Positions 1 to 52,416 of a DNA stretch of 52,416 nt are shown here, piece after piece. The stretch lies in the IMG/VR virus record IMGVR_UViG_2896589216_000005; one strand, written 5' to 3'. Position numbers and translations under genes: made by a program. How positions within the stretch are numbered: the stretch's first letter is position 1; each line of letters begins with the position of its first letter. The notes under the pieces were generated by a model. That model saw only the letters and a list, made by a program, of their open reading frames with translations. It was not told where the DNA came from and searched no databases. The stretch is from a virus (lineage: Duplodnaviria > Heunggongvirae > Uroviricota > Caudoviricetes).

Positions 1-1131
1 TCAAATGACCAGTTTTTTCCATTCCTTACCGCGTGCGTCGTTGTAAATATCGGTCATTTTTTGATTCGAATGGCCTAGCAAAATTTTGGTATCAACCCCC
101 TGCTCTCTGAACAATCGCTCTGATAAAGATCTCTGCTCATGGAAAGAGGGAGGGGTGCCATTAGCACGCCAGTTGTAATCCACAGAATCCCGGGCTTTTT
201 TAAATGCAACGGTTAATGTTGCTGGCTTAACCATCCCGCCGCGCTTAGCTGTCCCTTTCGCGTGATGGTGGTGCAATAGCCACGGACTAAGAACGCAATC
301 GCGGCAGGATGACACCACATCATCCAGGGTGAGATTTAATTTATCGCAACGCAGAGCCAGAGGGATGGCAATCCGGGTTCCTGTTTTTTGCTGTTCGACA
401 TGAAGATAACCATCCCGGATATCCGAAAATTGCATTTTGCAAATATCTGAAAGGCGCTGGCCTGTCATCAGTGCCAGCAGCATACCGCGCTGTAAAAAGT
501 AACCATCCTTTTCCGCTGCGTTATAAATCATCATCCACTCATCAAAAGTCAGTCGCTGTCTTGATATCCGCACCTGCGGTTTTTTTGCCGATTCTGCAGG
601 GTTAAAGCCTGGCGGGACATCGCCCGTTTGCTGAGCTTCCCGGAAAACATCGATCAGTACTTTCCTGAAAATTTGTCCCATTCTGTTATGTCCTCTGGCC
701 TTGTACTCTTCCAGTACTGATACCACATCTTTTACGGTTATGACATCTAACGGTCTGGTGCCAAAACGTTCATCAAATACCCTGAGAGGGGCCGCTTTCT
801 GTTTCAGCGTGTTGAGTTTGATCTCGCCGTTTTCATATCTTTCCTGTTGAATTTTTCTGTAATTATTCAGAAAAATGGTAACGGTTGATGAACCGCCGGT
901 ATCACTAATAATTTTCTCCTGCAGACTGCGCATTTGTTCCATTTGCTGCCGGGCAAGACGGCTGTTCGCTTCTGCTGCAATAGTTTCTGCCAGTTTCTGG
1001 TCAATACTGCCGAGACCGTGATTTTTGCCTGTTATGGGATGCCTGTAACGCCAGTAAACTTTGTTATTTCTTTTATCAAAATACGGAGATAATCCCGGAA
1101 CATCGGTTTTATATTTTCGCGGGCGCGCCAT
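1..1131 (-). CDS. int: Phage integrase (tyrosine recombinase), 376 aa
   Basis: Six-frame ORF; lambdoid integrase-like sequence, followed on the same strand by an excisionase-like ORF; sits at prophage left end. Confidence 0.88.
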   Translation of the reverse strand: MARPRKYKTDVPGLSPYFDKRNNKVYWRYRHPITGKNHGLGSIDQKLAETIAAEANSRLARQQMEQMRSLQEKIISDTGGSSTVTIFLNNYRKIQQERYENGEIKLNTLKQKAAPLRVFDERFGTRPLDVITVKDVVSVLEEYKARGHNRMGQIFRKVLIDVFREAQQTGDVPPGFNPAESAKKPQVRISRQRLTFDEWMMIYNAAEKDGYFLQRGMLLALMTGQRLSDICKMQFSDIRDGYLHVEQQKTGTRIAIPLALRCDKLNLTLDDVVSSCRDCVLSPWLLHHHHAKGTAKRGGMVKPATLTVAFKKARDSVDYNWRANGTPPSFHEQRSLSERLFREQGVDTKILLGHSNQKMTDIYNDARGKEWKKLVI

Positions 1132-1357
1132 CTTCCAGTATCCTCTTCAAAGCAGGGTGATCTGTGGCGATCACCTCCGGCTTGTTTACCATTCCGACAA
1201 AGCGAGCTTGCGGATCCACTCGCCAGCGTCTTCCAACTTTTTTGGGGAGAGGAAATATCATTCCGGCTTTAGCGTATTTACTTAACGTACTCGGAGTTGG
1301 GACCGGTTCACTGAATTCCTCTTTTGCCCACTCAGTGAGCAGAATAAGTCTTGCCAT
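1109..1357 (-). CDS. xis: Excisionase (Xis/AlpA-like small DNA-binding protein), 82 aa
   Basis: Small basic ORF immediately upstream of and overlapping int start; KVGRRWRV-type motif. Confidence 0.7.
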   Translation of the reverse strand: MARLILLTEWAKEEFSEPVPTPSTLSKYAKAGMIFPLPKKVGRRWRVDPQARFVGMVNKPEVIATDHPALKRILEDGAPAKI

Positions 1358-1421
1358 GAGCGTCGTTCGCTAATCATGGTCGCCGCCACTATAGCTGGTG
1401 GGCAACGACCGGGGTTGAACA

Positions 1422-3896
1422 TTAAAAATCAGCCTGATTCGGGATCAGTTTTTGCCAGATAACTGAAACGTATTTTGCCTGGTAACGGGCGTCATCAAGT
1501 GCATTATGGCGCTCACCTTCGAATGGAATAGCCGTTCTGGCATCGAAGTCTATGGCTTTCCCCAGCTCAACGATTGTGCGTACATCGCGATCGTTGTAGT
1601 AACGCCACGGGCAGGGGATCCCCTGCCGTTCGTATGAACGGCGCAAAATCGTGTTGTCGAAGTTGGCTCCATTTCCCCAGACCTGAACAAAAAATTCACC
1701 GGAGTTTTCGTCGATAAATTCCCGCAATTGTAACAGTGCATCATCTAACGGGATTTCATCGGTCATAATGGCAGATTGCGCTTCGCGTGATTGCTTAAGC
1801 CACCATTTAATGGTGTCCCGATCAATGACCCCGCCAGCAGTTTCCAGATCGATAGTCTTACTAAATTCCGGTCCCATATCTCCGGTTTGCGGATCGAAAA
1901 ATATTGCACCTATTGAGATGATCGGGGCATCAGGATTTTTTCCCATGGTTTCAAGGTCGATCATTAGATGGTCACACGTCCTGCTGGTGGATGTGATTTC
2001 TTGATGACCGTTCACCTTAATTGAGTGATCTGCCGTCTCGCCAGTTTCATTATCGCTATCGTGATGCTGATTGCCGTCAGTGTTCTCCTTGTGTGGATGT
2101 TCAGCGCCTTCCATTTCCTCCGGATCATCTTCCTGAACTTCAACCTGATACTCTTCATCGAATGTTTCCTGGTATGTTGCGTCGCCCATCACCGCGCCAC
2201 AATCAGGGCAGTTGCCGCCGCCGGTCTGACCGCAGGCGGTGCAGACTTTTTCCACTTCCTGTTGCGCCACTGGTTCAGGCTGTTTCGTTTCTGGCTCGTT
2301 TTGTAACGCATTTGGGCTGTTTTGTTCCGCTTTCTGGCCGTTCTGTTCCGTTTCTTGCTGGTTCTGATTCACTGAATCGCGGGTTTCAATCCCCTTCACC
2401 CATTTCGGATCATTCGGGTCGCTAATCCCTGCAACAAATTCACCACGTGATACAGCAAGCAAATTATTGGCGTCAGGCTGGCTGATATTGGCTGCCTGCA
2501 TAATTTTGTTTACTTCGTCAGCGGTAACTTTTACCGGCTCTGGTTGTGCGATCGTGTCAGATGCACCAGTATTTTGTTGTGAACCTGAGTACGTGCCGTT
2601 TTTACGTGCGAAGTATTCCTCTTTTGTGATTTCCGTAGCTCCCAGGGCCAGTGCTTTTTCCAGACCAGAAAGTTTGTTTGCGCGACCGTATTTTTCGCCG
2701 TCCTTATCGGTGAAAAGGAAGTAGAACGGTCCCTCACGCTCTACAGATGGTTCGTCTTCCACTTCGCATTCGGTTTTTTCGTTGTCCGGCATTGCCGTTT
2801 CCACTGCATCAGTTTCTGGTACTGGTGACGGGAGAGTACCAGCTGTGCCCTGATTTGTTCCTTCGTCATCTTCAAACACGCCCTTGGTAGTCAGGTATTC
2901 AGTGATGTATTTGTTCAGTGCTACGGGATCTTTGTGAATGTCGATCGGACGCTCACGGACAAGGCCAAAAATAGTCTGACGGTCGTAGCGAACGGCATCG
3001 GGTTGTTTGCGCATTGATGCGGAAATGCGCTTCCAGTCTTCGCGATCTTTGTCGATAACTTCATTTTTTGCCCAGCGATGGATGCTGCCGTCAATGTTTC
3101 CGGTATCAATATCGCCAGGCCAGAGAGCGTAGGCCAGTTCTTCATCCAGCGTTTTCCATGTCTGCTTGTATTCGCGACAAATGGCGGCAGTGACTGGGTT
3201 GATTTTTCCTGCTGAGTTTTCAGTGTTCTGTTGATTGACTCTGGCGCTGGCGAGATCAACAACAGACGTGTATTTTCCAGTCTCTTTGCGCTCTGCGTCC
3301 TGCCGTTTTTTCCAGTTACGTAATTCAGCCTGAATTTCGGGCCATTTGGCACCCGGATTACATTTGTGTTTAACCCATCCGATAGCGAACAGTTTGCGTT
3401 CCGGATACATAGCGTTAATTTCAGGCGTTTTCATCAGTGCTTCAACGATATGCCCGTCAAAGGTAGCAACGTCTTCCTGCAGTAATTCCTGCGCGTCAAT
3501 CGCCATATCAACGGTGATGTTTTCACATGTACCGAACTTAACCAGGACCGCGTTCTGTACTTCAAGGGACAGCTTGTCAAAATTGACGTTCATCGGATCG
3601 GATTCTGGTTCGACCGGAATAAAGGAAGCGGATTCCTCATCCCAGCGGTTTTCCTGCATATATTCAGCATCCCAGGAATCGAGGGCAGGGCGGGGTATAC
3701 CGGGTTTATCCTCGCAGACAAGAAATTTATAAGCGCAGTCCTGAGCAGCCGGATAATGTTCCAGGAATTGCCAGTGAAATTTTGCGCGGGCGCGACGTTC
3801 ATCACCGGCTTCAATGGCAGTGGCTACAGCGACGGCACCTTCTTCCTTTATTGCCTGTTCGTCCGGAATGGCGGCGCAAATAAAGACTTTACTCAT
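1422..3896 (-). CDS. Large exonuclease-family protein: C-terminal DEDDh (DnaQ-like) 3-5 exonuclease domain, central CxxC...CxxC zinc ribbon, acidic linker
   Basis: 824-aa ORF; C-terminal MIDLETMG...HNALDDARY motifs typical of DnaQ-like exonucleases; occupies the recombination-module position next to xis. Confidence 0.7.
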   Translation of the reverse strand: MSKVFICAAIPDEQAIKEEGAVAVATAIEAGDERRARAKFHWQFLEHYPAAQDCAYKFLVCEDKPGIPRPALDSWDAEYMQENRWDEESASFIPVEPESDPMNVNFDKLSLEVQNAVLVKFGTCENITVDMAIDAQELLQEDVATFDGHIVEALMKTPEINAMYPERKLFAIGWVKHKCNPGAKWPEIQAELRNWKKRQDAERKETGKYTSVVDLASARVNQQNTENSAGKINPVTAAICREYKQTWKTLDEELAYALWPGDIDTGNIDGSIHRWAKNEVIDKDREDWKRISASMRKQPDAVRYDRQTIFGLVRERPIDIHKDPVALNKYITEYLTTKGVFEDDEGTNQGTAGTLPSPVPETDAVETAMPDNEKTECEVEDEPSVEREGPFYFLFTDKDGEKYGRANKLSGLEKALALGATEITKEEYFARKNGTYSGSQQNTGASDTIAQPEPVKVTADEVNKIMQAANISQPDANNLLAVSRGEFVAGISDPNDPKWVKGIETRDSVNQNQQETEQNGQKAEQNSPNALQNEPETKQPEPVAQQEVEKVCTACGQTGGGNCPDCGAVMGDATYQETFDEEYQVEVQEDDPEEMEGAEHPHKENTDGNQHHDSDNETGETADHSIKVNGHQEITSTSRTCDHLMIDLETMGKNPDAPIISIGAIFFDPQTGDMGPEFSKTIDLETAGGVIDRDTIKWWLKQSREAQSAIMTDEIPLDDALLQLREFIDENSGEFFVQVWGNGANFDNTILRRSYERQGIPCPWRYYNDRDVRTIVELGKAIDFDARTAIPFEGERHNALDDARYQAKYVSVIWQKLIPNQADF

Positions 3897-3991
3897 TTTG
3901 TTTTAACCTCATTACAGATTTCAGGGTGAACGAATCCCTGCCATTGCTGGCATTTTTAATCCGTTGGTATGGCGTTAATATGGCTGGCGGG

Positions 3992-4180
3992 TTATCCAGC
4001 CGGTATTTCGTTATTCAGGTTCAGCGATACTTTTTTTAACGGGAGGCATTCACCGGGGATTTTTTGTTCGTCCCTTACCTGAATGCAGGATGACTTACTG
4101 TCATAAATTCCGGTAATCACATTTTGTGGCTCACCCGTTATAAGAAAAACGGTCATCACCAGTGCAAATGCTGAAGTCAC
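3992..4180 (-). CDS. Small protein with hydrophobic N-terminus downstream of dicB (YdfD-like by position), 62 aa
   Basis: ORF whose GTG start overlaps the dicB stop (GTGA); position matches ydfD of the Qin dicB operon. Confidence 0.45.
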   Translation of the reverse strand: MTSAFALVMTVFLITGEPQNVITGIYDSKSSCIQVRDEQKIPGECLPLKKVSLNLNNEIPAG

Positions 4181-4344
4181 TGCTGTTCTCCGATAATACC
4201 AAGTTCAAGAAGGGCAATTCTGGAAAGTATGGAATTATCATTGAGAAGATAAGGTTCATATTTTCTCATCTTAATGGCATCTTCCGTAAACTCCCGGTTA
4301 CTGAGCAGAACACCAATATCAAAACAACCGGTAATGACTCCAAC

Positions 4345-4722
4345 TTATTGATAGTGTTTTATGTTCAGATAATGCCCGATGACTTTGTCATGCAGCTCCA
4401 CCGATTTTGAGAACGACAGCGACTTCCGTCCCAGCCGTGCCAGGTGCTGCCTCAGATTCAGGTTATGCCGCTCAATTCGCTGCGTATATCGCTTGCTGAT
4501 TACGTGCAGCTTTCCCTTCAGGCGGGATTCATACAGTGGCCAGCCATCCGTCATCCATATCACCACGTCAAAGGGTGACAGCAAGCTCATAAGACGCCCC
4601 AGCGTCGCCATAGTGCGTTCACCGAATACGTGCGCAACAACCGTCTTCCGGAGCCTGTCATACGCGTAAAACAGCCAGCGCTGGCGCGATTTAGCCCCGA
4701 CGTATCCCCACTGTTCGTCCAT
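4345..4722 (-). CDS. insB: IS1 InsB (transposase frame, normally expressed as InsAB fusion by -1 frameshift)
   Basis: 125-aa ORF matching IS1 InsB. Confidence 0.9.
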
Positions 4723-4766
4723 TTCCGCGCAGACGATGACGTCACTGCCCGGCTGTATACGCGAGG

Positions 4767-5042
4767 TTACCGACTGCGGCCTGAGTTTTTTAAGTGACGT
4801 AAAATCGTGTTGAGGCTAACGCCCATAATGCGTGCAGTTGCCCGGCATCCAACGCCATTCATGGCCATATCAATAATTTTCTGGTGCGTACCGGGTTGAG
4901 AAGCGGTGTAAGTGAACTGCAGTTGCCATGTTTTACGGCAGTGAGAGCAGAGATAGCGCTGATGTCCGGCAGTGCTTTTGCCGTTACGCACCACCCCGTC
5001 AGTAGCTGAACAGGAGGGACAGCTGATAGAAACAGAAGCCAC
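4767..5042 (-). CDS. insA: IS1 InsA
   Basis: 91-aa ORF matching IS1 InsA (zinc-finger N-terminus CPSC...CSHC). Confidence 0.92.
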
Positions 5043-5315
5043 TGGAGCACCTCAAAAACACCATCATACACTAAATCAGTAAGTTGGCAGCATCACCAAA
5101 CAACCTTCAGACGTATTAACGTTTGGTAATAACGTTTCCATTATCGCGTCCTCAACAATGAATTTTGTGATGCGGTGCCTGGTGCCTCCAGGTGACGTTA
5201 ACCAGTTAACAATTAACGCCGGATACAGAGAATCCACCCATAACACTGTTTTTGGTTTTAACTGTTCTGCGTGCGCTCAGCCGCATTCACCACATCACAA
5301 AATTCACTTTAAAAA

Positions 5316-5368
5316 GGGCGGCAGAGCAGTCACGGAGTAAAACTGATACCGCCAAACGTCACCAGAAA
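5316..5368 (-). ncRNA. dicF: DicF small regulatory RNA (53 nt) followed by U-tract
   Basis: Reverse complement of 5316-5368 reads UUUCUGGUGACGUUUGGCGGUAUCAGUUUUACUCCGUGACUGCUCUGCCGCCC followed by UUUUU, matching the DicF sequence as recalled. Confidence 0.88.
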
Positions 5369-5673
5369 ATTGATAACAGAGGGCGTTGCAGCGGGGTTGT
5401 CACTTAAGCGTATGGTCAACCTGACAACCCGGTGTCCTCAGCGGGGGAAGGAATAACCCCGCCATACTTACCGCCGCGCCATTTCGCGGATTGCCACAAC
5501 CGGAAGCGCACGATCGAATTAAATTTAACGACGACCTATACAGAGAGACTAACTTCTCCGGGCGCTTTCGTGTTATGCCCTGACTTTTCAGGGATATATC
5601 CTTTTCAGTAAACTGTCAGTGCCGGATTCTTATCCGTGTCCGGCGCACGCACTCTACCTCACCTGTGAATAAA

Positions 5674-6060
5674 TTAATGATTAATTGATATTTTGTTGTT
5701 TGATTCAACTTTCCCATCGGATGTGTGATGCTTTAAATCACAGGAATTAATACTGCTTGCTGTAAAATGATTTTCAAGGGGTTCTATTCGAATCCCTTTC
5801 TTTTTCATTAACAAGCCAAACCCCTTATCAATGATGTCCATTAGATCCAGGAAGTATTTTTCATGTAAATCCTGGTTATCAGAGAGCTGCTTCTCTTCGT
5901 ACAGCCCGATAAAGGCTCGGCGTACGTTACCGGATATATTGTCGATGGTTTCTTTTTCTACGGTACTCAGGTCAAGAGTCGCCAGTTGAGAGCGAACCAC
6001 ATTCGATGCCATTTCCTGGAATGGTACTGGTAAATCTTTAAATTCCATCGTCAACCTCAT
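5674..6060 (-). CDS. Hypothetical protein in the dicB operon (128 aa)
   Basis: ORF whose start overlaps the upstream gene stop (ATGA at 6060); lies between the ydfA-like gene and dicF. Confidence 0.5.
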   Translation of the reverse strand: MRLTMEFKDLPVPFQEMASNVVRSQLATLDLSTVEKETIDNISGNVRRAFIGLYEEKQLSDNQDLHEKYFLDLMDIIDKGFGLLMKKKGIRIEPLENHFTASSINSCDLKHHTSDGKVESNNKISINH

Positions 6061-6317
6061 CAGTCGGAGTTTCTTGCTAACCAGCGACGCGCGCCAGCTT
6101 CGGTTTTAAACGTTTTGCTTTTGGTATACGTCATGGCGGTGAATGTGCCGTCCTGGTTGGGGAGCACACCACATACCAGAGATTCGCTGTTGCCAAGATC
6201 GATAGTATCCATGCTGACCTCATTACCCCTTAACGCCGGGTAGCGGAACTGTTTGCTGAGAACACCGTGCGGTGTCTTGATGGGTGGTAATTTAGTTTTC
6301 TCATGAATGTTGGTCAA
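6060..6317 (-). CDS. ydfA: YdfA-like small protein (first gene of dicB operon); true start may be the internal ATG at 6212 (50 aa)
   Basis: ORF track start is TTG at 6317 with no SD; internal Met (MDTIDLG...) has a GAGG SD and gives a 50-aa product of YdfA size. Confidence 0.55.
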   Translation of the reverse strand: MTNIHEKTKLPPIKTPHGVLSKQFRYPALRGNEVSMDTIDLGNSESLVCGVLPNQDGTFTAMTYTKSKTFKTEAGARRWLARNSD

Positions 6318-6326
6318 GCATTTTTA

Positions 6327-6340
6327 ATGAGAAAACTCAA
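6327..6340. promoter_or_regulatory. Operator-like palindrome ATGAGAAAACTCAA upstream of the dicB operon
   Basis: Near-perfect inverted repeat TGAG-AAAA-CTCA; second copy at 6860-6873; the pair flanks the repressor gene. Confidence 0.4.
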
Positions 6341-6401
6341 CATTTAATGCAAAATAAAGCCAATACATTGAAATGTAAGGCTTTAAAATTTGTGAAGGGG
6401 G

Positions 6402-6809
6402 TTACTGATGTTTGTTACGTTTGCGAGCTTCTAGTAGCTCGGTGAATAGGCGATTAAAATTCTCAACGCGGGCACGGAGTTCGCTGATTTGTGCTTGCTG
6501 CTCTGATTTTGGAAGTGCGCGATACAATCGCAACATCTCCAACTCATCTTCCGATAAGTCTAAGGCGCTGTTGAGTGCTACTGGTGGATCTGGTGTTTTA
6601 TCCTCGTCACCAAACAGTATCCAAGTTGGTGAACATTGCAATACCTCAGCCAGGCGATGCAAATTTTGCCCGCGCGGGGCTGTATGGTCGCTTTCCCATA
6701 GTGAAATTGATGAGCCAGATACGCCAGCGGCTTTGCTTAAATCGTTTTGACTTAAACCAACCTGTTTGCGTCTTTCTCTAATTCGTTGACCTAAAGTTTT
6801 CTCGTTCAT
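6402..6809 (-). CDS. dicA: DicA-like HTH repressor (XRE family), 135 aa
   Basis: N-terminal HTH (QRIRERRKQVGLSQNDLSKAAGVS) and LQCSPTWILFGDEDK segment match DicA; divergent from a Cro-like gene. Confidence 0.85.
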   Translation of the reverse strand: MNEKTLGQRIRERRKQVGLSQNDLSKAAGVSGSSISLWESDHTAPRGQNLHRLAEVLQCSPTWILFGDEDKTPDPPVALNSALDLSEDELEMLRLYRALPKSEQQAQISELRARVENFNRLFTELLEARKRNKHQ

Positions 6810-6859
6810 ATTTAGATATCTTAATAACCCTTGACTCGAGATTCCTTGAATGATTGCTA

Positions 6860-6873
6860 TTGAGAAAACTCAA
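6860..6873. promoter_or_regulatory. Operator-like palindrome TTGAGAAAACTCAA in the dicA/dicC divergent promoter region
   Basis: Perfect inverted repeat TTGAG-AAAA-CTCAA, 13 nt upstream of the dicC-like start and next to its SD. Confidence 0.45.
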
Positions 6874-6886
6874 CTTTGGAGGGGTG

Positions 6887-7114
6887 ATGTTTAAATCAGA
6901 CGTAATTAATTTTTATGGGACGAAAGCCAAAGTAGCGAAAGCTGCTGGTGTTGATCCATCTGCTGTTTCTCAATGGGGGGAACTGGTTCCTGAAGGTCGC
7001 GCGATGCGCCTGCAAGAGGCATCCGGCGGGGAACTTCAGTACGACCCCAAAGTTTATGACGAATATCGTAAGGCAAAGCGGGCGGGGCGGTTGAACAATG
7101 AAAATCACCCCTGA
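6887..7114 (+). CDS. dicC: DicC-like Cro-type regulator (75 aa)
   Basis: ATG at 6887 preceded by GGAGGGG SD; VPEGRAMRLQEASGGELQYDPKVY matches DicC/YdaS-type Cro proteins. Confidence 0.78.
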   Translation: MFKSDVINFYGTKAKVAKAAGVDPSAVSQWGELVPEGRAMRLQEASGGELQYDPKVYDEYRKAKRAGRLNNENHP

Positions 7115-7649
7115 ACAGGTTTGTGAGGCTCTGGATGCCTGGGTATGTCGACCAGGAATGACACAGGAGCAAGCGACGATATTAATCACGGAAGCATTCT
7201 GGGCTCTGAAAGAACGCCCGAACATCGATGTTCAACGCGTCACGTTTAATGATGGCGAGGTTGATCAACGGGCGCTGGGCGTTAACCGGGTGAAGATATT
7301 CGAACGCTGGAAAGCTATCGACACCAGGGATAAGCGGAAAAAATTCACGGCGCTGATTCCGGCAATTATGGAGGCTATCCGAATTAGTGATTTCAGGTTG
7401 TATCGTGAGATCAGTGATGGAAAAAGCATTACGTACATGATCGCCGGATTAAACAAAGAATATGGCGATGTGGTGGAGTCCGGGCTGCTTTTTGCGGATC
7501 CAGCTGTTGTGGAACGTGAGACTGACGAGCTTATAGAAAAAGCTATTGCTTTCAAGCATGCGTATCGTCAGCAATATCAATATTACTTTGCAGATAAACA
7601 AATGTCTGCCAGGGGTTTGTATGAGTATCGATGCACTACGATGGGCTAA
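7098..7649 (+). CDS. YdaT-like (CII-position) regulatory protein, 183 aa
   Basis: Immediately follows the Cro-like gene with overlap; N-terminus MKITPEQV resembles YdaT family. Confidence 0.5.
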   Translation: MKITPEQVCEALDAWVCRPGMTQEQATILITEAFWALKERPNIDVQRVTFNDGEVDQRALGVNRVKIFERWKAIDTRDKRKKFTALIPAIMEAIRISDFRLYREISDGKSITYMIAGLNKEYGDVVESGLLFADPAVVERETDELIEKAIAFKHAYRQQYQYYFADKQMSARGLYEYRCTTMG

Positions 7650-8661
7650 AAAGGTGAAAACCGGCAGTTCATCCAGTAAGTCTGTATTGACCTGGCTTGC
7701 TGATATGTGCGGTGCCGATTTGTGTGCATACCCGTCTGTATCTGCACTGGCAGAAGTAACGGAACTAAACAAAAAGACTGTGCAGGACAGCTTACGACAC
7801 CTGATGGAGATTGGGTTAATTGTTGATACCGGTGAGAGAAAAGGCAGAACAAAGCAAATTGTGGTGTACCGACTTATCGGTGTAGAAGAAAGTGTTGCCG
7901 AGCCTGAATACACCCAAAAACGGGAGTCTTTAAAGGTGGGTAAAATTGGTGCTGTTAGTAAAAACAGTACCGAAAATGGTTATGTTTCAGCACAAAACAG
8001 ACCCAAAAACGGAACTCTTAGCTGCATGGAAAATAACCAAAGACACCCAAATTTTCCATCAAAGACACCCAAAAACGGATCACGGAACCCAAAGGAACCC
8101 AAAGATCTAAACCCCACACATAACGCACGCGAGAGTGCTCCGACCAGTGAGCAGGAAGTTTTGTCGTTACAGGCAGCACCCCTTGTATTCCTGGATGGCC
8201 TGAGCGAACCCATCGGAAAATATCCGATGACCGATAGCTGGTATCCGTCACGGGATTTTCGACGACGGGCTGCGTTGTGGGGGATGGCTTTGCCGGAGAC
8301 AGAATTTACACCTGCTGAACTTGCCGCCTTCCGGGACTACTGGGCAGCGGAGGGGAAAGTGTTTACGCAGATTCAGTGGGAGCAGAAATTCGCCCGTCAC
8401 GTAAATCACGTCAGGGCGCAGGTTAAACCAGTCAGCAAGGGGGTAAACCATGCAGCAGCACCAGGTGGCACCGCATCACGGGCAGTTCAGGAAATTCGGG
8501 CAGCACGTGAGCAGTGGGAACGTGAAAACGGATTTATCAGCGACGGAAACGGTCTGGAAGCTGTGGGAACTCATGGGGGAGGTTTATTCGAACCGCTGGA
8601 CCCAGAAGAACGGGGCCGCACCTTCGAAGCTCTGGATTGCACAGATTGGCGCGATGACTGA
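7621..8661 (+). CDS. Replication initiation protein (O-like, N-terminal wHTH)
   Basis: ATG at 7621 (MSIDALRWAKK...); position before the P-like gene; stop overlaps the P start (ATGACTGA). Confidence 0.72.
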   Translation: MSIDALRWAKKVKTGSSSSKSVLTWLADMCGADLCAYPSVSALAEVTELNKKTVQDSLRHLMEIGLIVDTGERKGRTKQIVVYRLIGVEESVAEPEYTQKRESLKVGKIGAVSKNSTENGYVSAQNRPKNGTLSCMENNQRHPNFPSKTPKNGSRNPKEPKDLNPTHNARESAPTSEQEVLSLQAAPLVFLDGLSEPIGKYPMTDSWYPSRDFRRRAALWGMALPETEFTPAELAAFRDYWAAEGKVFTQIQWEQKFARHVNHVRAQVKPVSKGVNHAAAPGGTASRAVQEIRAAREQWERENGFISDGNGLEAVGTHGGGLFEPLDPEERGRTFEALDCTDWRDD

Positions 8662-9115
8662 GCAGCAAATCCGACAGGTCTGCCGCCAGTGCATGGACCG
8701 CTGCCGGGCGGGTGAAACATGGCCTCCGGACCTGGCTGAGTTTGTGGCGCTGATTTCAGAAAGCGGGGCCAATCCATTTGGCCTGACGGTGGATGCTGTG
8801 ATGGAGGAGTACCGCCGCTGGCGTGATGAGTCCTGGCGATATGACGGAAGCGACAAATATCCGTGGCCTCAGCCTGTGCTGTACCACATCTGCCTCGAAA
8901 TGCGTACCAGAGGGATTGAGCGCCAGATGACGCAGGGTGAGTTAAAACGACTTGCGGAACGGCAACTGACGAAATGGGCAAAGCATGTTGGTAACGGGAT
9001 GAGTGTTCCGCCAGTGCGACGACAACTGGAAGGGGCGAAACACCCGCAAGGGCCAACGCCAATTGAACGGCTGAAACAGGAATACGAACGCCGGAAGGCA
9101 GCTGGTTTTATTTGA
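8450..9115 (+). CDS. P: Replication protein P-like (helicase loader); start uncertain (8450, 8573 or 8654)
   Basis: C-terminal two thirds align with lambda P (YPW...TQGELKRLAERQLTKWAKH); ATG at 8654 is coupled to the O-like stop. Confidence 0.7.
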   Translation: MQQHQVAPHHGQFRKFGQHVSSGNVKTDLSATETVWKLWELMGEVYSNRWTQKNGAAPSKLWIAQIGAMTEQQIRQVCRQCMDRCRAGETWPPDLAEFVALISESGANPFGLTVDAVMEEYRRWRDESWRYDGSDKYPWPQPVLYHICLEMRTRGIERQMTQGELKRLAERQLTKWAKHVGNGMSVPPVRRQLEGAKHPQGPTPIERLKQEYERRKAAGFI

Positions 9116-9130
9116 ATCTGAGAAACGATT

Positions 9131-9919
9131 TTGTCGGAGGAAATTTTAATGGAAACCGTATTTGACGCACTGAAAGCAATGGGAAAAGCCACATCGGTAG
9201 AACTGGCCGCGCGACTTGATATCAGTCGTGAAGAGGTTCTCAACGAGCTGTGGGAACTCAAAAGAAATGGCGTCGTTGATAAAACTGGTCACACCTGGTT
9301 TCTGGCTGGCGAAGGTGAATCCCGGGTAACCGAAGAGCGGCCAGTAAAATCTGAAGCACAGGATATGCTGACCGGGGAGGTCGAACAAAAAGTTACCGCA
9401 GACATGATGATTGAGTTTATCGGTCAGGATGGTGCTAAAACGTGTGAGGAACTGGCGGGTAAGTTCGGCGTCAGTACTCGCAAGGTTGCCTCCACGCTGG
9501 CGGTGGTAACCGCAACGGGGCGGCTGGCACGCGTTAATCAGAACGGTAAATTTCGTTACTGCATGCCGGGCGATAATTTACCAGCAGAGCCGAAAGCCGC
9601 GCTGGTAACGGAAAGTGATGGTAAGGCCTTTCCTCAGCCAGCAGGTGCTGCGTTACCAGTCCGGGAAGCCGCAACACAGGAAGAAATTAAAACAGAAACT
9701 GTGGCGGACATTGTGCAGCCGTTGCCATCGTTTACCGAAACGCAAGCAGATGAGCTGATTTTTCCGTCCCTTCGCAGGGCAAACCTGGCGCTGCGCAGGG
9801 CGAAAAGTGATGTTCAGAAGTGGGAGCGAGTCTGCGCCGCGCTGCGGGAGCTGAACAAGCACCGGGATATTGTTCGACAGATTACTGATTCTTCCCGCCG
9901 TGTTGTATCGGAAAAGTGA
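9131..9919 (+). CDS. Hypothetical phage protein with N-terminal winged-helix (DUF1627-like), 262 aa
   Basis: ORF; N-terminal wHTH-like segment ([28 protein letters not shown]). Confidence 0.55.
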
Positions 9920-10327
9920 TTGCCGGAGGCGCTTATGGCAAAAGTATTTACACCAGAAGAGCGGGAAGAAGTGAAGGCGCGCATTGTGGAATTCGTGCGC
10001 CTGAGCGGACGAGAAACTTTTCGACAACTGGCAGATAAAACGGGTGTCAGTAAGACCGCTATTCGTCGTTTATCTGGTGCGCTTGCGGCCAGTGGTGATG
10101 TCTGGCTCTCTGGTTGCGGGGTATTTCCATCAGAGCAGGCGTATCGCGTATGGCGTAAGACACCGGAGAAGGCTGCTGACCCGACACTGATTCGAAAGTT
10201 ACCTGACGGAGAAATACGTCGTTACAACAGACGGCAGAACATAATTTGTCGTGAGTGCCGCCAGAGCGAAGTTATGCAGCGTGTGCTGGCGTTCTATCGG
10301 GGAAACTTTCAGGAGGTGATGGAGTGA
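9920..10327 (+). CDS. Hypothetical phage protein, 135 aa
   Basis: ORF tightly packed in the early operon. Confidence 0.5.
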   Translation: MPEALMAKVFTPEEREEVKARIVEFVRLSGRETFRQLADKTGVSKTAIRRLSGALAASGDVWLSGCGVFPSEQAYRVWRKTPEKAADPTLIRKLPDGEIRRYNRRQNIICRECRQSEVMQRVLAFYRGNFQEVME

Positions 10328-10620
10328 GGGTCAGAGTTTATATTGCCGGTCCAATGACGGGATATGAAAATTTCAACCGTGAGGCGTTTCACAAGGCGGA
10401 AGAGGAACTGAAACGGGAAGGGCATACCGTCTTAAACCCGGCAGTACTTCCGGACGGGCTGACACAGCCGCACTACATGGATATTTGCATGGCAATGATT
10501 CGTTGTGTGGATGCGATTTACATGCTGAATGGCTGGCAGCGGTCAGCGGGCGCTAAGGCAGAGCTGGCACTGGCGGAGAAACTGGGGCATGCAGTGATTT
10601 ATCAGGAGGTGGCTCAATGA
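10324..10620 (+). CDS. DUF4406 / nucleoside 2-deoxyribosyltransferase-like small protein (98 aa)
   Basis: GTG start overlapping the upstream stop, AGGAGG SD; VYIAGPMTG...N-terminal motif typical of the deoxyribosyltransferase-like fold. Confidence 0.55.
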   Translation: MRVRVYIAGPMTGYENFNREAFHKAEEELKREGHTVLNPAVLPDGLTQPHYMDICMAMIRCVDAIYMLNGWQRSAGAKAELALAEKLGHAVIYQEVAQ

Positions 10621-11078
10621 GAGAGGTTAACTATGAGGCGCTTCGTGAGGCAGCACAAAACTATCAGTCGACGCTGGCGTGGTATCAGGCTATCCCGGAC
10701 AGCCCAAATGCTGAACGGGATTGTGATGCGGCTCTTGCTGCGTTTAAGCGTCACATCCGTCATCGGGAAGCGGATATTATCGCTGATTTGCTGGATGGAC
10801 TGGAAGAAGCAAAATCACAACTCAAAGAGCAGCGTGAGTATTACGAAGGCGTTATCTCTGATGGGAGCAAGCGTATTGCTGAACTGGAAGCGCGGGAAGT
10901 TCAATTACCGACTCGCTACGACCTTCGATATGGACACCCGATAAATGCAGATGAGCGACATGTCATGATACCTAAAGAAAATGGCAGTTGGCTTTACCTG
11001 ATTGACCTAGAACACGCATTACGCGTCGCTGGCATTCGCATCAAAGGAGAGGAGCATGGAAATAAAACCAGAGGATGA
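10617..11078 (+). CDS. Hypothetical phage protein, 153 aa
   Basis: ORF with start overlapping the upstream stop. Confidence 0.5.
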   Translation: MREVNYEALREAAQNYQSTLAWYQAIPDSPNAERDCDAALAAFKRHIRHREADIIADLLDGLEEAKSQLKEQREYYEGVISDGSKRIAELEAREVQLPTRYDLRYGHPINADERHVMIPKENGSWLYLIDLEHALRVAGIRIKGEEHGNKTRG

Positions 11079-11412
11079 GTTAAGCAATATCGTTTTATTT
11101 CCGGTAAAAGAGGATGACCCTCGTAATCAGGTTAATTTTCTTTATGAGCCATCGGAAAGACCATATTGTCATCACGCCTCTGTTCGGGTTGACGAAAAAG
11201 AGCGTCAGGTCCGCTGTAAAATCTGCGGTGCAGTTGTGGAGCCATTTGACTGGATGCTCTCTGTGGCGAAAAGAGAAACCAGACTGGCAGATGATGTAAG
11301 GCTATTGCGCCAGGAGGAACAGGAAAGGCGGAAAAATATAGAAAAGTTAATTCAGATTGAGCGTAACGCGAAAGCGCGGATATGCAGGGCGACAAAATCC
11401 AGAACTGAATAA
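11056..11412 (+). CDS. Hypothetical protein with CxxC zinc-ribbon motif, 118 aa
   Basis: ORF; CKICGAVVEP motif. Confidence 0.45.
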   Translation: MEIKPEDELSNIVLFPVKEDDPRNQVNFLYEPSERPYCHHASVRVDEKERQVRCKICGAVVEPFDWMLSVAKRETRLADDVRLLRQEEQERRKNIEKLIQIERNAKARICRATKSRTE

Positions 11413-11507
11413 TTAAATTTAGCACTGTAAATAAAATCAAATCCTTAACCGGAGGGATTTCTGCACCCTCAGAACATCAGGAGGCCGTCCGAAAGGGCGG
11501 TAGTGAA

Positions 11508-11690
11508 ATGCGAAAATTCAAAATAATTATTGAAACGGGAATAGCCGGTGGAGATTTCGAGGATGAATTCGAAGTGGATGATGATGCAACACCAGATGAA
11601 ATACAGGATGAAGCTAAAGATATTTTCTTTAACTACTGCAATTACTCATACCACGAAATAAAAGACGAAGAGGAAGAACAAAATGGCTGA
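11508..11690 (+). CDS. Small acidic protein, 60 aa
   Basis: ORF; highly acidic (D/E-rich). Confidence 0.4.
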   Translation: MRKFKIIIETGIAGGDFEDEFEVDDDATPDEIQDEAKDIFFNYCNYSYHEIKDEEEEQNG

Positions 11691-11859
11691 TTTTGGTTCA
11701 ACTAAATATAACGCCAGTTTTGAAGAATGGCATGAACTGTTAATGGATTATGCAGAGTTACGCGGTGGAAGTGCCGCTGATGCTGAAGCATGGCGTGATG
11801 ATTATGAAGCAGGGAAAACACCGGTCGAAGCATATTGTGATGAGTGGGGCGATGAATGA
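11683..11859 (+). CDS. Small hypothetical protein, 58 aa (below the ORF-track length cutoff)
   Basis: ATG at 11683 overlaps the upstream stop; its stop overlaps the next start (ATGA at 11856). Confidence 0.4.
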   Translation: MADFGSTKYNASFEEWHELLMDYAELRGGSAADAEAWRDDYEAGKTPVEAYCDEWGDE

Positions 11860-12215
11860 GCGAGATTAATTATCAGGAAGGGCATGAAAAGGCAGGGCAG
11901 GCAAAACCAGTGGCATGGCGATATCGCTACGTGAAAAAAGGCGTTACAGACTTTCAGGGGAAGCAGTGGGTTGGTGACTGGAAATATGTCCCGACAAAAG
12001 AGGATTGTAACGACAGACCAAACTATGAAATTCAGGCGTTATTCACGGCCCCGCCAGCTTCGGTGACATCAGAAGGACTGGTTAAAGCTGTGCGCTTTTA
12101 TGAACAGGTACGGCGTGAGGATCCGCCAGTTGAAACCGGAGCATGGAAAGACGCTATTGACTGGGTACTCAAGGAGGCCTGCCTGGTTGTAAACACGGGC
12201 ATCAAAGGAGGCTGA
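11856..12215 (+). CDS. Hypothetical phage protein, 119 aa
   Basis: ORF, translationally coupled. Confidence 0.5.
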   Translation: MSEINYQEGHEKAGQAKPVAWRYRYVKKGVTDFQGKQWVGDWKYVPTKEDCNDRPNYEIQALFTAPPASVTSEGLVKAVRFYEQVRREDPPVETGAWKDAIDWVLKEACLVVNTGIKGG

Positions 12216-12431
12216 ATGGGTATTGCCGCAAGTTATACCATGCATCTCTATTGTGATTGCCGCCAGTGTACGGATGGCAAATATCAGTCGCCAGATTTTG
12301 GTGAGTATATGGGTACGTCATGGGCTGGCTGTGCAAAAGAGGCACGTAAAGATGGGTGGCGAATAAGTGCCGACAAAACGCGTGCTTTTGCGCCAGGGCA
12401 TAAAATTTTGAGGAGCAACAAAGGAGAGTGA
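12216..12431 (+). CDS. Small Cys-rich hypothetical protein, 71 aa
   Basis: ORF starting 1 nt after the upstream stop. Confidence 0.45.
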   Translation: MGIAASYTMHLYCDCRQCTDGKYQSPDFGEYMGTSWAGCAKEARKDGWRISADKTRAFAPGHKILRSNKGE

Positions 12432-12432
12432 T

Positions 12433-12651
12433 GTGCCTACATTATTCAGAAAAGAATATCCGCGAAAAAGTAGAGCGACAGAATTTTTGTTTCTCATTCT
12501 GTTTATCGTGTTGATGATACCGATATCCCCGTTAATTCTGGTATGGGGAATCGGAAAAATAATTGAGCCAGTTATTGAATTGTATAACGACGTGGTATGG
12601 GCTCCGTTCAACACACTGCACAATAAAATTAATCCGTATAAGGAAAACTGA
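12433..12651 (+). CDS. Small membrane protein, 72 aa
   Basis: ORF with a strongly hydrophobic core (FLFLILFIVLMIPISPLILVWGIG). Confidence 0.45.
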   Translation: MPTLFRKEYPRKSRATEFLFLILFIVLMIPISPLILVWGIGKIIEPVIELYNDVVWAPFNTLHNKINPYKEN

Positions 12652-12652
12652 T

Positions 12653-12916
12653 ATGGCAACTTTGACAAAAAAAGAACAGGCATGGTTGAACGAATTACAG
12701 GACGTTCTTGATCGCTGTCCATCACCGAAAAAAATTGGTTTTTACACCATTGGCGATAAAAGCATTTACCTGTATGACCTGCGCCGCATGGATGAAATCA
12801 TGGAGGCTCTTGATAATCGTTCGTCAATGGATTGGTGTGTTGCTGTCCATGATATGAATGCAGGGTTTGATGAAAAGATTTTGTTCCCCTCATCAGTTGA
12901 AAGCACTGCGGGTTAA
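12653..12916 (+). CDS. Hypothetical phage protein, 87 aa
   Basis: ATG at 12653 just after the upstream stop. Confidence 0.45.
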   Translation: MATLTKKEQAWLNELQDVLDRCPSPKKIGFYTIGDKSIYLYDLRRMDEIMEALDNRSSMDWCVAVHDMNAGFDEKILFPSSVESTAG

Positions 12917-12926
12917 GGAGTAACAC

Positions 12927-13094
12927 ATGACCACTATTACCAAAGAACGTATTGAATTGTTCATTAAAAACCCGCTTGAAAACGGGCTTACCCGTGGTGA
13001 ACAAATGGAACTGGCACGGATTGCGCTGGCATCGCTGGAAGCAGAGCCGGTTGTGTTCTGGTTTGAAAAATATCAAGAAGGGGCTACGGCATGA
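12927..13094 (+). CDS. Small hypothetical protein, 55 aa
   Basis: ATG at 12927 preceded by AAGGAG SD; stop overlaps the next start (ATGA). Confidence 0.4.
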
Positions 13095-13293
13095 CGACTT
13101 TTACCAGAGAGCAGTTAATAGCTCACGCAGAGGAGACTATTGAAGCACAGAGACTGTGCATACCGGGCACAATCGACCATGACATCATCCGCACATATAA
13201 GATAGACTGGCCCCCTGAATCTCCAGACAACCAGTATCACTTAAATAAGTGATAGTCTTAATACTAGTTTTTAGACTAGTCATTGGAGTACAG

Positions 13294-13659
13294 ATGATTG
13301 ATGTCTTAGGGCCGGAGAAACGCAGACGGCGTACCACACAGGAAAAGATCGCAATTGTTCAGCAGAGCTTTGAACCGGGGATGACGGTCTCCCTCGTTGC
13401 CCGGCAACATGGTGTAGCAGCCAGCCAGTTATTTCTCTGGCGTAAGCAATACCAGGAAGGAAGTCTTACTGCTGTGGCCGCCGGAGAACAGGTTGTTCCT
13501 GCCTCTGAACTTGCTGCCGCCATGAAGCAGATTAAAGAACTCCAGCGCCTGCTCGGCAAGAAAACGATGGAAAATGAACTCCTCAAAGAAGCCGTTGAAT
13601 ATGGACGGGCAAAAAAGTGGATAGCGCACGCGCCCTTATTGCCCGGGGATGGGGAGTAA
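13294..13659 (+). CDS. insC: IS2 InsC (orfA)
   Basis: 121-aa ORF from [14 protein letters not shown]6G slippery site before stop. Confidence 0.9.
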
Positions 13660-14522
13660 GCTTAGTCAGCCGTTGTCTCCGGGTGTCGCGTGCGCAGTTG
13701 CACGTCATTCTCAGACGAACCGATGACTGGATGGATGGCCGCCGCAGTCGTCACACTGATGATACGGATGTGCTTCTCCGTATACACCATGTTATCGGAG
13801 AGCTGCCCACGTATGGTTATCGTCGGGTATGGGCGCTGCTTCGCAGACAGGCAGAACTTGATGGTATGCCTGCGATCAATGCCAAACGTGTTTACCGGAT
13901 CATGCGCCAGAATGCGCTGTTGCTTGAGCGAAAACCTGCTGTACCACCATCGAAACGGGCACATACAGGCAGAGTGGCCGTGAAAGAAAGCAATCAGCGA
14001 TGGTGCTCTGACGGGTTCGAGTTCTGCTGTGATAACGGAGAGAGACTGCGTGTCACGTTCGCGCTGGACTGCTGTGATCGTGAGGCACTGCACTGGGCGG
14101 TGACTACCGGCGGCTTCAACAGTGAAACAGTACAGGACGTCATGCTGGGAGCGGTGGAACGCCGCTTCGGCAACGATCTTCCGTCGTCTCCAGTGGAGTG
14201 GCTGACGGATAATGGTTCATGCTACCGGGCTAATGAAACACGCCAGTTCGCCCGGATGTTGGGACTTGAACCGAAGAACACGGCGGTGCGGAGTCCGGAG
14301 AGTAACGGAATAGCAGAGAGCTTCGTGAAAACGATAAAGCGTGACTACATCAGTATCATGCCCAAACCAGACGGGTTAACGGCAGCAAAGAACCTTGCAG
14401 AGGCGTTCGAGCATTATAACGAATGGCATCCGCATAGTGCGCTGGGTTATCGCTCGCCACGGGAATATCTGCGGCAGCGGGCTTGTAATGGGTTAAGTGA
14501 TAACAGATGTCTGGAAATATAG
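13617..14522 (+). CDS. insD: IS2 InsD (orfB transposase, DDE)
   Basis: 301-aa ORF in the -1 frame relative to insC. Confidence 0.9.
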
Positions 14523-14766
14523 GGGCAAATCCAAAGATGGATATTGCTGTTCTGGAAATCGCACTGGTATCGCTGGCAGCAGAGCCAGCCGGTAAATTGC
14601 ATGAATACAAACCAGTGGGATATCAGCGTCTGGTCGATGAGTTAACCATGCTGGTAAAGCAGTTAACCTGGCAACTGAGGAAAGCGAAGCCAGACTGCAA
14701 ATTACCGGATAAGGCGATGAGTTATCTGGAGCGGAACGGACTGATAAGCGTGGAGGATATTTTACG

Positions 14767-14850
14767 ATGACCTGGCCTGAAGCATTAACAACGGTAGGAA
14801 TTGCGATGGCGGTGGCGCTGGTGGTGTATTCGATTTGCCGCTGGGGATAA
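14767..14850 (+). CDS. Possible 27-aa hydrophobic peptide
   Basis: ATG overlaps the upstream stop (ATGA); product MTWPEALTTVGIAMAVALVVYSICRWG; too short to be confident. Confidence 0.25.
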   Translation: MTWPEALTTVGIAMAVALVVYSICRWG

Positions 14851-15061
14851 AAACGGTTTGCGGGAAAAGGAGAGTTAAGTAGAATTGCAGCGGGTGCTTG
14901 AGGCTATCTGTCTCAGGCATGAACACCAAAAGGCAGATAGAGAAAAGCCCCAGTTAACATTACGCGTCCGGCAAGACGCTTAACATTAATCTGAGGCCAT
15001 ATCTATGCTCTACACACGTAGGTTAGCCTCTTACGTGCCGAAAGGCAAGGAGAAGCAGGCT

Positions 15062-15217
15062 ATGAAGCAGCAAAAGGCGATGCTAATCGCCCTGATCGTC
15101 ATCTGTTTAACCGTCATTGTGACGGCACTGGTAACGAGGAAAGACCTCTGCGAGGTACGAATCCGAACCGGCCAGACGGAGGTCGCTGTCTTCACAGCTT
15201 ACGAACCTGAGGAGTAA
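15062..15217 (+). CDS. hok: Hok/Gef-family membrane toxin (51 aa)
   Basis: MKQQKAMLIALIVICLTVIVTALVTRKDLCEVRIRTGQTEVAVFTAYEPEE matches the Hok family signature (closest recalled member HokD/RelF). Confidence 0.8.
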   Translation: MKQQKAMLIALIVICLTVIVTALVTRKDLCEVRIRTGQTEVAVFTAYEPEE

Positions 15218-15285
15218 GAGACCCGGCGAGGGAGAAATCCCTCGCCACCTCTGATGTGGCAGGCATTCTCAACGCACCCGCACTT

Positions 15286-15318
15286 AACCCGCTTCGGCGG
15301 GTTTTTGTTTTTATTTTC
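15286..15318 (+). terminator. Rho-independent terminator after hok
   Basis: GC hairpin CCCGCTTCGGCGGG followed by T-run. Confidence 0.5.
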
Positions 15319-15433
15319 AACGCATTTGAAGTTCTGGACGGTGCCGGAATAGAATCAAAAATACTTAAGTAGCGCGCAGGGATAAGAGGGATGGTCCCTT
15401 AAAGGGGAGAGCTAATTATCCGGAAGGATTCTG

Positions 15434-15685
15434 ATGATGAACATCGAAGAGCTGCGTAAAATTTTTTGTGAAGATGGCCTCTATGCTGTGTGCGTTGAAA
15501 ATGGAAATATTGTTAGTCATTACCGCATTGTGTGTTTGCAAAAAAATGGGGCTGCGTTAATTAATTTTGTGGATGCCCGAGTGACGGACGGATTTATCTT
15601 GCGCGACGGTGAGTTTGTCACTTCATTACAGGTATTGAAAGAGATCGGAATAAAAGCTGGCTTTTCTGCTTTTTCAGAAGAATAA
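15434..15685 (+). CDS. Hypothetical protein, 83 aa (Rem-like by position and size)
   Basis: ORF between hok and the DUF968 gene, as rem is in Qin. Confidence 0.45.
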   Translation: MMNIEELRKIFCEDGLYAVCVENGNIVSHYRIVCLQKNGAALINFVDARVTDGFILRDGEFVTSLQVLKEIGIKAGFSAFSEE

Positions 15686-15751
15686 ACTCATCTACAATCT
15701 TGCGCGGGGCTGAACTCCCGCTGAGTAACACCGTGCCACCGGAGAAAACCG

Positions 15752-16030
15752 ATGGCACGCAACGCAAAATATTACAAACATGATAATTCGACCGTTCTTG
15801 CCCACACGCACGAGCGGTATTCTCACGCATTTAAGTCAGACTGGTACCAGCATCCCCCATGCACTGAAGAACAGGCCGAATGGCTCATTCAGTGTTACCG
15901 CAGGCGCGGATGCGAGGTTAAAAAAGCCCTTAGCCTCGACTACCGTCACTGGATAATCTCCGTCAGGCTTCCTTACTCCGAACGCCCACCGCGTCTGTCC
16001 CGCACATACCAGCAACGCATCTGGAGATAA
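15752..16030 (+). CDS. Hypothetical protein, 92 aa
   Basis: ORF ending 1 nt before the DUF968 gene start. Confidence 0.4.
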   Translation: MARNAKYYKHDNSTVLAHTHERYSHAFKSDWYQHPPCTEEQAEWLIQCYRRRGCEVKKALSLDYRHWIISVRLPYSERPPRLSRTYQQRIWR

Positions 16031-16031
16031 C

Positions 16032-17078
16032 GTGCGGGTATTACTTCGACCTGTTCTGGTACCGGAACTCGGGCTGGTGATCGTTAAGCCGGGCCGTGAA
16101 TCCATGCCGGTATTCCACAATACCCGGGTACTGGTGGAGCCGGAACCGAAAAGCATGCGTAATCTGCCGTCCGGGGTCGTTCCTGCCGTTCGCCAGCCGC
16201 TGGCGGAGGATAAATCATTACTGCCATTTTTCAGCGACGAACGAGTGATTCGTGCTGCTGGTGGCGCTGGCGCATTGTCTGACTGGTTACTGCGCCATGT
16301 TAAATCCTGCCAGTGGCCACACGGCGATTATCACCACAGTGAAACCGTCATTCACCGTTATGGTACCGGCGCAATGGTGTTGTGCTGGCACTGCGACAAC
16401 CAGCTGCGCGACCAGACCTCCGAATCACTCGGGCAACTTGCTCACCAAAACCTGTCTGCATGGATGATTGACGTCATACGCCATGCAATGAATGGCTCGC
16501 AGGAACGGGAATTATCGCTGGCTGAATTATCCTGGTGGGCGGTCCGCAATCAGGTGGCGGACGCGCTACCGGAAGCGGTATTACGTCGTTCGCTGGGGTT
16601 GCGTGCGGAAAAAATCCGCTCAATGTACCGTGAAAGCGACATCGTACCGGGAGAGCAGACCGCCACCAGCATACTGAAGCAGCGCACAAAAAATCTTGCG
16701 CCGCTGCCTCACGCCCACCAGCAAAACCCGCCACAGGAAGAGACGGTGGTCAGCATTGCCGTTGATCCTGAGTCTCCGGAATCTTTCATGAAACGACCTA
16801 AACGTCGCCGCTGGGTTAACGAGAAATACACACGCTGGGTGAAGACACAGCCGTGTGCGTGTTGTGGTAAGCCAGCCGACGATCCCCATCACCTGATTGG
16901 TCATGGTCAGGGCGGAATGGGGACAAAATCTCACGATATTTTCACGCTACCGCTGTGTCGGGAGCATCACAACGAGCTTCATGCGGATCCTCTGGCGTTC
17001 GAAGAAAAGCATGGTTCTCAGGTTGATTTAATTTTTCGTTTTCTTGATCACGCCTTTGCAACTGGCGTGCTTGGGTAA
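16032..17078 (+). CDS. ydfU: DUF968 (YdfU-like) protein with C-terminal HNH-like Cys/His motif
   Basis: 348-aa ORF; CACCGKPADDPHHLIGHGQGG...CREHHNELH; position between hok and Q as in Qin. Confidence 0.65.
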   Translation: MRVLLRPVLVPELGLVIVKPGRESMPVFHNTRVLVEPEPKSMRNLPSGVVPAVRQPLAEDKSLLPFFSDERVIRAAGGAGALSDWLLRHVKSCQWPHGDYHHSETVIHRYGTGAMVLCWHCDNQLRDQTSESLGQLAHQNLSAWMIDVIRHAMNGSQERELSLAELSWWAVRNQVADALPEAVLRRSLGLRAEKIRSMYRESDIVPGEQTATSILKQRTKNLAPLPHAHQQNPPQEETVVSIAVDPESPESFMKRPKRRRWVNEKYTRWVKTQPCACCGKPADDPHHLIGHGQGGMGTKSHDIFTLPLCREHHNELHADPLAFEEKHGSQVDLIFRFLDHAFATGVLG

Positions 17079-17090
17079 AAGAGGTGACTG

Positions 17091-17465
17091 ATGCTCATAG
17101 ATTTGGTTTTACCTTACCCGCCGACGGTGAACACTTACTGGCGACGCCGTGGCAGCACATATTTTATCTCGGAGGAGGGAAAGCGTTATCGCCGGGCTGT
17201 GGCGCTTATTGTTCGCCAGCAGCGGCTGAAATTAATCCTGTCCGGAAGGCTGGCGATAAAGGTGATTGCAGAGCCACCGGATAAGCGTCGTCGCGACCTG
17301 GACAATATCCTGAAAGCACCGCTGGATGCGCTGACGCATGCGGGAGTGTTAATGGACGATGAGCAGTTTGATGAAATCAATATCGTTCGTGGTCAGCCAG
17401 TATCTGGTGGACGTATGGGGGTGAAGATTTACCCCATAATGCATGAAGAGCAGGTCAAAAAATGA
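17091..17465 (+). CDS. rusA: RusA-family Holliday junction resolvase
   Basis: 124-aa ORF; YPPTVNTYWRRRG and RRRDLDN motifs of RusA. Confidence 0.85.
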   Translation: MLIDLVLPYPPTVNTYWRRRGSTYFISEEGKRYRRAVALIVRQQRLKLILSGRLAIKVIAEPPDKRRRDLDNILKAPLDALTHAGVLMDDEQFDEINIVRGQPVSGGRMGVKIYPIMHEEQVKK

Positions 17466-18283
17466 AACTGGAAGATTTACCGAAATACTACTCCCCAAAA
17501 TCCCCTGGCCTGACCGATGTATCGGCCTCAACGTCAAAAGATGCGCTGAGTATCACTGATGTGATGGCCGCGCAGGGCATGACACAGAATCGGGCTGAGA
17601 TGGGGTTTTCTGCGTTCCTGGGGAAAATGGGCATCAGTATGAATGACAGGGCGCGGGCAACAGAATTACTGGCAGATTATGCACTCAGTCGGTGCGATCG
17701 TGTGGCGGCGTTGAGAAAACTTCCGGCAGAAATAAAACCGGTAGTGATGCGCATTATGGCTTCGTACGCTTTTGAGGATTATGCCCGCAGCGCAGCGAGT
17801 AAAAAGCAGTGCCCTTGTTGCTATGGGGAAAAATTTATTGAAAGCGTAGTTTTTACAAACAAGGTCCAGTATCCGGATGGTAAGCCGCCGGTATGGGCAA
17901 AGTGTACGAAAGGTGTGTATCCGTCTTACTGGGAAGAATGGAAAAAAGTCAGGGAGGTGGTAAAAGTTGCCTGTCCGGAGTGTGGCGGAAAGGGTGAGGT
18001 TTCCACCGCCTGTAAGGATTGCCGTGGGCGTGGTGTCGCCATTCATCGTGAAGAGTCGGTAAAACGTGGTATGCCTGTTATCAGAGACTGCCAGCGTTGT
18101 GGTGGTCGTGGCTGTGAAAGACTACCATCAACGGAGGCATTTAATGCCATATGCAAAGTGACGAGTGCTATCACGCTTGATACGTGGAAAAAATCAGTGA
18201 AACGCTTTTACGATACGTTGGTGGTTCGGTTTGACATTGAAGAGGCATGGGCGGAGCGGCAGTTAAAGAGGGTAACGCGATAG
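17462..18283 (+). CDS. Q: Late-gene antiterminator Q (zinc-binding type)
   Basis: 273-aa ORF with multiple CxxC pairs, located just upstream of a promoter/terminator pair and the late genes. Confidence 0.78.
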   Translation: MKLEDLPKYYSPKSPGLTDVSASTSKDALSITDVMAAQGMTQNRAEMGFSAFLGKMGISMNDRARATELLADYALSRCDRVAALRKLPAEIKPVVMRIMASYAFEDYARSAASKKQCPCCYGEKFIESVVFTNKVQYPDGKPPVWAKCTKGVYPSYWEEWKKVREVVKVACPECGGKGEVSTACKDCRGRGVAIHREESVKRGMPVIRDCQRCGGRGCERLPSTEAFNAICKVTSAITLDTWKKSVKRFYDTLVVRFDIEEAWAERQLKRVTR

Positions 18284-18288
18284 TGTTG

Positions 18289-18322
18289 TTGATTTTTCCC
18301 GAATCTGTGGTAAATTTGCTCT
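18289..18322 (+). promoter_or_regulatory. Putative late promoter PR-prime and qut region
   Basis: TTGATT, 16-nt spacer, TAAATT just after the Q stop and before the terminator. Confidence 0.35.
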
Positions 18323-18365
18323 AACGATGGGCGTTTTATGCCTGACGTTAGAAGATTTTTTACAC

Positions 18366-18388
18366 CCCGCCGCCTGGCGGGTTTTTTA
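18366..18388 (+). terminator. tR-prime-like intrinsic terminator
   Basis: Hairpin CCCGCC-GCCT-GGCGGG followed by TTTTTT. Confidence 0.55.
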
Positions 18389-18509
18389 TGACTGAAATCG
18401 CGTCAGTACAGTAAACGCGCTGGTGGCGGTGAATACCTGTCTTTCAGCTTGCTGGCTTTTTCGACAAGAGTTATTGGTGTGTCACGTTAACCGGAAAAGG
18501 GAAAAAGAC

Positions 18510-18707
18510 ATGCTGAAACAGCAGGATATGACAGAAACCGCCAGAGTGGTGTTTAATGAATTAAGCGTTAACGACCCGGCGACAGTCGGGGAGATTGCGC
18601 AGAATACTTACCTTTCACGCGAACGCTGCCAGTTAATACTGACCCAGCTGGTTATGGCGGGTCTGGCAGACTATCAGTTCGGTTGTTACAGACGCCTTCC
18701 GCAGTGA
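18510..18707 (+). CDS. Small winged-helix-like protein, 65 aa
   Basis: ATG at 18510 after the terminator; ORF track extends it upstream to 18423. Confidence 0.4.
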   Translation: MLKQQDMTETARVVFNELSVNDPATVGEIAQNTYLSRERCQLILTQLVMAGLADYQFGCYRRLPQ

Positions 18708-18857
18708 AGGCTTTTTTATTTGTGGTAAATGGGCGGCTGGTGGGTGTTAGGGGCACCCACCAGCCATCTGCTCATGCGTTGGGTTCACAAGCAAACCTCA
18801 GGCCCACTGCTTTGCGCAAAAGCAGAATGAGCCTATCAGAGACAGGCTTAATGATCC

Positions 18858-19916
18858 ATGCTTAATACTGTAAAAATATCCAGTTGTGAGTTAATCAACG
18901 CCGACTGCCTGGAATTTATCTGGTCGTTACCCGAAAATTCTGTTGACCTGATAGTCACGGACCCGCCGTACTTTAAAGTGAAGCCTGAGGGCTGGGATAA
19001 CCAGTGGAAGGGCGACGATGATTACCTGAAGTGGCTGGACCAGTGTCTGGCGCAGTTCTGGCGGGTGCTGAAACCTGCCGGAAGTCTTTACCTGTTCTGT
19101 GGTCATCGCCTGGCATCTGATATCGAAATCATGATGCGTGAACGCTTCAGTGTGCTGAACCATATTATCTGGGCGAAGCCGTCCGGACGCTGGAACGGAT
19201 GCAACAAGGAAAGCCTGCGGGCGTATTTCCCCGCCACAGAGCGCATTCTGTTCGCGGAACATTATCAGGGGCCGCATCGTCCGAAAGATGCCGGGTATGC
19301 GGCGAAGGGCAGTGCACTGAAACAGCATGTGATGGCCCCGCTGATTTCTTACTTTCGTGATGCGCGCGCGGCCCTGGGGATAACGGCAAAACAGATTGCA
19401 GATGCCACAGGAAAGAAAAACATGGTGTCGCACTGGTTCAGTGCCAGTCAGTGGCAGCTACCGAACGAAAGCGATTATCTGAAATTACAGTCGCTGTTTG
19501 CCCGGGTGGCAGAAGAGAAACATCAGCGCGGTGAACTGGAAAAGCCCCACCACCAGCTGGTGGATACGTATACGTCACTGAACCGGCAGTATGTGGAGCT
19601 GCAGAGTGAATATAAGCATCTGCGGCGGTATTTTGGTGTGACGGCGCAGGTGCCGTACACGGATGTGTGGACACATAAACCGGTGCAGTTCTATCCCGGG
19701 AAACATCCGTGCGAAAAACCGGCAGAAATGCTGCAGCAGATAATCAGCGCAAGCAGTCGTCCGGGTGACCTGGTTGCAGATTTTTTTATGGACTCAGGTT
19801 CAACGGTAAAAGCGGCACTGGCGCTCGGGCGTCGTGCGATTGGCGTTGAGCTGGAGACCGGACGTTTTGAGCAGACGGTTCGGGAAGTACAGGATTTAGT
19901 CAGCCAGAACGGATGA
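18858..19916 (+). CDS. Orphan DNA methyltransferase (N6-adenine/N4-cytosine class, DPPY motif)
   Basis: 352-aa ORF; N-terminal DPPY catalytic motif and C-terminal SAM-binding motif; no nuclease partner nearby. Confidence 0.85.
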   Translation: MLNTVKISSCELINADCLEFIWSLPENSVDLIVTDPPYFKVKPEGWDNQWKGDDDYLKWLDQCLAQFWRVLKPAGSLYLFCGHRLASDIEIMMRERFSVLNHIIWAKPSGRWNGCNKESLRAYFPATERILFAEHYQGPHRPKDAGYAAKGSALKQHVMAPLISYFRDARAALGITAKQIADATGKKNMVSHWFSASQWQLPNESDYLKLQSLFARVAEEKHQRGELEKPHHQLVDTYTSLNRQYVELQSEYKHLRRYFGVTAQVPYTDVWTHKPVQFYPGKHPCEKPAEMLQQIISASSRPGDLVADFFMDSGSTVKAALALGRRAIGVELETGRFEQTVREVQDLVSQNG

Positions 19917-19956
19917 TATTGCAGAATTAATTACGCGTCGTTATTATGCGGCTCCC

Positions 19957-20032
19957 GGCCCTTTAGCTCAGTGGTGAGAGCGAGCGACTCATAATCGCCA
20001 GGTCGCTGGTTCAAATCCAGCAAGGGCCACCA
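19957..20032 (+). tRNA. ileZ: tRNA-Ile2 (anticodon CAU, lysidine type; ileZ-like)
   Basis: 76-nt cloverleaf by hand folding; anticodon loop CUCAUAA; near-identical to recalled ileX; encodes 3-prime CCA. Confidence 0.85.
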
Positions 20033-20039
20033 TCACATA

Positions 20040-20116
20040 CCGCCATTAGCTCATCGGGATAGAGCGCCAGCCTTCGAAGCTGGTTGCGCGGGGTTCGAGT
20101 TCTCGATGGCGGTCCA
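20040..20116 (+). tRNA. argO: tRNA-Arg (anticodon UCG)
   Basis: 77-nt cloverleaf by hand folding; anticodon loop CUUCGAA; T-loop TTCGAGT; encodes CCA. Confidence 0.78.
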
Positions 20117-20130
20117 TTTATCGGTATTCT

Positions 20131-20200
20131 GCGTTGTTAGCTCAGCCGGACAGAGCAATTGCCTTCTAAGCAGCTGTGGTTGCACTCCTGTTGTTTCTGG
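20131..20200 (+). pseudogene. Degenerate tRNA-Arg (UCU) remnant
   Basis: Intact acceptor 5-prime strand, D-arm and CUUCUAA loop, but no canonical T-arm or matching 3-prime acceptor strand. Confidence 0.4.
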
Positions 20201-20373
20201 TGGTGATGGTGGACTTCAGCAGCCGGATAATGTCGGTGCTGTCTGATGATGTTTTGGTGGCGGGTGTGGTGGTTGTTGCTTTCCCGTTGCTGAAAAAGAA
20301 AGCATCAGGCGATTAGCAGGGTATCAGTTACCCGTTGAAATTTTTAAATACCTCACAATTCCACAGCTTGATG

Positions 20374-20570
20374 ATTGTCTGGCTGCCGGAGAATTTGTTA
20401 AAAATTACATCGCATGGTGAATCCCCCTCAGCGGCGGGGCATCTGGCAAAGTGTATGATCCAGAGAACATGCAAATTCAGTAGACAGGCTGAATTTACCG
20501 GGAGGCACCTGGCACCATGCGACAGACAGAAATTAGGCTATACTTCAGCCCCTCTCCGGAGGGGCTTTTC
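20374..20570 (+). repeat. Structured direct-repeat unit A (about 200 bp) ending in an 8-bp GC hairpin plus T-run
   Basis: Shares conserved blocks with unit B; terminal hairpin AGCCCCTC-TCCG-GAGGGGCT followed by TTTTCT. Confidence 0.5.
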
Positions 20571-20842
20571 TGTGCAGGATGTGTCACAGTTTCCTGAATT
20601 CTGAGTACTGTCCTGTTACTCAGGGTGCTATATTTTCTGACGTGATGAAAGTCTGCCGGAAGGCGGAACGTATCGGAAATGACCCAGTAGAGAAAACGTT
20701 GACTCAGATACCGATGCTGAGTTACCGGGAAACCGGCATCACATGACCGCTATCCTTCCAGGCTCGCTCCGGCGGGCCTTTTTACTGCAGAAAACAGTTT
20801 TCCCGTAAAATGCTACGTTGCTCATAATTCAGGCTGGCGATT

Positions 20843-21035
20843 ATTGTCTGGCCAGCGGGAAGTTTGTTAAAAAATTTCGCATGGTGAATCCCCCTGTGCG
20901 GAGGGGCAATCAGCGAGTAGGTATATGGGATAATCGCGGATTCAGGTGCTGGTACTGAATTCACCGGGAGGCACCCGGCACCATGCAATGGCACATAGCG
21001 CCACTCTCCAGCCCCTCTCCGGAGGGGCTGTTTAT
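20843..21035 (+). repeat. Structured direct-repeat unit B
   Basis: Same block order as unit A, 469 bp downstream; identical terminal hairpin. Confidence 0.5.
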
Positions 21036-21064
21036 ATTGATTTTGTCAGATGTGAGTAAACTCC

Positions 21065-21400
21065 TTATGGACTTTGTTGTTTTAGTCCATAAGGACATAT
21101 TTGCAGAGTGCAACGGTTATTAAAGCATTCATTCAATACGTTATCTGTATTTGTAGGGCATTCCTGGCTGTTTTTGATTAAATTCCAGAATGTTTTATTG
21201 AATGGCACTACGTTGTAAATGGTTACAGGTAGCACTTTGTTATTGAGCATGATGCCTGTGTGAGTCAGTGTAAATATACTTTCAGGAGGTAAGAAAGCAT
21301 CCGATTGATACCAGATTATTAATTTTATTTTACTCCATATGACTGAAAAAGATATTCCGCATGATGGCTGGATAACTGTATCAATCACAATCCACTTCAT
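21065..21400 (-). CDS. Hypothetical protein in AT-rich island, 111 aa
   Basis: ORF with AGGAAA SD 4 nt before the ATG; low GC relative to flanks; the 3-prime end overlaps a hairpin, so the C-terminus is uncertain. Confidence 0.4.
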
Positions 21401-21659
21401 TTAGTTTCCTTGTTTATGTCTTGCTGGTGATGTTCTGAAAAGTATAAATGATATTTTTGATTGTAAACCATAGAGCAGAATTATTTTTCTGATGTTGTTT
21501 ATTGTTTATTTAAATGCATGGTGGTTTATATCTCGTCTTGTAGTTTATCCATGCATATCTGCTTGATGATGAGGTTTTTATTTAAGGTATGGTTTTGTTT
21601 TTTTCTGTATTACATGTCAGGTATTTTAAAGAATCATTTTTCAGATGGTGGAAAGAACC

Positions 21660-23516
21660 ATGGCATTTAAACACTATGATGTTGTCAGGGCGGCGTCGCC
21701 GTCAGATCTTGCGGAAAAGCTGACACATAAACTGAAAGAGGGCTGGCAGCCGTTTGGTAGTCCGGTGGCCATAACCCCTTATACCCTGATGCAGGCGATT
21801 GCAGCAGAAGGTGATGTGGTCGTCAGTGGTGCAACTGAGCCGGAGTGGTACTACGTCATCGTACTGGCCGGGCAATCCAATGCCATGGCTTACGGTGAAG
21901 GGCTTCCGCTTCCGGATTCTTACGATGCGCCCCACCCACGTATTAAGCAACTGGCCCGTCGCAACACAGTGACTCCCGGTGGTAAAGCATGCGCATTTAA
22001 CGACATCATTCCGGCAGACCACTGCCTGCATGATGTTCAGGATATGAGCGCACTGAATCATCCGAAGGCAGACCTGAGCAAAGGGCAGTACGGCTGTGTC
22101 GGCCAGGGCTTACATATTGCCAAAAAACTGCTTCCGTATATCCCGAATAACGCGGGGATCCTGCTGGTACCATGCTGTCGTGGTGGTTCGGCATTCACCC
22201 AGGGCGCGGAGGGGACATTCAGTGCGGACACGGGGGCCAGCCAGGATTCGGCACGCTGGGGTGTGGGTAAACCGTTATATCAGGACCTGATCGCACGCAC
22301 CAAAGCGGCATTACAGAAGAACCCGAAAAATGTGTTGCTGGCGGTGTGCTGGATGCAGGGCGAATTTGACATGAGCGCTGCCACCTACGCACAGCAACCG
22401 GACCTGTTCACGGCCATGCTGAAGCAGTTCCGTACTGACCTTTCCGGATTTAACGCGCAGTGCCATGGCGGCAGTGCTGCAGTTGTACCGTGGATTTGTG
22501 GCGACACGACGTATTACTGGAAAAACACATACGGCACACAGTATGACTCCGTCTACGGCGCGTACAAAAACAGGGAGAGCGACAACGTTTTCTTTGTGCC
22601 GTTCATGACCGACGGTAACGGCAACAACACGCCCACCAACTTACCGGCAGAAGACCCGGATATTGCTGATGCAGGTTATTACGGCGCGCAATCCCGTAGT
22701 AATGGTAATTGGGTATCGTCAAATCGTCCGACACATTTCAGTTCATGGGCGCGCAGGGGCATTATTTCGGATCGCCTGGCAACCGCTATTCTGAACGCAG
22801 TTGGTCGAACCAGCGCCTTCATCAGCGGTACCGCACCGGAGATTAAACCCTCGCCCGGCGGCGACACGCCATCGGGGCCGTCTGATGGTGACACATCCGT
22901 TCGTACAGTCTCCCTGCTGCCGACAGCCGGAGAGGCTGCTGCGCAGGGCTGGACCATCACCGGCGGCAGTGTTGCGCTGGAAGATGGTGTGTTTAAGGTT
23001 ACCAAGCAGAGCAATAAAACCTGGTCCCTGATGCATCCGGTGGATGACGCAGTCTCCCTGCTGACACGGGGTGGCAGACTGAGCTGTAAGTTTCGACTGT
23101 CAGGCGCACTGACCAACAACCAGTTCGGTCTGGGAATTTATCTGTATACCGATGTAGCGTTACCTGACGTCGTGGCGATGACCGGGACTGGTAACCCGTT
23201 CCTGATGTCGTTCTTCACCCAGACCACAGACGGCAAACTGAATCTGATGCATCACAAGAAAGCCGGAAACACAAAGTTGGGCGAGTTCGGGAATTACAGT
23301 AACGACTGGCAGACGCTGGAGCTGGTGTTCACCGCCGGCAGTGCCACGGTTACTCCGAAACTGAATGGAGTGGCTGGCCCGGCATTCCAGGTCATAAAAG
23401 ACAGTCTGACACTGGGGCTGAATGCGCTGACGCTGACGGATATTACCAAAAATGCAGCGTATGGCGTTGAGATAGAAAGTCTGGTGCTGGAGATAAATGC
23501 ACCGGCATCATCATAA
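21660..23516 (+). CDS. NanS-p-like sialate O-acetylesterase (DUF1737 + SGNH/SASA esterase)
   Basis: GQSNA esterase motif and N-terminal DUF1737-like segment; the position Stx-type phages use for this gene. Confidence 0.78.
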   Translation: MAFKHYDVVRAASPSDLAEKLTHKLKEGWQPFGSPVAITPYTLMQAIAAEGDVVVSGATEPEWYYVIVLAGQSNAMAYGEGLPLPDSYDAPHPRIKQLARRNTVTPGGKACAFNDIIPADHCLHDVQDMSALNHPKADLSKGQYGCVGQGLHIAKKLLPYIPNNAGILLVPCCRGGSAFTQGAEGTFSADTGASQDSARWGVGKPLYQDLIARTKAALQKNPKNVLLAVCWMQGEFDMSAATYAQQPDLFTAMLKQFRTDLSGFNAQCHGGSAAVVPWICGDTTYYWKNTYGTQYDSVYGAYKNRESDNVFFVPFMTDGNGNNTPTNLPAEDPDIADAGYYGAQSRSNGNWVSSNRPTHFSSWARRGIISDRLATAILNAVGRTSAFISGTAPEIKPSPGGDTPSGPSDGDTSVRTVSLLPTAGEAAAQGWTITGGSVALEDGVFKVTKQSNKTWSLMHPVDDAVSLLTRGGRLSCKFRLSGALTNNQFGLGIYLYTDVALPDVVAMTGTGNPFLMSFFTQTTDGKLNLMHHKKAGNTKLGEFGNYSNDWQTLELVFTAGSATVTPKLNGVAGPAFQVIKDSLTLGLNALTLTDITKNAAYGVEIESLVLEINAPASS

Positions 23517-23662
23517 AAAGTGAGCCAGTCAAATGGAAGGTATCGTTAAACTCACCGGTAGTGTCAGTGGGTAGACTGGCCCCCTGAATCTCCAGACAAC
23601 CAGTATCACTTAAATAAGTGATAGTCTTAATACTAGTTTTTAGACTAGTCATTGGAGTACAG

Positions 23663-24094
23663 ATGATTGATGTCTTAGGGCCGGAGAAACGCAGACGGCG
23701 TACCACACAGGAAAAGATCGCAATTGTTCAGCAGAGCTTTGAACCGGGGATGACGGTCTCCCTCGTTGCCCGGCAACATGGTGTAGCAGCCAGGCAGTTA
23801 TTTCTCTGGCGTAAGCAATACCAGGAAGGAAGTCTTACTGCTGTGGCCGCCGGAGAACAGGTTGTTCCTGCCTCTGAACTTGCTGCCGCCATGAAGCAGA
23901 TTAAAGAACTCCAGCGCCTGCTCGGCAAGAAAACGATGGAAAATGAACTCCTCAAAGAAGCCGTTGAATATGGACGGGCAAAAAAGTGGATAGCGCACGC
24001 GCCCTTATTGCCGGGGATGGGGAGTAAGCTTAGTCAGCCGTTGTCTCCGGGTGTCGCGTGCGCAGTTGCACGTCATTCTCAGACGAACCGATGA
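23663..24094 (+). CDS. insC: IS2 orfA (InsC) of copy 2, C-terminally altered
   Basis: ORF extended to 143 aa by the 1-bp deletion; S-to-R substitution relative to copy 1. Confidence 0.7.
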
Positions 24095-24890
24095 CTGGAT
24101 GGATGGCCGCCGCAGTCGTCACACTGATGATACGGATGTGCTTCTCCGTATACACCATGTTATCGGAGAGCTGCCCACGTATGGTTATCGTCGGGTATGG
24201 GCGCTGCTTCGCAGACAGGCAGAACTTGATGGTATGCCTGCGATCAATGCCAAACGTGTTTACCGGATCATGCGCCAGAATGCGCTGTTGCTTGAGCGAA
24301 AACCTGCTGTACCACCATCGAAACGGGCACATACAGGCAGAGTGGCCGTGAAAGAAAGCAATCAGCGATGGTGCTCTGACGGGTTCGAGTTCTGCTGTGA
24401 TAACGGAGAGAGACTGCGTGTCACGTTCGCGCTGGACTGCTGTGAGCGTGAGGCACTGCACTGGGCGGTGACTACCGGCGGCTTCAACAGTGAAACAGTA
24501 CAGGACGTCATGCTGGGAGCGGTGGAACGCCGCTTCGGCAACGATCTTCCGTCGTCTCCAGTGGAGTGGCTGACGGATAATGGTTCATGCTACCGGGCTA
24601 ATGAAACACGCCAGTTCGCCCGGATGTTGGGACTTGAACCGAAGAACACGGCGGTGCGGAGTCCGGAGAGTAACGGAATAGCAGAGAGCTTCGTGAAAAC
24701 GATAAAGCGTGACTACATCAGTATCATGCCCAAACCAGACGGGTTAACGGCAGCAAAGAACCTTGCAGAGGCGTTCGAGCATTATAACGAATGGCATCCG
24801 CATAGTGCGCTGGGTTATCGCTCGCCACGGGAATATCTGCGGCAGCGGGCTTGTAATGGGTTAAGTGATAACAGATGTCTGGAAATATAG
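24051..24890 (+). CDS. insD: IS2 orfB (InsD) of copy 2, N-terminally truncated (279 aa)
   Basis: Lacks the first 22 codons present in copy 1; D-to-E substitution. Confidence 0.7.
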
Positions 24891-25001
24891 GGGCAAATCC
24901 AGTGGGTCGTCTGAGATGCCTGCATGAGTTATCAGAGCCATCAGTACTTAACTGGTGGCTTTTTTTATTGTTGTCAGCTTCCGGATAACGGGAGACGGGG
25001 T

Positions 25002-25217
25002 ATGTACCAGATGGAAAAAATCACAACAGGTGTGTCATACACCACGTCAGCGGTGGGAACGGGCTACTGGTTCCTGCAGTTGCTGGACAGGGTTTCCCCG
25101 TCTCAGTGGGCGGCAATAGGCGTGCTGGGGAGTCTGCTGTTTGGGCTGCTGACATATCTGACTAACCTGTATTTCAAAATCAGAGAGGACCGTCGTAAGG
25201 CGGCACGGGGAGAGTAA
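25002..25217 (+). CDS. Class II holin/pinholin (EssD/EssQ-like), 71 aa, dual-start motif
   Basis: [10 protein letters not shown]... with two transmembrane segments; dual start Met1/Met4. Confidence 0.85.
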
Positions 25218-25221
25218 TTCA

Positions 25222-25566
25222 ATGACTCAAAACTATGAACTGATTGTGAAAGGGATCCGCAATTTTGAGAATAAAGTTACGGTAACTTTAGCGTTACGGG
25301 ACAAAAAACGCTTTGACGGTGAAATTTTTGACCTGGACATCGCGCTGGACCGTGTTGAAGGTGCCGCGCTGGAGTTTTATGAGGCAGCAGCCAGAAGGAG
25401 CATCAGACAGGTCTTCCTGGATGTTGCTGCCGGGTTATGTGAAGGGGATGAGCAGTCGCCGGAAAAGCGCCCCGTAATTTTAGAGGCGCAGGATGTGTTG
25501 ATAACCTACAGAGGAAAACTACCGGGAATAATTACGGGTTCTCTGAAGAGTCCGCCGAAATGGTAA
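25222..25566 (+). CDS. YdfR-like protein (DUF1327) inside the lysis cassette
   Basis: 114-aa ORF between holin and endolysin, as ydfR is in Qin. Confidence 0.55.
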   Translation: MTQNYELIVKGIRNFENKVTVTLALRDKKRFDGEIFDLDIALDRVEGAALEFYEAAARRSIRQVFLDVAAGLCEGDEQSPEKRPVILEAQDVLITYRGKLPGIITGSLKSPPKW

Positions 25567-25804
25567 TTTTACCAGCATATTTTTCATCCAGTAATACAGC
25601 AAGCCGCCTGAAAGAGTCTTGTTGTTCCTGAGACCATTTGGGATTGCATGATTCAAACTGGATTGATGCCAGCGTTGATTGCATCTGTTCCCTTGGAATT
25701 GAGAATGCCAGATATGAGAAGGCGACGGTAAGGGTATTCACGTCTTCCCGAAGCCTAGAAATGCTGTCGAGCAACTCCTGTAGAGAAATGGTGTTATTGT
25801 CCAT
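25532..25804 (-). CDS. Hypothetical 90-aa protein encoded antisense within the lysis cassette
   Basis: Minus-strand ORF with GAGGA SD 6 nt upstream of the ATG; overlaps the 3-prime end of the ydfR-like gene by 35 nt. Confidence 0.4.
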   Translation of the reverse strand: MDNNTISLQELLDSISRLREDVNTLTVAFSYLAFSIPREQMQSTLASIQFESCNPKWSQEQQDSFRRLAVLLDEKYAGKITISADSSENP

Positions 25805-25909
25805 AAATAATCCTCATGATTGTATTGACCTGTTAGCAGCCTGAGGCAACAGGCTGGAACTGATAAACATATCCAGGGCTCAGAAACCGATAAATCCTGA
25901 TAAATATCC

Positions 25910-26443
25910 ATGAACGCAAAAATCAGATACGGCCTGTCGGCTGCCGTTCTGGCGCTGATTGCCGCTGGTGCGCCTGCGCCTGACATTCTCGACCAGTTTC
26001 TGGATGAAAAGGAAGGTAACCACACCACGGCATACCGTGATGGCGCGGGTATCTGGACCATCTGCCGCGGTGCCATCCTGGTGGATGGCAAACCTGTCGT
26101 TCCGGGCATGAAGTTGTCGAAGGAAAAATGCGACCGGGTTAACGCCATTGAGCGTGATAAGGCGCTGGCATGGGTGGAGAAAAACATCAGAGTGCCATTG
26201 AGCGAACCCCAGAAAGCGGGGATCGCGTCATTCTGTCCGTACAACATTGGTCCCGGTAAGTGTTTCCCGTCGACGTTTTATAAACGAATTAATGCAGGTG
26301 ATCGCAGGGGAGCGTGTGAGGCGATTCGCTGGTGGATTAAGGACGGTGGCAGAGACTGCCGTATTCGTTCAAACAACTGCTACGGTCAGGTATCCCGTCG
26401 TGACCAGGAGAGCGCGCTGGCGTGCTGGGGTATCGACAGATAA
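25910..26443 (+). CDS. Endolysin (lysozyme, GH24-like) with N-terminal SAR signal-anchor
   Basis: 177-aa ORF; hydrophobic Gly/Ala-rich N-terminus then T4-lysozyme-like core. Confidence 0.85.
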   Translation: MNAKIRYGLSAAVLALIAAGAPAPDILDQFLDEKEGNHTTAYRDGAGIWTICRGAILVDGKPVVPGMKLSKEKCDRVNAIERDKALAWVEKNIRVPLSEPQKAGIASFCPYNIGPGKCFPSTFYKRINAGDRRGACEAIRWWIKDGGRDCRIRSNNCYGQVSRRDQESALACWGIDR

Positions 26444-26602
26444 GCAGAATATTTTGCTGAAAAATGCGGTTTGCTTACACGGACGGATAACACGAAATCC
26501 TGCGAACTGACAAAAACTAAGTGAATAAAAGTAAAAACCCCGTTTGTTGGCTGCAAGCGGGGTTTTGTGTTTCCTGACTCTGGAAAAGTCAAAGGAGAAA
26601 GT

Positions 26603-26740
26603 GTGTTTGATTTTAGCAAACTGATTCGGGAGATTCGAGTGATGGCTGAAAAATTATCCACCTGGAAGTTCATTCTTATCTGGCTGGTGTTTGTGATTAT
26701 GGCCTCCGGTTATTTCATCGGTCAGATACGCTGGTGGTGA
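26603..26740 (+). CDS. Possible small membrane protein (45 aa) between endolysin and Rz
   Basis: GTG start after AAAGGAGA SD; hydrophobic stretch KFILIWLVFVIMASGYFIG; stop 1 nt before the Rz start. Confidence 0.3.
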   Translation: MFDFSKLIREIRVMAEKLSTWKFILIWLVFVIMASGYFIGQIRWW

Positions 26741-26741
26741 A

Positions 26742-27209
26742 ATGAACCGCGTACTGTGCGTGGTCATCATTGCCCTGCTGGTGGCCTGTGGTGCGCTTAG
26801 TCTGGGGCTGAATCATTACCGTGATAACGCCATAACCTACAAAGAGCAGCGCGATAAAAAAGTCAGTGAGCTGGAGCAGGCAAATGCAACCATTACTGAT
26901 ATGCAGCAGCGCCAGCGTGATGTTGCTGCACTTGATGCCAGATACTCGAGGGAATTAGCCGATGCGAGAGCTGAAAATGAAACTCTGCGCGCTGACGTTG
27001 CCGCTGGTCGTAAGCGCCTGCGGATCAACGCCACCTGCCCCGGTACCGTGCGTGAAGCCCCCACCACCTCCGGCGTGGATAATGCAACCGGCCCCCGACT
27101 GGCAGACACCGCTGAACGGGATTATTTCACTCTCAGAGAGCGGTTGATGCTGATGCAGAAGCAGCTGGAAGTGGCGCAGGAATATATCCGCACTCAGTGC
27201 CTGAAATAA
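26742..27209 (+). CDS. Rz: Rz i-spanin
   Basis: 155-aa ORF with N-terminal TM segment and coiled-coil; follows the endolysin. Confidence 0.85.
   Translation: MNRVLCVVIIALLVACGALSLGLNHYRDNAITYKEQRDKKVSELEQANATITDMQQRQRDVAALDARYSRELADARAENETLRADVAAGRKRLRINATCPGTVREAPTTSGVDNATGPRLADTAERDYFTLRERLMLMQKQLEVAQEYIRTQCLK
26962..27147 (+). CDS. Rz1: Rz1 o-spanin lipoprotein embedded in the +1 frame of Rz
   Basis: Signal peptide with lipobox VVSAC and proline-rich mature part; entirely inside Rz. Confidence 0.7.
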   Translation: MRELKMKLCALTLPLVVSACGSTPPAPVPCVKPPPPPAWIMQPAPDWQTPLNGIISLSESG

Positions 27210-27462
27210 GTTTTGCTGATTCGCGGTATTGTCGCCGTATCCCCGCATTAACAGAGACCGCAGCCCGACCGGGAGACTCCTCTGCGCGAGTGTGCGGGGA
27301 TAATCAAAAACGATACACACCGGGGTTTACCGCGTTAACGGAGCGCGGCGTTGTCCCCTCATAGTCGCCTGTCCGGTGCGATGGTGGAAGAAACCGGACT
27401 ACATTGAAAATGATAACCATTATCATTTTTGCGGGTCCTTTCCGGCGATCCGGGCCGTTACG

Positions 27463-27474
27463 GGGCGGCGACCT
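27463..27474 (+). other. cosN cohesive-end site (GGGCGGCGACCT), with cosB expected downstream
   Basis: 12-nt match to the lambda left cohesive end followed by lambda-like CGCGGTTTTTCACTATTTATGAAAATTTT, just upstream of nu1. Confidence 0.75.
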
Positions 27475-27650
27475 CGCGGTTTTTCACTATTTATGAAAAT
27501 TTTTCAGGGAAAATCGTGTCGGTACTTCTCGAATATAACTTTTTGTTTTTTTTAATATTGCATCCGTAAAGGTCCGACATGAAAGTGTCCGAAAATGCCT
27601 TTTTCTGGCGTTTTCATGTCGGGCCTTGTATTTGATAATGGGTTGTTTTC

Positions 27651-38062: not shown

Positions 38063-40525
38063 TCTTGTTATTGACCTGAGTCTGGATGCTGTCCGTTTCG
38101 ATGAGCAGATGAGCCGGGTAAGGCGTCATTTTTCATGTCTGGATACCGACGCCAGAAAAACCGCCAGTGCTGTTGAACAGGGCCTGAGCCGCCAGGCGCT
38201 GGCTGCACAAAAAGCCGGGATTTCCGTCGGGCAGTATAAAGCGGCCATGCGAACCCTGCCCGCACAGTTTACGGATATCGCCACGCAGCTTGCAGGTGGT
38301 CAGAATCCCTGGCTGATCCTGCTGCAACAGGGCGGTCAGGTGAAGGACTCCTTCGGCGGGATGATCCCCATGTTCAGGGGGCTTGCCGGTGCGATCACCC
38401 TGCCGATGGTCGGGGTCACCTCGCTGGCGGTGGCGACAGGTGCGCTGGTGTACGCCTGGTACCAGGGAGATTCCACGCTTTCAGCGTTTAATAAAACCCT
38501 GGTTCTTTCCGGTAATCAGTCCGGACTGACTGCCGATCGTATGCTGACTCTCTCAAGAGCCGGGCAGGCAGCAGGGCTGACGTTTAACCAGGCGAGAGAG
38601 TCACTGGCAGCCCTGGTGAATGCCGGTGTGCGTGGTGGTGAACAGTTTGATGCCATCAACCAGAGTGTCGCGCGTTTTGCGTCTGCATCCGGTGTGGAGG
38701 TGGATAAAGTCGCTGAAGCCTTCGGGAAGCTGACCACTGACCCGACGTCGGGACTGATGGCGATGGCGCGCCAGTTCCGTAACGTGACGGCAGAGCAGAT
38801 TGCGTATGTTGCACAGCTGCAGCGTTCCGGAGACGAGGCCGGGGCATTGCAGGCGGCGAACGATATCGCCACGAAAGGCTTTGATGAGCAGACCCGTCGC
38901 CTGAAAGAAAACATGGGAACACTGGAGACCTGGGCGGATAAAACAGGGAAGGCATTCAAATCGATGTGGGATGCCATTCTGGATATCGGTCGTCCTGAAT
39001 CCTCAGCGGATATGCTCGCCAGTGCGCAGAAGGCATTTGATGAGGCGGATAAAAAATGGCAGTGGTACCAGAGCCGGAGCCAGCGCCGGGGAAAGACCTC
39101 CTCTTTTCGTGCGAACCTTCAGGGGGCATGGGATGACCGGGAAAATGCCCGTCTGGGTCTGGCAGCGGCCACGCTGCAGTCGGATATGGAAAAAGCCGGT
39201 GAACTGGCGGCAAGGGACCGGGCTGAGCGTGAGGCGTCACAGCTGAAGTATACCGGAGAGGCGCAGAAGGCGTATGAGCGCCTGCAGACGCCGCTGGATA
39301 AATATACCGCCCGTCAGAAAGAGCTGAATAAGGCCCTGAAAGACGGAAAAATCCTGCAGGCGGATTACAACACGCTGATGGCGTCGGCAAAAAAGGATTA
39401 TGAATCGACGCTGAAAAAGCCGTCAGGTGTGAAGGTGTCTGCCGGTGAGCGCCAGGAAGACCGGGCGCATGCAGCCATGCTGGCGCTTGAAACCGAGCTC
39501 AGGACGCTGGAAAAACACAGCGGTGTGAATGAGAAAATCAGCCAGCAGCGCCGGGATTTATGGGAAGCGGAAAATCAGTATGTGGTCCTGAAAGAGGCCG
39601 CCACGAAACGGCAGTTATCTGAGCAGGAAAAATCCCTGCTGGCCCATGAGAAAGAAACGCTGGAGTACAAACGCCAGCTGGCTGAGCTGGGCGACAAGAT
39701 TGAACACCAGAAACGGCTGAATGAGCTGGCACAGCAGGCGGCGCGGTTTGAACAGCAGCAGAGCGCGAAGCAGGCGGCAATCAGCGCAAAAGCACGCGGA
39801 CTCACCGACCGTCAGGCGCAGCGGGAGTCGGAAGAGCAGCGCCTTCGTGAGGTGTACGGTGATAATCCGGCTGGGGCGAGTGGGCGGAAAGTGCGACGGA
39901 CAGTTTTTCGCAGGTTAAAAACGCGGCCACGCAGACCTTTGACGGTATTGTACAGAATATGGCAGCGATGCTGACCGGCAGCGAACAGAACTGGCGTGGT
40001 TTCACCCGTTCTGTGCTGTCCATGCTGACAGAGATTTTTCTGAAGCAGGCGATGGTGGGGATAGTCGGGAGTATCGGCAGCGCCATTGGCGGGGCTGTTG
40101 GTGGCGGCGCATCCGCGTCAGGCGGTACAGCCATTCAGGCTGCGGCGGCGAACTTCCATTTCGCGACCGGGGGATTTACGGGGACGGGGGGTAAATATGA
40201 ACCTGCGGGGATTGTTCATCGCGGGGAGTTTGTCTTCACGAAGGAGGCGACCAGCCGGATTGGCGTGGGAAATCTTTACCGGCTGATGCGCGGCTATGCC
40301 ACCGGCGGTTATGTCGGTGGCACCGGAAGTCCGGCGCAAATGCGGCGTTCAGAGGGTATCAGATTTGAGCAGAACAACAACGTGGTGATTCAGAACGACG
40401 GTACGAATGGTCTGCCAGGTCCACAGATGCTGAAGGCAGTGTATGACATGGCCCGCAAGGGTGCCCGTGATGAAATTCAGGCACAGATGCGCGATGGTGG
40501 TCTGTTCTCCGGAGGTGGACGATGA
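38043..40525 (+). pseudogene. H: Tape measure protein H, frameshifted (1-bp deletion in G-run at about 39874)
   Basis: Lambda gpH homology moves from ORF 38043-39974 to the frame of ORF 39959-40525 near CTGGGGCGAG. Confidence 0.85.
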
Positions 40526-40851
40526 AGACCTTCCGCTGGAAAGTGAAACCCGGTATGGATGTGGCTTCAGCCCCTTCCGTCAGGAAAGTGCGCTTTGGTG
40601 ATGGCTATTCCCAGCGAGCGCCTGCCGGGCTGAATGCCGACCTGAAAACGTACAGCGTGACGCTTTCTGTTCCCCGTTGGGAGGCCACGGCGCTTGAGTC
40701 GTTTCTGGCTGAGCACGGGGGCTGGAAATCCTTTCTGTGGACGCCGCCTTATGAGTGGCGGCAGATAAAGGTGACCTGCGCAAAATGGTCGTCGCGGGTC
40801 AGTATGCTGCGTGTTGAGTTCAGCGCAGAGTTTGAACAGGTGGTGAACTGA
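40522..40851 (+). CDS. M: Minor tail protein M
   Basis: 109-aa ORF near-identical in pattern to lambda gpM. Confidence 0.92.
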   Translation: MKTFRWKVKPGMDVASAPSVRKVRFGDGYSQRAPAGLNADLKTYSVTLSVPRWEATALESFLAEHGGWKSFLWTPPYEWRQIKVTCAKWSSRVSMLRVEFSAEFEQVVN

Positions 40852-41549
40852 TGCAGGATATCCGGCAGGAAACACTGAATGAATGCACCCGTGCGGAGCA
40901 GTCGGCCAGCGTGGTGCTCTGGGAAATCGATCTGACAGAGGTCGGTGGAGAACGTTATTTTTTCTGTAATGAGCAGAACGAAAAAGGTGAGCCGGTCACC
41001 TGGCAGGGGCGACAGTATCAGCCGTATCCCATTCAGGGGAGTGGTTTTGAACTGAATGGCAAAGGCACCAGTACGCGCCCCACGCTGACGGTTTCTAACC
41101 TGTACGGTATGGTCACCGGTATGGTGGAAGATATGCAGAGTCTGGTCGGCGGAACGGTGGTCCGGCGTAAGGTTTACGCCCGTTTTCTGGATGCGGTGAA
41201 CTTCGTCAACGGAAACAGTGACGCCGATCCGGAGCAGGAGGTGATCAGCCGCTGGCGCATCGAGCAGTGCAGCGAACTGAGCGCGGTGAGTGCCTCCTTT
41301 GTACTGTCCACGCCGACGGAAACGGATGGCGCTGTTTTTCCGGGACGTATCATGCTGGCCAACACCTGCACCTGGACCTATCGCGGTGATGAGTGCGGTT
41401 ATCACGGTCCGGCAGTCGCGGATGAATATGACCAGCCGACGTCCGATATCACGAAGGATAAATGCAGCAAATGCCTGAGCGGCTGTAAGTTTCGCAATAA
41501 CGTCGGCAACTTTGGCGGCTTCCTTTCCATTAACAAACTTTCGCAGTAA
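40851..41549 (+). CDS. L: Minor tail protein L
   Basis: 232-aa ORF with the conserved Cys cluster of gpL. Confidence 0.92.
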   Translation: MQDIRQETLNECTRAEQSASVVLWEIDLTEVGGERYFFCNEQNEKGEPVTWQGRQYQPYPIQGSGFELNGKGTSTRPTLTVSNLYGMVTGMVEDMQSLVGGTVVRRKVYARFLDAVNFVNGNSDADPEQEVISRWRIEQCSELSAVSASFVLSTPTETDGAVFPGRIMLANTCTWTYRGDECGYHGPAVADEYDQPTSDITKDKCSKCLSGCKFRNNVGNFGGFLSINKLSQ

Positions 41550-41553
41550 TCCC

Positions 41554-42297
41554 ATGACAGAGACAGAATCAGCGATTCTGGCGCACGCCCGGCGATGTGC
41601 GCCAGCGGAGTCGTGCGGCTTCGTGGTGAGAGCGCCGGAGGGGGAAAGATATTTTCCCTGCGTGAATATTTCCGGTGAGCCGGAGGATTATTTCCGGATG
41701 GCTCCGGAGGACTGGCTGCAGGCAGAGATGCAGGGTGAGATTGTGGCACTGGTCCACAGTCATCCCGGTGGTCTGCCCTGGCTGAGTGAGGCTGACCGGC
41801 GGCTGCAGGTGCAGAGTGATTTGCCGTGGTGGCTGGTCTGCTGGGGGGCGATTCACAAGTTCCGCTGTGTGCCGCATCTCACCGGGCGGCGCTTTGAGCA
41901 CGGGGTGACGGACTGTTACACGCTGTTCCGGGATGCTTATCATCTGGCGGGGATTGAGATGCCGGATTTTCATCGCGGGGATGACTGGTGGCGTCACGGT
42001 CAGAATCTCTATCTGGATAATCTGGAGGCCACAGGGCTGTATCAGGTGCCGTTGTCAGCGGCGCAGCCGGGCGATGTGCTGCTGTGCTGTTTTGGTTCAT
42101 CGGTGCCGAATCATGCCGCCATTTACTGTGGTGACGGCGAGCTGCTGCACCATATTCCTGAACAACTGAGCAAACGAGAGAGGTACACCGACAAATGGCA
42201 GCGACGCACACACTCCCTCTGGCGTCACCAGGCATGGCACGCATCTGCCTTTACGGGGATTTACAACGATTTGGTCGCCGCATCGACCTTCGTGTGA
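41554..42297 (+). CDS. K: Tail assembly protein K (JAB/MPN + NlpC/P60)
   Basis: ATG at 41554 (MTETESAILAHARRCAP); HSHP motif. Confidence 0.9.
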   Translation: MTETESAILAHARRCAPAESCGFVVRAPEGERYFPCVNISGEPEDYFRMAPEDWLQAEMQGEIVALVHSHPGGLPWLSEADRRLQVQSDLPWWLVCWGAIHKFRCVPHLTGRRFEHGVTDCYTLFRDAYHLAGIEMPDFHRGDDWWRHGQNLYLDNLEATGLYQVPLSAAQPGDVLLCCFGSSVPNHAAIYCGDGELLHHIPEQLSKRERYTDKWQRRTHSLWRHQAWHASAFTGIYNDLVAASTFV

Positions 42298-42836
42298 AAA
42301 CGGGGGCCGAAGCCATCCGGGCGCTGGCCACACAGCTCCCGGCGTTTCGCCAGAAACTGAATGAGGGCTGGTATCAGGTGCGCATTGCCGGGCGTGATGC
42401 AGGCGAAAACGAATTATCTGCCCGTCTTAATGAGCCGCTGGCAAATGGTGCCGTGATCCACATCGTACCGCGTCTGGTGGGAGCTAAAAGTGGCGGTGTG
42501 TTTCAGGCGGTGCTGGGGGCAGCTGTTATGGCGGTTGCTATATGGATGCCGGGGGTAGGAATTATGGCGAGTAATCTGCTGTTTTCTCTCGGTGCCAGTA
42601 TGACGCTTGGCGGTGTTGCACAGATGCTGGCACCGAAAGCCAGAACTCCCCGTACACAGACAACGGATAACGGCAAACAGAACACCTGTTTCTCATCACT
42701 GGATAACATGGTTGCCCAGGGCAATGTCCTGCCTGTTCTGTACGGTGAAATGCGCGTGGGGTCACGTGTGGCATCTCAGGAGATCAGCACGGCAGATGAA
42801 GGGGATGGTGGTCAGGTTGTGGTAATTGGGCGGTAA
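42195..42836 (+). CDS. I: Tail assembly protein I
   Basis: Matches lambda gpI; overlaps the K 3-prime end as in lambda. Confidence 0.85.
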   Translation: MAATHTLPLASPGMARICLYGDLQRFGRRIDLRVKTGAEAIRALATQLPAFRQKLNEGWYQVRIAGRDAGENELSARLNEPLANGAVIHIVPRLVGAKSGGVFQAVLGAAVMAVAIWMPGVGIMASNLLFSLGASMTLGGVAQMLAPKARTPRTQTTDNGKQNTCFSSLDNMVAQGNVLPVLYGEMRVGSRVASQEISTADEGDGGQVVVIGR

Positions 42837-42908
42837 TATTATTTACTCATGTTCTAACTGATTTAATATTTATATCGAACACTGATAATTATTCTATTGG
42901 TTAGCTAT

Positions 42909-43205
42909 ATGAACAAAACGATTTTATTCTGCACGATTATTGCCTTAACAGGATGTAAATCTTTGGATTACGTAAAATCCGGAAAACCTGTAATGGAAGG
43001 TAATTCATTAAAAAATATTGATGAATTGTCAGGCTGCATATCCAGACAATGGGCTGGTAATGGAACACCTATAACATCCCTTCCTATTGAGAATGGGGTA
43101 AGCCTTTTAGTTCCACAGGCTATGGGGGATATGATATTGTGCTTGATATCAAAAAAGCAGGAAATGGCAGTAGTTTTACTCTTTATGAACGTGTACCAGC
43201 ATTAA
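42909..43205 (+). CDS. Lipoprotein moron between tail genes I and J (possible Cor-like exclusion protein)
   Basis: Signal peptide MNKTILFCTIIALTGC with lipobox; AT-rich flanks; own terminator hairpin downstream; lambda has no gene here. Confidence 0.6.
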   Translation: MNKTILFCTIIALTGCKSLDYVKSGKPVMEGNSLKNIDELSGCISRQWAGNGTPITSLPIENGVSLLVPQAMGDMILCLISKKQEMAVVLLFMNVYQH

Positions 43206-43269
43206 CGCCAAAAATTTTTGCTGATAGTGTTAATGCATGTAAATAATAGTTAATCCTGCCGTAACTCAT

Positions 43270-43299
43270 GAGCCGCCTTTTGGGCGGCTTTGTTGTTTA
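43270..43299 (+). terminator. Hairpin plus T-run after the lipoprotein moron
   Basis: AGCCGCC-TTTTG-GGCGGCT followed by TTGTTGTTT. Confidence 0.4.
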
Positions 43300-43312
43300 T
43301 GGAGTGTGAGGA

Positions 43313-46300
43313 ATGGGTAAAGGAAGCAGTAAGGGGCATACCCCGCGCGAAGCGAAGGACAACCTGAAATCCACGCAATTACTGAGTGTGATCGATGCCA
43401 TCAGCGAAGGGCCGATTGAAGGTCCGGTGGATGGATTAAAAAGCGTGCTGCTGAACAGTACACCGGTGCTGGACAGTGAGGGGAATACCAACATCTCCGG
43501 TGTTACGGTGGTGTTCCGGGCAGGTGAGCAGGAGCAGACACCGCCGGAGGGATTTGAATCCTCCGGTTCCGAGACGGTGCTGGGTACGGAAGTGAAATAC
43601 GACACGCCGATCACCCGGACCATCACGTCTGCAAACATCGACCGTCTGCGCTTTACCTTCGGTGTGCAGGCACTGGTGGAAACCACCTCAAAGGGTGACA
43701 GGAATCCGTCGGAAGTCCGCCTGCTGGTTCAGATACAACGTAACGGTGGCTGGGTGACGGAAAAAGACATCACCATTAAGGGCAAAACCACCTCGCAGTA
43801 TCTGGCCTCGGTGGTGGTGGGTAACCTGCCGCCGCGCCCGTTTAATATCCGGATGCGCAGGATGACGCCGGACAGCACCACAGACCAGCTGCAGAACAAA
43901 ACGCTCTGGTCGTCATACACTGAAATCATCGATGTGAAACAGTGCTACCCGAACACGGCACTGGTCGGCGTGCAGGTGGACTCGGAACAGTTCGGCAGCC
44001 AGCAGGTGAGCCGTAATTATCATCTTCGCGGGCGCATTCTGCAGGTGCCATCGAACTATAACCCGCAGACGCGGCAATACAGCGGTATCTGGGACGGGAC
44101 GTTTAAACCGGCATACAGCAACAACATGGCATGGTGTCTGTGGGATATGCTGACCCACCCGCGCTACGGCATGGGGAAACGTCTTGGTGCGGCGGATGTG
44201 GACAAATGGGCGCTGTATGTCATCGGCCAGTATTGCGATCAGTCAGTGCCGGATGGCTTTGGTGGCACGGAGCCGCGCATCACCTGTAACGCTTACCTGA
44301 CCACACAGCGTAAGGCGTGGGATGTGCTCAGTGATTTCTGTTCGGCGATGCGCTATATGCCGGTATGGAACGGGCAGACGCTGACGTTCGTGCAGGACCG
44401 ACCGTCGGATAAGGTGTGGACCTATAACCGCAGTAATGTGGTGATGCCGGATGATGGCGCGCCGTTCCGCTACAGCTTCAGCGCCCTGAAGGACCGCCAT
44501 AATGCCGTTGAGGTGAACTGGATTGACCCGGATAACGGCTGGGAGACGGCGACAGAGCTTGTTGAAGATACGCAGGCCATTGCCCGTTACGGTCGTAACG
44601 TCACGAAGATGGATGCCTTTGGCTGTACCAGCCGGGGGCAGGCACACCGCGCCGGGCTGTGGCTGATTAAAACGGAGCTGCTGGAAACGCAGACCGTGGA
44701 CTTCAGCGTGGGTGCAGAAGGGCTTCGCCATGTACCGGGCGATGTCATTGAAATCTGTGATGATGACTATGCGGGTATCAGCATCGGCGGGCGCGTGCTG
44801 GCGGTGAACAGCCAGACGCGGACACTGACGCTCGACCGTGAAATCACGCTGCCATCCTCCGGCACCACGCTGATAAGCCTGGTTGACGGACAGGGGAATC
44901 CGGTCAGCGTGGAGGTCCAGTCCGTCACCGACGGCGTGAAGGTGAAAGTGAGCCGTGTTCCTGACGGCGTTGCCGAATACAGCGTGTGGGGGCTGAAGCT
45001 GCCGACGCTGCGCCAGCGCCTGTTCCGCTGCGTGAGTATCCGTGAGAACGATGACGGCACGTATGCCATCACCGCCGTGCAGCATGTACCGGAAAAAGAA
45101 GCCATCGTGGATAACGGGGCGCACTTTGACGGCGACCAGAGCGGCACGGTGAATGGTGTCACGCCGCCAGCGGTGCAGCACCTGACTGCCGAAGTCACCG
45201 CAGACAGCGGGGAGTATCAGGTACTGGCCCGCTGGGACACGCCGAAGGTGGTGAAGGGCGTGAGCTTCCTGCTTCGCCTGACCGTGACAGCGGACGATGG
45301 CAGTGAGCGGCTGGTCAGCACGGCCCGGACGACGGAAACCACATACCGCTTCAGGCAGCTGGCGCTGGGGCGTTACATGTTGACGGTCCGGGCGGTAAAT
45401 GCGTGGGGACAGCAGGGCGATCCGGCGTCGGTATCGTTCCGGATTGCCGCACCGGCAGCGCCGTCGCGGATTGAGCTGACGCCGGGCTATTTTCAGATAA
45501 CCGCCACGCCGCATCTTGCCGTTTATGACCCGACGGTACAGTTTGAGTTCTGGTTTTCGGAAAAGCGGATTACCGATATCAGGAAGGTTGAAACCACAGC
45601 GCGCTATCTTGGCACGGGGCTGTACTGGATAGCCGCCAGTATCAATATCAAACCGGGCCATGATTATTATTTTTACGTTCGCAGTGTGAACACCGTTGGC
45701 AAATCGGCATTCGTGGAGGCTGTTGGTCAGCCGAGTGATGATGCATCCGGTTATCTGGATTTTTTCAAAGGCGAGATAGGGAAAACCCATCTGGCTCAGG
45801 AGCTGTGGACGCAGATTGATAAAGGTCAGCTTGCGCCTGACCTGGCTGAAATCAGGACGTCCATTACGGATGTCAGCAATGAAATCACGCAGACTGTCAA
45901 TAAGAAACTGAAAGACCAGAGTGCGGCAATCCAGCAGATACAGAAGGTTCAGGTTGATACAAATAATAATCTGAACAGCATGTGGGCTGTGAAGCTGCAA
46001 CAGATGAAGGACGGACGCCTTTATATTGCGGGTATCGGTGCCGGTATTGAGAATACGCCAGCAGGAATGCAGAGTCAGGTGCTGCTGGCGGCAGACAGGA
46101 TTGCGATGATTAATCCTGCGAATGGCAACACAAAGCCGATGTTTGTTGGTCAGGGCGATCAGATATTCATGAACGACGTGTTCCTGAAACGCCTGACGGC
46201 TCCCACCATTACCAGCGGCGGTGATCCTCCGGCATTTTCCCTGACACCGGACGGGCGGCTGACGGCGAAAAATGCCGATATTAGCGGTAACGTGAATGCG

Positions 46301-46792
46301 AACTCCGGGACGCTCAACAACGTCACGATTAACGAGAACTGTCGGGTTCTGGGAAAACTGTCCGCCAACCAGATTGAAGGCGATCTCGTTAAAACAGTGG
46401 GCAAAGCTTTCCCCCGGGACTCCCGTGCACCGGAGCGGTGGCCATCAGGGACCATTACCGTCAGGGTTTATGACGATCAGCCGTTTGACCGGCAAATTGT
46501 TATTCCGGCGGTGGCATTCAGTGGCGCTAAGCATGAGAGAGAGCATACTGATATTTACTCCTCATGCCGTCTGATAGTGCGGAAAAACGGTGCTGAAATT
46601 TATAACCGTACCGCGCTGGATAATACGCTGATTTACAGTGGCGTTATTGATATGCCTGCCGGTCACGGTCACATGACACTGGAGTTTTCGGTGTCAGCAT
46701 GGCTGGTAAATAACTGGTATCCCACAGCAAGTATCAGCGATTTGCTGGTTGTGGTGATGAAGAAAGCCACTACAGGCATCACGATTAGCTGA
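43313..46792 (+). CDS. J: Central tail fiber / host specificity protein J
   Basis: 1159-aa ORF collinear with lambda gpJ. Confidence 0.95.
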
Positions 46793-46810
46793 ATTTTATA
46801 ACCCAGATAC

Positions 46811-46837
46811 GGGCACCAGAAATGGTGCCTTTTTTAT
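46811..46837 (+). terminator. Hairpin plus T-run between J and lom
   Basis: GGGCACC-AGAAAT-GGTGCC followed by TTTTTT. Confidence 0.45.
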
Positions 46838-46859
46838 TGCAGAAAAGCGAGAGGTAATT

Positions 46860-47459
46860 ATGCGTAAATTATGTGCTGTTATTCTGTCCGCAGTAGTCTG
46901 GCTGGTTGCCGCTGGTATGCCAGCGAGCGCAGCAGAGCATCAGTCCACACTAAGCGCCGGGTATCTTCAGACCCATACTGATATGCCAGGCAGCGATGAT
47001 CTGAACGGGATTAACGTGAAATACCGTTATGAGTTTACGGACACGCTGGGGCTGGTGACGTCATTCAGTTATGCCAATGCCAAAGATGAGCAAAAAACGC
47101 ATTACAGCGATACCCGCTGGCATGAAGATTCCGTGCGTAACCGCTGGTTCAGCGTGATGGCGGGGCCGTCTGTGCGCGTGAATGAATGGTTCAGCGCGTA
47201 TGCGATGGCGGGTGTGACTTACAGTCGTGTGTCGACTTTTTCCGGGGATTATCTCCGTGTAACTGACAGCAAGGGGAAAACGCACGATGTGCTGACCGGA
47301 AGTGATGACGGTCGCCACAGCAACACGTCTCTGGCGTGGGGGGCTGGCGTGCAGTTTAACCCGACCGAATCCGTGGCCATTGATATTGCTTATGAAGGCT
47401 CCGGCAGTGGTGACTGGCGTACCAACAGTTTCATCGTTGGTGTCGGCTATAAATTCTGA
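46860..47459 (+). CDS. lom: Outer membrane protein Lom (Ail/PagC family)
   Basis: 199-aa ORF with signal peptide; near-collinear with lambda Lom. Confidence 0.9.
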   Translation: MRKLCAVILSAVVWLVAAGMPASAAEHQSTLSAGYLQTHTDMPGSDDLNGINVKYRYEFTDTLGLVTSFSYANAKDEQKTHYSDTRWHEDSVRNRWFSVMAGPSVRVNEWFSAYAMAGVTYSRVSTFSGDYLRVTDSKGKTHDVLTGSDDGRHSNTSLAWGAGVQFNPTESVAIDIAYEGSGSGDWRTNSFIVGVGYKF

Positions 47460-47485
47460 TTAGCCAGGTAACACAGTGTTATGAC

Positions 47486-47513
47486 AGCCCGCCGGTTCAG
47501 GCGGGCTTTTTTG
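47486..47513 (+). terminator. Intrinsic terminator after lom
   Basis: AGCCCGCC-GGTTCAG-GCGGGCT followed by TTTTTT. Confidence 0.5.
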
Positions 47514-47523
47514 TGGGGGGAAT

Positions 47524-50499
47524 ATGGCAGTACTGATTTCAGGTGTACTGAAAGATGGTGCAGGTAAGCCGATACAAAACTGCACCATTCAGCTAAAGGC
47601 CAGGCGCAACAGCACCACGGTGGTGGTGAACACAGTGGCCTCAGAAAATCCGGATGAAGCCGGGCGTTATACAATGGACGTCGAGTATGGTCAGTACAGC
47701 GTCAGTCTGTTGGTGGAGGGATTCCCGCCGTCACACGCCGGGATTATCACCGTATATGAGGACTCAAAGCCGGGCACACTGAATGATTTCCTCGGTGCAA
47801 TGACGGAGGATGATGTCCGGCCAGAGGCACTGCGCCGTTTTGAACTGATGGTGGAAGAGGTGGCGCGTAACGCGTCCGCAGTGGCACAGAACACGGCAGC
47901 CGCGAAGAAGTCAGCCAGCGATGCCCGCACATCAGCCCGTGAGGCGGCAACCCATGCGACTGATGCTGCAGGCTCAGCACGCGCAGCCAGCACGTCAGCC
48001 GGACAGGCCGCGTCGTCGGCTCAGTCAGCGTCTTCCAGCGCAGGAGCGGCATCAACAAAGGCCAGTGAAGCATCGAAAAGTGCTGCTGCTGCAGAGTCCT
48101 CAAAAAGCGCGGCAGCTACCAGTGCCAGTGCCGCGAAAACGTCAGAAACGAATGCGGCAGCGTCACAACAATCAGCAGCCACTTCTGCATCCACCGCGAC
48201 CACGAAAGCGTCAGAAGCAGCCACTTCAGCACGGGATGCGTCGGCTTCAAAAGAGGCGGCAAAATCATCAGAAACGAACGCAGCCTCGAGCGCCAGCAGC
48301 GCAGCTTCCTCGGCAACGGCGGCAGCAAATTCTGCGAAGGCGGCAAAAACGTCCGAGACGAACGCCAGGTCTTCTGAAACGGCAGCGGGACAGAGCGCCT
48401 CAGCTGCGGCAGACTCAAAAACAGCGGCTGCATTATCTGCCAGTGCCGCGTCAACAAGTGCCGGGCAGGCCTCAGCCAGTGCCACCGCCGCCGGAAAATC
48501 GGCAGAAAGTGCTGCATCGTCTGCTTCAACAGCCACAACGAAGGCTGGCGAAGCCGCTGTACTGGCCAGCGCAGCAGCGAGGTCTGCTTCCGCAGCGAAG
48601 ACATCCGAGACGAACGCGAAAGCGTCGGAAACCAGCGCAGAATCCTCAAAAACGGCTGCCGCATCGTCCGCCAGTTCGGCGGCGTCATCGGCATCATCTG
48701 CGTCTGCTTCAAAAGATGAGGCGACCAGACAGGCGTCAGCAGCAAAGGGCAGCGCCACGACGGCATCCACGAAGGCGACAGAGGCAGCTGGCAGTGCGAC
48801 GGCGGCAGCTCAGAGCAAAAGTACGGCGGAATCCGCGGCAACGCGCGCTGAGACAGCGGCAAAACGGGCAGAGGATATTGCATCCGCCGTGGCGCTTGAG
48901 GATGCGAGCACGACGAAAAAGGGGATAGTACAGCTCAGCAGTGCGACTAACAGCACTTCCGAGTCACTGGCGGCAACGCCAAAAGCCGTTAAGGCCGCGT
49001 ATGAGCTGGCTAACGGGAAATACACCGCACAGGATGCAACGACAGCACAGAAAGGGATAGTTCAGCTTAGCAACGCGACCAACAGCACATCTGAAATGCT
49101 GGCGGCAACGCCAAAGTCGGTAAAGGCAGCCTATGACCTTGCTAACGGGAAATATACTGCTCAGGACGCTACGACAGCACAAAAAGGAATTGTCCAGCTC
49201 AGTAGTGCAACCAACAGCGCATCTGAAACGCTTGCCGCGACACCGAAAGCAGTGAAAGCAGCTAATGATAATGCGAATGGTCGGGTACCTTCTGCCCGTA
49301 AGGTGAATGGTAAGGCGCTTTCAGCGGATATAACACTGACGCCGAAAGATATTGGTACGCTTAACTCAACAACAATGTCATTCAGCGGTGGTGCTGGTTG
49401 GTTCAAATTAGCAACGGTAACCATGCCACAGGCGAGTTCTGTTGTTTCAATTACGTTGATTGGTGGTGCGGGATTTAACGTGGGGTCACCTCAACAGGCA
49501 GGTATATCTGAACTTGTTTTGCGTGCAGGTAATGGTAATCCGAAGGGGATTACTGGTGCTTTATGGCAGCGCACATCGACAGGGTTTACAAATTTTGCCT
49601 GGGTCAATACATCTGGTGATACTTACGATATTTACGTTGCAATCGGAAATTATGCGACTGGTGTAAATATTCAATGGGATTATACCAGTAATGCCAGCGT
49701 GACGATTCATACGTCACCAGCATATTCTGCTAATAAGCCGGAAGGGTTAACGGACGGTACAGTTTATGCACTCTATACGCCATCAGAGCAGTTTTATCCG
49801 CCTGGCGCACCAATCCCGTGGCCATCAGATACCGTTCCGTCTGGCTATGCCCTGATGCAGGGGCAGACTTTTGACAAATCTGCATACCCGAAACTTGCAG
49901 CCGCTTATCCGTCAGGCGTGATCCCTGATATGCGTGGCTGGACGATTAAGGGCAAACCCGCCAGTGGTCGTGCCGTATTGTCTCAGGAACAGGACGGCAT
50001 TAAATCGCACACCCACAGCGCCAGCGCATCCAGTACGGATTTGGGGACGAAAAACACATCGTCGTTTGATTACGGAACCAAATCCACGAATAACACCGGG
50101 GCGCATACGCACAGTCTGAGTGGCTCTACGGGGTCTGCCGGTGATCATACTCATGGTAATGGTATTCGTTGGCCAGGAGGCGGCGGTTCTGCGTTAGCAT
50201 TTTATGATGGCGGTGGGTTCACTTATGTCCAGGATTCACAGTATCAAGTAAGCCCGGGGACTTCTTCCCGTAGATCGTATTATCAACGTATTCAGACACA
50301 GTCAGCAGGTGCTCATACCCACTCGCTGTCTGGTACTGCAGCAAGTTCTGGCGCACATGCACATACTGTAGGTATTGGTGCGCATACGCACTCCGTTGCG
50401 ATTGGTTCACATGGACACACCATCACCGTTAACGCTGCTGGTAACGCGGAAAACACCGTCAAAAACATCGCATTTAACTATATTGTGAGGCTTGCATAA
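47524..50499 (+). CDS. stf: Side tail fiber Stf with Ala/Ser-rich low-complexity shaft and C-terminal HxH repeats
   Basis: N-terminus matches lambda Stf; C-terminal GAHTHS/HAHT repeats typical of phage fiber tips. Confidence 0.9.
48910..49280 (+). repeat. Three tandem 123-bp repeats inside stf (41-aa unit [39 protein letters not shown])
   Basis: Repeat units visible directly in DNA and protein. Confidence 0.65.
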
Positions 50500-51083
50500 T
50501 GGCATTCAGAATGAGTGAACAAGCACGGACCATAAAAATTTATAATCTGCTGGCCGGAACTAATGAATTTATTGGTGAAGGTGACGCATATATTCCGCCT
50601 CATACAGGTCTGCCAGCAAACAGTACCGATATTGCACCACCAGATATTCCTGCTGGCTTTGTGGCTGTTTTCAACAGTGATGAGGCATCGTGGCATCTCG
50701 TTGAAGACCATCGGGGTAAAACGGTTTATGACGTAGCGTCAGGGGACGAGTTATTTATTTCTGAACTCGGTCCGTTACCGGAAAATGTTACCTGGTTATC
50801 GCCGGAAGGGGAGTTTCAGAAGTGGAACGGCACAGCCTGGGTGAAGGATACGGAAGCAGAAAAAATGTTCCGGATCCGGGAGGCGGAAGAAACAAAAAAC
50901 AACCTGATGCAGGTAGCCAGTGAGCATATTGCGCCGCTTCAGGATGCTGCAGATCTGGAAATTGCAACGGAGGAAGAAACCTCATTGCTGGAAGCCTGGA
51001 AAAAGTATCGGGTGTTGCTGAACCGTGTTGATACATCAACTGCACCTGATATTGAGTGGCCTACGAACCCTGTCAGGGAGTAA
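50499..51083 (+). CDS. tfa: Tail fiber assembly protein Tfa
   Basis: 194-aa ORF near-identical in pattern to lambda Tfa; start overlaps the stf stop (TAATG). Confidence 0.92.
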
Positions 51084-51097
51084 TCATTGGGATTATG

Positions 51098-51147
51098 CCG
51101 CAGCACGTCTTAAGCAAGAACGTGCTGCGGTTGGATGCTATTTTTTC
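51098..51147. terminator. Bidirectional hairpin between convergent tfa and the methyltransferase gene
   Basis: 11-bp stem CCGCAGCACGT/ACGTGCTGCGG followed by a T-run. Confidence 0.4.
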
Positions 51148-51806
51148 CCTGAAGCGGAAAACATTACTACAGTACCTTGAACCTTGGTTTTAACATTCTC
51201 GAAATGCTCTGAGAGTATATGTGTTAAGCCTTCTTCGGAATCTTTTGTGTTTGAAAAGATGCCTTTCTGATTGTAAATGCGCATCAGTTTTTGACCGAAG
51301 CTATTGTGCACAACTCCATCGCCAAGAATTGTGGCTCCGTATAGAGTTCCATCGTCAGTTAAGGCCTGCGCCGCATTGCGTATTACACAGCTTTTTGTAG
51401 ATATATTTCCAGGCAGGCAGTGAAGAAGGTAAAACATGGAAATGGAATCAAATTGACCATGTAACGCCGCGGGATAAGGTTCAAAAACATCATGGCTAAT
51501 TTTATGTTTAATTTTTGATTCCCCAGCCCTTGTAGATGCCGCGTTCAGGCTAGCTTCGTTCAAATCCATTAAAGATATCAGACTACTCTCAGGTACGTGA
51601 GTAAGGTAAAACCCAGTTCCAACACCAATATCCAGATGGTTGTTACCTACATGTTCCAGAAAGTGTGGAAGAAGGTGTTCCTTTGTAGGACATCCCCATG
51701 CAAGCCGATTTGATACTCCCAAAACCCACCAGTCATAAAGCTTTAGGGTAAGTGGTGTGTAAATTTTAGCCCCATCATCTGTGTTTTTTTTCATTGATTT
51801 CACCAT
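51138..51806 (-). CDS. Class I SAM-dependent methyltransferase (moron)
   Basis: 222-aa ORF with motif I LDIGVGTGFY; lower GC than flanks; opposite strand to the tail genes. Confidence 0.7.
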   Translation of the reverse strand: MVKSMKKNTDDGAKIYTPLTLKLYDWWVLGVSNRLAWGCPTKEHLLPHFLEHVGNNHLDIGVGTGFYLTHVPESSLISLMDLNEASLNAASTRAGESKIKHKISHDVFEPYPAALHGQFDSISMFYLLHCLPGNISTKSCVIRNAAQALTDDGTLYGATILGDGVVHNSFGQKLMRIYNQKGIFSNTKDSEEGLTHILSEHFENVKTKVQGTVVMFSASGKK

Positions 51807-51862
51807 GTTATAGTTTTATTTGTGAATTAAATCAATTATGGCGATGAATTACAAGGGGTTAA

Positions 51863-52183
51863 ATGCTGCCGCAGCATAGCGATATTGAAATAGCCTGGTA
51901 TGCTTCGATACAGCAGGAGCCGAATGGCTGGAAGACCGCCACCACACAGTTCTACATCCAGGAATTCAGTGAGTATATTGCGCCACTGCAGGATGCTGTA
52001 GATCTGGAAATCGCAACGGAGGAAGAAAGATCGTTGCTGGAGGCATGGAATAAATATCGGGTATTGTTGAATCGTGTTGATACATCAACTGCACCGATAT
52101 TGAGTGGCCTGCAAATCCTGTCAGGGAGTAATCATTGGGATTATGCCGCAGACACGTCGTATGCAGGAACGTGCTGCGGTTAG
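51863..52183 (+). pseudogene. Second, partial tfa-like 3-prime copy with a 1-bp deletion
   Basis: About 210 bp near-identical to the tfa 3-prime end ([37 protein letters not shown]); GCACCGATATT versus GCACCTGATATT shifts the frame. Confidence 0.6.
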
Positions 52184-52416
52184 TTTGTGAGCTTTCGATA
52201 GTGGTTGTTATTTTTGCCCTTATTTGTTCCGGAGGCCATGGTTCAATGGTCCGTCTGCCCCCTGTGGTGATGTCAGCAAAATCAGCCACTGCGCGAACCA
52301 CAATAGCCCGGGAAGATGCTGAAGATCACCAGGTAAAGCTGTCAGCGCAGAAACTGGAAGAACTGCTCGCATCAATGGTTAAGGATGAGGTTGATCGCAA
52401 TGATGGGATTTATTGA
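52135..52416 (+). CDS. Hypothetical small ORF at the window edge
   Basis: ORF only; possible start MVRLPP...; no recognisable family. Confidence 0.2.

What the first reader, a model, noticed from the sequence alone, without database searches (positions are those of the whole stretch)
1422..3896. Single 824-aa exonuclease occupies the recombination-module slot
Instead of an exo/bet or recET pair, one large protein with a C-terminal DEDDh exonuclease, a central zinc ribbon and a long acidic linker follows xis. No obvious annealing-protein partner is present, and the N-terminal 500 residues are uncharacterised.
Basis: partly seen in the sequence, partly recalled or inferred. Interest (0 to 1): 0.38.

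Follow-up and report, generated by a model that had tools for sequence, protein, structure and literature searches.

The report
Prophage RecE-like protein with 3'-5' exonuclease
This is the intact form of the very common E. coli prophage gene ydfE: a RecE-like scaffold whose usual 5'-3' nuclease, and its RecT partner, are replaced by a DexA-type 3'-5' exonuclease. The gene and its partner-less layout are already catalogued, but its job is still untested.

Summary
A single 824-aa ORF lies at 1422-3896 on the minus strand, between ydfD/dicB and xis-int. It has a complete DEDDh domain, a CxxC-x7-CxxC element and an acidic linker. No annealase, SSB or anti-RecBCD gene was found in the early region.

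It is not new. The exact protein is in GenBank and carries Pfam YdfE_N, YdfE_C and Rv2179c-like. Its first 256 aa are 88% identical to the K-12 Qin pseudogene ydfE, and aa 262-626 are homologous to the non-catalytic part of Rac RecE. At least 80% of the gene is present in 3511 of 5426 complete E. coli genomes. Phage Tritos has an 89% identical copy. Tritos is the published prototype of a nuclease-only, annealase-less, Chi-rich recombination module, and this window fits that type with 14 Chi sites against 2 expected.

Across relatives the same head carries one of three tails:
- a RecE-type nuclease, followed by recT;
- this DEDDh domain, followed directly by xis-int;
- a Rad52-fold domain.

Best reading: a 3'-end-processing nuclease of the phage recombination system that works with host RecBCD/RecA. 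This is inferred, not shown. The main rival is a defence nuclease like the published EcD/HREX. Interest is low to moderate.

The parts
1422..3896 (-). Whole gene: 824-aa YdfE-family / RecE-like protein with a DEDDh tail (stop codon 1422-1424)
   Evidence: ORF list. Full-length match to PHROG 2082. The exact protein is in NCBI assemblies with Pfam YdfE_N, YdfE_C and Rv2179c-like.
3282..3896 (-). aa 1-205: YdfE_N domain, an alpha/beta lobe plus a helical lobe
3165..3281 (-). aa 206-244: disordered linker
   Evidence: pLDDT below 50 over aa 207-243. dN/dS 0.83.
2877..3164 (-). aa 245-340: helical YdfE_C domain, the core shared with RecE and all family classes
   Evidence: pLDDT about 78-92. dN/dS 0.11. 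Found in RecE-headed and YdfE-headed relatives. Aligns with RecE from aa 278.
2730..2876 (-). aa 341-389: acidic, Pro/Thr-rich disordered linker
   Evidence: pLDDT below 50 over aa 341-385. dN/dS 0.68.
2592..2729 (-). aa 390-435: mini-domain of beta-hairpins and helices (GPFYF...GRANK motif)
   Evidence: pLDDT about 77-86. Lowest dN/dS of the protein, 0.04. Conserved in YdfE-headed and Rad52-tailed relatives. Absent from the RecE alignment.
2019..2468 (-). aa 477-626: patch closely related to Rac RecE aa 456-588; includes the RGEFV.GISDPNDPKWV motif, the Cys motif and most of the acidic linker
   Evidence: 67-70% aa identity to RecE and 77% nt identity over gene nt 1430-1870. The patch ends 17 aa before the DEDDh domain.
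2199..2243 (-). aa 552-566: CxxC-x7-CxxC zinc-ribbon-like motif
   Evidence: Sequence read directly. Shared with RecE. Absent from other family representatives. dN/dS 0.12.
1971..2186 (-). aa 571-642: acidic linker
   Evidence: 22 D/E in 72 residues, net charge -19. dN/dS 0.95.
1425..1970 (-). aa 643-824: DEDDh 3'-5' exonuclease domain (Rv2179c-like / DexA-like)
   Evidence: PF16473 E 2e-67. Catalytic D647, E649, D747, H797, D802 align with T4 DexA. PDB sequence hit 8kel (227-aa chain deposited as 'Exodeoxyribonuclease', read as T4 DexA), E 1.4e-6. dN/dS 0.16.
1109..1357 (-). xis (excisionase), immediately downstream in the transcript
   Evidence: Pfam Exc.
1..1131 (-). int (tyrosine integrase). 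The same protein lies next to ompW in public genomes.
   Evidence: Pfam Arm-DNA-bind_1 plus Phage_integrase on the identical public locus. ompW is adjacent there.
3992..4180 (-). ydfD-like DUF1482 gene, immediately upstream in the transcript
   Evidence: PHROG 1092. Pfam DUF1482. The same position is annotated ydfD in Tritos and ATCC 25922.
4330..5097 (-). IS1 inserted in dicB, upstream of the gene in the early-left operon (left boundary approximate)
   Evidence: insA/insB ORFs. IS1 inverted repeat at 5097 and the split DicB match. Related prophages lack the IS.
6402..6809 (-). cI/DicA-type repressor that marks the start of the early-left region
   Evidence: Pfam HTH_3. Annotated dicA in the PPompW phage.

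Best explanation
What it is. The gene is the intact version of the E. coli prophage gene ydfE, a modular member of the RecE family. The head has several folded parts joined by disordered linkers:
- YdfE_N, aa 1-205;
- YdfE_C, aa 245-340;
- a mini-domain, aa 390-435;
- a RecE-like patch, aa 477-626, that contains a Cys4 motif.
The head is a non-catalytic scaffold shared with Rac RecE.

What differs from RecE. RecE carries a PD-(D/E)XK 5'-3' nuclease that works with RecT. This protein instead carries a catalytically complete DexA/Rv2179c-type DEDDh 3'-5' exonuclease. The recT gene is absent.

Expression (inferred). The gene is probably transcribed with the early-left operon (cI side, DicF, dicB, ydfD, exo, xis, int) on induction.

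Proposed mechanism (inferred, not shown). The scaffold brings the nuclease to phage DNA ends or recombination intermediates. There the nuclease removes 3' tails or flaps. It needs no phage annealase because this phage type has no anti-RecBCD gene and is rich in correctly oriented Chi sites, so it would recombine through host RecBCD and RecA. One specific version is that trimming 3' overhangs makes ends blunt enough for RecBCD to load.
For: Domain anatomy:
- Domain matches and catalytic residues.
- Homology of the head to YdfE and RecE.
- AF2 model with three confident domains separated by disordered linkers.
- Folded parts have dN/dS 0.04-0.16 and linkers 0.7-0.95, so every folded part is under selection.

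Tail swapping:
- Among family representatives, YdfE-type and RecE-type heads each occur with a DEDDh tail and with a PD-(D/E)XK tail.

The partner follows the tail, not the head:
- The one PD-(D/E)XK-tailed YdfE-headed locus examined has an overlapping recT, as RecE does in Rac.
- DEDDh-tailed loci run straight into xis-int.

Links to recombination modules:
- A stand-alone homologue, 56% identical, lies between Erf-SSB and Abc2 in Salmonella phage NM-3.
- DnaQ-like nucleases are reported as lambdoid Rec-module members (PMC12315714).
- T4 DexA has a reported role in intron homing (PMC12153337).

Fit to the Tritos type:
- Tritos carries an 89% identical homologue in the same operon layout.
- No annealase, SSB or anti-RecBCD gene was found here.
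- The window has 14 Chi sites against 2.0 expected. Ten are in the orientation that is active in lambda, and all lie to the left of Nu1/gpA.
- 3' tails limit helicase reloading on DNA ends in E. coli, and host 3'-5' exonucleases remove them (PMC5592934).
Against: - No experiment bears on this protein, so substrate (DNA or RNA) and polarity are inferred from family membership.
- 3'-5' digestion destroys the 3' tails that RecA and annealases use. Such nucleases usually inhibit recombination, as PMC12315714 itself notes.
- The host already has ExoI, ExoVII, ExoX and SbcCD, so a phage-encoded blunting enzyme looks redundant.
- The NM-3 stand-alone homologue coexists with an anti-RecBCD gene. A RecBCD-helper role therefore cannot be general for the domain.
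- Zheng et al. do not count DnaQ-type genes next to int as Rec-module members unless they are contiguous with other Rec genes.
- The head has no informative structural relative, so its targeting role is a guess.
- In this particular prophage an IS1 upstream may reduce expression.
Confidence: 0.45

Rival explanations
1. Defence nuclease (HREX-like). The DEDDh tail attacks the DNA of superinfecting phages that carry modified bases. This is what the published E. coli DexA homologue EcD does to 5hmC-containing T4 DNA. The prophage gene would then be kept because it protects the lysogen.
For: - Kang et al. 2025 (PMC12153337) show that plasmid-borne EcD degrades T4 DNA and protects E. coli.
- A 189-aa protein that matches the EcD forward primer, and the reverse primer except for one base, is 38% identical (E 2e-37) to window aa 645-817.
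- The phage Evi homologue of the window protein (VUF53858.1) is in their list of DexA homologues.
- The gene is intact and under purifying selection in most E. coli genomes, often in several copies. That would fit a host benefit.
Against: - The two residues proposed to read 5hmC are not kept. DexA W152 aligns with Y767, and D169 aligns with K or A depending on the alignment. The EcD-like protein has W and E at these positions. Alignment at 27-38% identity is uncertain in these loops.
- The D90 equivalent, whose loss defines the EcD state, is still D.
- The gene lies in the repressed early-left operon with no promoter-like site of its own.
- A defence role does not explain a 640-aa head shared with RecE and with Rad52-fold fusions.
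- There is no PADLOC hit, but that library predates HREX.
- The EcD-like gene is itself an early-operon gene of a P2-like prophage.
Confidence: 0.17
2. Decaying remnant. The gene is a RecE derivative left behind after recT was lost. It is carried passively by mostly defective prophages and has no present function.
For: - Asadulghani et al. 2009 scored the ExoVIII-type recombination system as intact in only one of seven O157 Sakai prophages (PMC2669165).
- K-12 ydfE is cut by IS2.
- Frameshifted copies exist.
- An IS1 lies just upstream here.
Against: - Overall dN/dS is 0.22, and 0.04-0.16 in the folded domains, across copies with dS up to 0.41.
- All catalytic residues are intact.
- The gene is full length in plaque-forming or induced phages: Tritos, mEp460_ev081, HannyBb, Evi and PhiR42_1.
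- The DEDDh tail is a gain, not a loss. The same architecture recurs on a different head in Leclercia.
Confidence: 0.05
3. RNA-directed or nucleotide-salvage enzyme. The tail acts as a 3'-5' exoribonuclease like Rv2179c, for example on host or phage transcripts or sRNAs. Alternatively it degrades oligonucleotides to feed phage DNA synthesis, like the scavenging role of T4 DexA.
For: - The Pfam family is named after the M. tuberculosis exoribonuclease Rv2179c, and PGAP names some copies '3'-5' exoribonuclease domain-containing protein'.
- There is a weak RNase_T match.
- DexA scavenges host DNA.
- The operon encodes the processed sRNA DicF.
Against: - The only solved relative found by sequence is the DNA exonuclease DexA.
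- Close stand-alone homologues sit among Erf, SSB and Abc2.
- The head is shared with DNA recombination proteins.
- Temperate lambdoid phages are not known to degrade the host chromosome (general knowledge).
Confidence: 0.1

Closest known systems
YdfE of the E. coli K-12 Qin prophage (b1577, pseudogene); Pfam YdfE_N PF27430 and YdfE_C PF27432; PHROG 2082
   Same: Aa 1-256 are 88% identical to K-12 YdfE. The operon position is the same: dicA, ydfABC, DicF, dicB, ydfD, ydfE, int. The protein matches PHROG 2082 over its full length.
   Different: K-12 ydfE is truncated by IS2 after about 256 aa and lacks everything downstream. The window copy is complete.
RecE (exonuclease VIII) of the Rac prophage, with its partner RecT
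   Same: Same slot in the early-left operon. Aa 262-626 are homologous to RecE aa 278-591, including the Cys4 motif and acidic linker, with 67-70% identity over aa 471-626. In both proteins the non-catalytic N-terminal region has no known function (PMC11611040).
   Different: The PD-(D/E)XK 5'-3' nuclease domain (RecE about aa 564-866) is replaced by a DEDDh 3'-5' domain. There is no recT. The first 260 aa belong to a different head family: YdfE_N rather than Exonuc_VIII PF06630.
T4 DexA, M. tuberculosis Rv2179c and stand-alone phage DEDDh exonucleases (PF16473), including EcD/HREX
   Same: Same fold family and the same five catalytic residues. The tail is 56-58% identical to stand-alone exonucleases of phages NM-3 and Flotzy. 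It is 38% identical to an EcD-like protein.
   Different: Those proteins are stand-alone, 180-230 aa. Here the domain is the tail of an 824-aa protein. The proposed 5hmC-reading residues of DexA and EcD are not kept.
Tritos-type lambdoid recombination module (Zheng et al. 2025, Genome Res, PMC12315714, Table 1 class B)
   Same: Nuclease present; annealase, SSB and anti-RecBCD absent; many top-strand Chi sites clustered toward the right end. Tritos itself encodes an 89% identical protein in an identical operon.
   Different: None in kind. This copy is a prophage with an IS1 in dicB. The held text of the paper does not describe the domain make-up of the Tritos nuclease.

Membership tests
RecE/RecT two-component recombinase (exonuclease VIII) | C-terminal PD-(D/E)XK 5'-3' nuclease domain homologous to RecE aa about 564-866 | tested here: not met
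   No similarity to RecE beyond aa 591. The RecE nuclease query hits other family members but not this cluster. The NCBIfam exodeoxyribonuclease VIII model scores 274 bits against a cut-off of 1269.
RecE/RecT two-component recombinase (exonuclease VIII) | Adjacent annealase gene (recT) | tested here: not met
   The gene is flanked by ydfD and xis. No annealase was found among 20 early-region ORFs. recT is present next to recE in Rac and next to the one PD-(D/E)XK-tailed relative examined.
RecE/RecT two-component recombinase (exonuclease VIII) | Non-catalytic N-terminal region homologous to RecE | tested here: met
   Aa 262-626 match RecE aa 278-591, E 4e-60. Aa 1-260 do not match.
YdfE family (Pfam PF27430 YdfE_N plus PF27432 YdfE_C) | Matches to both Pfam models; orthology with K-12 ydfE | tested here: met
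   Precomputed Pfam hits on the identical protein. 88% identity over 256 aa to b1577. The models are not in the local Pfam copy, so they were not re-scored here.
DEDDh (DnaQ-like) exonucleases, Rv2179c-like PF16473 / T4 DexA | Domain match above the curated threshold | tested here: met
   226.6 bits against a cut-off of 27, profile positions 2-177 of 177.
DEDDh (DnaQ-like) exonucleases, Rv2179c-like PF16473 / T4 DexA | Catalytic D, E, D, H, D all present | tested here: met
   D647, E649, D747, H797 and D802 fall in invariant columns with DexA D7, E9, D119, H186 and D191.
DEDDh (DnaQ-like) exonucleases, Rv2179c-like PF16473 / T4 DexA | 3'-5' exonuclease activity and substrate (DNA or RNA) | not testable with these tools
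   Needs a biochemical assay.
HREX / EcD modification-dependent defence exonuclease (Kang et al. 2025) | Trp and acidic residue equivalent to DexA W152 and D169 (5hmC recognition) | tested here: not met
   Y767 and K/A at the aligned positions. The EcD-like protein has W and E. The alignment is at 27-38% identity, so confidence is moderate.
HREX / EcD modification-dependent defence exonuclease (Kang et al. 2025) | Loss of the tetramer-forming Asp (DexA D90, Ala in EcD) | tested here: inconclusive
   The aligned residue is Asp in the window protein. The alignment in this region is gapped.
HREX / EcD modification-dependent defence exonuclease (Kang et al. 2025) | Protection against T4-like phages; selective cleavage of modified DNA | not testable with these tools
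   Needs plating and nuclease assays.
Tritos-type Rec module (PMC12315714) | Nuclease gene present; no annealase, SSB or anti-RecBCD gene | tested here: met
Tritos-type Rec module (PMC12315714) | [quoted passage not shown] | tested here: met
   Ten plus-strand and four minus-strand Chi sites against 2.0 expected. None lies in 27.6-52.4 kb and twelve lie in 14.8-26.8 kb. Nu1/gpA start at 27651.

The most novel reading that the evidence does not exclude
The YdfE/RecE head may be a general platform that places interchangeable end-processing tails on phage DNA: a 5'-3' nuclease, a 3'-5' nuclease or a Rad52-fold annealase. In its DEDDh form it would be a phage-encoded helper of the host RecBCD-Chi pathway. 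It would trim 3'-tailed ends so that RecBCD can load on Chi-rich phage DNA that carries no annealase and no anti-RecBCD gene. To my knowledge no phage protein with that role has been described.
Probability: 0.2. Interest if true: 0.6.

Novelty: already known. Interest (0 to 1): 0.3.

Why it matters
The gene is among the most widespread prophage genes of E. coli. It covers at least 80% of its length in 65% of complete genomes, with up to 10 matching places per genome, and it is under clear purifying selection. Yet nobody has shown what it does. It also breaks the usual rule that a phage recombination nuclease is 5'-3' and comes with an annealase.

Working out its role would have three consequences:
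- It would show how Chi-rich, annealase-less lambdoid phages such as Tritos recombine.
- It would give the first functional handle on the unexplained N-terminal region of RecE, which improves linear-linear recombineering.
- It would test whether DexA-like prophage nucleases act in recombination, in defence, or in both.

For the scan itself the result is mostly negative: the feature is real but already annotated and catalogued.

Tried and rejected
- Annealase in the N-terminal half: no Pfam, PHROG or NCBIfam annealase match. The AF2 model of aa 1-445 has no Rad52, RecT or Erf-like element.
- Partner elsewhere in the window: 20 early-region ORFs scanned, none found.
- Defence-system libraries: no PADLOC hit.
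- Zinc ribbon as a family hallmark: rejected, because it occurs only in the query's own cluster and in Rac RecE.
- Own promoter for lysogenic expression: none above chance.
- First homologue search: it returned only near-identical E. coli fragments, so a second search was seeded with a distant relative.
- Literature on ydfE or on Rv2179c-like phage nucleases: no functional study of this protein.
- Supplementary tables of PMC12315714 are not held as text, so I could not read how that paper typed the Tritos nuclease.
Full report
**1. What is in the sequence**

The ORF at 1422-3896 on the minus strand encodes 824 aa from an ATG preceded by GAGG. On the minus strand the early-left region reads as follows:
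- cI/DicA-type repressor, 6402-6809;
- two small ORFs;
- DicF sRNA, 5316-5367;
- dicB, split by an IS1 at about 4330-5097;
- ydfD-like DUF1482 gene, 3992-4180;
- this gene;
- xis, 1109-1357;
- int, 1-1131.

So the gene does occupy the place where lambda has exo-bet-gam and Rac has recE-recT. In the direction of transcription it precedes xis.

**2. Domain anatomy**

The tail:
- Aa 643-814 match Pfam PF16473 (Rv2179c-like) over the whole profile, E 2e-67.
- The only solved relative found by sequence is PDB 8kel, a 227-aa 'Exodeoxyribonuclease' chain that I read as T4 DexA.
- In an alignment with DexA and four phage homologues, D647, E649, D747, H797 and D802 fall in invariant columns with DexA D7, E9, D119, H186 and D191. 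The DEDDh active site is complete.

The head, from an AlphaFold2 model of aa 1-445 built on 43 sequences:
- Three confident units: aa 1-205, aa 245-340 and aa 390-435.
- They are separated by segments with pLDDT below 50.

Selection, from five full-length copies with dS up to 0.41:
- dN/dS is 0.09 for aa 1-205, 0.11 for aa 245-340 and 0.04 for aa 390-435.
- It is 0.12 for the Cys motif and 0.16 for the DEDDh domain.
- It is 0.68-0.95 for the three linkers.
- Every folded piece is therefore under selection, and the linkers are spacers.

Other elements:
- The Cys motif is C552, C555, C563 and C566. It is real, but it occurs only in this E. coli cluster and in Rac RecE.
- The acidic linker (aa 571-642) has net charge -19.

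**3. The N-terminal part is not an orphan**

- Aa 1-256 are 88% identical to the K-12 Qin pseudogene ydfE, which IS2 truncates.
- Aa 262-626 align with RecE aa 278-591, E 4e-60. Identity is 24% over the YdfE_C domain.
- Over aa 471-626 identity rises to 67-70%, with 77% nucleotide identity over gene nt 1430-1870. This patch ends 17 aa before the DEDDh domain. It looks like the joint of a tail swap within the acidic linker.
- The identical protein is in several NCBI assemblies, where it carries Pfam YdfE_N (PF27430), YdfE_C (PF27432) and Rv2179c-like.
- It matches PHROG 2082 end to end.
- The function of this region is unknown. [quoted passage not shown]

**4. How common the gene is**

- At least 80% of the gene is present in 3511 of 5426 complete E. 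coli genomes. There are up to 10 matching places per genome, nearly all chromosomal, annotated 'exonuclease' or '3'-5' exonuclease'.
- Full-length copies occur in the phages Tritos, mEp460_ev081, HannyBb, PhiR42_1 and Evi, and in the PPompW prophages of EHEC.
- The family is nevertheless narrow. Only 191 clusters at 50% identity match the head across 1.8 billion representatives. The named members found are all Enterobacterales.

**5. Modularity and the partner question**

Relatives were classified with the window's segments and RecE's segments as probes and with precomputed Pfam hits. YdfE-type and RecE-type heads each occur with either a DEDDh tail or a PD-(D/E)XK tail.

A third class of about 700-790 aa occurs in Pantoea, Enterobacter and Erwinia:
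- It is named 'exodeoxyribonuclease VIII' but has no nuclease Pfam domain.
- These may be the 'RecE-2' proteins that Zheng et al. say lack a nuclease domain. On this evidence they are fusions to an annealase fold.

Gene neighbourhoods show that the partner goes with the tail:
- The one PD-(D/E)XK-tailed, YdfE-headed gene examined is followed by an overlapping recT.
- DEDDh-tailed genes are followed directly by xis-int. This holds in E. coli, in Leclercia and in a JGI genome where the gene is again next to ompW.

The solitary state is therefore a stable arrangement and not an accident of this prophage.

**6. Context in the literature**

- Asadulghani et al. 2009 already noted that seven O157 Sakai prophages carry 'ExoVIII-type' systems in place of lambda Exo (PMC2669165).
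- Zheng et al. [quoted passage not shown]
- Their Table 1 lists a class with Tritos as prototype: nuclease present; annealase, SSB and anti-RecBCD absent; 7-21 top-strand Chi sites; three of four members with Chi clustered at the right end.
- Tritos has an 89% identical gene in the same operon.
- The window fits this class. It has 14 Chi sites against 2.0 expected, and none of 100 shuffles reached 14.
- Ten of the 14 are on the plus strand. All 14 lie to the left of the lambda-type terminase genes Nu1/gpA at 27651, and twelve lie within 14.8-26.8 kb.
- A uniform spread would put all 14 to the left of 27.65 kb with probability about 1e-4.
- A stand-alone homologue of the tail, 56% identical, lies between Erf-SSB and Abc2 in the P22-like phage NM-3.

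**7. How it most likely works**

Shown:
- the architecture;
- an intact DEDDh site;
- selection on all folded domains;
- no annealase in cis;
- membership of a Chi-rich phage type without anti-RecBCD;
- a head shared with a 5'-3' recombination nuclease and with a Rad52-fold domain.

Inferred:
- The head brings the tail to DNA ends or recombination intermediates.
- The tail trims 3' tails or flaps.
- Recombination itself runs through host RecBCD and RecA.

One concrete version is that removing 3' overhangs lets RecBCD load. In E. coli, 3' tails limit helicase reloading and host 3'-5' exonucleases remove them (PMC5592934). T4 DexA gives a precedent for a DexA-type nuclease in recombinational repair, namely intron homing.

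Weak points:
- the polarity paradox;
- redundancy with host enzymes;
- the NM-3 homologue coexisting with Abc2;
- no experimental data at all.

I put this reading at 0.45.

**8. Rivals**

(a) Defence.
- Kang et al. 2025 show that EcD, a stand-alone E. coli DexA homologue, degrades T4 DNA and protects cells.
- I recovered a primer-matched 189-aa EcD-like protein. It is 38% identical to the window's tail.
- That protein lies in the early operon of a P2-like prophage.
- The phage Evi homologue of the window protein is in their homologue list.
- However, the two proposed 5hmC-reading positions are Y and K/A here, against W and E in the EcD-like protein.
- The gene also has no promoter-like site of its own, and a defence role leaves the 640-aa head unexplained.
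- Estimate 0.17.

(b) RNA or nucleotide-salvage role: 0.10.

(c) Decaying remnant: 0.05. This is contradicted by dN/dS and by intact copies in viable phages.

The remaining probability is for functions not considered here.

**9. Verdict**

The feature is real, but it is already annotated, already has Pfam families, and belongs to a module type already published.

What this analysis adds:
- a domain map with selection evidence;
- the apparent tail-swap joint with recE;
- the rule that the annealase gene follows the tail type;
- the Rad52-fold third tail;
- the link to, and residue-level mismatch with, EcD/HREX.

Interest is low to moderate, because the function of a gene present in two thirds of E. 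coli genomes remains open.

Noticed in passing
window 4180-5141 (IS1 about 4330-5097): dicB is split by an IS1. DicB aa 1-15 lie at 5141-5097 and aa 8-62 at 4344-4180. The IS lies upstream of ydfD-exo-xis-int in the early-left transcript, so it may be polar on them. Related prophages lack it.
   Followed up: partly
window 1394-26784 (14 sites): Chi (GCTGGTGG) is about 7-fold over-represented: 14 sites against 2.0 expected. Ten are on the plus strand. None lies in the structural-gene half (27.6-52.4 kb) and twelve lie within 14.8-26.8 kb, next to the cos/Nu1 end. This is the pattern reported for lambdoid phages without anti-RecBCD.
   Followed up: yes
[not shown]
   Followed up: partly
L046:6401-6991 (IMG/VR contig), also L025, L030, L040, L041, L043: A 189-aa protein matching the published EcD (HREX anti-T4 exonuclease) primers lies in the early operon of a P2-like prophage, together with an integrase, a regulator, a DNA methyltransferase and a gpA-type nickase. 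The 'bacterial' defence gene therefore looks phage-borne.
   Followed up: partly
window 5316-5367 (-), 14892-15067 (+), 20382-20575 and 20851-21039 (+), 19957-20113 (+), 50842-51040 (+): Rfam hits above gathering score: DicF sRNA, sok antisense RNA next to a hok-like ORF at 15005-15217, two STnc100 sRNA copies, two tRNAs downstream of Q and the methylase, and IS009 RNA near the tail-fibre end.
   Followed up: no
window 2397-2447 (aa ~484-500): A short motif, RGE[FY]V.GISDP.DPKW, is conserved in Rac RecE, in this protein and in several Rad52-tailed relatives, although it lies in an otherwise variable stretch. It could be a docking peptide for a host or phage partner.
   Followed up: no
window 13249-14522 (+): Two overlapping transposase ORFs (PHROG 151/157, IS3-like layout) lie in the nin-like region between the replication genes and hok/sok. 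This is a second IS in the prophage besides IS1.
   Followed up: no
P0365 (824 aa): One relative combines a PAPS-reductase-like domain (PF01507) with the YdfE_N and YdfE_C domains. This is a further tail or head variant of the same scaffold.
   Followed up: no

Follow-up and report, generated by a model that had tools for sequence, protein, structure and literature searches.

An IS1SD insertion in dicB, beside an intact dicF, in a Shigella prophage adjoining ompW

A lambdoid prophage integrated adjoining ompW carries a dicBF-type operon whose dicB gene is interrupted by an insertion sequence. Is this interruption a genuine transposition, what does it leave of DicB and of the small RNA DicF, and was the loss of dicB selected or is it one lesion among others? 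An earlier note on this DNA had proposed a complete IS1 with an 8-bp target duplication inside dicB, an untouched DicF upstream and, as a consequence, the removal of a prophage-borne toxicity. We examined these proposals in the window, i.e. the whole stretch of 52,416 nucleotides that was analysed, and in the genomes that share the locus.

The insertion and its target site

The element within dicB is indeed a complete IS1, 768 bp long, with terminal inverted repeats and with InsA and DDE_Tnp_IS1 domains. Members of the IS1 family are recognized by a length of about 768 bp and imperfect, approximately 23-bp terminal inverted repeats (GGTGATGCTGCCAACTTACTGAT / GGTAATGACTCCAACTTATTGAT), as well as by insA, a −1-frame insB' and an A6C slippery motif; all of these are present. 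The termini read GGTAATGACTCC... from 4330 and ...GGCAGCATCACC up to 5097. Their first 23 positions match at 18, IRL being the terminus at 5097 and IRR that at 4330. The frameshift motif, AAAAAAC, is found at nt 307 of the element (window 4785-4791). The element is the single IS1 copy of the 52-kb window and is transcribed co-directionally with dicB. Its subtype is IS1SD: it is 99.7-99.9% identical to copies annotated as such on S. dysenteriae and S. boydii plasmids, and its closest matches are all on Shigella plasmids.

With classical IS1 insertions it shares the 768-bp length, the type of inverted repeats, the insA/insB' frames with their A6C motif, a short duplication and a target that is comparatively rich in AT (GC content 41% within ±50 nt, 52% in the whole window). 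It departs from them in the size of the duplication, usually 9 bp and here 8 bp.

Table 1. Coordinates of the dicBF locus and of neighbouring genes in the window.
Feature	Position	Strand	Remarks
int	1-1131		last gene of the operon, after xis
YdfE-like 3'-5' exonuclease	1422..3896	-	824 aa; PF16473 226.6 bits; leftward operon, downstream
YdfD-like DUF1482 gene	3992..4180	-	PF07358 56.4 bits (cutoff 25), which assigns it to YdfD/DUF1482
dicB 3' fragment	4177..4329	-	codons 13-62 + stop
Target-site duplication AAACAACC, promoter-distal copy	4322..4329		exact 8-bp direct repeat
IS1 (IS1SD)	4330-5097	-	complete, exactly 768 bp
insB' frame	4345..4791	-	open from A6C motif to stop; DDE_Tnp_IS1 262 bits, positions 1-131/131
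insA	4767..5042	-	91 aa, intact; Pfam Zn_ribbon_InsA + HTH_Tnp_IS1; NCBIfam IS1 family
dicB 5' fragment	5098..5141	-	44 nt = codons 1-14 + 2 nt
Target-site duplication AAACAACC, promoter-proximal copy	5098..5105		exact 8-bp direct repeat
DicF sRNA gene	5316..5368	-	intact; the dicB ATG lies 174 nt downstream
DicA-like HTH repressor	6402..6809	-	135 aa, intact; HTH_3 and related Pfam; position as K-12 dicA

The flanking repeat AAACAACC comprises 8 bp, and the identity stops short of 9 bp. This octamer occurs four times on the plus strand and twice on the minus strand of the window, and the chance of an 8-mer match abutting both IS ends exactly is about 1 in 65,000. We reconstructed the ancestral locus by deleting IS1 and one copy of the repeat from the window sequence. 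The reconstruction is found uninterrupted in five E. coli genomes, at 99.7-99.9% identity over 1225 nt; in E. coli EC931 only 1 of the 1225 nt differs, and AAACAACC is single-copy. An IS1-family element is expected to be flanked by an 8-9 bp direct duplication that is single-copy in the unoccupied site, and this is what we observe: the 8-mers of the earlier note are a true target duplication, exact at both IS ends and single in the empty sites.

Five other IS1 insertions compared, three in E. coli dicBF operons and two of IS1SD on an S. boydii plasmid, all have a 9-bp duplication. We rejected the idea that 8 bp is specific to IS1SD, since the latter two are both of the intact-flank IS1SD copies of that plasmid. 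The 8-bp duplication is a minority outcome and not a property of the subtype. Eight-base-pair duplications are known as such a minority outcome, within the range of IS1; our literature search on 8- versus 9-bp IS1 duplications returned nothing relevant.

Occupied and empty versions of the locus were collected with the 824-aa exonuclease (exact match) as a handle. Four assemblies with an occupied site (CP026807, CP026823, CP026825 and AKNG01000031) share an identical IS and both identical 60-nt junctions; one contig starts 7 nt within the junction. In five assemblies whose prophage at ompW is 99.9% identical the site is empty, and there the alignment blocks overlap by exactly 8 nt. A 52-aa junction ORF is recorded in at least 22 public contigs of Shigella dysenteriae/boydii-type strains, six of them chromosome-scale. 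The exact dicB/IS1 junction gave no match in a scan of the GTDB species-representative genomes and was found in none of the complete E. coli genomes in RefSeq. Twenty seemingly full-length E. coli matches were rejected as three-piece joins, with IS1 elsewhere in the operon.

Could the arrangement have arisen otherwise than by transposition? Shigella genomes contain many copies of IS1, and IS copies are frequent points of breakage or false joining in assemblies; one might have been misplaced into dicB in this way. However, the junctions are identical in assemblies that comprise a draft of 2012 and three chromosomes finished independently. At least three short-read draft contigs, moreover, terminate 74-337 nt into IS1 at this exact junction, as expected of short-read assemblies, which break at repeats. 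The precise 8-bp duplication, single-copy in empty sites, is a signature of transposition and not of misjoining. With this evidence a misassembly is extremely improbable. We give next to no credence either to a rearrangement in which recombination between two IS1 copies would have joined the dicB halves to one IS1. Such events are common in Shigella, and several IS1 copies of the S. boydii plasmid are without target duplications; in dicB, however, the empty site aligns base for base with the two flanks, which have the 8-bp duplication in common, and on either side the genes of the operon follow the order seen in K-12 and in the PPompW prophages of E. coli.

The remnants of dicB and the dicF gene

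The dicB gene lies on the minus strand, with its ATG at 5141 and its stop at 4177-4179. Once IS1 and one repeat are removed, a 62-aa ORF is restored, in agreement with the earlier note, and the alignment it had proposed as a check gives a full-length match to Pfam PF05358 DicB (129.5 bits, cutoff 27; positions 1-62/62). The restored protein is identical to WP_000449172.1, annotated as DicB in EC931, and likewise (100%) to the protein that the PPompW prophages carry as 'cell division inhibition protein'; its identity to K-12 DicB is 61%. Besides the full-length Pfam match, its context is that of DicB: it lies downstream of dicF and overlaps a ydfD-like gene, and a DicA-type repressor is present. 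MinC-dependent inhibition of division by DicB is established for the K-12 allele only (PMC6832061, PMC4967827).

That the frame is split holds, with a small correction to the position. The break occurs after nt 44, inside codon 15 and not behind it: the repeat spans codons 13-14 and ends 2 nt into codon 15, hence the slight error. From the ATG, the 5' fragment reads into IRL and encodes 21 residues, METLLPNVNTSEGC-LVMLPTY, of which 14 are from DicB and 7 are IS-derived, before a stop at 5076-5078. In the 3' fragment, a search for ATG, GTG or TTG starts found none ahead of Met33 (4269). In some public annotations this fragment appears as an ORF of 52 aa that begins at ATT and matches PF05358; a 56-aa chimeric ORF at 5076-5246 has no record as a called gene.

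How much function might these pieces retain? Constructs of K-12 DicB from dN2 to dN26, with N26 only, or from dC12 to dC20 are all non-lethal, and truncated K-12 proteins retained some residual activity (PMC4967827). By these truncation data, transferred to an allele that is only 61% identical, both leftover fragments are predicted to be non-lethal and neither should be fully active. We infer that dicB is a null allele here.

The DicF gene is untouched, as had been proposed. Rfam RF00039 matches at 76.7 bits (gathering score 48) over its full length (model positions 1-52/52; 5316-5367, minus strand), and all 53 nt are identical to dicF (b1574) of K-12 MG1655, where the spacing to dicB is also 174 nt. 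Between the 3' end of DicF and IS1 lie 218 nt, and the DicF sequence is the same in occupied-site and empty-site loci. In K-12, the 5' end of DicF is generated by RNase E cleavage and the 3' end by intrinsic termination, which gives the 53-nt form, or by RNase III processing (PMC5069750). As the sequence, terminator and upstream region are unchanged, and the determinants of both ends lie upstream of IS1, DicF should still be made.

Operon layout and expected polarity

In the direction of transcription, the operon consists of a DicA-like gene, a DUF1391/YdfA-like gene, a hypothetical gene, dicF, dicB, the DUF1482/YdfD-like gene, the YdfE-like exonuclease, xis and int. It thus resembles the dicBF region of K-12 Qin (dicA / ydfABC-dicF-dicB-ydfD-ydfE) in gene order, in DicF, in the 174-nt spacing, in a 4-nt overlap between dicB and ydfD, and in the exonuclease-xis-int end. 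Qin is likewise damaged by insertion sequences, with IS2 in ydfE/intQ. In contrast to Qin, the prophage studied here is located at ompW, its DicB is only 61% identical, a hypothetical gene of 124-128 aa replaces ydfB and ydfC, and the IS lies within dicB itself.

The GTG start of the YdfD-like gene overlaps the dicB stop (GTGA), an overlap of 4 nt that is annotated in EC931 and K-12 too. Translation of the YdfD-like gene is probably coupled to that of dicB through this stop/start overlap. IS1 insertions are classically polar. In a derepressed operon, the YdfD-like gene, the exonuclease, xis and int would be transcribed and translated less, both through IS1 polarity and because ribosomes translating dicB would no longer reach the overlap. 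The only promoter-like prediction is the element's own promoter at IRL (5090..5063); a search by promoter prediction for a hybrid outward promoter at the IRR / dicB-3' junction returned none. Since IS1 is co-directional with the operon, weak read-through from its promoter may reach the dicB 3' fragment and the YdfD-like gene. The expected polarity, loss of coupling and continued production of DicF are extrapolated from K-12 and from classical IS1 genetics.

Lineage, decay and the question of selection

Among the known systems that come closest to this prophage are the PPompW prophages of E. coli (LC5678xx). They have the ompW site in common and a left arm, int-xis-exonuclease-DUF1482-dicB, that is 98.4% identical, with DicB at 100%. 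In contrast, their dicB is intact, and most of the sequence differs in the replication, late and tail regions, which are mosaic. Among GTDB species-representative genomes, a DicB search found E. albertii only.

The insertion is present in the drafts of MINT and MINV, ST148 Shigella strains with an S. dysenteriae-like O antigen that are classified as S. boydii by k-mer (PMC5674244). From consecutive accessions, CP026807 is most likely the chromosome of S. dysenteriae 204/96, as CP026809 is its plasmid unnamed2. Over 4.6 kb of chromosomal flank, the occupied-site strains are mutually identical save for two 1-nt gaps in CP026823, and the empty-site strains (GCA_013933425, GCA_049894525 and others) lie 2-4 SNPs away from them in about 4.5 kb. 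With empty-site relatives this close, the insertion postdates the acquisition of the prophage and marks one sub-lineage: it is a derived, lineage-specific trait of Shigella dysenteriae/boydii type. In the chromosomal flank, gene calls vary among these Shigella assemblies. A yciI-like gene is called with 98 or 130 aa (loci L006-L013, about 13640-14031), and a kch-like gene with 232, 318 or 417 aa (L010, L011 and L013, from about 14330 onward), which hints at pseudogenes or assembly indels beside the prophage.

The window contains other lesions. Two IS2 copies, at 13203-14533 (1331 bp) and 23572-24901 (1330 bp), are in direct orientation and 99.8% identical to each other. The second has a 5-bp duplication, GTGGG; at the first, no more than 4 bp match (AAGA). 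If the two copies recombined, some 10 kb could be lost, the Q antiterminator and the tRNA region among them. Both the head maturation protease and the tail tape measure protein are split, each over two overlapping frames (31867-33338 and 38043-40525), and the portal ORF (30286-31668) matches its profile over part of the length only; these split head and tail genes may reflect a defective prophage or assembly errors and indels.

Further features were recorded along the window. An Rfam match to the sok antitoxin RNA (14892-15067, 117 bits) implies that the prophage contains a hok/sok (gef-like) toxin-antitoxin module, such as is annotated in PPompW. The Q antiterminator gene is followed downstream by two tRNA genes (19957-20113) and then by a tandem pair of STnc100 sRNAs (20382-21039; 140 and 133 bits). 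This is the position at which Stx phages carry stx; no toxin genes were seen there. In the tail-fibre assembly region, Rfam IS009 matches at 50842-51040 (224 bits), and repeats of about 225 nt (50907-51132 and 51956-52181; 86-95% identity) lie 1049 nt apart, an arrangement that suggests the ends of a duplicated or invertible cassette.

Why, then, is IS1 in dicB? The transposition itself is shown: in a Shigella lineage, an IS1SD element entered dicB at codon 15, in the leftward early operon of the prophage, and generated the 8-bp target duplication. In the reading that we favour, with a probability of roughly 85%, the event was neutral or nearly so, and the insertion would belong with the other IS hits of a decaying prophage in an IS-rich genome rather than represent a selected detoxification. 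The intact repressor, the other lesions and a sister lineage that keeps dicB make decay the most economical reading.

The contrary proposal, that loss of dicB was adaptive, is unlikely. Selection would have favoured loss of the division arrest and ManYZ inhibition due to DicB, together with polar loss of a YdfD-like lysis function, while DicF was kept. In its favour, DicB and DicF are toxic on expression and DicB blocks sugar uptake by ManYZ (PMC6832061); the insertion is found in at least 22 contigs of one lineage. IS1 has also entered E. coli dicBF operons independently at three other places, in one orientation, severing dicF-dicB from the promoter. These copies (L002, 2789-3556; L003, 3032-3799; L004, 2909-3676) occur in LR-06, JBEHAAB-19-0176, strain 54214 and about 19 similar genomes, all with a 9-bp duplication and oriented as here. 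However, all three lie upstream of dicF-dicB, the LR-06 copy just upstream of the DicF 5' end, and leave dicB intact, so that dicF is not spared. Their recurrence could be due to chance or to recurrent silencing: with about 10 IS1 copies per genome and thousands of genomes, a few insertions into a 2.5-kb operon are expected by chance on a rough estimate. We do not claim dicBF as an IS1 hotspot, since that chance expectation is not small despite four independent sites in one orientation. Against adaptation also stand the intact repressor, by which the operon should normally be silent, the closely related lineage that kept dicB, and the two IS2 copies and other lesions, which point to general decay.

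In K-12, moreover, DicB offsets the lysis induced by YdfD (PMC8835842); loss of dicB alone would not be a simple detoxification if the ydfD-like gene is still expressed. The removal of a prophage-borne toxicity is therefore plausible but goes beyond the evidence, given the intact repressor, the YdfD offset, the other lesions and the sisters that keep dicB. Selection against DicB is possible but unsupported. A more specific variant we regard as doubtful: that IS1 was selected for uncoupling DicF from DicB directly, and from the YdfD-like protein by polarity, with the recurrent dicBF insertions answering to the same pressure. If true, it would leave an sRNA-only DicF module, available for host or virulence regulation.

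The finding is correct and amounts to a routine insertion of an IS in a known gene beside a known sRNA, visible in public annotations; it reveals no new mechanism and has little import beyond annotation. The locus is best labelled a dicB pseudogene (dicB::IS1SD) with dicF intact. As a marker, the insertion by its presence or absence cleanly tells a Shigella dysenteriae/boydii (ST148-type) lineage apart from close relatives with the same ompW prophage. It also provides a natural dicB-null, dicF-positive allele, which could help to separate the effects of DicF from those of DicB in a pathogen background.

What the first reader, a model, noticed from the sequence alone, without database searches (positions are those of the whole stretch)
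5674..6340. dicB operon carries a 128-aa unknown gene and shares an operator palindrome with the immunity promoter
Between the YdfA-like gene and dicF, where Qin has the short ydfB/ydfC genes, there is a coupled 128-aa ORF of unknown function. The palindrome TGAG-AAAA-CTCA occurs both upstream of this operon (6327-6340) and in the dicA/dicC intergenic region (6860-6873), suggesting the DicA-like repressor controls both.
Basis: partly seen in the sequence, partly recalled or inferred. Interest (0 to 1): 0.42.

Follow-up and report, generated by a model that had tools for sequence, protein, structure and literature searches.

The report
Prophage operator trio and orphan gene
This is the on/off control region of a dormant virus in E. 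coli: three copies of one repressor-binding motif guard two promoters, and the operon they control carries a common small gene of unknown function, sitting in a slot where related viruses swap genes freely. It is ordinary in kind and only mildly interesting.

Summary
Both observations are real. The minus-strand ORF 5674-6060 exists, but its conserved product is 124 aa, starting at ATG 6048. It is a full-length member of the uncharacterised family PHROG 6937, evolves under purifying selection (dN/dS about 0.25), and occurs in 672 of 5426 complete E. coli genomes. It is unrelated to YdfB/YdfC. It is a clean 398-bp cassette replacing Qin's ydfB-ydfC.

The motif TGAGAAAACTCAAC occurs exactly twice in 52 kb (6328-6341 and 6861-6874; 0 expected). 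This layout (one site at the dicC promoter, two bracketing the -35 of dicBp) matches K-12 Qin, whose operators have a different sequence (TGTTAG-N6-CTAACA). Across relatives the motif changes with the repressor's recognition helix but keeps its positions. The functional phage mEp460_ev081 has the same repressor and the same three sites.

So this is a DicA/DicC-type switch of a different immunity specificity: a new member of a known kind. Binding is inferred, not shown.

The mildly novel part is the slot between ydfA and dicF. It is hypervariable, and the ORF124 superfamily joins a conserved 53-aa N-terminal helical hairpin to at least 8 unrelated C-terminal modules. Its function is unknown.

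The parts
6860..6873 (.). Operator site A (TTGAGAAAACTCAA; perfect 5+5 inverted repeat with a 4-bp centre) in the dicA/dicC intergenic region. It abuts the -10 of dicCp and covers its start region.
   Evidence: Exact in 74 of 77 same-immunity loci. Conserved in Buttiauxella. Same position as Qin Oc (PMC3441716).
6327..6340 (.). Operator site B (ATGAGAAAACTCAA), 9 bp upstream of the -35 of dicBp.
   Evidence: Exact in 62 of 77 same-immunity loci; those printed among the remainder differ by a single base. Equivalent to the upstream Qin dicBp site TGTTAGCTATAGCATACA.
6291..6304 (.). Operator site C (ATGAGAAAACTAAA read on the minus strand), inverted relative to site B. It lies in the spacer and the first bases of the -10 of dicBp. 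Centre-to-centre distance from site B is 36 bp.
   Evidence: one mismatch. Exact in 72 of 77 loci while the adjacent spacer bases vary. Equivalent to Qin TGTTAGTCATGGCTAATC, where the spacing is 35 bp.
6289..6317 (-). dicBp, the early-left promoter of the operon: -35 TTGACC (6317-6312), 17-nt spacer, -10 TAAATT (6294-6289).
   Evidence: Consensus scan. Same hexamers and spacing as Qin dicBp.
6831..6860 (+). Probable dicCp: -35 TTGACT (6831-6836), 18-nt spacer, -10 TGCTAT (6855-6860).
   Evidence: Read from the sequence. The equivalent hexamer is TAGCAT in mEp460 and TAGTAT in Buttiauxella. Inferred; it fell below the threshold of the scan.
6836..6849 (.). Possible weak auxiliary operator TCGAGATTCCTTGA (TTGAGATTCCTTGA in relatives), 24 bp centre-to-centre from site A and overlapping the -35 of dicCp. 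Low confidence.
   Evidence: Read from the alignments. The left half-site is conserved; the right half matches 3 of 5 positions.
6402..6809 (-). DicA-like repressor, 135 aa, HTH_3 domain only (no S24 peptidase domain). 56% identical to K-12 DicA. Recognition helix SGSSISLWES against SHVSVSQWER in K-12.
   Evidence: NF007257, 238 bits against a cutoff of 101. 130 of 135 residues identical to the mEp460_ev081 repressor.
6887..7114 (+). DicC/Cro-like regulator, 75 aa. 71% identical to K-12 DicC, with a divergent HTH segment.
   Evidence: NF007282, 167.6 bits against a cutoff of 130.
6350..6385 (-). Terminator-like hairpin plus U-tract after dicA, separating dicA transcription from dicBp.
   Evidence: -12.3 kcal/mol, z = -3.5. 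The sequence is near-invariant in the loci.
6060..6212 (-). ydfA-like DUF1391 gene, 50 aa, first gene of the operon.
   Evidence: 90% DNA identity to the Qin ydfA region.
5674..6048 (-). Member of PHROG 6937. It has a conserved N-terminal two-helix domain (residues 1-55), a family-specific helix (61-83) and a disordered tail that ends in a conserved ISINH.
5668..6065 (.). The 398-bp cassette that replaces the 430-bp ydfB-ydfC segment of Qin. Homology to Qin resumes on both sides.
   Evidence: blastn break points.
5316..5673 (-). Untranslated DicF precursor region (5368-5673) and the DicF sRNA (5316-5367). 93% identical to Qin.
4330..5141 (-). The 5' fragment of dicB (5141-5098, about 14 codons), interrupted by a 768-bp IS1 (4330-5097) with an 8-bp target duplication AAACAACC.
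15434..15682 (+). Homologue of the Qin antirepressor Rem (93% identical over 83 aa). It is the likely inducer of the non-cleavable DicA-like repressor.
   Evidence: Rem function in Qin: PMC10448788.

Best explanation
The region is the immunity switch and the first genes of the early-left (dicBF) operon of a lambdoid E. coli prophage. Its immunity type is that of the functional phage mEp460_ev081.

How the switch most likely works:
- A 135-aa, non-cleavable DicA-like HTH repressor, and probably the divergent DicC/Cro-like protein, recognise a 14-bp operator, (A/T)TGAG-AAAA-CT(C/A)AA.
- One strong copy (site A) covers the -10/+1 of the dicC promoter.
- Two copies bracket the -35 of dicBp. The downstream one (site C) lies in the spacer/-10, so a bound repressor occludes RNA polymerase and keeps ydfA-ORF124-DicF-(dicB) silent in the lysogen.
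- Derepression would come from the Rem-type antirepressor encoded 8.6 kb away, or from stochastic switching, as shown for Qin.

What is shown here: the motif, its positions, its conservation, and its co-variation with the repressor type. What is inferred: binding and repression.

ORF124 is a real 124-aa protein-coding gene translated right after ydfA. It sits in a hypervariable accessory slot between ydfA and the DicF precursor. It belongs to a superfamily restricted to Enterobacterales prophages, in which a conserved ~53-aa N-terminal helical hairpin is joined to interchangeable, mutually unrelated C-terminal modules.

My best guess for its mechanism (inference, about 35%): it is a non-enzymatic early protein made only on induction or infection. 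The N-domain would provide a common docking or oligomerisation function, and the C-terminal part would bind a host or competitor-phage target (host takeover, exclusion or counter-defence).
For: Operators:
- The 14-mer is exact twice against 0 expected, and there is a third inverted copy in the promoter core.
- The architecture matches Qin. Qin Oc binds DicA in vivo, and a single base change abolishes binding (PMC3441716). DicA represses dicBp (PMC10448788).
- In 77 loci with the same repressor the sites are near-invariant while the spacers between them vary.
- Buttiauxella repressors (75-76% identical, same helix type) keep the motif at all three positions despite diverged flanks. Citrobacter (67%) and K-12-type (53-56%) repressors have different inverted repeats at the same positions.
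- The recognition helices of both DicA and DicC differ from K-12.
- mEp460_ev081 has the same repressor and the same sites.
- A Rem homologue is present.

ORF124:
- PHROG 6937, E 4e-77, full length.
- dN/dS 0.25-0.27.
- Present in 672 of 5426 complete E. coli genomes.
- 23 homologues align with a single one-residue insertion up to residue 115.
- The slot has at least 20 length classes among 80 loci with an identical repressor.
- There are at least 8 unrelated C-terminal classes.
- The gene family is found behind at least 5 different repressor types.
- The N-domain is modelled as a helical hairpin at pLDDT 77-88.
Against: - No binding or expression data exist for this operator type, and no paper in the searched library contains the motif in a phage context.
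- Site C departs from symmetry (CTAAA instead of CTCAA), and site B has a mismatched outer base. Affinities may therefore differ, and cooperativity is unknown.
- For ORF124 there is no functional evidence at all: no hit in Pfam, NCBIfam, PADLOC or PDB, no structural neighbour, and a mediocre model (mean pLDDT 63.5).
- The 'adaptor plus variable effector' reading rests only on domain architecture and location.
- The operon is damaged downstream (IS1 in dicB), so this copy may be decaying.
Confidence: 0.72

Rival explanations
1. The repeated 14-mer is not the DicA-like repressor's operator. It could be bound only by the DicC/Cro-like protein or by a host factor, or it could be a repeated promoter-associated element with no regulatory role.
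For: No binding data exist. DicC also changes its HTH segment together with the motif. In Yun et al., two further Qin sites predicted from sequence alone (Om, Oa) did not bind DicA, which shows that sequence-predicted operators can be wrong.
Against: The motif has dyad symmetry typical of dimeric HTH repressors. The positions are equivalent to Qin Oc, which does bind DicA. The motif co-varies with the repressor's helix type across genera. Site C covers the core promoter, and the sites are conserved islands between variable spacers.
Confidence: 0.1
2. ORF124 is non-functional mosaic debris: a recombination leftover kept open by chance and carried along with the conserved flanks.
For: The slot is highly mosaic, with many truncated or frame-shifted variants in the databases. 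The C-terminal 30 residues are predicted disordered and are poorly conserved. No function is known for any member.
Against: dN/dS is 0.25 overall and 0.12 for residues 56-93. 44 residues are invariant across 23 homologues of 69-97% identity, and the C-terminal ISINH is conserved. There is a good Shine-Dalgarno. The gene is present in 12% of complete E. coli genomes and behind five repressor types.
Confidence: 0.1
3. The ORF is a fusion or misannotation of ydfB and ydfC homologues.
For: It occupies the same position and has a similar total length to the ydfB-ydfC segment (398 against 430 bp).
Against: blastp of ORF124 against YdfA/B/C gives nothing better than E 0.53. tblastn against 6 kb of Qin gives E 3.2. 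ydfB, ydfC and ORF124-type genes coexist as separate genes in other loci, for example L067 and L016.
Confidence: 0.01
4. ORF124 is a lysis-lysogeny or division-control accessory, by positional analogy with lambda cIII/kil. It would modulate the DicA/DicC switch or the DicB/DicF division block rather than act on defence or competitor phages.
For: It lies in the early-left operon immediately before the division inhibitors DicF and DicB. An N-domain homologue in Stx2a phage PA2 lies in the same operon as kil, gam, recT and exo.
Against: The gene family is dispensable for the operon: Qin and several same-immunity loci lack it. Its C-terminus is swapped among unrelated modules, which fits a conserved housekeeping regulator poorly. 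Similarity to cIII or Kil was not tested.
Confidence: 0.12

Closest known systems
dicA-dicC-dicBp immunity region of the Qin cryptic prophage of E. coli K-12 (Bejar et al.; Yun et al. 2012, PMC3441716; Ragunathan et al. 2023, PMC10448788)
   Same: A 135-aa HTH-only repressor and a divergent Cro-like gene. One inverted-repeat operator at dicCp and two bracketing the -35 of dicBp, with nearly the same spacing (36 against 35 bp). The same promoter hexamers. ydfA as first gene, DicF and dicB downstream, and a Rem antirepressor on the same element.
   Different: The operator sequence is TTGAG-N4-CTCAA instead of TGTTAG-N6-CTAACA. The repressor is only 56% identical, with a different recognition helix, so the element is presumably heteroimmune. 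ydfB and ydfC are absent and replaced by ORF124. dicB is broken by IS1.
Escherichia phage mEp460_ev081 (LR597641), a functional temperate phage with dicA/dicC/dicF/dicB/rem
   Same: The repressor is 130/135 identical. The same three operator sites and the same operon order.
   Different: Its slot gene is a different member of the superfamily: 121 aa, PHROG 33007 type, with the same N-domain but an unrelated C-terminus. Its dicB is intact.
Lambda/P22 OL-OR operator logic (CI/C2 and Cro binding shared operators at PL and PR/PRM)
   Same: The same repressor motif is repeated at the early-left and early-right promoters and overlaps the core promoter elements. The repressor and cro genes are divergent.
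   Different: Only one strong site is evident at the right-hand promoter, and two at the left (lambda has three at each). The repressor lacks the RecA-cleavable C-terminal domain, so induction is by antirepressor, as in Gifsy phages and Qin.
PHROGs 6937 / 1363 / 2151 / 9419 / 33007 (uncharacterised early-left proteins of enterobacterial lambdoid phages)
   Same: ORF124 matches PHROG 6937 end to end (E 4e-77) and shares its first ~55 residues with the other four families.
   Different: The C-terminal halves are unrelated between these families. None has an assigned function. No deposited phage genome in the searched collection carries a full-length ORF124.

Membership tests
DicA/DicC-type (Qin-like) prophage immunity switch | Short HTH-only repressor of the DicA family | tested here: met
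   NCBIfam NF007257 DicA, 238.3 bits against a cutoff of 101, covering 1-135 of 135. Pfam reports HTH_3 only and no Peptidase_S24. 56% identical to K-12 DicA.
DicA/DicC-type (Qin-like) prophage immunity switch | Divergently transcribed DicC/P22-Cro-like gene | tested here: met
   NF007282 DicC, 167.6 bits against a cutoff of 130. Pfam P22_Cro, E 1e-17. 71% identical to K-12 DicC.
DicA/DicC-type (Qin-like) prophage immunity switch | The same inverted-repeat operator at dicCp and, in two copies, at dicBp, overlapping the core promoter | tested here: met
   Sites A, B and C. Positional equivalence with Qin. Co-variation with repressor type.
DicA/DicC-type (Qin-like) prophage immunity switch | The repressor binds the operators and represses dicBp and dicCp | not testable with these tools
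   Needs EMSA, footprinting or reporter assays. Shown only for Qin Oc and dicBp (PMC3441716, PMC10448788).
DicA/DicC-type (Qin-like) prophage immunity switch | Induction through a Rem-type antirepressor rather than RecA cleavage | tested here: inconclusive
   A Rem homologue (93% identical) is present at 15434-15682 and the repressor has no S24 domain. Its action on this repressor is untested.
dicBF operon | DicF sRNA downstream of the small ORFs | tested here: met
   Rfam RF00039, 76.7 bits against a gathering score of 48, full length, 5316-5367 minus strand.
dicBF operon | Intact dicB | tested here: not met
   IS1 (4330-5097) splits dicB after about 14 codons.
dicBF operon | ydfA (DUF1391) as the promoter-proximal gene | tested here: met
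   Pfam DUF1391, E 9e-28. 90% DNA identity to the Qin ydfA region.
YdfB / YdfC | Sequence similarity of ORF124 to YdfB or YdfC | tested here: not met
   blastp E 123 (YdfB) and 4.4 (YdfC). tblastn against Qin E 3.2.
PHROG 6937 | Full-length profile match | tested here: met
   E 4.4e-77, residues 5-128 of the 128-aa ORF against profile positions 1-124 of 124.
Known anti-phage defence proteins (PADLOC-DB) | Match of ORF124 to any defence-system model | tested here: not met
   0 families at E <= 0.1.

The most novel reading that the evidence does not exclude
The ydfA-dicF slot of dicBF-type prophages is a dedicated diversity hot spot. The ORF124 superfamily would be a polymorphic early-protein system: a conserved 53-aa N-terminal hairpin (a shared docking or oligomerisation module, and also a shared recombination handle) carrying interchangeable C-terminal effectors. 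These would be under diversifying pressure from inter-phage or phage-host conflict (counter-defence or superinfection exclusion), all silenced by whichever repressor sits upstream. Nothing here excludes this reading. It rests on architecture (at least 8 unrelated C-termini, at least 20 slot variants behind one identical repressor, and the same gene family behind at least 5 repressor types), not on function.
Probability: 0.3. Interest if true: 0.6.

Novelty: new member of a known kind. Interest (0 to 1): 0.3.

Why it matters
The regulatory part gives the operator sequence and layout for a second specificity of the DicA/DicC switch, the one used by the functional phage mEp460_ev081 and by prophages in several percent of E. 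coli genomes. That makes heteroimmunity and cross-repression between co-resident dicBF prophages directly testable. Those prophages carry toxic division inhibitors and DicB-mediated phage exclusion.

The gene part matters less by itself. It flags a compact, repressor-controlled slot where small early genes with a shared N-terminal domain are shuffled, which is a reasonable place to look for new host-takeover or counter-defence functions. Nothing here overturns current understanding.

Tried and rejected
- Pfam, NCBIfam, PADLOC and PDB sequence searches with ORF124 gave no significant hit. Profile searches against PDB with alignments A1 and A6 gave only vaccinia A49 at E 0.035-0.08, which I treat as chance.
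- The AlphaFold2 model from a 44-sequence alignment is only moderately confident (mean pLDDT 63.5). Foldseek against BFVD and PDB found nothing at E <= 0.001. The only meaningful neighbour is a 52-aa N-domain-only homologue in phage phi191.
- An exhaustive HMMER search of 1.84 billion representatives found only 37 clusters, all matching the N-domain or the protein's own family.
- A profile search with the N-domain returned mostly short or partial E. coli entries, plus one Serratia protein named 'formyltetrahydrofolate deformylase' by its source (66 aa, which I take to be a misannotation). It added no function and little taxonomic range.
- Pfam and PHROG scans of eight other C-terminal variants of the superfamily all came back as unknown function.
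- The ydfB/ydfC fusion idea is rejected.
- The 85-aa form of ydfA is rejected, because its TTG start is the -35 hexamer.
- The genome-contig scan for DicA relatives returned only 8 loci, so the co-variation test rests on four repressor types rather than dozens.
- The literature search for the operator 12-mer returned only unrelated primer sequences.

Full report
**What is in the sequence**

The window is an E. coli lambdoid prophage whose early-left operon runs on the minus strand. Reading right to left:
- a DicC/Cro-like gene (6887-7114, plus strand);
- a divergent 135-aa DicA-like repressor (6402-6809, minus strand);
- a terminator-like hairpin (6350-6385);
- a sigma-70 promoter (-35 TTGACC 6317-6312, 17-nt spacer, -10 TAAATT 6294-6289);
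- a 50-aa DUF1391/ydfA gene (6060-6212);
- the ORF under review (5674-6048/6060);
- about 300 nt of untranslated DicF precursor, then DicF itself (5316-5367; Rfam 76.7 bits);
- the first ~14 codons of dicB (from 5141), cut by an IS1 (4330-5097; 8-bp target duplication).

The repressor and the Cro-like protein pass the curated NCBIfam cutoffs for DicA and DicC. They are only 56% and 71% identical to the K-12 proteins, and the differences are concentrated in the helix-turn-helix.

**The ORF**

The 128-aa ORF listed mechanically starts at an ATG that overlaps the ydfA stop. The conserved protein starts four codons later:
- PHROG 6937 (124 positions) aligns end to end with residues 5-128 (E 4e-77).
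- PGAP annotates the 124-aa form in a 99.3%-identical locus.
- GAGG lies 6 nt before ATG 6048.
- In loci where the gene follows ydfB or ydfC instead of ydfA, it begins directly with MEFKDLP.

It is a real gene. Against homologues of about 80% identity, dN/dS is 0.25-0.27, falling to 0.12 for residues 56-93, and differences concentrate at third codon positions. Twenty-three homologues of 69-97% identity share 44 invariant residues and a conserved C-terminal ISINH. Its DNA is present, at 80% coverage or more, in 672 of 5426 complete E. coli genomes, always annotated as 'hypothetical protein'.

It is not a ydfB/ydfC derivative. blastp finds nothing better than E 0.53 against YdfA, YdfB or YdfC. 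DNA homology to Qin holds at 90% through ydfA and at 93% from just after the ORF's stop through dicF and dicB, but is absent across a 398-bp cassette (5668-6065) that replaces Qin's 430-bp ydfB-ydfC segment. Elsewhere the three gene types coexist as separate genes.

**What ORF124 might be**

No Pfam, NCBIfam, PADLOC or PDB match exists. An exhaustive HMMER pass over 1.84 billion cluster representatives finds only 37 clusters.

The AlphaFold2 model shows:
- a confident two-helix hairpin for residues 1-55 (pLDDT 77-88);
- a weaker third helix (residues 61-83);
- a disordered tail.

Structure searches return nothing significant.

The informative observation is comparative. I fetched 80 viral contigs whose repressor is 99-100% identical to the window's. 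In these, the segment between ydfA and the DicF precursor takes at least 20 lengths (0 to about 1300 bp) and 35 distinct sequences. It is built from an optional ydfB, an optional ydfC and an optional 'MEFKDLP' gene. The 'MEFKDLP' genes share their first ~53 residues. They then continue into at least 8 mutually unrelated C-terminal modules, or stop after 52-65 residues. These correspond to PHROGs 6937, 1363, 2151, 9419 and 33007, all of unknown function.

ORF124-type genes in turn occur behind at least five different repressor types, including S24-peptidase cI-like ones. No deposited phage genome carries a full-length ORF124. N-domain homologues do occur in Stx2a phages, in the early-left operon after kil-gam-recT-exo-ssb.

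I therefore read ORF124 as an accessory early gene in a recombination hot spot. Tentatively, it is a small binding protein with a shared N-terminal module and a lineage-specific C-terminal part. This last step is inference only.

**The repeated motif**

TGAGAAAACTCAAC is exact at 6328-6341 and 6861-6874. Shuffles of the window never contain it twice. The symmetric core is TTGAG-N4-CTCAA. A scan allowing one arm mismatch finds only these two sites in 52 kb.

A third copy, ATGAGAAAACTAAA, lies inverted at 6304-6291, inside the spacer and the first bases of the -10 of the operon promoter. Site B lies 9 bp upstream of the -35, and sites B and C are 36 bp apart centre to centre. Site A abuts the probable -10 of the dicC promoter (TGCTAT here, TAGCAT in mEp460, TAGTAT in Buttiauxella).

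**Why these are operators**

- Qin has exactly this layout, with TGTTAG-N6-CTAACA repeats: Oc at dicCp and two sites bracketing the -35 of dicBp, 35 bp apart.
- Qin Oc binds DicA in vivo, and a single base change abolishes binding (PMC3441716). DicA represses dicBp (PMC10448788).
- Among 77 same-repressor loci, sites A, B and C are exact in 74, 62 and 72 respectively, and the departures at site B that were printed are single-base changes. The bases between the sites and the promoter hexamers vary freely.
- The motif follows the repressor. Buttiauxella repressors of 75-76% identity with the same recognition-helix type (S[GD]SSISLWES) keep ATTGAGTTTTCTCAAT at all three positions in otherwise diverged DNA. 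A Citrobacter repressor (67%, SHATISLWES) has TTGTTGAGTTTATTTAACAA-like repeats. K-12-type repressors (53-56%, SHVSVSQWER) have TGTTAG-N6-CTAACA.
- The functional temperate phage mEp460_ev081 has a 130/135-identical repressor and the same three sites.

Binding itself remains untested. I found no paper describing this operator.

**Mechanism**

By analogy with Qin and lambda, repressor dimers at sites B and C exclude RNA polymerase from dicBp, and a dimer at site A blocks dicCp. By analogy with Oc, the dimer at site A may also activate the weak dicA promoter.

The repressor has no cleavable domain, and a Rem homologue 93% identical to the Qin antirepressor lies at 15434-15682. Induction is therefore probably antirepressor-driven or stochastic, as reported for Qin.

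In this copy, derepression would yield YdfA, ORF124 and DicF but no DicB, because of the IS1.

**Verdict**

The regulatory arrangement is a heteroimmune member of the already characterised DicA/DicC switch, so it is a new member of a known kind. ORF124 is a common, database-known but uncharacterised gene. The modular, hypervariable slot it sits in is the only mildly novel aspect.

Noticed in passing
window 4330-5141: A 768-bp IS1 (insA/insB on the minus strand) is inserted in dicB after about 14 codons, with an 8-bp target duplication AAACAACC. The toxic division inhibitor is inactivated while DicF and the upstream genes stay intact. An otherwise 99.3%-identical locus in E. coli EC931 has no IS1 here.
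   Followed up: yes
window 15434-15682 (+), with sok RNA at 14892-15067: A homologue of the Qin antirepressor Rem (93% identical over 83 aa) lies next to a hok/sok module. This matches the arrangement in Qin, where rem lies next to hokD.
   Followed up: partly
window 6810-6825: The block ATTTAGATATCTTAAT, immediately upstream of the dicA start codon, is invariant from E. coli to Buttiauxella and to a Citrobacter locus with a different operator type. It contains the palindrome AGATATCT. It could be the -10/start of a nearly leaderless, PRM-like dicA transcript, or another binding site.
   Followed up: no
window 6836-6849: TCGAGATTCCTTGA (TTGAGATTCCTTGA in relatives) resembles a degenerate operator. 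It lies 24 bp centre-to-centre from site A, the OR1-OR2 spacing of lambda, and overlaps the -35 of dicCp.
   Followed up: partly
L086:3095-3160 (Buttiauxella ferragutiae): In Buttiauxella the first gene after the dicBp-like promoter starts MMEFKNLPPEAQEQA. It is an N-domain homologue of ORF124 with no ydfA in front, so the superfamily reaches beyond Escherichia and can be promoter-proximal.
   Followed up: no
L084, L085, L089 (genome contigs): Contigs binned as MAGs of 'Bacillota bacterium', 'Veillonella parvula' and 'Collinsella sp.' carry this E. coli-type prophage immunity region at 96-100% protein identity. This is almost certainly binning contamination.
   Followed up: no
window 1422-3896 (-): An intact 824-aa YdfE-like protein with a 3'-5' exonuclease domain lies downstream of the DUF1482/ydfD-like gene. 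The same gene carries an internal stop in strain EC931 and is a pseudogene in K-12 Qin.
   Followed up: no
window 19957-21039 and 50842-51040: Two tRNA genes (19957-20029, 20040-20113) are followed by two tandem STnc100 sRNA copies (20382-20575, 20851-21039). An IS009 RNA match lies at 50842-51040.
   Followed up: no
window 6060-6317 (-): The mechanically listed 85-aa ORF for the ydfA-like gene is an artefact. Its TTG start is the -35 hexamer of dicBp, and the real gene is 50 aa (6060-6212).
   Followed up: yes

Follow-up and report, generated by a model that had tools for sequence, protein, structure and literature searches.

A packed block of small early-region genes between the replication genes and Q of a Rac-like lambdoid prophage of Escherichia coli

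What is encoded by a chain of small, tightly packed genes in the early region of a prophage? Such a chain, at positions 9131–13100 of a 52,416-nt viral sequence (IMG/VR record IMGVR_UViG_2896589216_000005, the whole of which is called the window below), was described in an earlier note as an early accessory module and a common place for host-takeover or anti-defence functions. We consider it probable that this array is an accessory gene block of a Rac-like lambdoid E. coli prophage, which occupies the slot of the lambda ren-nin region and would encode delayed-early, dispensable modulators.

Composition and context of the array

The window is a Rac-like lambdoid prophage of E. coli, full-length from the integrase to the tail fibres and with prophage hallmarks throughout. 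The array (9149–13203) has a coding density of 97% and consists of 12 complete genes on the same strand and a 13th gene truncated by an IS2 insertion (Table 1). Directly upstream are genes for a DnaT-domain O-like and a lambda-P-like protein, downstream are hok/sok, DUF968, RusA and the Q antiterminator, and this position, after O/P-like replication genes and before Q, agrees with an early-region accessory module. All elements of the chain described in the earlier note, including at least twelve small ORFs and two ORFs below the cutoff (the 58-aa and 55-aa genes, both shorter than 60 aa), are present at or near the places where it had put them. RefSeq starts the first gene at the ATG at 9149; the earlier start, 9131, belongs to a TTG-extended ORF.

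In array order, the junction spacings are +15, –4 (GTGA), –4 (ATGA), –23, +95, –8, –4 (ATGA), 0, +1, +1, +10 and –4 (ATGA) nt; true ATGA or GTGA overlaps are observed at four of the 12 junctions, and an overlap or a spacing of at most 1 nt, at nine. The GC content falls from approximately 0.52 to 0.44 at 11 kb of the window. A scan of the array for promoters and terminators yielded fewer sites than shuffled sequence and was uninformative.

The ORFs of the array are not due to chance, as a clear Shine-Dalgarno sequence precedes about 10 of the 13 starts (20 nt upstream, read by eye), each gene matches a PHROG family, the pN/pS values against diverged homologues are 0.00–0.42, and genes in this order are found again in 80 IMG/VR loci. 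An antisense ORF, run through the same pN/pS test as a control, yielded 0.58–0.86, and by this measure the array genes are shown to be under purifying selection. The 80 loci represent 46 distinct gene-order strings, with the relative order always kept except in two, and a boundary repeat, GCATCAAAGGAG, is conserved at three gene ends. At the level of sequence comparison, the array is shown to be built of interchangeable cassettes, present or absent among related prophages, with their order retained.

The array is ordinary and not new, as it had been sequenced and annotated in RefSeq genomes before. At least 80% of it is held by 105 of 5,426 complete genomes, and its genes are also found in isolated phages. 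In E. coli 042 (NC_017626.1 1406906–1410875), with which it is collinear, and in the NCTC86 prophage the identity is 99.8% over the whole array and the RefSeq gene calls are the same, but the last gene lacks IS2 and two extra genes follow hokD. In the window IS2, flanked by the target duplication AAGAT, cuts the 114-aa gene at 13203/13204, whereas in E. coli 042 this gene is intact (13961–14305 of the compared 042 stretch).

Table 1. Genes and other features of the array and of the adjoining insertion (window coordinates)
Feature	Coordinates	Strand	Evidence
DUF1627 (YdaW-family), 256 aa	9149..9919	+	Pfam PF07789 328 bits; phrog_630 E 8.5e-136; RefSeq WP_000450705.1 (E. coli 042)
DUF977, 130 aa, basic, pI 9.9	9935..10327	+	Pfam PF06163 141.6 bits; phrog_142 "Ren-like exclusion protein" E 1.2e-43
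DUF4406, 98 aa, GTG start within GTGA overlap	10324..10620	+	Pfam 129.7 bits
Ead/Ea22-like, 153 aa, ATGA overlap with DUF4406	10617..11078	+	Pfam PF13935 46.1 bits; phrog_250 E 2e-41
Zn-ribbon protein, 118 aa, 23-nt overlap with Ea22-like gene	11056..11412	+	phrog_1621 E 1.9e-55; sub-threshold TFIIB Zn-ribbon match
Intergenic gap, 95 nt, the only sizeable one in the array	11413..11507	+	mosaic joint (by sequence)
DUF7167, 60 aa, very acidic	11508..11690	+	Pfam PF23768 54.5 bits; phrog_1997
58-aa acidic protein, 8-nt overlap with DUF7167	11683..11859	+	phrog_519 E 8.5e-23
119-aa protein, ATGA overlap with 58-aa gene	11856..12215	+	phrog_660 E 7e-43; phrog_250 C-terminal match
71-aa protein, four Cys, abuts preceding stop (TGAATG)	12216..12431	+	phrog_926 E 1.6e-35
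DUF4014 predicted membrane protein, 72 aa, GTG start 1 nt past preceding stop	12433..12651	+	Pfam PF13198 89.7 bits; phrog_1832
87-aa protein	12653..12916	+	phrog_1714 E 6e-51; no Pfam family
55-aa protein, Ea22/EaA-like N-terminal module only	12927..13094	+	phrog_3323, phrog_60, phrog_660
114-aa Ea22-like gene, 5' part (37 codons), ATGA overlap with 55-aa gene	13091..13203	+	phrog_660 E 8e-43
IS2 (IS3 family), outside the array proper	13204..14533	+	collinearity break vs E. coli 042; terminal inverted repeats; transposase PHROG matches; end sequences
114-aa gene, 3' part	14534..14770	+	translation = residues 37–114 of E. coli 042 protein

Predicted properties of the encoded proteins

By analogy, hints at the function of the array would come only from its lambda homologues, Ren and Ea22. 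The DUF977 protein is, by sequence, a homologue of lambda Ren (BLASTP, 29% over 90 aa, E 8e-8), which allows lambda to escape Rex exclusion. The DUF1627 protein has its named domain at the C-terminus and two winged-helix-like segments at the N-terminus, with sub-threshold HTH matches at residues 4–48 and 84–137; it and the Ren homologue are both predicted to be winged-helix DNA binders.

The Ea22-like protein is 38% identical to lambda Ea22 (E 5e-15) in the N-terminal part (residues 1–118) only, the C-terminal part of lambda Ea22 not being covered by the similarity. Ea22 promotes lysogeny, according to work on lambda and phage 24B (PMC7093339), and this phenotype is also supported by PMC10834534. 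Ea22-like modules are found further along the array, at both the N- and C-terminus of the 119-aa protein (no Pfam family, pN/pS 0.22); the product of the 55-aa gene is annotated as "EaA protein" in phage vB_EcoS-689R5, and a 10-residue motif is common to it and the following 114-aa gene.

The CxxC ribbon of the earlier note is found in the Zn-ribbon protein as C54-x-x-C57, which in the alignment is accompanied by C38 and H40 (a CHCC ribbon), between a disordered N-terminus and one long conserved helix (63–117). Its model has a pLDDT of 73 (>90 within the helix), and a structural neighbour search with it returned no significant one. The 23-nt overlap of its gene with the Ea22-like gene is present in the same length in phage ArgO145, and fused Ea22 and ribbon proteins exist. 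The following gap, as judged by sequence, is a mosaic joint, and at its position ArgO145 carries an extra gene (split match); the next start is directly preceded by a small GC hairpin, looped with GAAA, whose fold z-score of –1.47 is not significant.

The DUF7167 protein has a net charge of –15 and pI 4.05, and the 58-aa protein, a net charge of –12 and no match in Pfam even at E 5; their genes co-occur in related loci. Nothing similar to either was found among solved structures, and these two mini-proteins are probably binding inhibitors or mimics. The 71-aa gene, with no Pfam family and pN/pS 0.16, is homologous along its stretch to 933W L0068, and pN/pS of the 87-aa gene is 0.13. DUF4014 has a hydrophobic segment at residues 19–37 (Kyte-Doolittle 19-residue maximum 3.0; pN/pS 0.18–0.42), as expected for the small membrane protein noted earlier, and is by prediction a single-pass membrane protein, probably of the inner membrane.

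The DUF4406 protein, VRVRVYIAGPMTG, is encoded exactly where the earlier note had placed it, and its assignment is borne out by the Pfam match and by the nucleoside 2-deoxyribosyltransferase-like fold. The model is confident and resembles nucleoside 2-deoxyribosyltransferase, DNPH1 and MilB; its nearest structural relatives are enzymes of metabolism (N-glycosidases and transferases) and not of signalling. Glu80 is near-universally conserved. Of 146 family representatives, only 69 keep Asp53. We regard the protein as a putative nucleos(t)ide N-glycosidase with a minimal fold of the nucleoside 2-deoxyribosyltransferase/DNPH1 type, which probably cuts the N-glycosidic bond of a nucleoside or nucleotide via Glu80.

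Possible roles of the array

Judging from position and spacing only, the array would be transcribed as a single delayed-early unit starting at the rightward early promoter, and the gene packing would lead to translational coupling, so that all products would be made at the same early time after induction or infection. Each gene may be a modulator that is dispensable by itself, not a housekeeping gene; the Ea22-like protein, together with the Zn-ribbon/coiled-coil protein coupled to it, would probably tilt the choice between lysis and lysogeny, an effect that Ea22 has in lambda and phage 24B.

A host-takeover or anti-defence reading is plausible. In a counter-defence island, DUF4406 would destroy an immune signal or substrate derived from a nucleotide, the acidic mini-proteins, as DNA mimics, would block restriction or nucleases of the RecBCD type, and an abortive-infection system would be neutralised by the Ren homologue. 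We consider such an island unlikely, as for none of the array genes could a link to a known function in host takeover or anti-defence be made, and none is similar in sequence to a characterised anti-defence protein. With PADLOC defence models the matches were weak and confined to wHTH, with NCBIfam none was above its cut-offs, no solved relatives of the array proteins were found by sequence, the acidic proteins included, and the relatives of the DUF4406 fold are metabolic. Moreover, no literature linking DUF4406, DUF7167, DUF4014, DUF977 or DUF1627 to defence was found, and the one studied Ea22-family homologue acts on lysogeny, not defence (PMC7093339).

Far less probable is that these are not early lytic genes but morons that are expressed in the lysogen and protect the host through anti-phage defence or superinfection exclusion. 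Genes of that kind are frequent in prophages, and DUF4014 is a small membrane protein, as are many exclusion proteins; still, none of the PADLOC defence models matched with a convincing score, gene-specific promoter/terminator pairs were not seen (in the uninformative scan), the genes are embedded with overlapping codons in an early operon, and the same genes lie inside the leftward early operon of Stx phages. That the array is decaying, non-functional DNA, its ORFs being relics or chance frames, has hardly any probability: IS2 does break the last gene, and Rac-like prophages are frequently defective, but twelve genes are intact with pN/pS below that of the antisense ORF, they are conserved in complete genomes and isolated phages, and the prophage is full-length.

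Comparison with known systems

The fold of DUF4406 is like that of the nucleoside 2-deoxyribosyltransferase/DNPH1 (Rcl)/MilB-BcmB CMP N-glycosidase superfamily, but the protein has only 98 aa and four strands, is missing the C-terminal stretch with which those enzymes complete their active site, its candidate Asp is not conserved family-wide, and no sequence-level match to the superfamily was found.

The exo-xis/ea region of lambda, P22 and Stx phages (ea22, ead, eaA, 933W L0063–L0069, ArgO145 gp10–gp18) likewise has an Ea22/Ead member, and the array has several Ea22-like modules. The Zn-ribbon, DUF7167, 58-aa, DUF4014 and 114-aa proteins are 88–99% identical to those of the Stx phage ArgO145 (DUF7167, 98%), where the five genes sit in the same order in the leftward exo-to-int region, and the 71-aa and DUF4014 genes have approximately 93% DNA identity to 933W L0068/L0067. 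In both phages the shared genes lie between exo and int/xis, whereas in the window they lie in the rightward operon between P and Q; lambda exo-xis genes orf60a, orf61, orf63 and ea8.5 have no counterpart in the array. The exo-xis region is not essential in lambda and phage 24B, where it modulates development and the choice between lysis and lysogeny (PMC10789677, PMC7093339).

The earlier note had named a match of all ORFs to well-characterised nin-region proteins with housekeeping roles as a refutation of its reading; the reading is not refuted in this way, as among the genes of 9131–13100 none matches lambda NinB–NinI, and six have no Pfam family. Unlike in the lambda ren-nin region (ren, ninB–ninI, between P and Q), recombination-type functions, DUF968 and RusA, lie farther downstream, outside the array. 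The map slot, which follows the replication genes and precedes Q, is the same, as is the style of tightly packed overlapping small genes, and the second gene of the array encodes the Ren homologue.

Gene array between the replication genes and Q

Thirteen small genes on the plus strand form an array at 9149–13203 in the window, itself a full-length lambdoid E. coli prophage. To the left of the array lie, in order, the integrase, the exonuclease, DicF with dicB, and the repressor/YdaS/YdaT immunity region; to the right, hok/sok, DUF968, RusA, Q, tRNAs, and the lysis and structural genes. Lying between a P-like gene and Q, the array therefore occupies the slot of the lambda ren–nin region, that is, the P-to-Q interval.

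Coordinates of the array genes and of selected features of the prophage
Feature	Coordinates	Strand	Remark
DicF	5316–5367	–	Rfam
O-like gene with DnaT domain	7621–8661		replication, upstream of the array
Lambda-P-like gene	8654–9115		replication, directly before the array
DUF1627	9149–9919	+	ORF list
DUF977	9935–10327	+	ORF list
DUF4406	10324–10620	+	ORF list; GTG start
Ead/Ea22-like (153 aa)	10617–11078	+	ORF list
Zn-ribbon (118 aa)	11056–11412	+	ORF list
DUF7167	11508–11690	+	ORF list
58-aa gene	11683–11859	+	ORF list
119-aa gene	11856–12215	+	ORF list
71-aa gene	12216–12431	+	ORF list
DUF4014	12433–12651	+	ORF list
87-aa gene	12653–12916	+	ORF list
55-aa gene	12927–13094	+	ORF list
13th gene (114 aa when intact)	start 13091	+	ORF list
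sok antitoxin RNA, hok downstream	14892–15067	+	Rfam
Q	17462–18283		downstream of the array
Two tRNAs	19957–20113	+	Rfam
STnc100, two copies	20382–20575 and 20851–21039	+	Rfam
IS009	50842–51040	+	Rfam

ORFs were listed over 8000–14500, and every junction was inspected in the DNA. The chain of packed small same-strand ORFs with overlapping or abutting stop and start codons, described in the earlier note, was borne out: the junction spacings in gene order are +15, –4, –4, –23, +95, –8, –4, 0, +1, +1, +10, and –4 nt, so that nine of the 12 junctions have an overlap or a gap of no more than 1 nt, four of them being true ATGA/GTGA overlaps, and the coding share of 9149–13203 is 97%. A clear Shine-Dalgarno sequence precedes about ten of the 13 starts, as judged by reading the upstream sequences. 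This pattern fits a translationally coupled operon, the coupling itself being predicted from the spacing. Individual genes also appear as that note had them: the DUF4406 gene has exactly the predicted boundaries, the GTG start, and the YIAGPMTG motif; the CxxC ribbon is encoded by the Zn-ribbon gene and the small membrane protein by the DUF4014 gene (hydrophobic maximum 3.0, residues 19–37), and the two genes below the ORF-track cutoff are those encoding 58 and 55 aa (both less than 60 aa).

The array ORFs are real genes. All 13 have a PHROG family match and seven a Pfam match as well, while for the remaining six no Pfam family was found even at E 5; pN/pS against diverged homologues is 0.00–0.42 wherever computable, and in RefSeq the same genes are annotated with the same starts. 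An antisense ORF of 135 aa (12318–12725, minus strand) matches phrog_20982 with E 1.7e-56, yet was rejected as coding because its pN/pS is 0.58–0.86, compared to 0.13–0.42 in the sense genes that it overlaps; phrog_20982 was probably built from mis-called antisense frames.

The Rfam scan for RNA families yielded none within 9131–13100, and the promoter and terminator scan gave fewer sites than in shuffled sequence.

E. coli 042 and NCTC86 match the feature under study at 99.8% identity from end to end. Of 5,426 complete E. coli genomes, 105 contain at least 80% of this feature and 3,930 contain some part. The window at 1–8100, compared with positions 1–8965 of the E. coli 042 prophage locus (NC_017626.1; immunity and early-left regions), shows patchy similarity of 91–95% in fragments, and from 8101 rightward the identity is 99%, which indicates a recombination joint within the O-like replication gene. 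Another cassette difference is seen at about 15307–15800 (14918–16652 of the same locus), where the window is without two genes of the E. coli 042 hokD–DUF968 interval, encoding a hypothetical protein and a helix-turn-helix protein. Fifty-one percent of the block is also matched, at 91% DNA identity, by PP818812.1, named Actinobacillus phage vB_Apl-pPE4; one would not expect such a match from a Pasteurellaceae phage, and mislabelling or contamination may be the cause.

The 13th gene is split. Collinearity with E. coli 042 stops at 13203/13204 and restarts at 14534, with the five bases AAGAT duplicated. The 1.33-kb insert (13204–14533) has terminal inverted repeats and two transposase ORFs, and we take it to be IS2 of the IS3 family. 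The intact counterpart in E. coli 042 encodes 114 aa, and the 3' part in the window (14534–14770) translates into the expected residues 37–114. A direct repeat of 29 nt (13020–13048 and 14558–14586, 86% identical) encodes the motif IAL(A/V)SL(E/A)AEP, common to the 55-aa and 114-aa Ea22-like proteins; recombination between its copies would delete the intervening sequence.

Fold and candidate active site of the DUF4406 protein

The DUF4406 protein matches PF14359 with 129.7 bits (gathering cut-off 22), its residues 4–93 covering profile positions 2–91 of 91, and phrog_355, named nucleoside 2-deoxyribosyltransferase (NDT). Its AlphaFold2 model, built with 38 aligned relatives, is a confident four-stranded alpha/beta structure (pLDDT 91.6), for which the top Foldseek matches are deoxyribosyltransferases of T. 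brucei, Leishmania, and Chroococcidiopsis (TM-score 0.73–0.78), followed by the MilB/BcmB CMP N-glycosidases and human DNPH1. Structural kinship extends to TIR/SLOG immune domains. Thus, as predicted by the model, the protein has the flavodoxin-like alpha/beta fold of NDT, DNPH1, and MilB.

An HMMER search through all 1.84 billion representatives (clusters at 50% identity) gave 18,079 members of the family with E no higher than 0.001. Among the best 146 of these 18,079, Glu80 is present in 137, Ser74 in 140, Gly76 in 138, Tyr6 in 121 (with Phe in 18 more), and Asp53 in only 69, the latter being invariant among enterobacterial relatives. In close relatives Glu80 is invariant and belongs to the motif S74-x-G76-A77-x-x-E80.

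In the known enzymes, the catalytic Glu follows the third strand, at a helix N-terminus (Glu98 in L. leichmannii NDT, Glu104 in DNPH1, and Glu88 in the C. thermalis enzyme), and an active-site Asp is found as Asp72/Asp92, Asp80, and Asp62, respectively. By eye, the segment S74-A-G-A-K-A-E80-L-A-L-A of the DUF4406 protein can be aligned with S98-L-G-V-G-Y-E104-L-G-R-A in the PDB-confirmed sequence of DNPH1, and both motifs occupy the same place in the order of secondary structures. The active-site mutations named in the Chroococcidiopsis entries (Y7F/A9S, D62N, and E88Q) are spaced almost like Tyr6/Ala8, Asp53, and Glu80. Tyr6, in V-Y-I-A-G, corresponds to the conserved Tyr ending strand 1 (Tyr7 in NDT, Tyr24 in DNPH1), and this match is backed by the locally aligned stretches RVRVYIAGPMTG / RPALYFCGSIRGG. 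Against the confirmed sequences of L. leichmannii NDT and human DNPH1, neither hmmsearch nor hhalign nor pairwise alignment was significant beyond the N-terminal strand-loop-helix, and PDB sequence searches with the protein and its profile gave nothing relevant. As the alignments with NDT and DNPH1 are insignificant, Tyr6, Asp53, and Glu80 are candidate equivalents of the known active-site residues, proposed from the mutant spacing and, for Glu80, from the secondary-structure order and the by-eye motif.

With its 98 residues, the protein extends only five residues past strand 4. The structural targets comprise 131–158 residues, and TM-scores normalised to the target length are about 0.5. Hence, the DUF4406 protein is without the C-terminal part of the active site found in the related enzymes, to which Asn123 and the C-terminal Tyr157 belong in NDT and Ser128 in DNPH1. 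We regard it as a putative nucleoside or nucleotide N-glycosidase or transferase, likely with Glu80 as the nucleophile, and advise against classifying it as a true nucleoside 2-deoxyribosyltransferase. An argument for a nucleotide pathway from PHROG matches ("MazG-like pyrophosphatase" and "hydrolase" families) was dropped, because ten long DUF4406 representatives had no second Pfam domain.

Cassettes and protein families of the array

Comparisons with the Stx phage ArgO145, phage 933W, and IMG/VR loci show that the array consists of interchangeable cassettes. Five proteins have counterparts in ArgO145, encoded in the same order (Zn-ribbon, 99% identity; DUF7167, 98%; 58-aa, 93%; DUF4014, 88%; 114-aa, 99%). 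The DUF4406 profile retrieved 80 IMG/VR loci, all but two of which keep the gene order, with cassettes being present or absent: DUF7167 and the 58-aa gene form a near-constant pair, accompanied in most cases by the 119-aa gene, and loci are often without the 71-aa, DUF4014, or 87-aa gene.

The mosaic nature of the array is also indicated by several of its features. A 14-nt repeat, GCATCAAAGGAG(A/G)(G/C), occurs at the 3' ends of three genes (11038–11051, 12199–12212, and 12415–12428), each time supplying the Shine-Dalgarno sequence of the following gene, and is a possible recombination linker between cassettes. At 11 kb the GC content drops, from about 0.52 to 0.44, and the 95-nt gap, the sole one of this kind, is the site of an extra gene in ArgO145 (its folding is no better than that of shuffled sequence, z –1.47). 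Finally, Ea22-like N- or C-terminal modules are common to four proteins, of 153, 119, 55, and 114 aa.

Lambda ren, ninB–ninI, and the exo–xis genes were translated and compared by BLASTP with all 13 array proteins; only Ren and Ea22 gave matches. Homology to NinB–NinI was found for none of the 13, and so the outcome that the earlier note named as refuting its reading, all ORFs being well-characterised nin-region proteins, did not materialize. The DUF977 protein is assigned by similarity to the lambda Ren family (29% identity to Ren over 90 aa, E 8e-8; phrog_142, "Ren-like exclusion protein," E 1.2e-43, positions 1–115 of 116; PF06163, 141.6 bits); escape from Rex exclusion is a phenotype known for lambda ren only. 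By the same kind of evidence, the 153-aa protein is placed in the Ead/Ea22 family (PF13935, 46.1 bits, cut-off 27), being 38% identical to residues 1–118 of lambda Ea22 (E 5e-15). The alignment ends at Ea22 residue 118, so that the part of lambda Ea22 with an NMR structure, its C-terminal domain (PMC10834534), is not matched; neither the 153-aa nor the 119-aa protein has a PDB sequence match.

The Zn-ribbon family is confined to Enterobacterales prophages (126 proteins). In its alignment, Cys54 and Cys57 are invariant, Cys38 and His40 nearly so, and the C-terminal helix is strongly conserved. In the structural model, a disordered N-terminus is followed by a small ribbon and then by a single long helix at 63–117 (helix pLDDT above 90), with no significant structural neighbor in PDB (the best is the TFIIB ribbon, E 0.19). 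The Ea22-like and Zn-ribbon genes overlap by 23 nt both here (11056–11078) and in ArgO145 (5029–5051 of its locus), and two database proteins, P0121 (202 aa) and P0163, are fusions of the two parts. The conserved overlap and the fusions suggest that both proteins act together, the fusions hinting at either a functional pair or frameshift-prone calls.

Of the remaining proteins, DUF1627 combines a C-terminal domain of its own with two weak matches of the winged-helix type, and DUF7167 and the 58-aa protein are extremely acidic (net charge –15 and –12, respectively), with no solved relatives found for either.

Possible roles and comparison with other lambdoid phages

The evidence best supports an ordinary array of accessory genes in a lambdoid prophage. 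The array is probably read within the rightward delayed-early transcript, with translational coupling, and would have been assembled by cassette exchange with the exo–xis regions of other lambdoid phages. A possible role in host takeover or anti-defence, proposed in the earlier note, is a reasonable idea, which the Ren homologue and the acidic mini-proteins support slightly. The PADLOC scan covered the ten proteins other than those of 87, 55, and 114 aa. Its only matches were weak ones of the wHTH type, to the two HTH proteins (best E 3.9e-5, 21.6 bits), and the remaining eight proteins had none; NCBIfam gave no match above its cut-offs. Nothing specific was found in the literature on the DUF names, NDT-like anti-defence proteins, or screens of nin-region accessory genes, and the array genes are not mentioned in the accessory-gene preprint of Silas et al. 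By analogy, the one studied relative from the Ea22 family points instead to the control of lysogeny: the exo–xis (ea) region is reported to be dispensable and to shift the lysis–lysogeny balance, with Ea22 favoring lysogeny (PMC10789677, PMC7093339, PMC10834534).

A further reading, which seems to us quite improbable, starts from the near-universal Glu80 and the kinship to N-glycosidases and TIR/SLOG domains: the DUF4406 protein would be a counter-defence enzyme that might cleave a nucleotide-derived immune signal, an NAD-related molecule, or a modified nucleotide, and the adjacent DUF7167 and 58-aa protein would form a new DNA-mimic or inhibitor pair; if true, the block would be a compact, portable set of anti-defence cassettes moving between leftward and rightward lambdoid early operons.

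Taken as an ordinary accessory array, the block contains nothing new as a sequence feature and nothing unexpected for a specialist, and no surprising outcome is predicted: the sequence, gene calls, and families (DUF1627, DUF977, DUF4406, Ead/Ea22, DUF7167, DUF4014, and several PHROGs) are already public, and the architecture is textbook for lambdoid early regions. Its value is as a pointer to common, little-studied genes, including a very large family with a catalytic-looking Glu (DUF4406) and the six genes without a Pfam family. Shiga-toxin phages carry the same cassettes, and the region containing them there reportedly influences the choice between lysis and lysogeny, and hence toxin release. 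Clones of the array genes are reasonable candidates in screens of prophage accessory genes for anti-defence or developmental effects.

The array shares the position between P and Q with the lambda nin region, but differs from it in the missing NinB–NinI homologues. In ArgO145, the five homologues belong to the leftward early operon, with the recombination genes on one side and int on the other, whereas here they lie in the P-to-Q interval; similarly, in phage 933W the 71-aa and DUF4014 genes are L0068 and L0067, between exo and xis.

Follow-up and report, generated by a model that had tools for sequence, protein, structure and literature searches.

Insertion sequence IS2 is an element of the IS3 family (IS2 group) with a characteristic anatomy. 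Terminal inverted repeats of 41/42 bp run from a left end beginning TA... to a right end finishing ...CA, and enclose two reading frames, orfA and orfB, that are connected by an A6G -1 frameshift window (PMC3299598). We analysed a stretch of 52,416 nucleotides from a Caudoviricetes virus record, IMGVR_UViG_2896589216_000005 (hereafter the window), in which the first of two IS2 copies interrupts a small gene of a lambdoid prophage. This copy agrees with the published anatomy. It resembles known IS2 insertions in its length of 1331 bp, its left TAGACTGG... and right ...CAAATCCA ends and its imperfect inverted repeats, and equally in its orfA/orfB arrangement, A6G -1 frameshift window, HTH_Tnp_1 and rve domains and short target duplication. 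We found no essential difference; a 5-bp duplication requires that the first T of IS2 be counted as target. The features of the locus are as follows.

12927..13094, + strand: upstream 55-aa gene, WP_000207997.1, named 'EaA protein' in phage records (PHROG 3323, E=1e-19; also PHROG 60)
13091..13203, + strand: 5' portion of the split gene, with codons 1-37 and a further 2 nt, by direct reading
13199-13203: left copy of the target duplication AAGAT, its final T shared with the possible first base of IS2
13203..14533, + strand: IS2 copy 1, 1331 bp long if the T at 13203 is included, in the same orientation as the phage operon
13294..13659, + strand: IS2 orfA, 121 aa (HTH_Tnp_1, E=2e-19)
13611-13617, + strand: A6G frameshift window AAAAAAG, within the orfA/orfB overlap
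13617..14522, + strand: IS2 orfB, 301 aa (rve, E=1e-18, plus rve_3 and HTH_21)
14534-14538: right copy of the target duplication AAGAT, by direct reading
14539..14770, + strand: 3' part of the split gene, from the third base of codon 38 to the TGA, by direct reading
14767..14850, + strand: 27-aa hydrophobic ORF MTWPEALTTVGIAMAVALVVYSICRWG, its ATG lying over the split-gene stop, with a GGAGGA Shine-Dalgarno sequence 9 nt upstream
14892..15217, + strand: hok/sok type I toxin-antitoxin module, starting ~40 nt past the 27-aa ORF

The boundaries of IS2 copy 1 are defined to within one base. The left end, TAGACTGGCCCC, begins at 13203/13204, and the right end, ...GGGGCAAATCCA, finishes at 14533. 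The T at 13203 could be part of the target repeat or of IS2; the canonical left end of IS2 reads TAGACTGG, and both IS2 copy 2 and strain NCTC86 show it. The left end thus reads as AAGAT (5 bp) followed by a 1330-bp element, or as AAGA (4 bp) followed by the canonical 1331-bp element; both assignments give the same rebuilt gene. Imperfect terminal inverted repeats occupy ~13203-13244 and 14493-14533, and their arms at 13212-13244 and 14493-14525 are 79% complementary. Size and ends, two ORFs with an A6G window and a short target duplication (5 bp is expected for IS2) all place the element in IS2, and its matches in E. coli genomes are labelled 'IS3-like element IS2 family transposase'.

Excision of the element restores a single gene exactly. 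The initial annotation had proposed that cutting out IS2 and one AAGAT yields one continuous frame ending at 14770, with a start at 13091 that is ATGA-coupled to the upstream ORF. Direct reading bears out both points. When 13091..13203 is fused to 14539..14770, the result is a single 345-nt frame, 114 aa plus a stop, and the in-frame rejoin matches intact alleles in relatives, confirming one gene interrupted by IS2 copy 1. The proposed length of about 115 aa is right for codons including the stop; the protein itself has 114 residues. Its ATG at 13091 overlaps the TGA (13092-13094) of the 55-aa ORF, forming ATGA at 13091-13094.

IS2 breaks the gene between codons 37 and 38 and leaves altered frames on both sides. 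The frame of the 5' part extends into the element to give a 53-aa product of 37 native and 16 IS2-encoded residues, with a stop at 13250-13252. The Met38 ATG is preserved at 14537, so the 77-aa remnant ORF that it opens (14537..14770) still codes for the complete conserved core of the family. An 87-aa hybrid ORF starts further upstream, at ATG 14507 within the right end of IS2. The two gene fragments should be labelled as a single IS-disrupted pseudogene.

The uninterrupted allele is widespread. Related prophages and phages carry it at 100% identity, where the initial annotation had named two separate genes with no uninterrupted allele as the finding that would speak against its reading. At least 80% of the 345-nt query was found at one place in 563 of 5426 complete E. 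coli genomes. In the same collection, 518 records were at least 99% identical to the reconstruction, which was continuous and 100% identical in the best 30 genomes listed. RefSeq annotates the intact allele as a single CDS, WP_000206826.1, 'hypothetical protein'. Phages vB_EcoS-689R5 and PhiR49_2 have an intact copy too, ArgO145 has one with 99.1% identity, and the best 80 IMG/VR loci are all intact at 99-100% identity.

We considered 77-aa database entries as natural short isoforms starting at Met38 and rejected this: at one such locus (L101) nothing interrupts the full 120-aa ORF, and the shorter annotation reflects the choice of start codon. Some other 77-aa forms in protein databases are IS remnants. 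A 71-aa entry is not a true short form either; it ends at a contig edge.

A second insertion into the same gene is found in NCTC86. There, a different IS2 variant lies 26 bp upstream in the same orientation, flanked by the duplication TCGAC, and the 77-aa remnant is annotated as a CDS, WP_000350274.1. Its junction has no match in IMG/VR, and another NCTC86 assembly carries the intact allele. This separate insertion, together with the intact allele in the other assembly, indicates that the gene can be dispensed with at no obvious cost. That two IS2-type elements inserted independently only 26 bp apart points to a local target preference of IS2, and the polymorphism between stocks of NCTC86, Escherich's strain, suggests that IS movement is ongoing in culture collections. 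IS2 is known to insert non-randomly, as in the hemB pattern and at curvature-associated targets (PMC3299598). The second IS2 copy of the window's prophage lies between a SASA/NanS-like esterase gene and the holin gene, with the duplication GTGGG; its junction is absent from complete E. coli genomes.

We are confident that a canonical, apparently active IS2 inserted recently into codon 37/38 of a 114-aa lambdoid prophage accessory gene, an ordinary disruption. IS2 would have entered the gene by transposing in copy-out-paste-in fashion, leaving the short duplication AAGAT. The insertion is taken as recent because both flanks match the intact allele at 100% identity, the two duplication copies agree perfectly and the IS2 frames are open. 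The full-length protein would be lost, leaving the 53-aa N-terminal hybrid and, at best, a weakly expressed 77-aa C-terminal remnant from Met38. For the 27-aa ORF and the genes that follow it, IS2 probably also reduces both incoming transcription and translational coupling. IS2 would be expected to exert polarity on downstream genes; antiterminated transcription, if present, may read through it. A promoter and terminator scan around the insertion returned counts at chance level, so we claim no outward promoter borne by IS2. Both IS2 and the disrupted gene are already in databases, and the event is a textbook IS insertion into a prophage accessory gene that is most likely dispensable for the phage, so that its loss is tolerated.

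Selection offers a different account of the same insertion. The insertion would then not be neutral: inactivation of the gene, or a polar block of transcription toward Q, could have been favoured because it tames the prophage (domestication or grounding), and the second IS2 before the holin gene could act likewise. The presence of two IS2 copies in one prophage, one of them between the esterase and holin genes, fits this scenario, as does the independent same-orientation variant 26 bp away in NCTC86-lineage assemblies. We nevertheless regard it as unlikely, an outside chance, since the ~590 genomes that have the gene show just two independent insertions, and hundreds of genomes preserve it intact at 100% identity. 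The known non-random insertion of IS2 (PMC3299598) accounts for the clustering without selection, and the polymorphism between NCTC86 stocks looks like recent transposition in culture.

The remaining alternatives deny the insertion itself. The exact copy 1 junction has no match in complete E. coli genomes, IMG/VR or GTDB representative genomes, the allele is known from one assembly, and IS2 is a multicopy repeat; a collapsed or misplaced repeat in an assembly of a really intact gene would look like this. Such an artefact is very improbable, however, given a perfect target duplication, two clean junctions and a comparable real insertion in NCTC86. Moreover, three positions distinguish IS2 copy 1 from copy 2 of the window, which indicates that the copies were resolved separately. 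The idea that two separate genes flank IS2 and join in frame by coincidence has nothing in its favour except the a priori 1-in-3 probability that the frames match, and we give it virtually no weight against a continuous 345-nt ORF that is identical across hundreds of genomes and in isolated phages and carries a single-CDS annotation. Recent IS2 insertion into a single gene remains our reading.

The disrupted gene belongs to a catalogued family. Its family had been called unknown at the outset, which is correct for function but not for catalogue status: the protein is RefSeq WP_000206826.1 and matches PHROG 660 (E=8e-43), which is described as function unknown, 'ACLAME 31', a hypothetical lambdoid phage protein. 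The PHROG 660 profile has 193 positions, and the 114-aa protein aligns to it in two stretches as a short member; in the window its gene is split by IS2. The protein had no match in Pfam (E<=1), NCBIfam (E<=0.1) or the anti-phage defence models of PADLOC (E<=1), including the Ead/Ea22-like profiles (Pfam PF13935 and NCBIfam ead/Ea22-like) and, in Pfam, the DUF551 profile (PF04448). Scans of the 55-aa and 27-aa products against Pfam, NCBIfam and PADLOC likewise gave no significant family.

Comparison with homologues revealed a mosaic built from a variable N-terminal hairpin and a conserved C-terminal core. EaA and DUF551 proteins share the N-terminal 'MTTITKE...' module of the 114-aa protein, and the DUF551 domain itself is present in some homologues with this module (P0064, P0066, P0098). 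The upstream 55-aa protein is a paralogue of the same module (33% identity over 54 columns, BLASTP E=1e-5). N15 gp45 and ST64B Sb32, the latter annotated Ead/Ea22-like, share the C-terminal 'ELTMLVK...GLISVEDILR' module; the resemblance to the Sb32 C-terminus is confined to residues 58-114, the last 57, at 52.6% identity. The lambda Ea22 sequence is not known to carry this C-terminal module. EaA, DUF551 and Ead/Ea22-like proteins occupy the same neighbourhoods as the 114-aa gene, namely ea and nin-like accessory arrays, and the 114-aa protein likewise has a predicted coiled coil. Lambda Ea22 is a pro-lysogenic, tetrameric coiled-coil protein (PMC7093339, PMC10834534). Most likely, the 114-aa protein is one more member of the pool of mosaic genes that EaA, DUF551 and Ead-Ea22 proteins represent.

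Structure prediction points to a helical protein. The AlphaFold2 model is all-helical, with helices at residues 6-26, 30-51, 63-87, 95-103 and 109-113. Confidence is moderate overall (mean pLDDT 71.6) and rises to a per-block pLDDT of 85-92 over hairpin residues 11-50; the insertion point falls in the second helix of this confidently predicted N-terminal hairpin. For residues 58-89, the only PDB matches are designed coiled coils. Sequence searches of the PDB with the single protein and with a family profile returned designed coiled coils or noise only, and a Foldseek search of the model against BFVD and PDB returned nothing at E<=0.001, only generic helical hairpins. Most likely, the model suggests, this accessory protein is small, soluble and all-helical and uses a coiled coil to oligomerise. 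Its composition, the moderate-confidence model and the family architecture further suggest that it is probably no enzyme and works by binding a partner from host or phage.

In the rightward operon, the gene sits in a nin-like accessory block that is bounded by replication gene P on one side and antiterminator Q on the other. The 3' neighbours follow in the order of a hok/sok-DUF968-RusA-Q block, and collinearity with the ompW prophage of E. coli 042 identifies an ompW-type lambdoid prophage. In PhiR49_2, the gene instead lies in the leftward ea region beside xis/int. Within the window's operon, it is the last long member of a series of small accessory genes linked by translational coupling. 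The hok/sok module beyond it is recognised by a sok model match at 14892-15067 (Rfam RF01794, 117 bits, E=3e-27) and by a hokD/mok ORF at 15005..15217; hokD is annotated in E. coli 042.

The 27-aa hydrophobic ORF is the sole mildly novel element of the locus; the rest is ordinary. Its coupling to the stop of the split gene, already noted in the initial annotation, is confirmed by an ATG that overlaps the TGA. We found the ORF in 91 phage records, where the gene before it is of one of three classes, encoding '...VEDILR' proteins, DUF551 proteins that end in '...PLPEPPQEVNQ' or coiled-coil proteins that end in '...NIEQEVNR'. Coding-type conservation, a ribosome-binding site and a hydrophobic span are the features expected of a small membrane protein, and the ORF is probably a real, conserved, mostly unannotated gene for a single-pass membrane protein. 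The peptide sequence had no match in a literature search. With somewhat better than even confidence, we propose that the ORF (consensus MTWPEAFTTVGIAMAVALVVYSICRWG) represents a genuine, widespread and essentially unannotated phage micro-membrane family. It would form a self-contained lambdoid-coliphage cassette, always ATGA-coupled to the preceding accessory gene, that marks the 3' boundary of mosaic modules. If so, the IS2 insertion in the window would break its coupling to the gene upstream.

Conservation of the ORF might alternatively stem from a DNA or RNA role without translation, for example as a linker for recombination where modules meet, or as the leader of a hok/sok transcript. RefSeq genomes leave the ORF unannotated, it has no significant PHROG family, and it often lies directly 5' of hok/sok. 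Broken alleles also exist: a 1-nt deletion (vB_EcoS-689R5 type), W3* (L032) and ATG>ATA (L092). Yet variable sites are concentrated at third codon positions (15/24, P=0.003), also in the part outside residues fixed by the search pattern (25/46, P=0.003), indels are in-frame, and the GGAGGA sequence is a strong Shine-Dalgarno. The peptide is 74-78% identical, with many synonymous changes, across three unrelated upstream classes, and at least 15 different sequences follow it, many without hok. We consider an untranslated role doubtful, with perhaps a minority chance, and favour a translated membrane peptide.

The peptide resembles known small membrane proteins and toxins of the Hok/Gef, Ibs and Ldr types in being short and hydrophobic with one predicted span, and it carries a small-xxx-small motif. 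Unlike type I toxins, it has no antisense RNA detected over its ORF, and it is translationally coupled to the preceding gene, not independently regulated. It shows no sequence similarity to Hok, and although it adjoins hok/sok here, it occurs without hok in many contexts. N15 gp45.1 was rejected as a homologue; it is an unrelated hydrophilic 18-mer. The presence of the ORF in many coliphages, including Stx phages, makes it a reasonable candidate for small-protein studies.

IS2 recently inserted into the gene at 13091–14770, an ordinary event; the target is a known prophage gene, widespread and of unknown function. IS2 and the split gene are both already known and offer nothing new; mild novelty attaches only to the conserved cassette downstream, which lacks annotation: a 27-aa ORF predicted to encode a membrane peptide.

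Features of the interrupted gene, its IS2 copies and its neighbors
12927..13094, + strand, 55-aa ORF (direct reading)
13199-13203, AAGAT target duplication, left copy
13294..13659, IS2 copy 1 orfA, 121 aa, HTH_Tnp_1
13611-13617, AAAAAAG window within the orfA/orfB overlap
13617..14522, IS2 copy 1 orfB, 301 aa, rve, rve_3 and HTH_21
14534-14538, AAGAT target duplication, right copy
14767..14850, + strand, 27-aa ORF encoding MTWPEALTTVGIAMAVALVVYSICRWG (direct reading)
14892-15217, hok/sok type I toxin-antitoxin module, complete, immediately after the 27-aa ORF (Rfam sok, 117 bits)
15005..15217, hokD/mok ORF, part of the hok/sok module
23572..24901, IS2 copy 2, orientation as copy 1, own 5-bp duplication GTGGG

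Direct reading of the junctions confirmed what the initial annotation had observed and supported its interpretation of one early gene, coupled at both ends, that IS2 splits and that can be rebuilt exactly. The TGA of the 55-aa ORF overlaps the gene's ATG at 13091 (ATGA), and after 37 codons the frame meets IS2, whose left end reads (T)AGACTGGCCCCCTGAATC from 13203/13204 and whose right end, ...TATAGGGGCAAATCCA, has its last base at 14533. Removing IS2 and one AAGAT joins 13091..13203 to 14539..14770, a continuous 345-nt frame of 114 aa plus stop, whose TGA overlaps the ATG of the 27-aa ORF. The T at 13203 can be taken to close the duplication or to open IS2; IS2 copy 2 and strain NCTC86 both show the canonical left end, TAGACTGG. 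The rebuilt gene is identical whichever way the T is assigned.

The element at 13203..14533 is an intact IS2, 1331 bp long counting from 13203, with imperfect terminal inverted repeats. It shares the published IS2 anatomy of 41/42-bp ends, OrfA/OrfB and an A6G frameshift; such elements transpose by copy-out-paste-in via a minicircle with a 1-bp spacer (PMC3299598). Copy 2 sits in the prophage late region, in the gap between a SASA/NanS-like esterase gene and a class II holin gene, and a search of other complete E. coli genomes did not turn up its junction. Two substitutions and a 1-nt deletion (CCCGGGG>CCGGGG, directly past the A6G window) set it apart from copy 1, and it is probably transposase-defective because this deletion disrupts the orfB/orfAB frame. 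Each copy has its own separate, intact target duplication.

Uninterrupted alleles in relatives clearly uphold the one-gene reading, against which two separate genes in related prophages would have counted. Each of the 30 top-ranked complete E. coli genomes listed carries the rebuilt 345 nt uninterrupted, at 100% identity. Across the complete-genome set, 518 records match it at 99% identity or better, and 563 of 5426 genomes carry at least 80% of it at one place. E. coli 042, K_EC180 and NCTC86 (CP019778) annotate it as a single CDS, WP_000206826.1, "hypothetical protein", which shares 4 nt with the stop of its upstream neighbor. The protein is also unbroken in each of the best 80 IMG/VR loci (99–100% identity), in phages vB_EcoS-689R5 and PhiR49_2 (100%) and in Stx phage ArgO145 (99.1%). 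The exact IS2 copy 1 junction was absent from the E. coli complete genomes, IMG/VR and GTDB representatives searched; the insertion is a private, recent allele.

A second insertion has struck the same gene in NCTC86, Escherich's strain. Three NCTC86-lineage assemblies (LR217818, OZ489144 and LT601384) carry a 1331-bp IS2 variant (4144-5474 of locus L003, NZ_LR217818.1) in the window's orientation, with duplication TCGAC and an insertion point 26 bp upstream of the one in the window; with its flanks, it is ~94% identical to the window. A fourth assembly, CP019778 (locus L090, NZ_CP019778.1), has the intact allele in an identical prophage; stocks of this one strain therefore differ at the locus, which suggests IS movement between them. 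IS2 target choice is known to be non-random (PMC3299598), and two independent hits separated by 26 bp are in keeping with that preference. They show that the gene is dispensable and do not by themselves show selection.

In the window, we infer that the full-length protein is lost. The insertion falls at the codon 37/38 boundary, mid helix 2 of a modeled hairpin, leaving a left product of 37 native and 16 IS2-derived residues. The right fragment retains Met38, its ATG at 14537, and a 77-aa ORF that spans the entire conserved core, and NCTC86 has the same remnant annotated as a CDS; it could be produced at low level by reinitiation past the orfB stop (14520-14522) or via read-through transcripts. 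IS2 copy 1 lies in the orientation of the operon and probably reduces expression of the 27-aa ORF coupled to the split gene, along with that of genes further downstream. Antiterminated transcription might read through the element. Consensus promoter and terminator scanning around the insertion gave only chance-level matches, so we claim no IS2 outward promoter. Separately, a putative 87-aa hybrid ORF (14507-14770) has its ATG within the right inverted repeat of IS2, shares the final 16 nt of orfB, though in a different frame, and reads in frame into the 3' gene fragment.

The 114-aa protein belongs to a mosaic family confined to enterobacterial prophages in our homolog search. It matched no Pfam, NCBIfam or PADLOC entry; it matches PHROG 660 (function unknown, E=8e-43) and, more weakly, other PHROG families of unknown function. 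In a family alignment, the first ~40 residues are variable and precede a core that hardly varies, IALASLAAEPAG-KLHEYKPVGYQRLVDELTMLVKQLTWQLRKAKPDCKLPDKAM.YL.RNGLISVEDILR. EaA and DUF551 proteins have this protein's N-terminal module, MTT.T.E... IAL.SL.AEP, which recurs in the 55-aa gene (33% identity, E=1e-5). Two aligned homologs are natural rearrangements of the locus. P0031 fuses the N-terminus of the 55-aa product exactly to the 114-aa core, as would be expected from recombination inside the common IALASL.AEP stretch; in P0029, an internal deletion throws the 114-aa gene into a frame that continues directly into the 27-aa ORF. The C-terminal module is also found at the end of N15 gp45 and ST64B Sb32, the latter annotated Ead/Ea22-like.

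An AlphaFold2 model built with a 17-sequence alignment (mean pLDDT 71.6) opens with a confidently predicted hairpin of two helices (6-26 and 30-51; per-block pLDDT 85-92 over residues 11-50); a disordered linker leads on to one long helix (63-87) and two short ones. Foldseek returned no significant match in PDB or BFVD, and the family profile over residues 58-89 matches only designed coiled coils. The best inference is a small, soluble, oligomerizing, non-enzymatic accessory protein with a binding partner. In lifestyle, its nearest studied analog would be lambda Ea22, a tetrameric coiled-coil protein that favors lysogeny (PMC7093339; PMC10834534). Because it has no match to the Ead_Ea22 profile, we rejected membership of Ead/Ea22.

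The gene is a portable module. Gene order in the window matches that of the lambdoid prophage adjoining ompW in E. coli 042: int-xis-exo, dicB, the immunity region, an O-like gene and P lead into a dozen small, mostly overlapping accessory genes (including DUF1627, DUF977, DUF4406, Ead/Ea22-like, DUF7167 and DUF4014), then the 55-aa gene, the 114-aa gene, the 27-aa ORF, hok/sok, DUF968, RusA and Q, and finally lysis and morphogenesis genes. This order places the window's 114-aa gene in a rightward, nin-like accessory block. PhiR49_2 carries the same gene in the leftward ea region adjoining xis/int, and ArgO145 carries it after an HNH endonuclease gene.

Several sequence patterns are evidence for the 27-aa ORF being a real gene for a predicted membrane peptide. 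GGAGGA lies 9 nt upstream of its ATG, and tblastn detected it in 91 phage records (74-96% identity), with Min27 and other 933W-like Stx2 phages among them. It follows three unrelated gene classes (ending ...VEDILR, DUF551-type ...PLPEPPQEVNQ and ...NIEQEVNR), coupled by ATGA behind each, and homology between otherwise differing phages stops at or just past its stop codon, with many different sequences after. Third codon positions account for 15 of the 24 distinct variant sites (P=0.003), and 12 of the 24 are synonymous; across a wider set of 49 alleles, 25 of 46 variant sites are third positions (P=0.003), the 46 covering only the part of the ORF outside the search pattern's fixed positions. 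Indels stay in frame: a VV deletion (K_EC180), an AM duplication (locus L061) and a 9-nt deletion (L101). The ORF carries no annotation in RefSeq genomes and no significant PHROG family, and a literature search on the peptide gave no match. A few alleles are broken, by a 1-nt deletion (vB_EcoS-689R5 type), W3* (L032) or ATG>ATA (L092), and the ORF is therefore dispensable too.

In vB_EcoS-689R5 (L004 1842-1952) and four IMG/VR loci, one C is missing in the second codon (ATGACTGG vs ATGACCTGG), for which reason the phage record annotates a 36-aa ORF in another frame. In codons downstream of the deletion, original-frame differences from the window are mostly synonymous. Either the sequence is in error here or the frame was shifted recently. 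In Min27, a 190-aa minus-strand "hypothetical protein" (pMIN27_79, L099 1178-1750) covers the plus-strand 27-aa homolog and its upstream gene, and is probably a spurious call hiding the small gene.

The 27-aa ORF is separate from the hok/sok module, which begins at about 14892. Upstream of mokW in Min27, the spacing from small ORF to hok is the same as in the window, ~155 nt. Just past hokD, 15226-15307 gives a weak, sub-threshold match (26.6 bits vs a gathering score of 50, E=0.007) to isrK, an Hfq-binding sRNA family (Rfam), and collinearity with E. coli 042 stops at 15307, where that match ends.

Follow-up and report, generated by a model that had tools for sequence, protein, structure and literature searches.

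The window, which is the whole 52,416-nucleotide stretch of DNA that we analyzed, contains two copies of the insertion sequence IS2 on the plus strand: copy 1 at 13203-14533 (1331 bp, intact) and copy 2 at 23572-24901 (1330 bp), with their limits set by repeat search and global alignment. In the repeat search, the pair appears as same-orientation direct repeats of 1.33 kb that are 99.8% identical and about 10,369 bp apart. Global alignment places three differences between the copies in all, namely two substitutions and one missing base. C at 13425 in copy 1 is G at 23794 in copy 2, which changes Ser to Arg in OrfA; T at 14078 is G at 24446, which changes Asp to Glu in OrfB, at a position judged to be non-catalytic from our reading of the DDE motifs. 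The missing base corresponds to the C at 13642 of copy 1 (IS2 position 440), where CCC becomes CC and a C is missing after 24010. These coordinates and differences match a preliminary description of this DNA, which had reported two IS2 copies in the same orientation distinguished by two substitutions and a 1-bp deletion.

Aligned end to end, copy 1 shares 99.9% identity with elements that carry the annotation “IS3-like element IS2 family transposase” in Escherichia coli, and it is matched over at least 80% of its length in 4,059 of 5,426 complete E. coli genomes. It carries orfA (13294-13659, plus strand, 121 aa, HTH_Tnp_1), an A6G slip site (13611-13617, plus strand, IS positions 409-415), and orfB (13617-14522, plus strand, 301 aa), the product of which has HTH_21, rve, and rve_3 domains. 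A -1 frameshift at A6G is predicted to yield a 409-aa OrfAB fusion in copy 1; copy 2 as written breaks this fusion. The terminal inverted repeats are imperfect (TAGACTGG... on the left, IRL, and ...CAAATCCA on the right, IRR), with 31 of 42 positions aligned alike and one gap. The published description of IS2 fits the features of copy 1, and the IRL of the window copies equals the published IRL except for one base (PMC3219604). The assignment to IS2 thus draws on a length of about 1.33 kb with imperfect inverted repeats, orfA and orfB joined by A6G frameshifting with an rve (DDE) domain, sequence identity, and 5-bp target duplication. In all of these respects, including the 1331-bp length, the elements are like IS2 of E. 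coli and Shigella (IS3 family). Nothing essential differs; a few SNPs, a T lost beside the IRL of copy 1, and a probably artifactual 1-bp loss in copy 2 are the departures that we found.

The enclosed block and the late operon

Between the two copies lies a block of 9,038 bp (14534-23571, plus strand). The figure of 11.7 kb in the preliminary description counts both IS2 copies; the loss expected from recombination between them is 10,369 bp. The block begins with hok (15062-15217) and rem (15434-15685), followed by the DUF968 gene (16032-17078), rusA (17091-17465), the gene for the Q antiterminator (17462-18283), and an N6/N4 DNA methylase gene (18858-19916). Two tRNA genes, tRNA(CAT) at 19957-20032 and tRNA-Arg(TCG) at 20040-20116, precede a pair of repeated units (20370-21032), an iraM/PmrD-like gene on the minus strand (21065-21400), and a gene for a SASA/NanS-p-like esterase of 618 aa (21660-23516). 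The gene content was found as it had previously been listed. The block is collinear with IS-free E. coli prophages at approximately 98.5-98.8% identity, and the enclosed genes are native to this phage type.

Downstream of copy 2 are a terminator-like hairpin (24934-24962) and a class II holin gene (25002-25217, plus strand), which is the first late gene beyond the element. Past the holin gene come ydfR, the lysozyme gene, and Rz, and then a lambda-type set of head and tail genes. This gene order places copy 2 inside the late operon, with Q and the late promoter on one side and the lysis genes on the other. Copy 2 is oriented along late transcription, and we infer that Q-modified late transcription reads through it. 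A promoter scan around copy 2 found none, and a look-up of an antisense open reading frame (ORF) that spans the left junction of copy 2 returned no record.

Insertion sites and target duplications

Copy 2 is flanked by a perfect target duplication, GTGGG, at 23567-23571 and 24902-24906, as the preliminary description had it. The AAGAT duplication that it gave for copy 1 holds only on the right side in the window: the flanks are AAGA on the left (13199-13202) and AAGAT on the right (14534-14538), the left flank being one T short. The perfect form, AAGAT|TAGACTGG, is kept in three relatives (IMG/VR 2859827302_000005, PSST01000003.1, and CP026828.1). The missing T is a true later loss rather than an error; the T-less left junction is common to at least seven independent assemblies.

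Copy 1 splits an ORF of 114 aa on the plus strand (13091-13202 and 14538-14770, spanning 13091-14770), the open frame of which is restored once IS2 is removed; this ORF matched no Pfam family. Copy 2 is intergenic, 55 nt past the esterase stop codon and 100 nt ahead of the holin start codon. When we rebuilt the empty site 1, it was matched uninterrupted in approximately 157 complete E. coli genomes and 115 IMG/VR contigs. For site 2, we used a 2-kb query from which IS2 and one GTGGG had been removed. More than 1,000 E. coli records match this query over at least 80% of its length, and the site is unoccupied and uninterrupted, at 99.5-99.8% identity, in all 40 matches listed. Because each copy has its own target duplication and both empty sites are matched uninterrupted in IS-free prophages, the two IS2 copies were inserted separately, which bears out the earlier proposal that the insertions are independent.

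Relatives carrying the insertions

The window is 100% identical over 4507-24770 and 23814-44842 to CP026832.1, a PacBio sequence of Shigella dysenteriae 14 ATCC 49346 (PMC10132075). Relatives were located by looking up short ORFs that cross the junctions of copy 1. Both insertions occur at identical sites in at least four other assemblies (CP026807.1, UYIT01000009.1, CP176669.1, and CP026828.1) and in three IMG/VR contigs, one of which consists of just the block ending in IS2 edges. The prophages of strains in which the IS2 pair persists diverge by about 0.05-0.3%. Both insertions are thus inherited and shared by related strains. The exact pattern of the left junction of copy 1 had no match in IMG/VR, where the relatives differ by one base; a pattern permitting that difference recovered them.

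Other assemblies show different states of the two sites. GCA_001906425.1 has copy 1 and a site 2 that is clean and empty. In GCA_002968235.1, site 1 holds a compound element, IS2(1-393) followed by a full IS2, and a second IS2 lies inside the holin gene and not at site 2. A perfect or T-less junction 1 is found together with an occupied or empty site 2 in all four combinations, a pattern that calls for recombination or repeated change and that fits either insertion having come first.

Neither site is occupied in the complete E. coli genomes, a collection without Shigella, and junction scans of species-representative genomes and metagenome contigs gave no match. Several E. coli strains that were considered as carriers were rejected. 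In NCTC86, a 97.3%-identical IS2-like element lies 24 bp upstream with the duplication TCGAC; in Ec-2844, IS2 lies between iraM and the esterase gene; in DETEC-E223, it is in ydfR; and in strain 127, it is downstream of iss. These strains, together with GCA_002968235.1, carry IS2 at other sites in the same prophage neighborhood.

The single-base loss in copy 2

The 1-bp loss, 25 nt beyond the slip site, lies at 24005-24016 on the plus strand, where GCCCGGGG is read as GCCGGGG. As written, copy 2 encodes an OrfA of 143 aa with a new tail and a frameshifted OrfAB that stops after 121 aa and has no catalytic domain. Among the assemblies compared, the missing C is private to CP026832.1, and the site-2 copy retains it in UYIT01000009.1, IMG/VR 2850756110_000002, and CP176669.1. 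The two substitutions in copy 2 are real, since they are shared with site-2 copies in other assemblies: the G at IS2 position 223 recurs in each of the three copies just named, and that at position 876 recurs in UYIT01000009.1 and 2850756110_000002.

The remainder of the window provides a measure of errors of this kind. A Logan short-read contig, ERR5984632, aligns with the window over 13,523 bp with zero mismatches and two differences only, at each of which a G/C run is one base shorter in the window: 31540 (CGGGGA) and 32496 (CCGGGC). These two losses interrupt the gene for the portal and that for the head protease, and the extra base is present in five of the five relatives compared. A third such private 1-bp loss in a G/C run occurs at 43123. 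In addition, IS2 at three other loci in CP026823 and CP026825, which come from the same PacBio project, is without one G of the adjacent run. The loss in copy 2 is quite probably an assembly artifact, a G/C-homopolymer undercall in the PacBio assembly, as the comparison of assemblies suggests. If so, both IS2 copies are probably intact.

Search for recombinant junctions

The junction expected of a deletion, in which the left flank of copy 1 is joined to the right flank of copy 2, was found in none of the 5,426 complete E. coli genomes; this absence is weakly informative, as the collection contains no Shigella and holds neither insertion. No contig in IMG/VR has the outer junctions without the inner junctions. 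Nor was a deletion seen among eight long contigs with the left junction of copy 1: the two listed run into hok, and the other six have mostly the same neighbor genes. The preliminary description had suggested comparing strains for absence of the block, and this comparison went against a deletion, as all assemblies with both copies (at least five) still contain the block and a deletion junction was not encountered. There are thus no recombinants in the assemblies examined, of which approximately 10 are informative and in which rare subpopulation events, such as low-frequency deletions or circles, would be invisible.

Discussion

The two IS2 copies are very likely separate, inherited insertions in one lambda-like S. 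dysenteriae prophage, with the single-base loss in copy 2 a likely PacBio undercall. On this reading, a lambda-like prophage adjoining ompW in S. dysenteriae serotype 14 ATCC 49346 took two separate IS2 insertions, one of which struck a small gene in the early-right region and the other the esterase-holin spacer within the late operon. Both insertions are older than the split of several related strains and have since remained as stable, passive genome scars. The enclosed block did not arrive as a unit.

Two other accounts of the repeated element can be set aside. IS elements are hard to assemble, and the duplicate IS2 copies could in that respect be an assembly artifact. All four junctions, however, are seen again in several independent assemblies, among them short-read contigs that stop inside the IS2 edges exactly at these junctions, and this recurrence leaves an artifact with a negligible probability. 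The arrangement of cargo genes bracketed by two same-orientation IS copies also resembles a composite transposon, which would have brought in IS2, block, and IS2 as a whole. It did not arrive in this way: the flanks at the two outer ends are unlike (AAGA(T) on the left and GTGGG on the right), where a composite transposon would have a single duplication common to both, and IS-free prophages have the block in collinear order. In addition, each IS has its own duplication, GCA_001906425.1 has copy 1 yet a clean site 2, and the junctions are confined to this prophage lineage and were not found in other genomic contexts. The separate duplications and the empty sites refute arrival as a composite transposon, to which we give virtually no credence. 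The same direct IS repeats around passenger genes are found in classical composite transposons and in IS26-type translocatable units, which differ from the window in transposase family and chemistry as well as in the shared outer duplication and additional contexts that the window lacks.

The single-base loss in copy 2 could instead be genuine, an inactivating mutation that arose recently in this strain. Compared with UYIT01000009.1 and CP176669.1, two of three relatives, the window has no other gap within 4507-24770, which implies a low local rate of assembly error, and CP026807.1 is gap-free over the part that it covers, which ends short of copy 2. The G-run losses in IS2 at three other loci in two genomes could likewise mark a mutational hotspot. 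However, those cases come from the same PacBio project, and elsewhere the site-2 copy has been assembled without the deletion. Each remaining private indel of the window is likewise the loss of one base from a G/C run; two such losses disrupt the portal and protease genes, which are essential, and do not appear in the short-read contig that otherwise matches without a mismatch. We therefore regard a real mutation as unlikely. The preliminary description had called copy 2 probably defective; because the loss is private to one PacBio assembly and accompanied by other private 1-bp G/C-run losses, and is absent from the same copy in three others, the defect is probably an assembly error. That description had also allowed that the deletion might prove to be a read error, and the relatives and the twin contig indicate that this is probably the case. 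The other result that it named as counting against its reading, a lack of recombinant junctions in population data, also holds as far as assemblies go, and neither the defective copy nor the deletable or mobilizable block finds support here.

Recombination between direct repeats of 1.33 kb is textbook biology, and RecA-dependent recombination between the copies, removing 10.4 kb, is possible in principle. A prophage that had recombined in this way would lose Q and the late promoter and be permanently locked. A stronger proposal is that the IS2 pair is an active deletion or mobilization module in which copy 2 makes no working transposase and depends on copy 1 or another IS2 to move it in trans. 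The 99.8% identity of the 1.33-kb direct repeats is in keeping with such a module, as are the 121-aa OrfAB that copy 2 yields as written and the intact state of both of its ends. The compound element at site 1 of GCA_002968235.1 is consistent with insertion of IS2 into IS2 followed by recombination of direct segments, and such events may therefore occur in the lineage. Against this proposal, no assembly examined has a recombinant junction and the block is kept wherever both copies are present, while the deletion on which the defect depends is private to one PacBio assembly and resembles its other homopolymer undercalls. Moreover, IS3-family transposases act preferentially in cis, which makes rescue of copy 2 in trans likely to be inefficient (PMC6350997). 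A circle formed by homologous recombination would have neither a replication origin nor abutted IS ends. Taken together, we consider an active module very unlikely.

A further conceivable form of mobilization is a transposase-dependent circle of copy 1 and the 9-kb block of Q, tRNA, and esterase genes, able to re-insert beside other IS2 copies. If such a circle existed, the late-control module would move between prophages in IS2-rich Shigella genomes; the chance that it does seems to us exceedingly slim. The closest known case is the megacircle of Burkholderia thailandensis, which Ocasio and Cotter (2019) demonstrated by PCR, read coverage, and genetics, and whose authors noted that a circle from two distant IS2 elements had previously been unreported (PMC6350997). 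In both cases two direct IS2-type elements bracket cargo, and in B. thailandensis one IS copy circularizes together with the intervening DNA. The two cases differ in that the B. thailandensis circle involves distant IS2-like elements, a 210-kb cargo, and experimental proof, whereas the assemblies show nothing comparable for the window.

Two separate, inherited insertions, the reading that we favor, fit what is known of Shigella genomes. A Shigella chromosome contains 229-348 IS copies, and the five IS types that have expanded in all species include IS2 (PMC7373316), so a pair of IS2 elements in one Shigella prophage is to be expected. The prophage also carries an IS1 (4330-5097) in its dicB-like gene. 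A real 91-bp deletion, shared with the short-read twin ERR5984632, splits the tail tape-measure gene, and, independently of IS2, the prophage of this strain is probably defective already. The situation is like the IS-driven decay of prophages in Shigella (PMC7373316) in that one prophage has several IS elements (IS1 and two IS2), the insertions vary among strains, and relatives have rearrangements nearby; it differs in that no IS-mediated deletion of the enclosed block was seen.

One practical caution follows from the window. Single-base losses in G/C runs of this PacBio assembly mimic inactivating mutations in the IS2 transposase, portal, and head-protease genes, and genes called defective from sequence alone therefore need to be checked against related assemblies or reads. 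The biological weight of the IS2 pair itself is small, as IS2 pairs in one prophage are expected in Shigella, and the finding is already known, ordinary biology of IS-rich Shigella genomes.

Single-base losses and a deletion in structural genes

One base is missing from a G/C run at each of window positions 31540, 32496 and 43123, and all three losses are private to the window. The portal gene is split by a private 1-bp loss into 460 and 82 aa, compared to an expected 530 aa, and the head protease gene is likewise cut to 260 aa, compared to an expected 490 aa. The losses at 31540, 32496 and 43123 were absent from every relative compared, including L149, a short-read contig with zero mismatches to the window, and are therefore probably homopolymer errors in the PacBio assembly CP026832.1. 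In assemblies from the same sequencing project (CP026823.1 and CP026825.1), a GGGG run is one G short in the IS2 copies of three unrelated loci. This run adjoins the position of the C missing from the window's second IS2 copy, and the G loss produces the same 143-aa OrfA variant as in that copy. The G loss either marks a mutational hotspot or is an assembly error that recurs in that project.

The tail tape-measure gene (38043-40525), which encodes 857 aa in relatives, is split into 643 and 188 aa by a 91-bp deletion with a 17-nt alignment overlap at its breakpoint (39857-39873). Because the deletion is common to the window and L149, an independent short-read contig, it is real. The prophage is probably tail-defective.

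Repeats and insertion sequences

The interval from the tRNAs to the iraM-like gene contains two diverged repeat units approximately 467 bp apart (20370-21032); each ends in a GC-rich hairpin (CCCCTCTCCGGAGGGG), and the region varies by an indel of approximately 270 bp among relatives (L007, PSST01000003.1). Within a 991-aa tail-fibre-like ORF are three tandem 132-nt units (48899-49294), the later two having 77% and 62% identity to the first. A 140-nt repeat pair at 50907 and 51956, 1,049 bp apart, is located near the window's end.

The dicB-like gene, whole in UYIT01000009.1 (97 aa), is interrupted in the window by a 768-bp IS1 copy (4330-5097); at the junction the alignments overlap by 8 nt. 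IS1 occurs elsewhere in the same prophage of relatives: in CP026828.1 it separates iraM from the esterase gene, and in IMG/VR 2859827302_000005 it lies around the esterase start, at approximately window position 21640.

The 114-aa gene split by the window's first IS2 copy is also occupied in E. coli NCTC86 (LR217818.1), where an IS2-like element sharing only 97.3% identity with IS2 (2479-3809 of the extracted locus) has inserted 24 bp upstream of the position used in the window, with duplication TCGAC. This element is present in three NCTC86 assemblies and absent from two others (CP019778.1, B-2207); therefore, stocks of this historic strain differ.

In PSST01000003.1 (GCA_002968235.1), the first site holds a partial IS2 (bases 1-393) with a full-length IS2 immediately after it (8304-10027 of the extracted locus), the structure expected if IS2 had inserted into IS2 and the direct IS2 segments had then recombined. 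A second IS2 in this relative (18736-20066, duplication TACAC) lies within the holin gene, and the site corresponding to the window's second insertion is empty there. In CP026828.1 (1-8700 of the extracted locus), other DNA takes the place of the prophage left arm as far as the 55-aa gene immediately preceding the first IS2 copy; it comprises an integrase fragment, another IS3-family element, ompW and a further IS2. This replacement shows IS-associated prophage decay in this lineage.

What the first reader, a model, noticed from the sequence alone, without database searches (positions are those of the whole stretch)
14767..15320. Hok-family toxin without adjacent relBE
A 51-aa Hok/Gef toxin lies between the IS2-disrupted gene and the rem-like ORF, followed by a fold-back hairpin and a terminator. 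The upstream 290 bp should hold any mok and sok elements but no relBE-like pair is present, so how this copy is controlled is unclear.
Basis: partly seen in the sequence, partly recalled or inferred. Interest (0 to 1): 0.45.

Follow-up and report, generated by a model that had tools for sequence, protein, structure and literature searches.

The report
Complete hokD/sok toxin–antisense locus in prophage
This is an ordinary, fully equipped hok/sok toxin–antitoxin cassette in a Qin-like lambdoid prophage, controlled by its own antisense RNA and mRNA folding; the relBE neighbours seen in E. coli K-12 are a K-12-type rearrangement, not something missing here.

Summary
A 51-aa Hok protein (15062-15217) is present, 100% identical to E. 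coli K-12 HokD. It lies between an IS2-split gene and a rem homologue, and no relBE occurs anywhere in the window.

The puzzle about its control is answered by the upstream 170 nt, which carry the whole canonical hok/sok apparatus:
- A weak hok promoter and an mRNA 5' end at 14892 (tac element).
- An in-frame mok ORF (15005-15217).
- A 71-nt antisense Sok gene on the minus strand (15013→14943), with promoter hexamers identical to the experimentally mutated sokW promoter of Stx2 phage Sp5.
- A 3' fold-back element (fbi, 15267-15279) that pairs with the 5' end, followed by a terminator.

Rfam's sok model scores 117 bits against a gathering score of 59. Removing the fbi in silico switches the 5' end to the ucb pairing, as in plasmid R1.

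K-12 hokD shares homology only from window 15048 onward. There relBE has replaced the leader, and the Rfam model finds nothing.

At least 80% of this locus is present in 2965 of 5426 complete E. coli genomes, against 1165 with the relE-hokD junction.

Verdict: already known and correctly annotatable as hokD/sokD, an orthologue of hokW-sokW. Low interest.

The parts
14858..14885 (+). hok promoter: -35 TTGCGG (14858-14863), 16-nt spacer, -10 TAGAAT (14880-14885); inferred transcription start at G14892
   Evidence: Sequence checked. A -10 hexamer (TAGAAT/TAGGAT/TACAAT/TATGAT/TATAAT/TATCAT) sits at the same distance from the conserved mRNA 5' end in 11 loci, including R1-type plasmids. The weak -35 fits the weak hok promoter described for R1 (my knowledge of the Gerdes-lab work). 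Transcription was not measured.
14892..15310 (+). Full-length hok mRNA (about 419 nt): leader, mok/hok coding region, 3' UTR
   Evidence: The 5' end is position 1 of the Rfam RF01794 match. The 3' end is the intrinsic terminator. MFE is -169 kcal/mol, z = -6.2 against shuffles, and 5' and 3' ends are paired. Covariation in 8 hokD-type loci: 10 pairs changed on both sides, versus 3.7±1.4 in shuffles (0 of 500 reach it) and 0-4 in slid controls.
14892..14903 (+). tac (translational activator) element, GGGUGCUUGAGG
   Evidence: It pairs with fbi 15267-15279 in the full-length fold and with ucb 14945-14951 once the 3' end is removed. The R1-type tac GGCGCUUGAGG pairs with its own fbi CUGAAGCGCC, a compensatory U-A to C-G change.
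14904..14940 (+). 5' leader hairpin (CUAUCUGUCU.../...GGCAGAUAG); 14910-14920 can alternatively pair with tac (metastable nascent hairpin)
   Evidence: Folds. Two compensatory pairs occur in this helix among hokD-type loci (helix 2).
14945..14951 (+). ucb / anti-SD box (AAGCCCC): can pair with the mok SD region in the closed form and with tac in the 3'-trimmed form
   Evidence: Truncated folds (to 15268 or 15260) pair 14892-14899 with 14945-14951. The same helix is the outer stem of the Rfam consensus. The element names follow the R1 description in PMC9841398.
14943..15013 (-). Sok antisense RNA gene (71 nt): 15-nt single-stranded 5' tail, long imperfect hairpin (14998-14946 as folded; the outermost pair is a G-U wobble), U4 tail (14946-14943)
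   Evidence: Coordinates were transferred from the annotated sokW misc_RNA of phage VT2-Sakai through a 92.7%-identical alignment. Fold: -28.6 kcal/mol, z = -5.4. The hairpin base is conserved, with one A-U to G-C compensatory pair across 10 loci including R1-type and Aeromonas. SokW RNA was detected by northern blot and shown to be antitoxic (PMC8621323).
15020..15048 (-). sok promoter: -35 TTGCCT (15048-15043), 17-nt spacer, -10 TAACCT (15025-15020), 6 nt to start G15013
   Evidence: The + strand over both promoter hexamers and the spacer (15020-15048) is identical to Sp5 sokW. Primers YO-421/422 of PMC8621323 replace exactly this -10 (TAGGTTA to CCGGCTC on the + strand) in the 'pro-less' mutant, which lost antitoxin activity. 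It aligns column for column with the R1-type sok promoter TTGCGC-17-TATCCT. The simple consensus scan missed it because the -10 matches only 3 of 6.
14993..15217 (+). mok: SD GAGG (14993-14996), ATG 15005, 70-codon ORF in frame with hok and sharing its stop
   Evidence: ORF list and translation. The arrangement matches the annotated mokW/hokW pair, which share one stop. The mok start and the 12 nt between SD and ATG, up to 2 nt short of the SD, lie inside the Sok-complementary stretch.
15062..15217 (+). hok (hokD-type) toxin gene, 51 aa; SD AAGGAG within 15046-15054
   Evidence: Pfam HOK_GEF 82.9 bits; PHROG 251 114.7 bits; 100% identical to K-12 HokD. PGAP names the identical protein WP_000813254.1 HokD. 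HokD is listed among Hok peptides previously shown to be toxic and used as assay controls (bioRxiv 10.1101/2025.08.07.668861).
15200..15203 (+). TadA A-to-I editing motif UACG on the Tyr47 codon (would recode Tyr to Cys)
   Evidence: Sequence. It sits in the heptaloop UUACGAA flanked by CAG/CUG. The region is identical to K-12 hokD, whose mRNA is reported edited at this Tyr at low level, about 6% (PMC5630033, PMC12214031). Editing of this copy was not tested.
15225..15246 (+). 3' UTR hairpin GGCGAGGGA-GAAA-UCCCUCGCC, the likely exonuclease stop and stabiliser of the processed mRNA
   Evidence: Folds. Three pairs show compensatory changes among hokD-type loci (helix 19). The role is inferred from the equivalent R1 hairpin (PMC9841398).
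15253..15264 (+). dcb-like box: pairs with the region between the mok SD and start codon (14996-15003) and, in the full-length form, with ucb 14947-14949
   Evidence: Pair lists. This is the least conserved helix (73% of cells paired, helix 6), so the assignment is tentative.
15267..15279 (+). fbi (fold-back inhibition) element UCUCAACGCACCC, complementary to tac with one bulge
   Evidence: 12 pairs to 14892-14903 in the MFE. Duplex energy is -19.8 kcal/mol. An equivalent site 44-59 nt after the stop occurs in 10 of the 11 loci; p13C1065T, whose 3' UTR diverges, has only a weaker non-equivalent match at 65 nt.
15286..15312 (+). Intrinsic terminator of hok mRNA (stem AACCCGC-UUCG-GCGGGUU plus U run)
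   Evidence: Terminator scan. The sequence is identical in K-12.

Best explanation
The region is an intact hokD-type hok/mok/sok type I toxin-antitoxin cassette (about 14858-15312) in the nin region of a Qin-like lambdoid prophage.

Proposed mechanism, by analogy with R1 hok/sok and Sp5 hokW-sokW:
1. A weak promoter makes a stable 419-nt hok mRNA. Its 5' tac element is locked to the 3' fbi element, so neither ribosomes nor Sok can engage.
2. Slow 3' trimming removes the fbi. tac then pairs with ucb instead and exposes the mok ribosome-binding site.
3. Hok is translated only through coupling to mok.
4. The 71-nt Sok RNA, made from a convergent promoter inside the mok/hok leader, base-pairs across the mok start region. 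This blocks mok (and hence hok) translation and targets the duplex for RNase III.
5. When Sok synthesis stops, for example on loss of the element or on prophage induction as shown for SokW, the pool of processed hok mRNA is translated and the membrane toxin kills or lyses the cell.

What is shown here: every sequence element, the predicted conformational switch and the covariation. What is inferred: transcription, processing, toxicity in this host and the biological role.
For: - Protein family: Pfam HOK_GEF 82.9 bits and PHROG 251 114.7 bits; identical to K-12 HokD.
- Leader: Rfam RF01794 covers 14892-15067 over the full model at 117.1 bits (gathering score 59, E 1.7e-27). K-12 relBE-hokD and a relBE-hok plasmid give no hit with the same model.
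- Folding: the full-length fold pairs tac with fbi (z = -6.2). Truncation at 15268 or 15260 switches tac to ucb and leaves 3 of 4 mok SD bases unpaired.
- Covariation: 10 doubly changed pairs versus 3.7±1.4 in shuffles and 0-4 in slid controls. tac and fbi co-vary between hokD-type and R1-type loci.
- Sok: 71 nt with a free 5' tail, hairpin and U tail, z = -5.4. Its promoter hexamers are identical to sokW, whose -10 mutation abolished antitoxin activity, and align with the R1-type sok promoter.
- Distribution: the locus is present at >=80% coverage in 2965 of 5426 complete E. coli genomes and is annotated hokD.
Against: - No expression data exist for this copy.
- Both promoters are weak by consensus. 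The sok -10 matches 3 of 6 and was missed by the scan.
- NCBIfam Hok models score below their curated cut-offs (48.5 versus 73).
- Chromosomal hokA, hokB and hokC loci tested earlier did not give post-segregational killing or rifampicin activation (summarised in bioRxiv 10.1101/2025.08.07.668861), so an intact architecture does not guarantee activity.
- The dcb pairing is poorly conserved (helix 6).
- The structure tested for covariation was derived from the window sequence itself, which favours it.
Confidence: 0.88

Rival explanations
1. The cassette is structurally intact but physiologically silent: a conserved passenger that is transcribed and permanently repressed, with no killing, maintenance or lysis role in this host.
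For: Earlier tests of native chromosomal hok loci found no post-segregational killing and no rifampicin activation (as summarised). K-12 hok homologues are described as inactivated. The prophage already carries an IS2 insertion nearby, which hints at decay.
Against: All regulatory elements and both ORFs are intact and under visible structural constraint. The 92.7%-identical hokW-sokW is active and halves Sp5 phage release when deleted. Decayed copies look quite different, for example the Salmonella remnant in L007.
Confidence: 0.25
2. Hok here is controlled mainly from outside the cassette. Read-through transcription from upstream (the phage early-right operon or IS2) would act as relBE-promoter transcription does for relF in K-12. 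This is the nearest workable version of the first reader's idea.
For: hok is co-oriented with the upstream replication and nin genes and with DUF968, RusA and Q downstream. No terminator was predicted between the upstream genes and hok. In K-12, relF is co-transcribed with relBE (PMC3598666). HokW production depends on RecA-mediated prophage induction, by an unexplained route.
Against: The cassette has its own promoter with a conserved -10 at a fixed distance from a conserved 5' end. The tac element works only as a 5' terminus pairing with fbi. The cassette occurs in different contexts and orientations, including after Q in PhiR12_3, in P1-like plasmids and at the right end of Sp5. External transcription therefore cannot be its general control. 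IS2 now lies between the early operon and hok.
Confidence: 0.1
3. Chance ORF or decayed remnant: the Hok-like ORF is not a functional gene.
For: The ORF is very short.
Against: Pfam E 1.2e-23; 100% identity to HokD; Rfam E 1.7e-27; thousands of conserved copies.
Confidence: 0.01

Closest known systems
hokW-sokW (mokW) of Stx2 prophage Sp5 / VT2-Sakai, E. coli O157:H7
   Same: 92.7% DNA identity over 93% of 14850-15320. The order of elements is the same, mok is in frame, Sok is 71 nt with the same extended hairpin, and the sok -35, spacer and -10 and the tac, ucb and fbi sequences are identical. [quoted passage not shown]
   Different: The Hok C-terminus differs (FTAYEPEE here, FVDYESEK in HokW). 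Six of the 15 unpaired 5'-tail positions of Sok differ, so cross-repression may be limited. Sp5 lacks the terminator sequence seen here after the fbi. The Sp5 copy sits at the right end of the prophage, not in the nin region.
hokD (relF) of the relBEF operon, Qin cryptic prophage, E. coli K-12
   Same: The Hok protein is identical. Homology is continuous from window 15048 through hok, the 3' UTR (fbi and terminator retained), rem and ydfU, 89.5% over 2 kb. The prophage type is the same, with a DicA-like repressor and DicF in the window.
   Different: K-12 lacks the hok promoter, tac, ucb, the sok gene and promoter and the mok start. relB-relE occupy that position and there is no Rfam sok hit. 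K-12 hokD is transcribed from the relB promoter and is regarded as inactivated by rearrangement.
hok/sok (parB) of plasmid R1 and related IncF plasmid loci
   Same: All named elements and the two-state mRNA mechanism are shared. An R1-type IncF locus (L009) hits the same Rfam model at 88.9 bits, has matching promoter positions, and its tac and fbi co-vary with those here.
   Different: Hok identity is about 43%. R1 Sok is shorter, lacking the 16-nt hairpin extension. R1 is plasmid-borne with a demonstrated post-segregational killing role.

Membership tests
hok/sok (Hok/Gef) type I toxin-antitoxin family | Small Hok/Gef-family membrane toxin ORF of about 50 aa | tested here: met
   Pfam PF01848 82.9 bits versus cutoff 22; PHROG 251; identical to HokD. 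NCBIfam Hok models are below cut-off.
hok/sok (Hok/Gef) type I toxin-antitoxin family | Overlapping upstream mok reading frame with its own SD, through which hok is translated | tested here: met
   ATG at 15005 preceded by GAGG (14993-14996). The 70-codon ORF shares its stop with hok, as annotated for mokW/hokW. Coupling itself was not tested.
hok/sok (Hok/Gef) type I toxin-antitoxin family | Cis-encoded antisense Sok RNA gene (promoter, 5' tail, terminator hairpin) overlapping the mok translation start | tested here: met
   Minus strand 15048-14943: promoter identical to the functionally mutated sokW promoter, aligned with the R1-type promoter, with a stable hairpin and U tail. The leader matches Rfam RF01794 at 117 bits.
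hok/sok (Hok/Gef) type I toxin-antitoxin family | Long-range tac-fbi pairing that closes the full-length mRNA | tested here: met
   12 pairs between 14892-14903 and 15267-15279 in the MFE. The pairing is kept in 7 of the 8 hokD-type loci, 95.8% of cells paired (helix 1); p13C1065T's divergent 3' UTR supplies the unpaired cells. There is a compensatory change against R1-type loci.
hok/sok (Hok/Gef) type I toxin-antitoxin family | Alternative tac-ucb pairing after 3' processing that frees the mok SD | tested here: met
   In silico only. Folds truncated at 15268 or 15260 pair tac with 14945-14951 and leave 14992-14995 unpaired. The same helix is in the Rfam consensus.
hok/sok (Hok/Gef) type I toxin-antitoxin family | Toxicity of Hok, neutralisation by Sok, unstable Sok versus stable hok mRNA | not testable with these tools
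   Only indirect evidence: HokD is listed among Hok peptides previously shown to be toxic and used as assay controls, and HokW/SokW were tested.
relBEF operon (type II RelBE with downstream relF/hokD) | relB and relE immediately upstream of hok, and co-transcription from the relB promoter | tested here: not met
   tblastn with K-12 RelB and RelE finds nothing in the window (best E 1.9). Homology to K-12 begins only at 15048.

The most novel reading that the evidence does not exclude
In this nin-region copy, Hok release could be wired to prophage induction by transcriptional interference. Antiterminated early-right transcription running through the cassette would collide with, or occlude, the convergent sok promoter and deplete the short-lived Sok. 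This would supply one possible route for induction-triggered loss of Sok, the step left unexplained for SokW, although it cannot be the Sp5 route, where hokW lies outside the early-right operon. The IS2 insertion 360 bp upstream (13203-14533) would then be a natural insulator that uncouples this copy from induction. Nothing here tests this. The Sp5 copy lies outside the early operon, which argues against it as a general mechanism.
Probability: 0.08. Interest if true: 0.4.

Novelty: already known. Interest (0 to 1): 0.1.

Why it matters
It matters little beyond correct annotation. The locus should be labelled as a complete hokD/mokD/sokD type I toxin-antitoxin cassette, and the unannotated Sok RNA (15013→14943, minus strand) should be added.

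It is a useful reminder that K-12 hokD (relF), the textbook copy, is the rearranged exception. Intact Qin-like prophages such as this one show the state before relBE displaced the sok/mok leader.

Tried and rejected
- The sigma-70 consensus scan of 14500-15500 found neither the hok nor the sok promoter. Both were located by homology instead.
- An exact-match scan of genome contigs for the IS2/target junction found nothing, so the source strain was not identified.
- The sub-threshold isrK hit on the hok 3' UTR (26.6 bits against a gathering score of 50) was followed into a Salmonella prophage locus (L007). That locus has no isrK hit and turned out to be a decayed hok remnant. I treat the isrK resemblance as a shared hairpin-spacer-terminator shape and leave it unresolved.
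- NCBIfam gave only below-cut-off Hok hits.
- relBE-dependent control was rejected because no relBE is present and the native control elements are all there.
- The large protein-database, structure-prediction and metagenome tools were not used, because the family assignment was already unambiguous.

Full report
**What is at the coordinates**

The window is a full-length lambdoid prophage. It carries an integrase (1-1131, minus strand), an exonuclease-like gene, a DicA-type HTH repressor (6402-6809, minus strand) and the DicF RNA (5316-5367, minus strand). It also has replication and nin genes, DUF968/YdfU, RusA, antiterminator Q, a DNA methylase, two tRNAs, terminase and tail protein J. It is therefore an intact relative of the K-12 cryptic prophage Qin.

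The Hok ORF is at 15062-15217 (+) and encodes MKQQKAMLIALIVICLTVIVTALVTRKDLCEVRIRTGQTEVAVFTAYEPEE.
- It matches Pfam HOK_GEF at 82.9 bits (cutoff 22, E 1.2e-23).
- It matches PHROG 251 'MokW-like host killing' at 114.7 bits.
- It is 100% identical to K-12 HokD.
- NCBIfam Hok models hit only below their cut-offs.

- IS2 is 13203-14533, 1331 bp with inverted ends. Removing it plus 4 nt recreates a 114-aa ORF identical to an uninterrupted gene in E. coli 300709.
- The 83-aa ORF at 15434-15685 is identical to K-12 Rem at 77 of 83 residues.
- No RelB or RelE homologue is present anywhere in the window.

**The control elements are all there**

Rfam's sok family (RF01794) matches 14892-15067 on the + strand over the full model, at 117.1 bits against a gathering score of 59 (E 1.7e-27). 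The model runs from the conserved GGGUGCUUGAGG to the hok AUG. In effect it describes the hok mRNA leader, with Sok encoded on the complementary strand. This is my reading of the alignment.

A -10 hexamer (TAGAAT, 14880-14885) lies 6 nt upstream of that conserved 5' end. A -10-like hexamer sits at the same distance in 11 loci, including R1-type plasmid loci and an Aeromonas plasmid. The -35 (TTGCGG) is poor.

An in-frame mok ORF starts at 15005 behind GAGG (14993-14996) and shares its stop with hok. This is the same arrangement as the annotated mokW/hokW pair of phage VT2-Sakai.

**Sok on the minus strand**

The window is 92.7% identical to the VT2-Sakai (Sp5) hokW locus, where sokW is annotated as a 71-nt antisense RNA. 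Transferring those coordinates through the alignment gives Sok = 15013→14943.

The upstream elements are -35 TTGCCT (15048-15043), a 17-nt spacer and -10 TAACCT (15025-15020), with 6 nt to the start.
- The promoter stretch from -35 to -10 is identical to Sp5.
- The primers of Takada et al. (YO-421/422) replace exactly this -10 in the 'promoter-less' construct. That construct lost protection against HokW, and sokW in trans partly restored it (PMC8621323).
- The hexamers also align column for column with the R1-type sok promoter TTGCGC-17-TATCCT.
- The generic consensus scan missed this promoter because the -10 matches only 3 of 6.

The 71-nt RNA folds into a 15-nt free 5' tail, a long hairpin and a U4 tail (-28.6 kcal/mol, z = -5.4). 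The hairpin base is conserved in 10 loci with one A-U to G-C compensatory pair. The upper 16-nt extension is a feature of the hokD/hokW subgroup.

**mRNA fold-back mechanism**

The full-length transcript (14892-15310) has an MFE of -169 kcal/mol (z = -6.2). In it the 5' tac element (14892-14903) pairs with 15267-15279, the fbi element.

Removing the 3' end in silico to 15268 or 15260 mimics the roughly 40-nt 3' trimming known for R1 hok mRNA. tac then pairs with 14945-14951 (ucb), and three of the four mok SD bases are left unpaired. This is the conformational switch described for R1 (PMC9841398). An intermediate truncation shows tac pairing with 14910-14920, the metastable nascent hairpin.

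On an alignment of eight hokD-type loci, the window's full-length structure is supported by covariation.
- It keeps 93.9% of cells paired.
- It has 10 pairs changed on both sides, against 3.7±1.4 in shuffles (0 of 500 reach it) and 0-4 when partners are slid.
- The caveat is that the structure came from one of the aligned sequences.

Between hokD-type and R1-type loci, tac (GGGUGC versus GGCGC) and fbi (GCACCC versus GCGCC) change together.

The 3' UTR hairpin (15225-15246) shows three compensatory pairs (helix 19). By analogy with R1 it is the likely exonuclease stop that stabilises the processed mRNA. The terminator is at 15286-15303.

**Relation to K-12 and to relBE**

Homology between the window and K-12 Qin begins exactly at 15048, the hok SD. 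It runs through hok, the 3' UTR, rem and ydfU, at 89.5% over 2034 nt. Upstream of that point K-12 has relE and relB instead of the leader, and the Rfam model finds nothing there.

The literature agrees. relF/hokD is co-transcribed with relBE in K-12 (PMC3598666). It is regarded as inactivated by a rearrangement that removed canonical toxin-antitoxin components (PMC12214031, citing Pedersen and Gerdes 1999).

Absence of relBE is therefore the native state, not a gap. It is also the commoner state.
- 2965 of 5426 complete E. coli genomes carry at least 80% of 14767-15320, annotated hokD.
- 1165 carry the relE-hokD junction.
- Some genomes have both, for example strain 300709 (hits H15 and H68).

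**What it most likely does**

By homology with hokW-sokW, Sok represses mok and hence hok translation, partly through RNase III and Hfq. Loss of Sok on prophage induction lets Hok insert into the inner membrane, which advances lysis and phage release. A maintenance or post-segregational role, as in R1, is the classical alternative.

None of this is measured for this copy. Native chromosomal hok loci tested earlier were inactive in post-segregational killing assays, so I keep 'intact but silent' as a real rival.

**Verdict**

This is a known system, essentially identical to thousands of annotated copies, and a close orthologue of an experimentally characterised one. The only addition is the annotation of its unannotated RNA parts. 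Interest is low.

Noticed in passing
L013 (Citrobacter sp. Y3 plasmid NZ_CP050011.1) 1-620: relB-relE and the spacer down to the hok SD/ATG are 99% identical to K-12 relBE. The hok that follows is an R1-type Hok, about 41% identical to HokD, and there is no sok leader. The same relBE junction is thus fused to two different hok genes, which suggests recombination at the conserved hok SD box.
   Followed up: partly
window 14767-14850 (+): A 27-aa hydrophobic ORF (MTWPEALTTVGIAMAVALVVYSICRWG) overlaps the stop of the IS2-split 114-aa gene by ATGA and ends 8 nt before the hok -35. It is conserved at DNA level upstream of hokW in Sp5 and identical in strain 300709. It has no family hit. It may be a small membrane protein or a chance ORF.
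   Followed up: partly
window 13203-14533: The IS2 copy (insC/insD on the + strand) interrupts a 114-aa nin-region gene. Only 4 nt (AAGA) appear duplicated at the junctions, whereas from memory IS2 usually duplicates 5 bp. The exact junction was not found in one-genome-per-species contigs.
   Followed up: partly
window 15200-15203: The TadA editing motif UACG sits on the Tyr47 codon of hok in a heptaloop-like context. It is identical to K-12 hokD, which is reported edited at low level.
   Followed up: partly
window 15226-15307 (+); L008 653-733: The hok 3' UTR resembles the Salmonella Gifsy-1 sRNA family isrK at sub-threshold level: 26.6 and 33.2 bits against a gathering score of 50. This could be a shared hairpin-spacer-terminator shape or distant common origin; it is unresolved.
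   Followed up: partly
L007 (Salmonella phage ZC-S1_prp) about 480-720: A decayed hok remnant with no start or leader and a frame-disrupted coding region. It still has an fbi-like CCTCAATGTACCC and a terminator.
   Followed up: yes
window 5316-5367 (-), 20382-20575 (+), 20851-21039 (+), 50842-51040 (+): Other RNA families pass Rfam gathering scores: DicF, two copies of STnc100 downstream of the tRNA pair, and IS009. tRNA-Met is at 19957-20032 and tRNA-Arg(UCG) at 20040-20116.
   Followed up: no
L001 6493-6672 (-), equivalent to window about 15259-15440: RefSeq annotates a 59-aa 'hypothetical protein' on the minus strand across the hok 3' UTR and terminator in E. coli 300709. It is probably a spurious call over structured RNA.
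   Followed up: no
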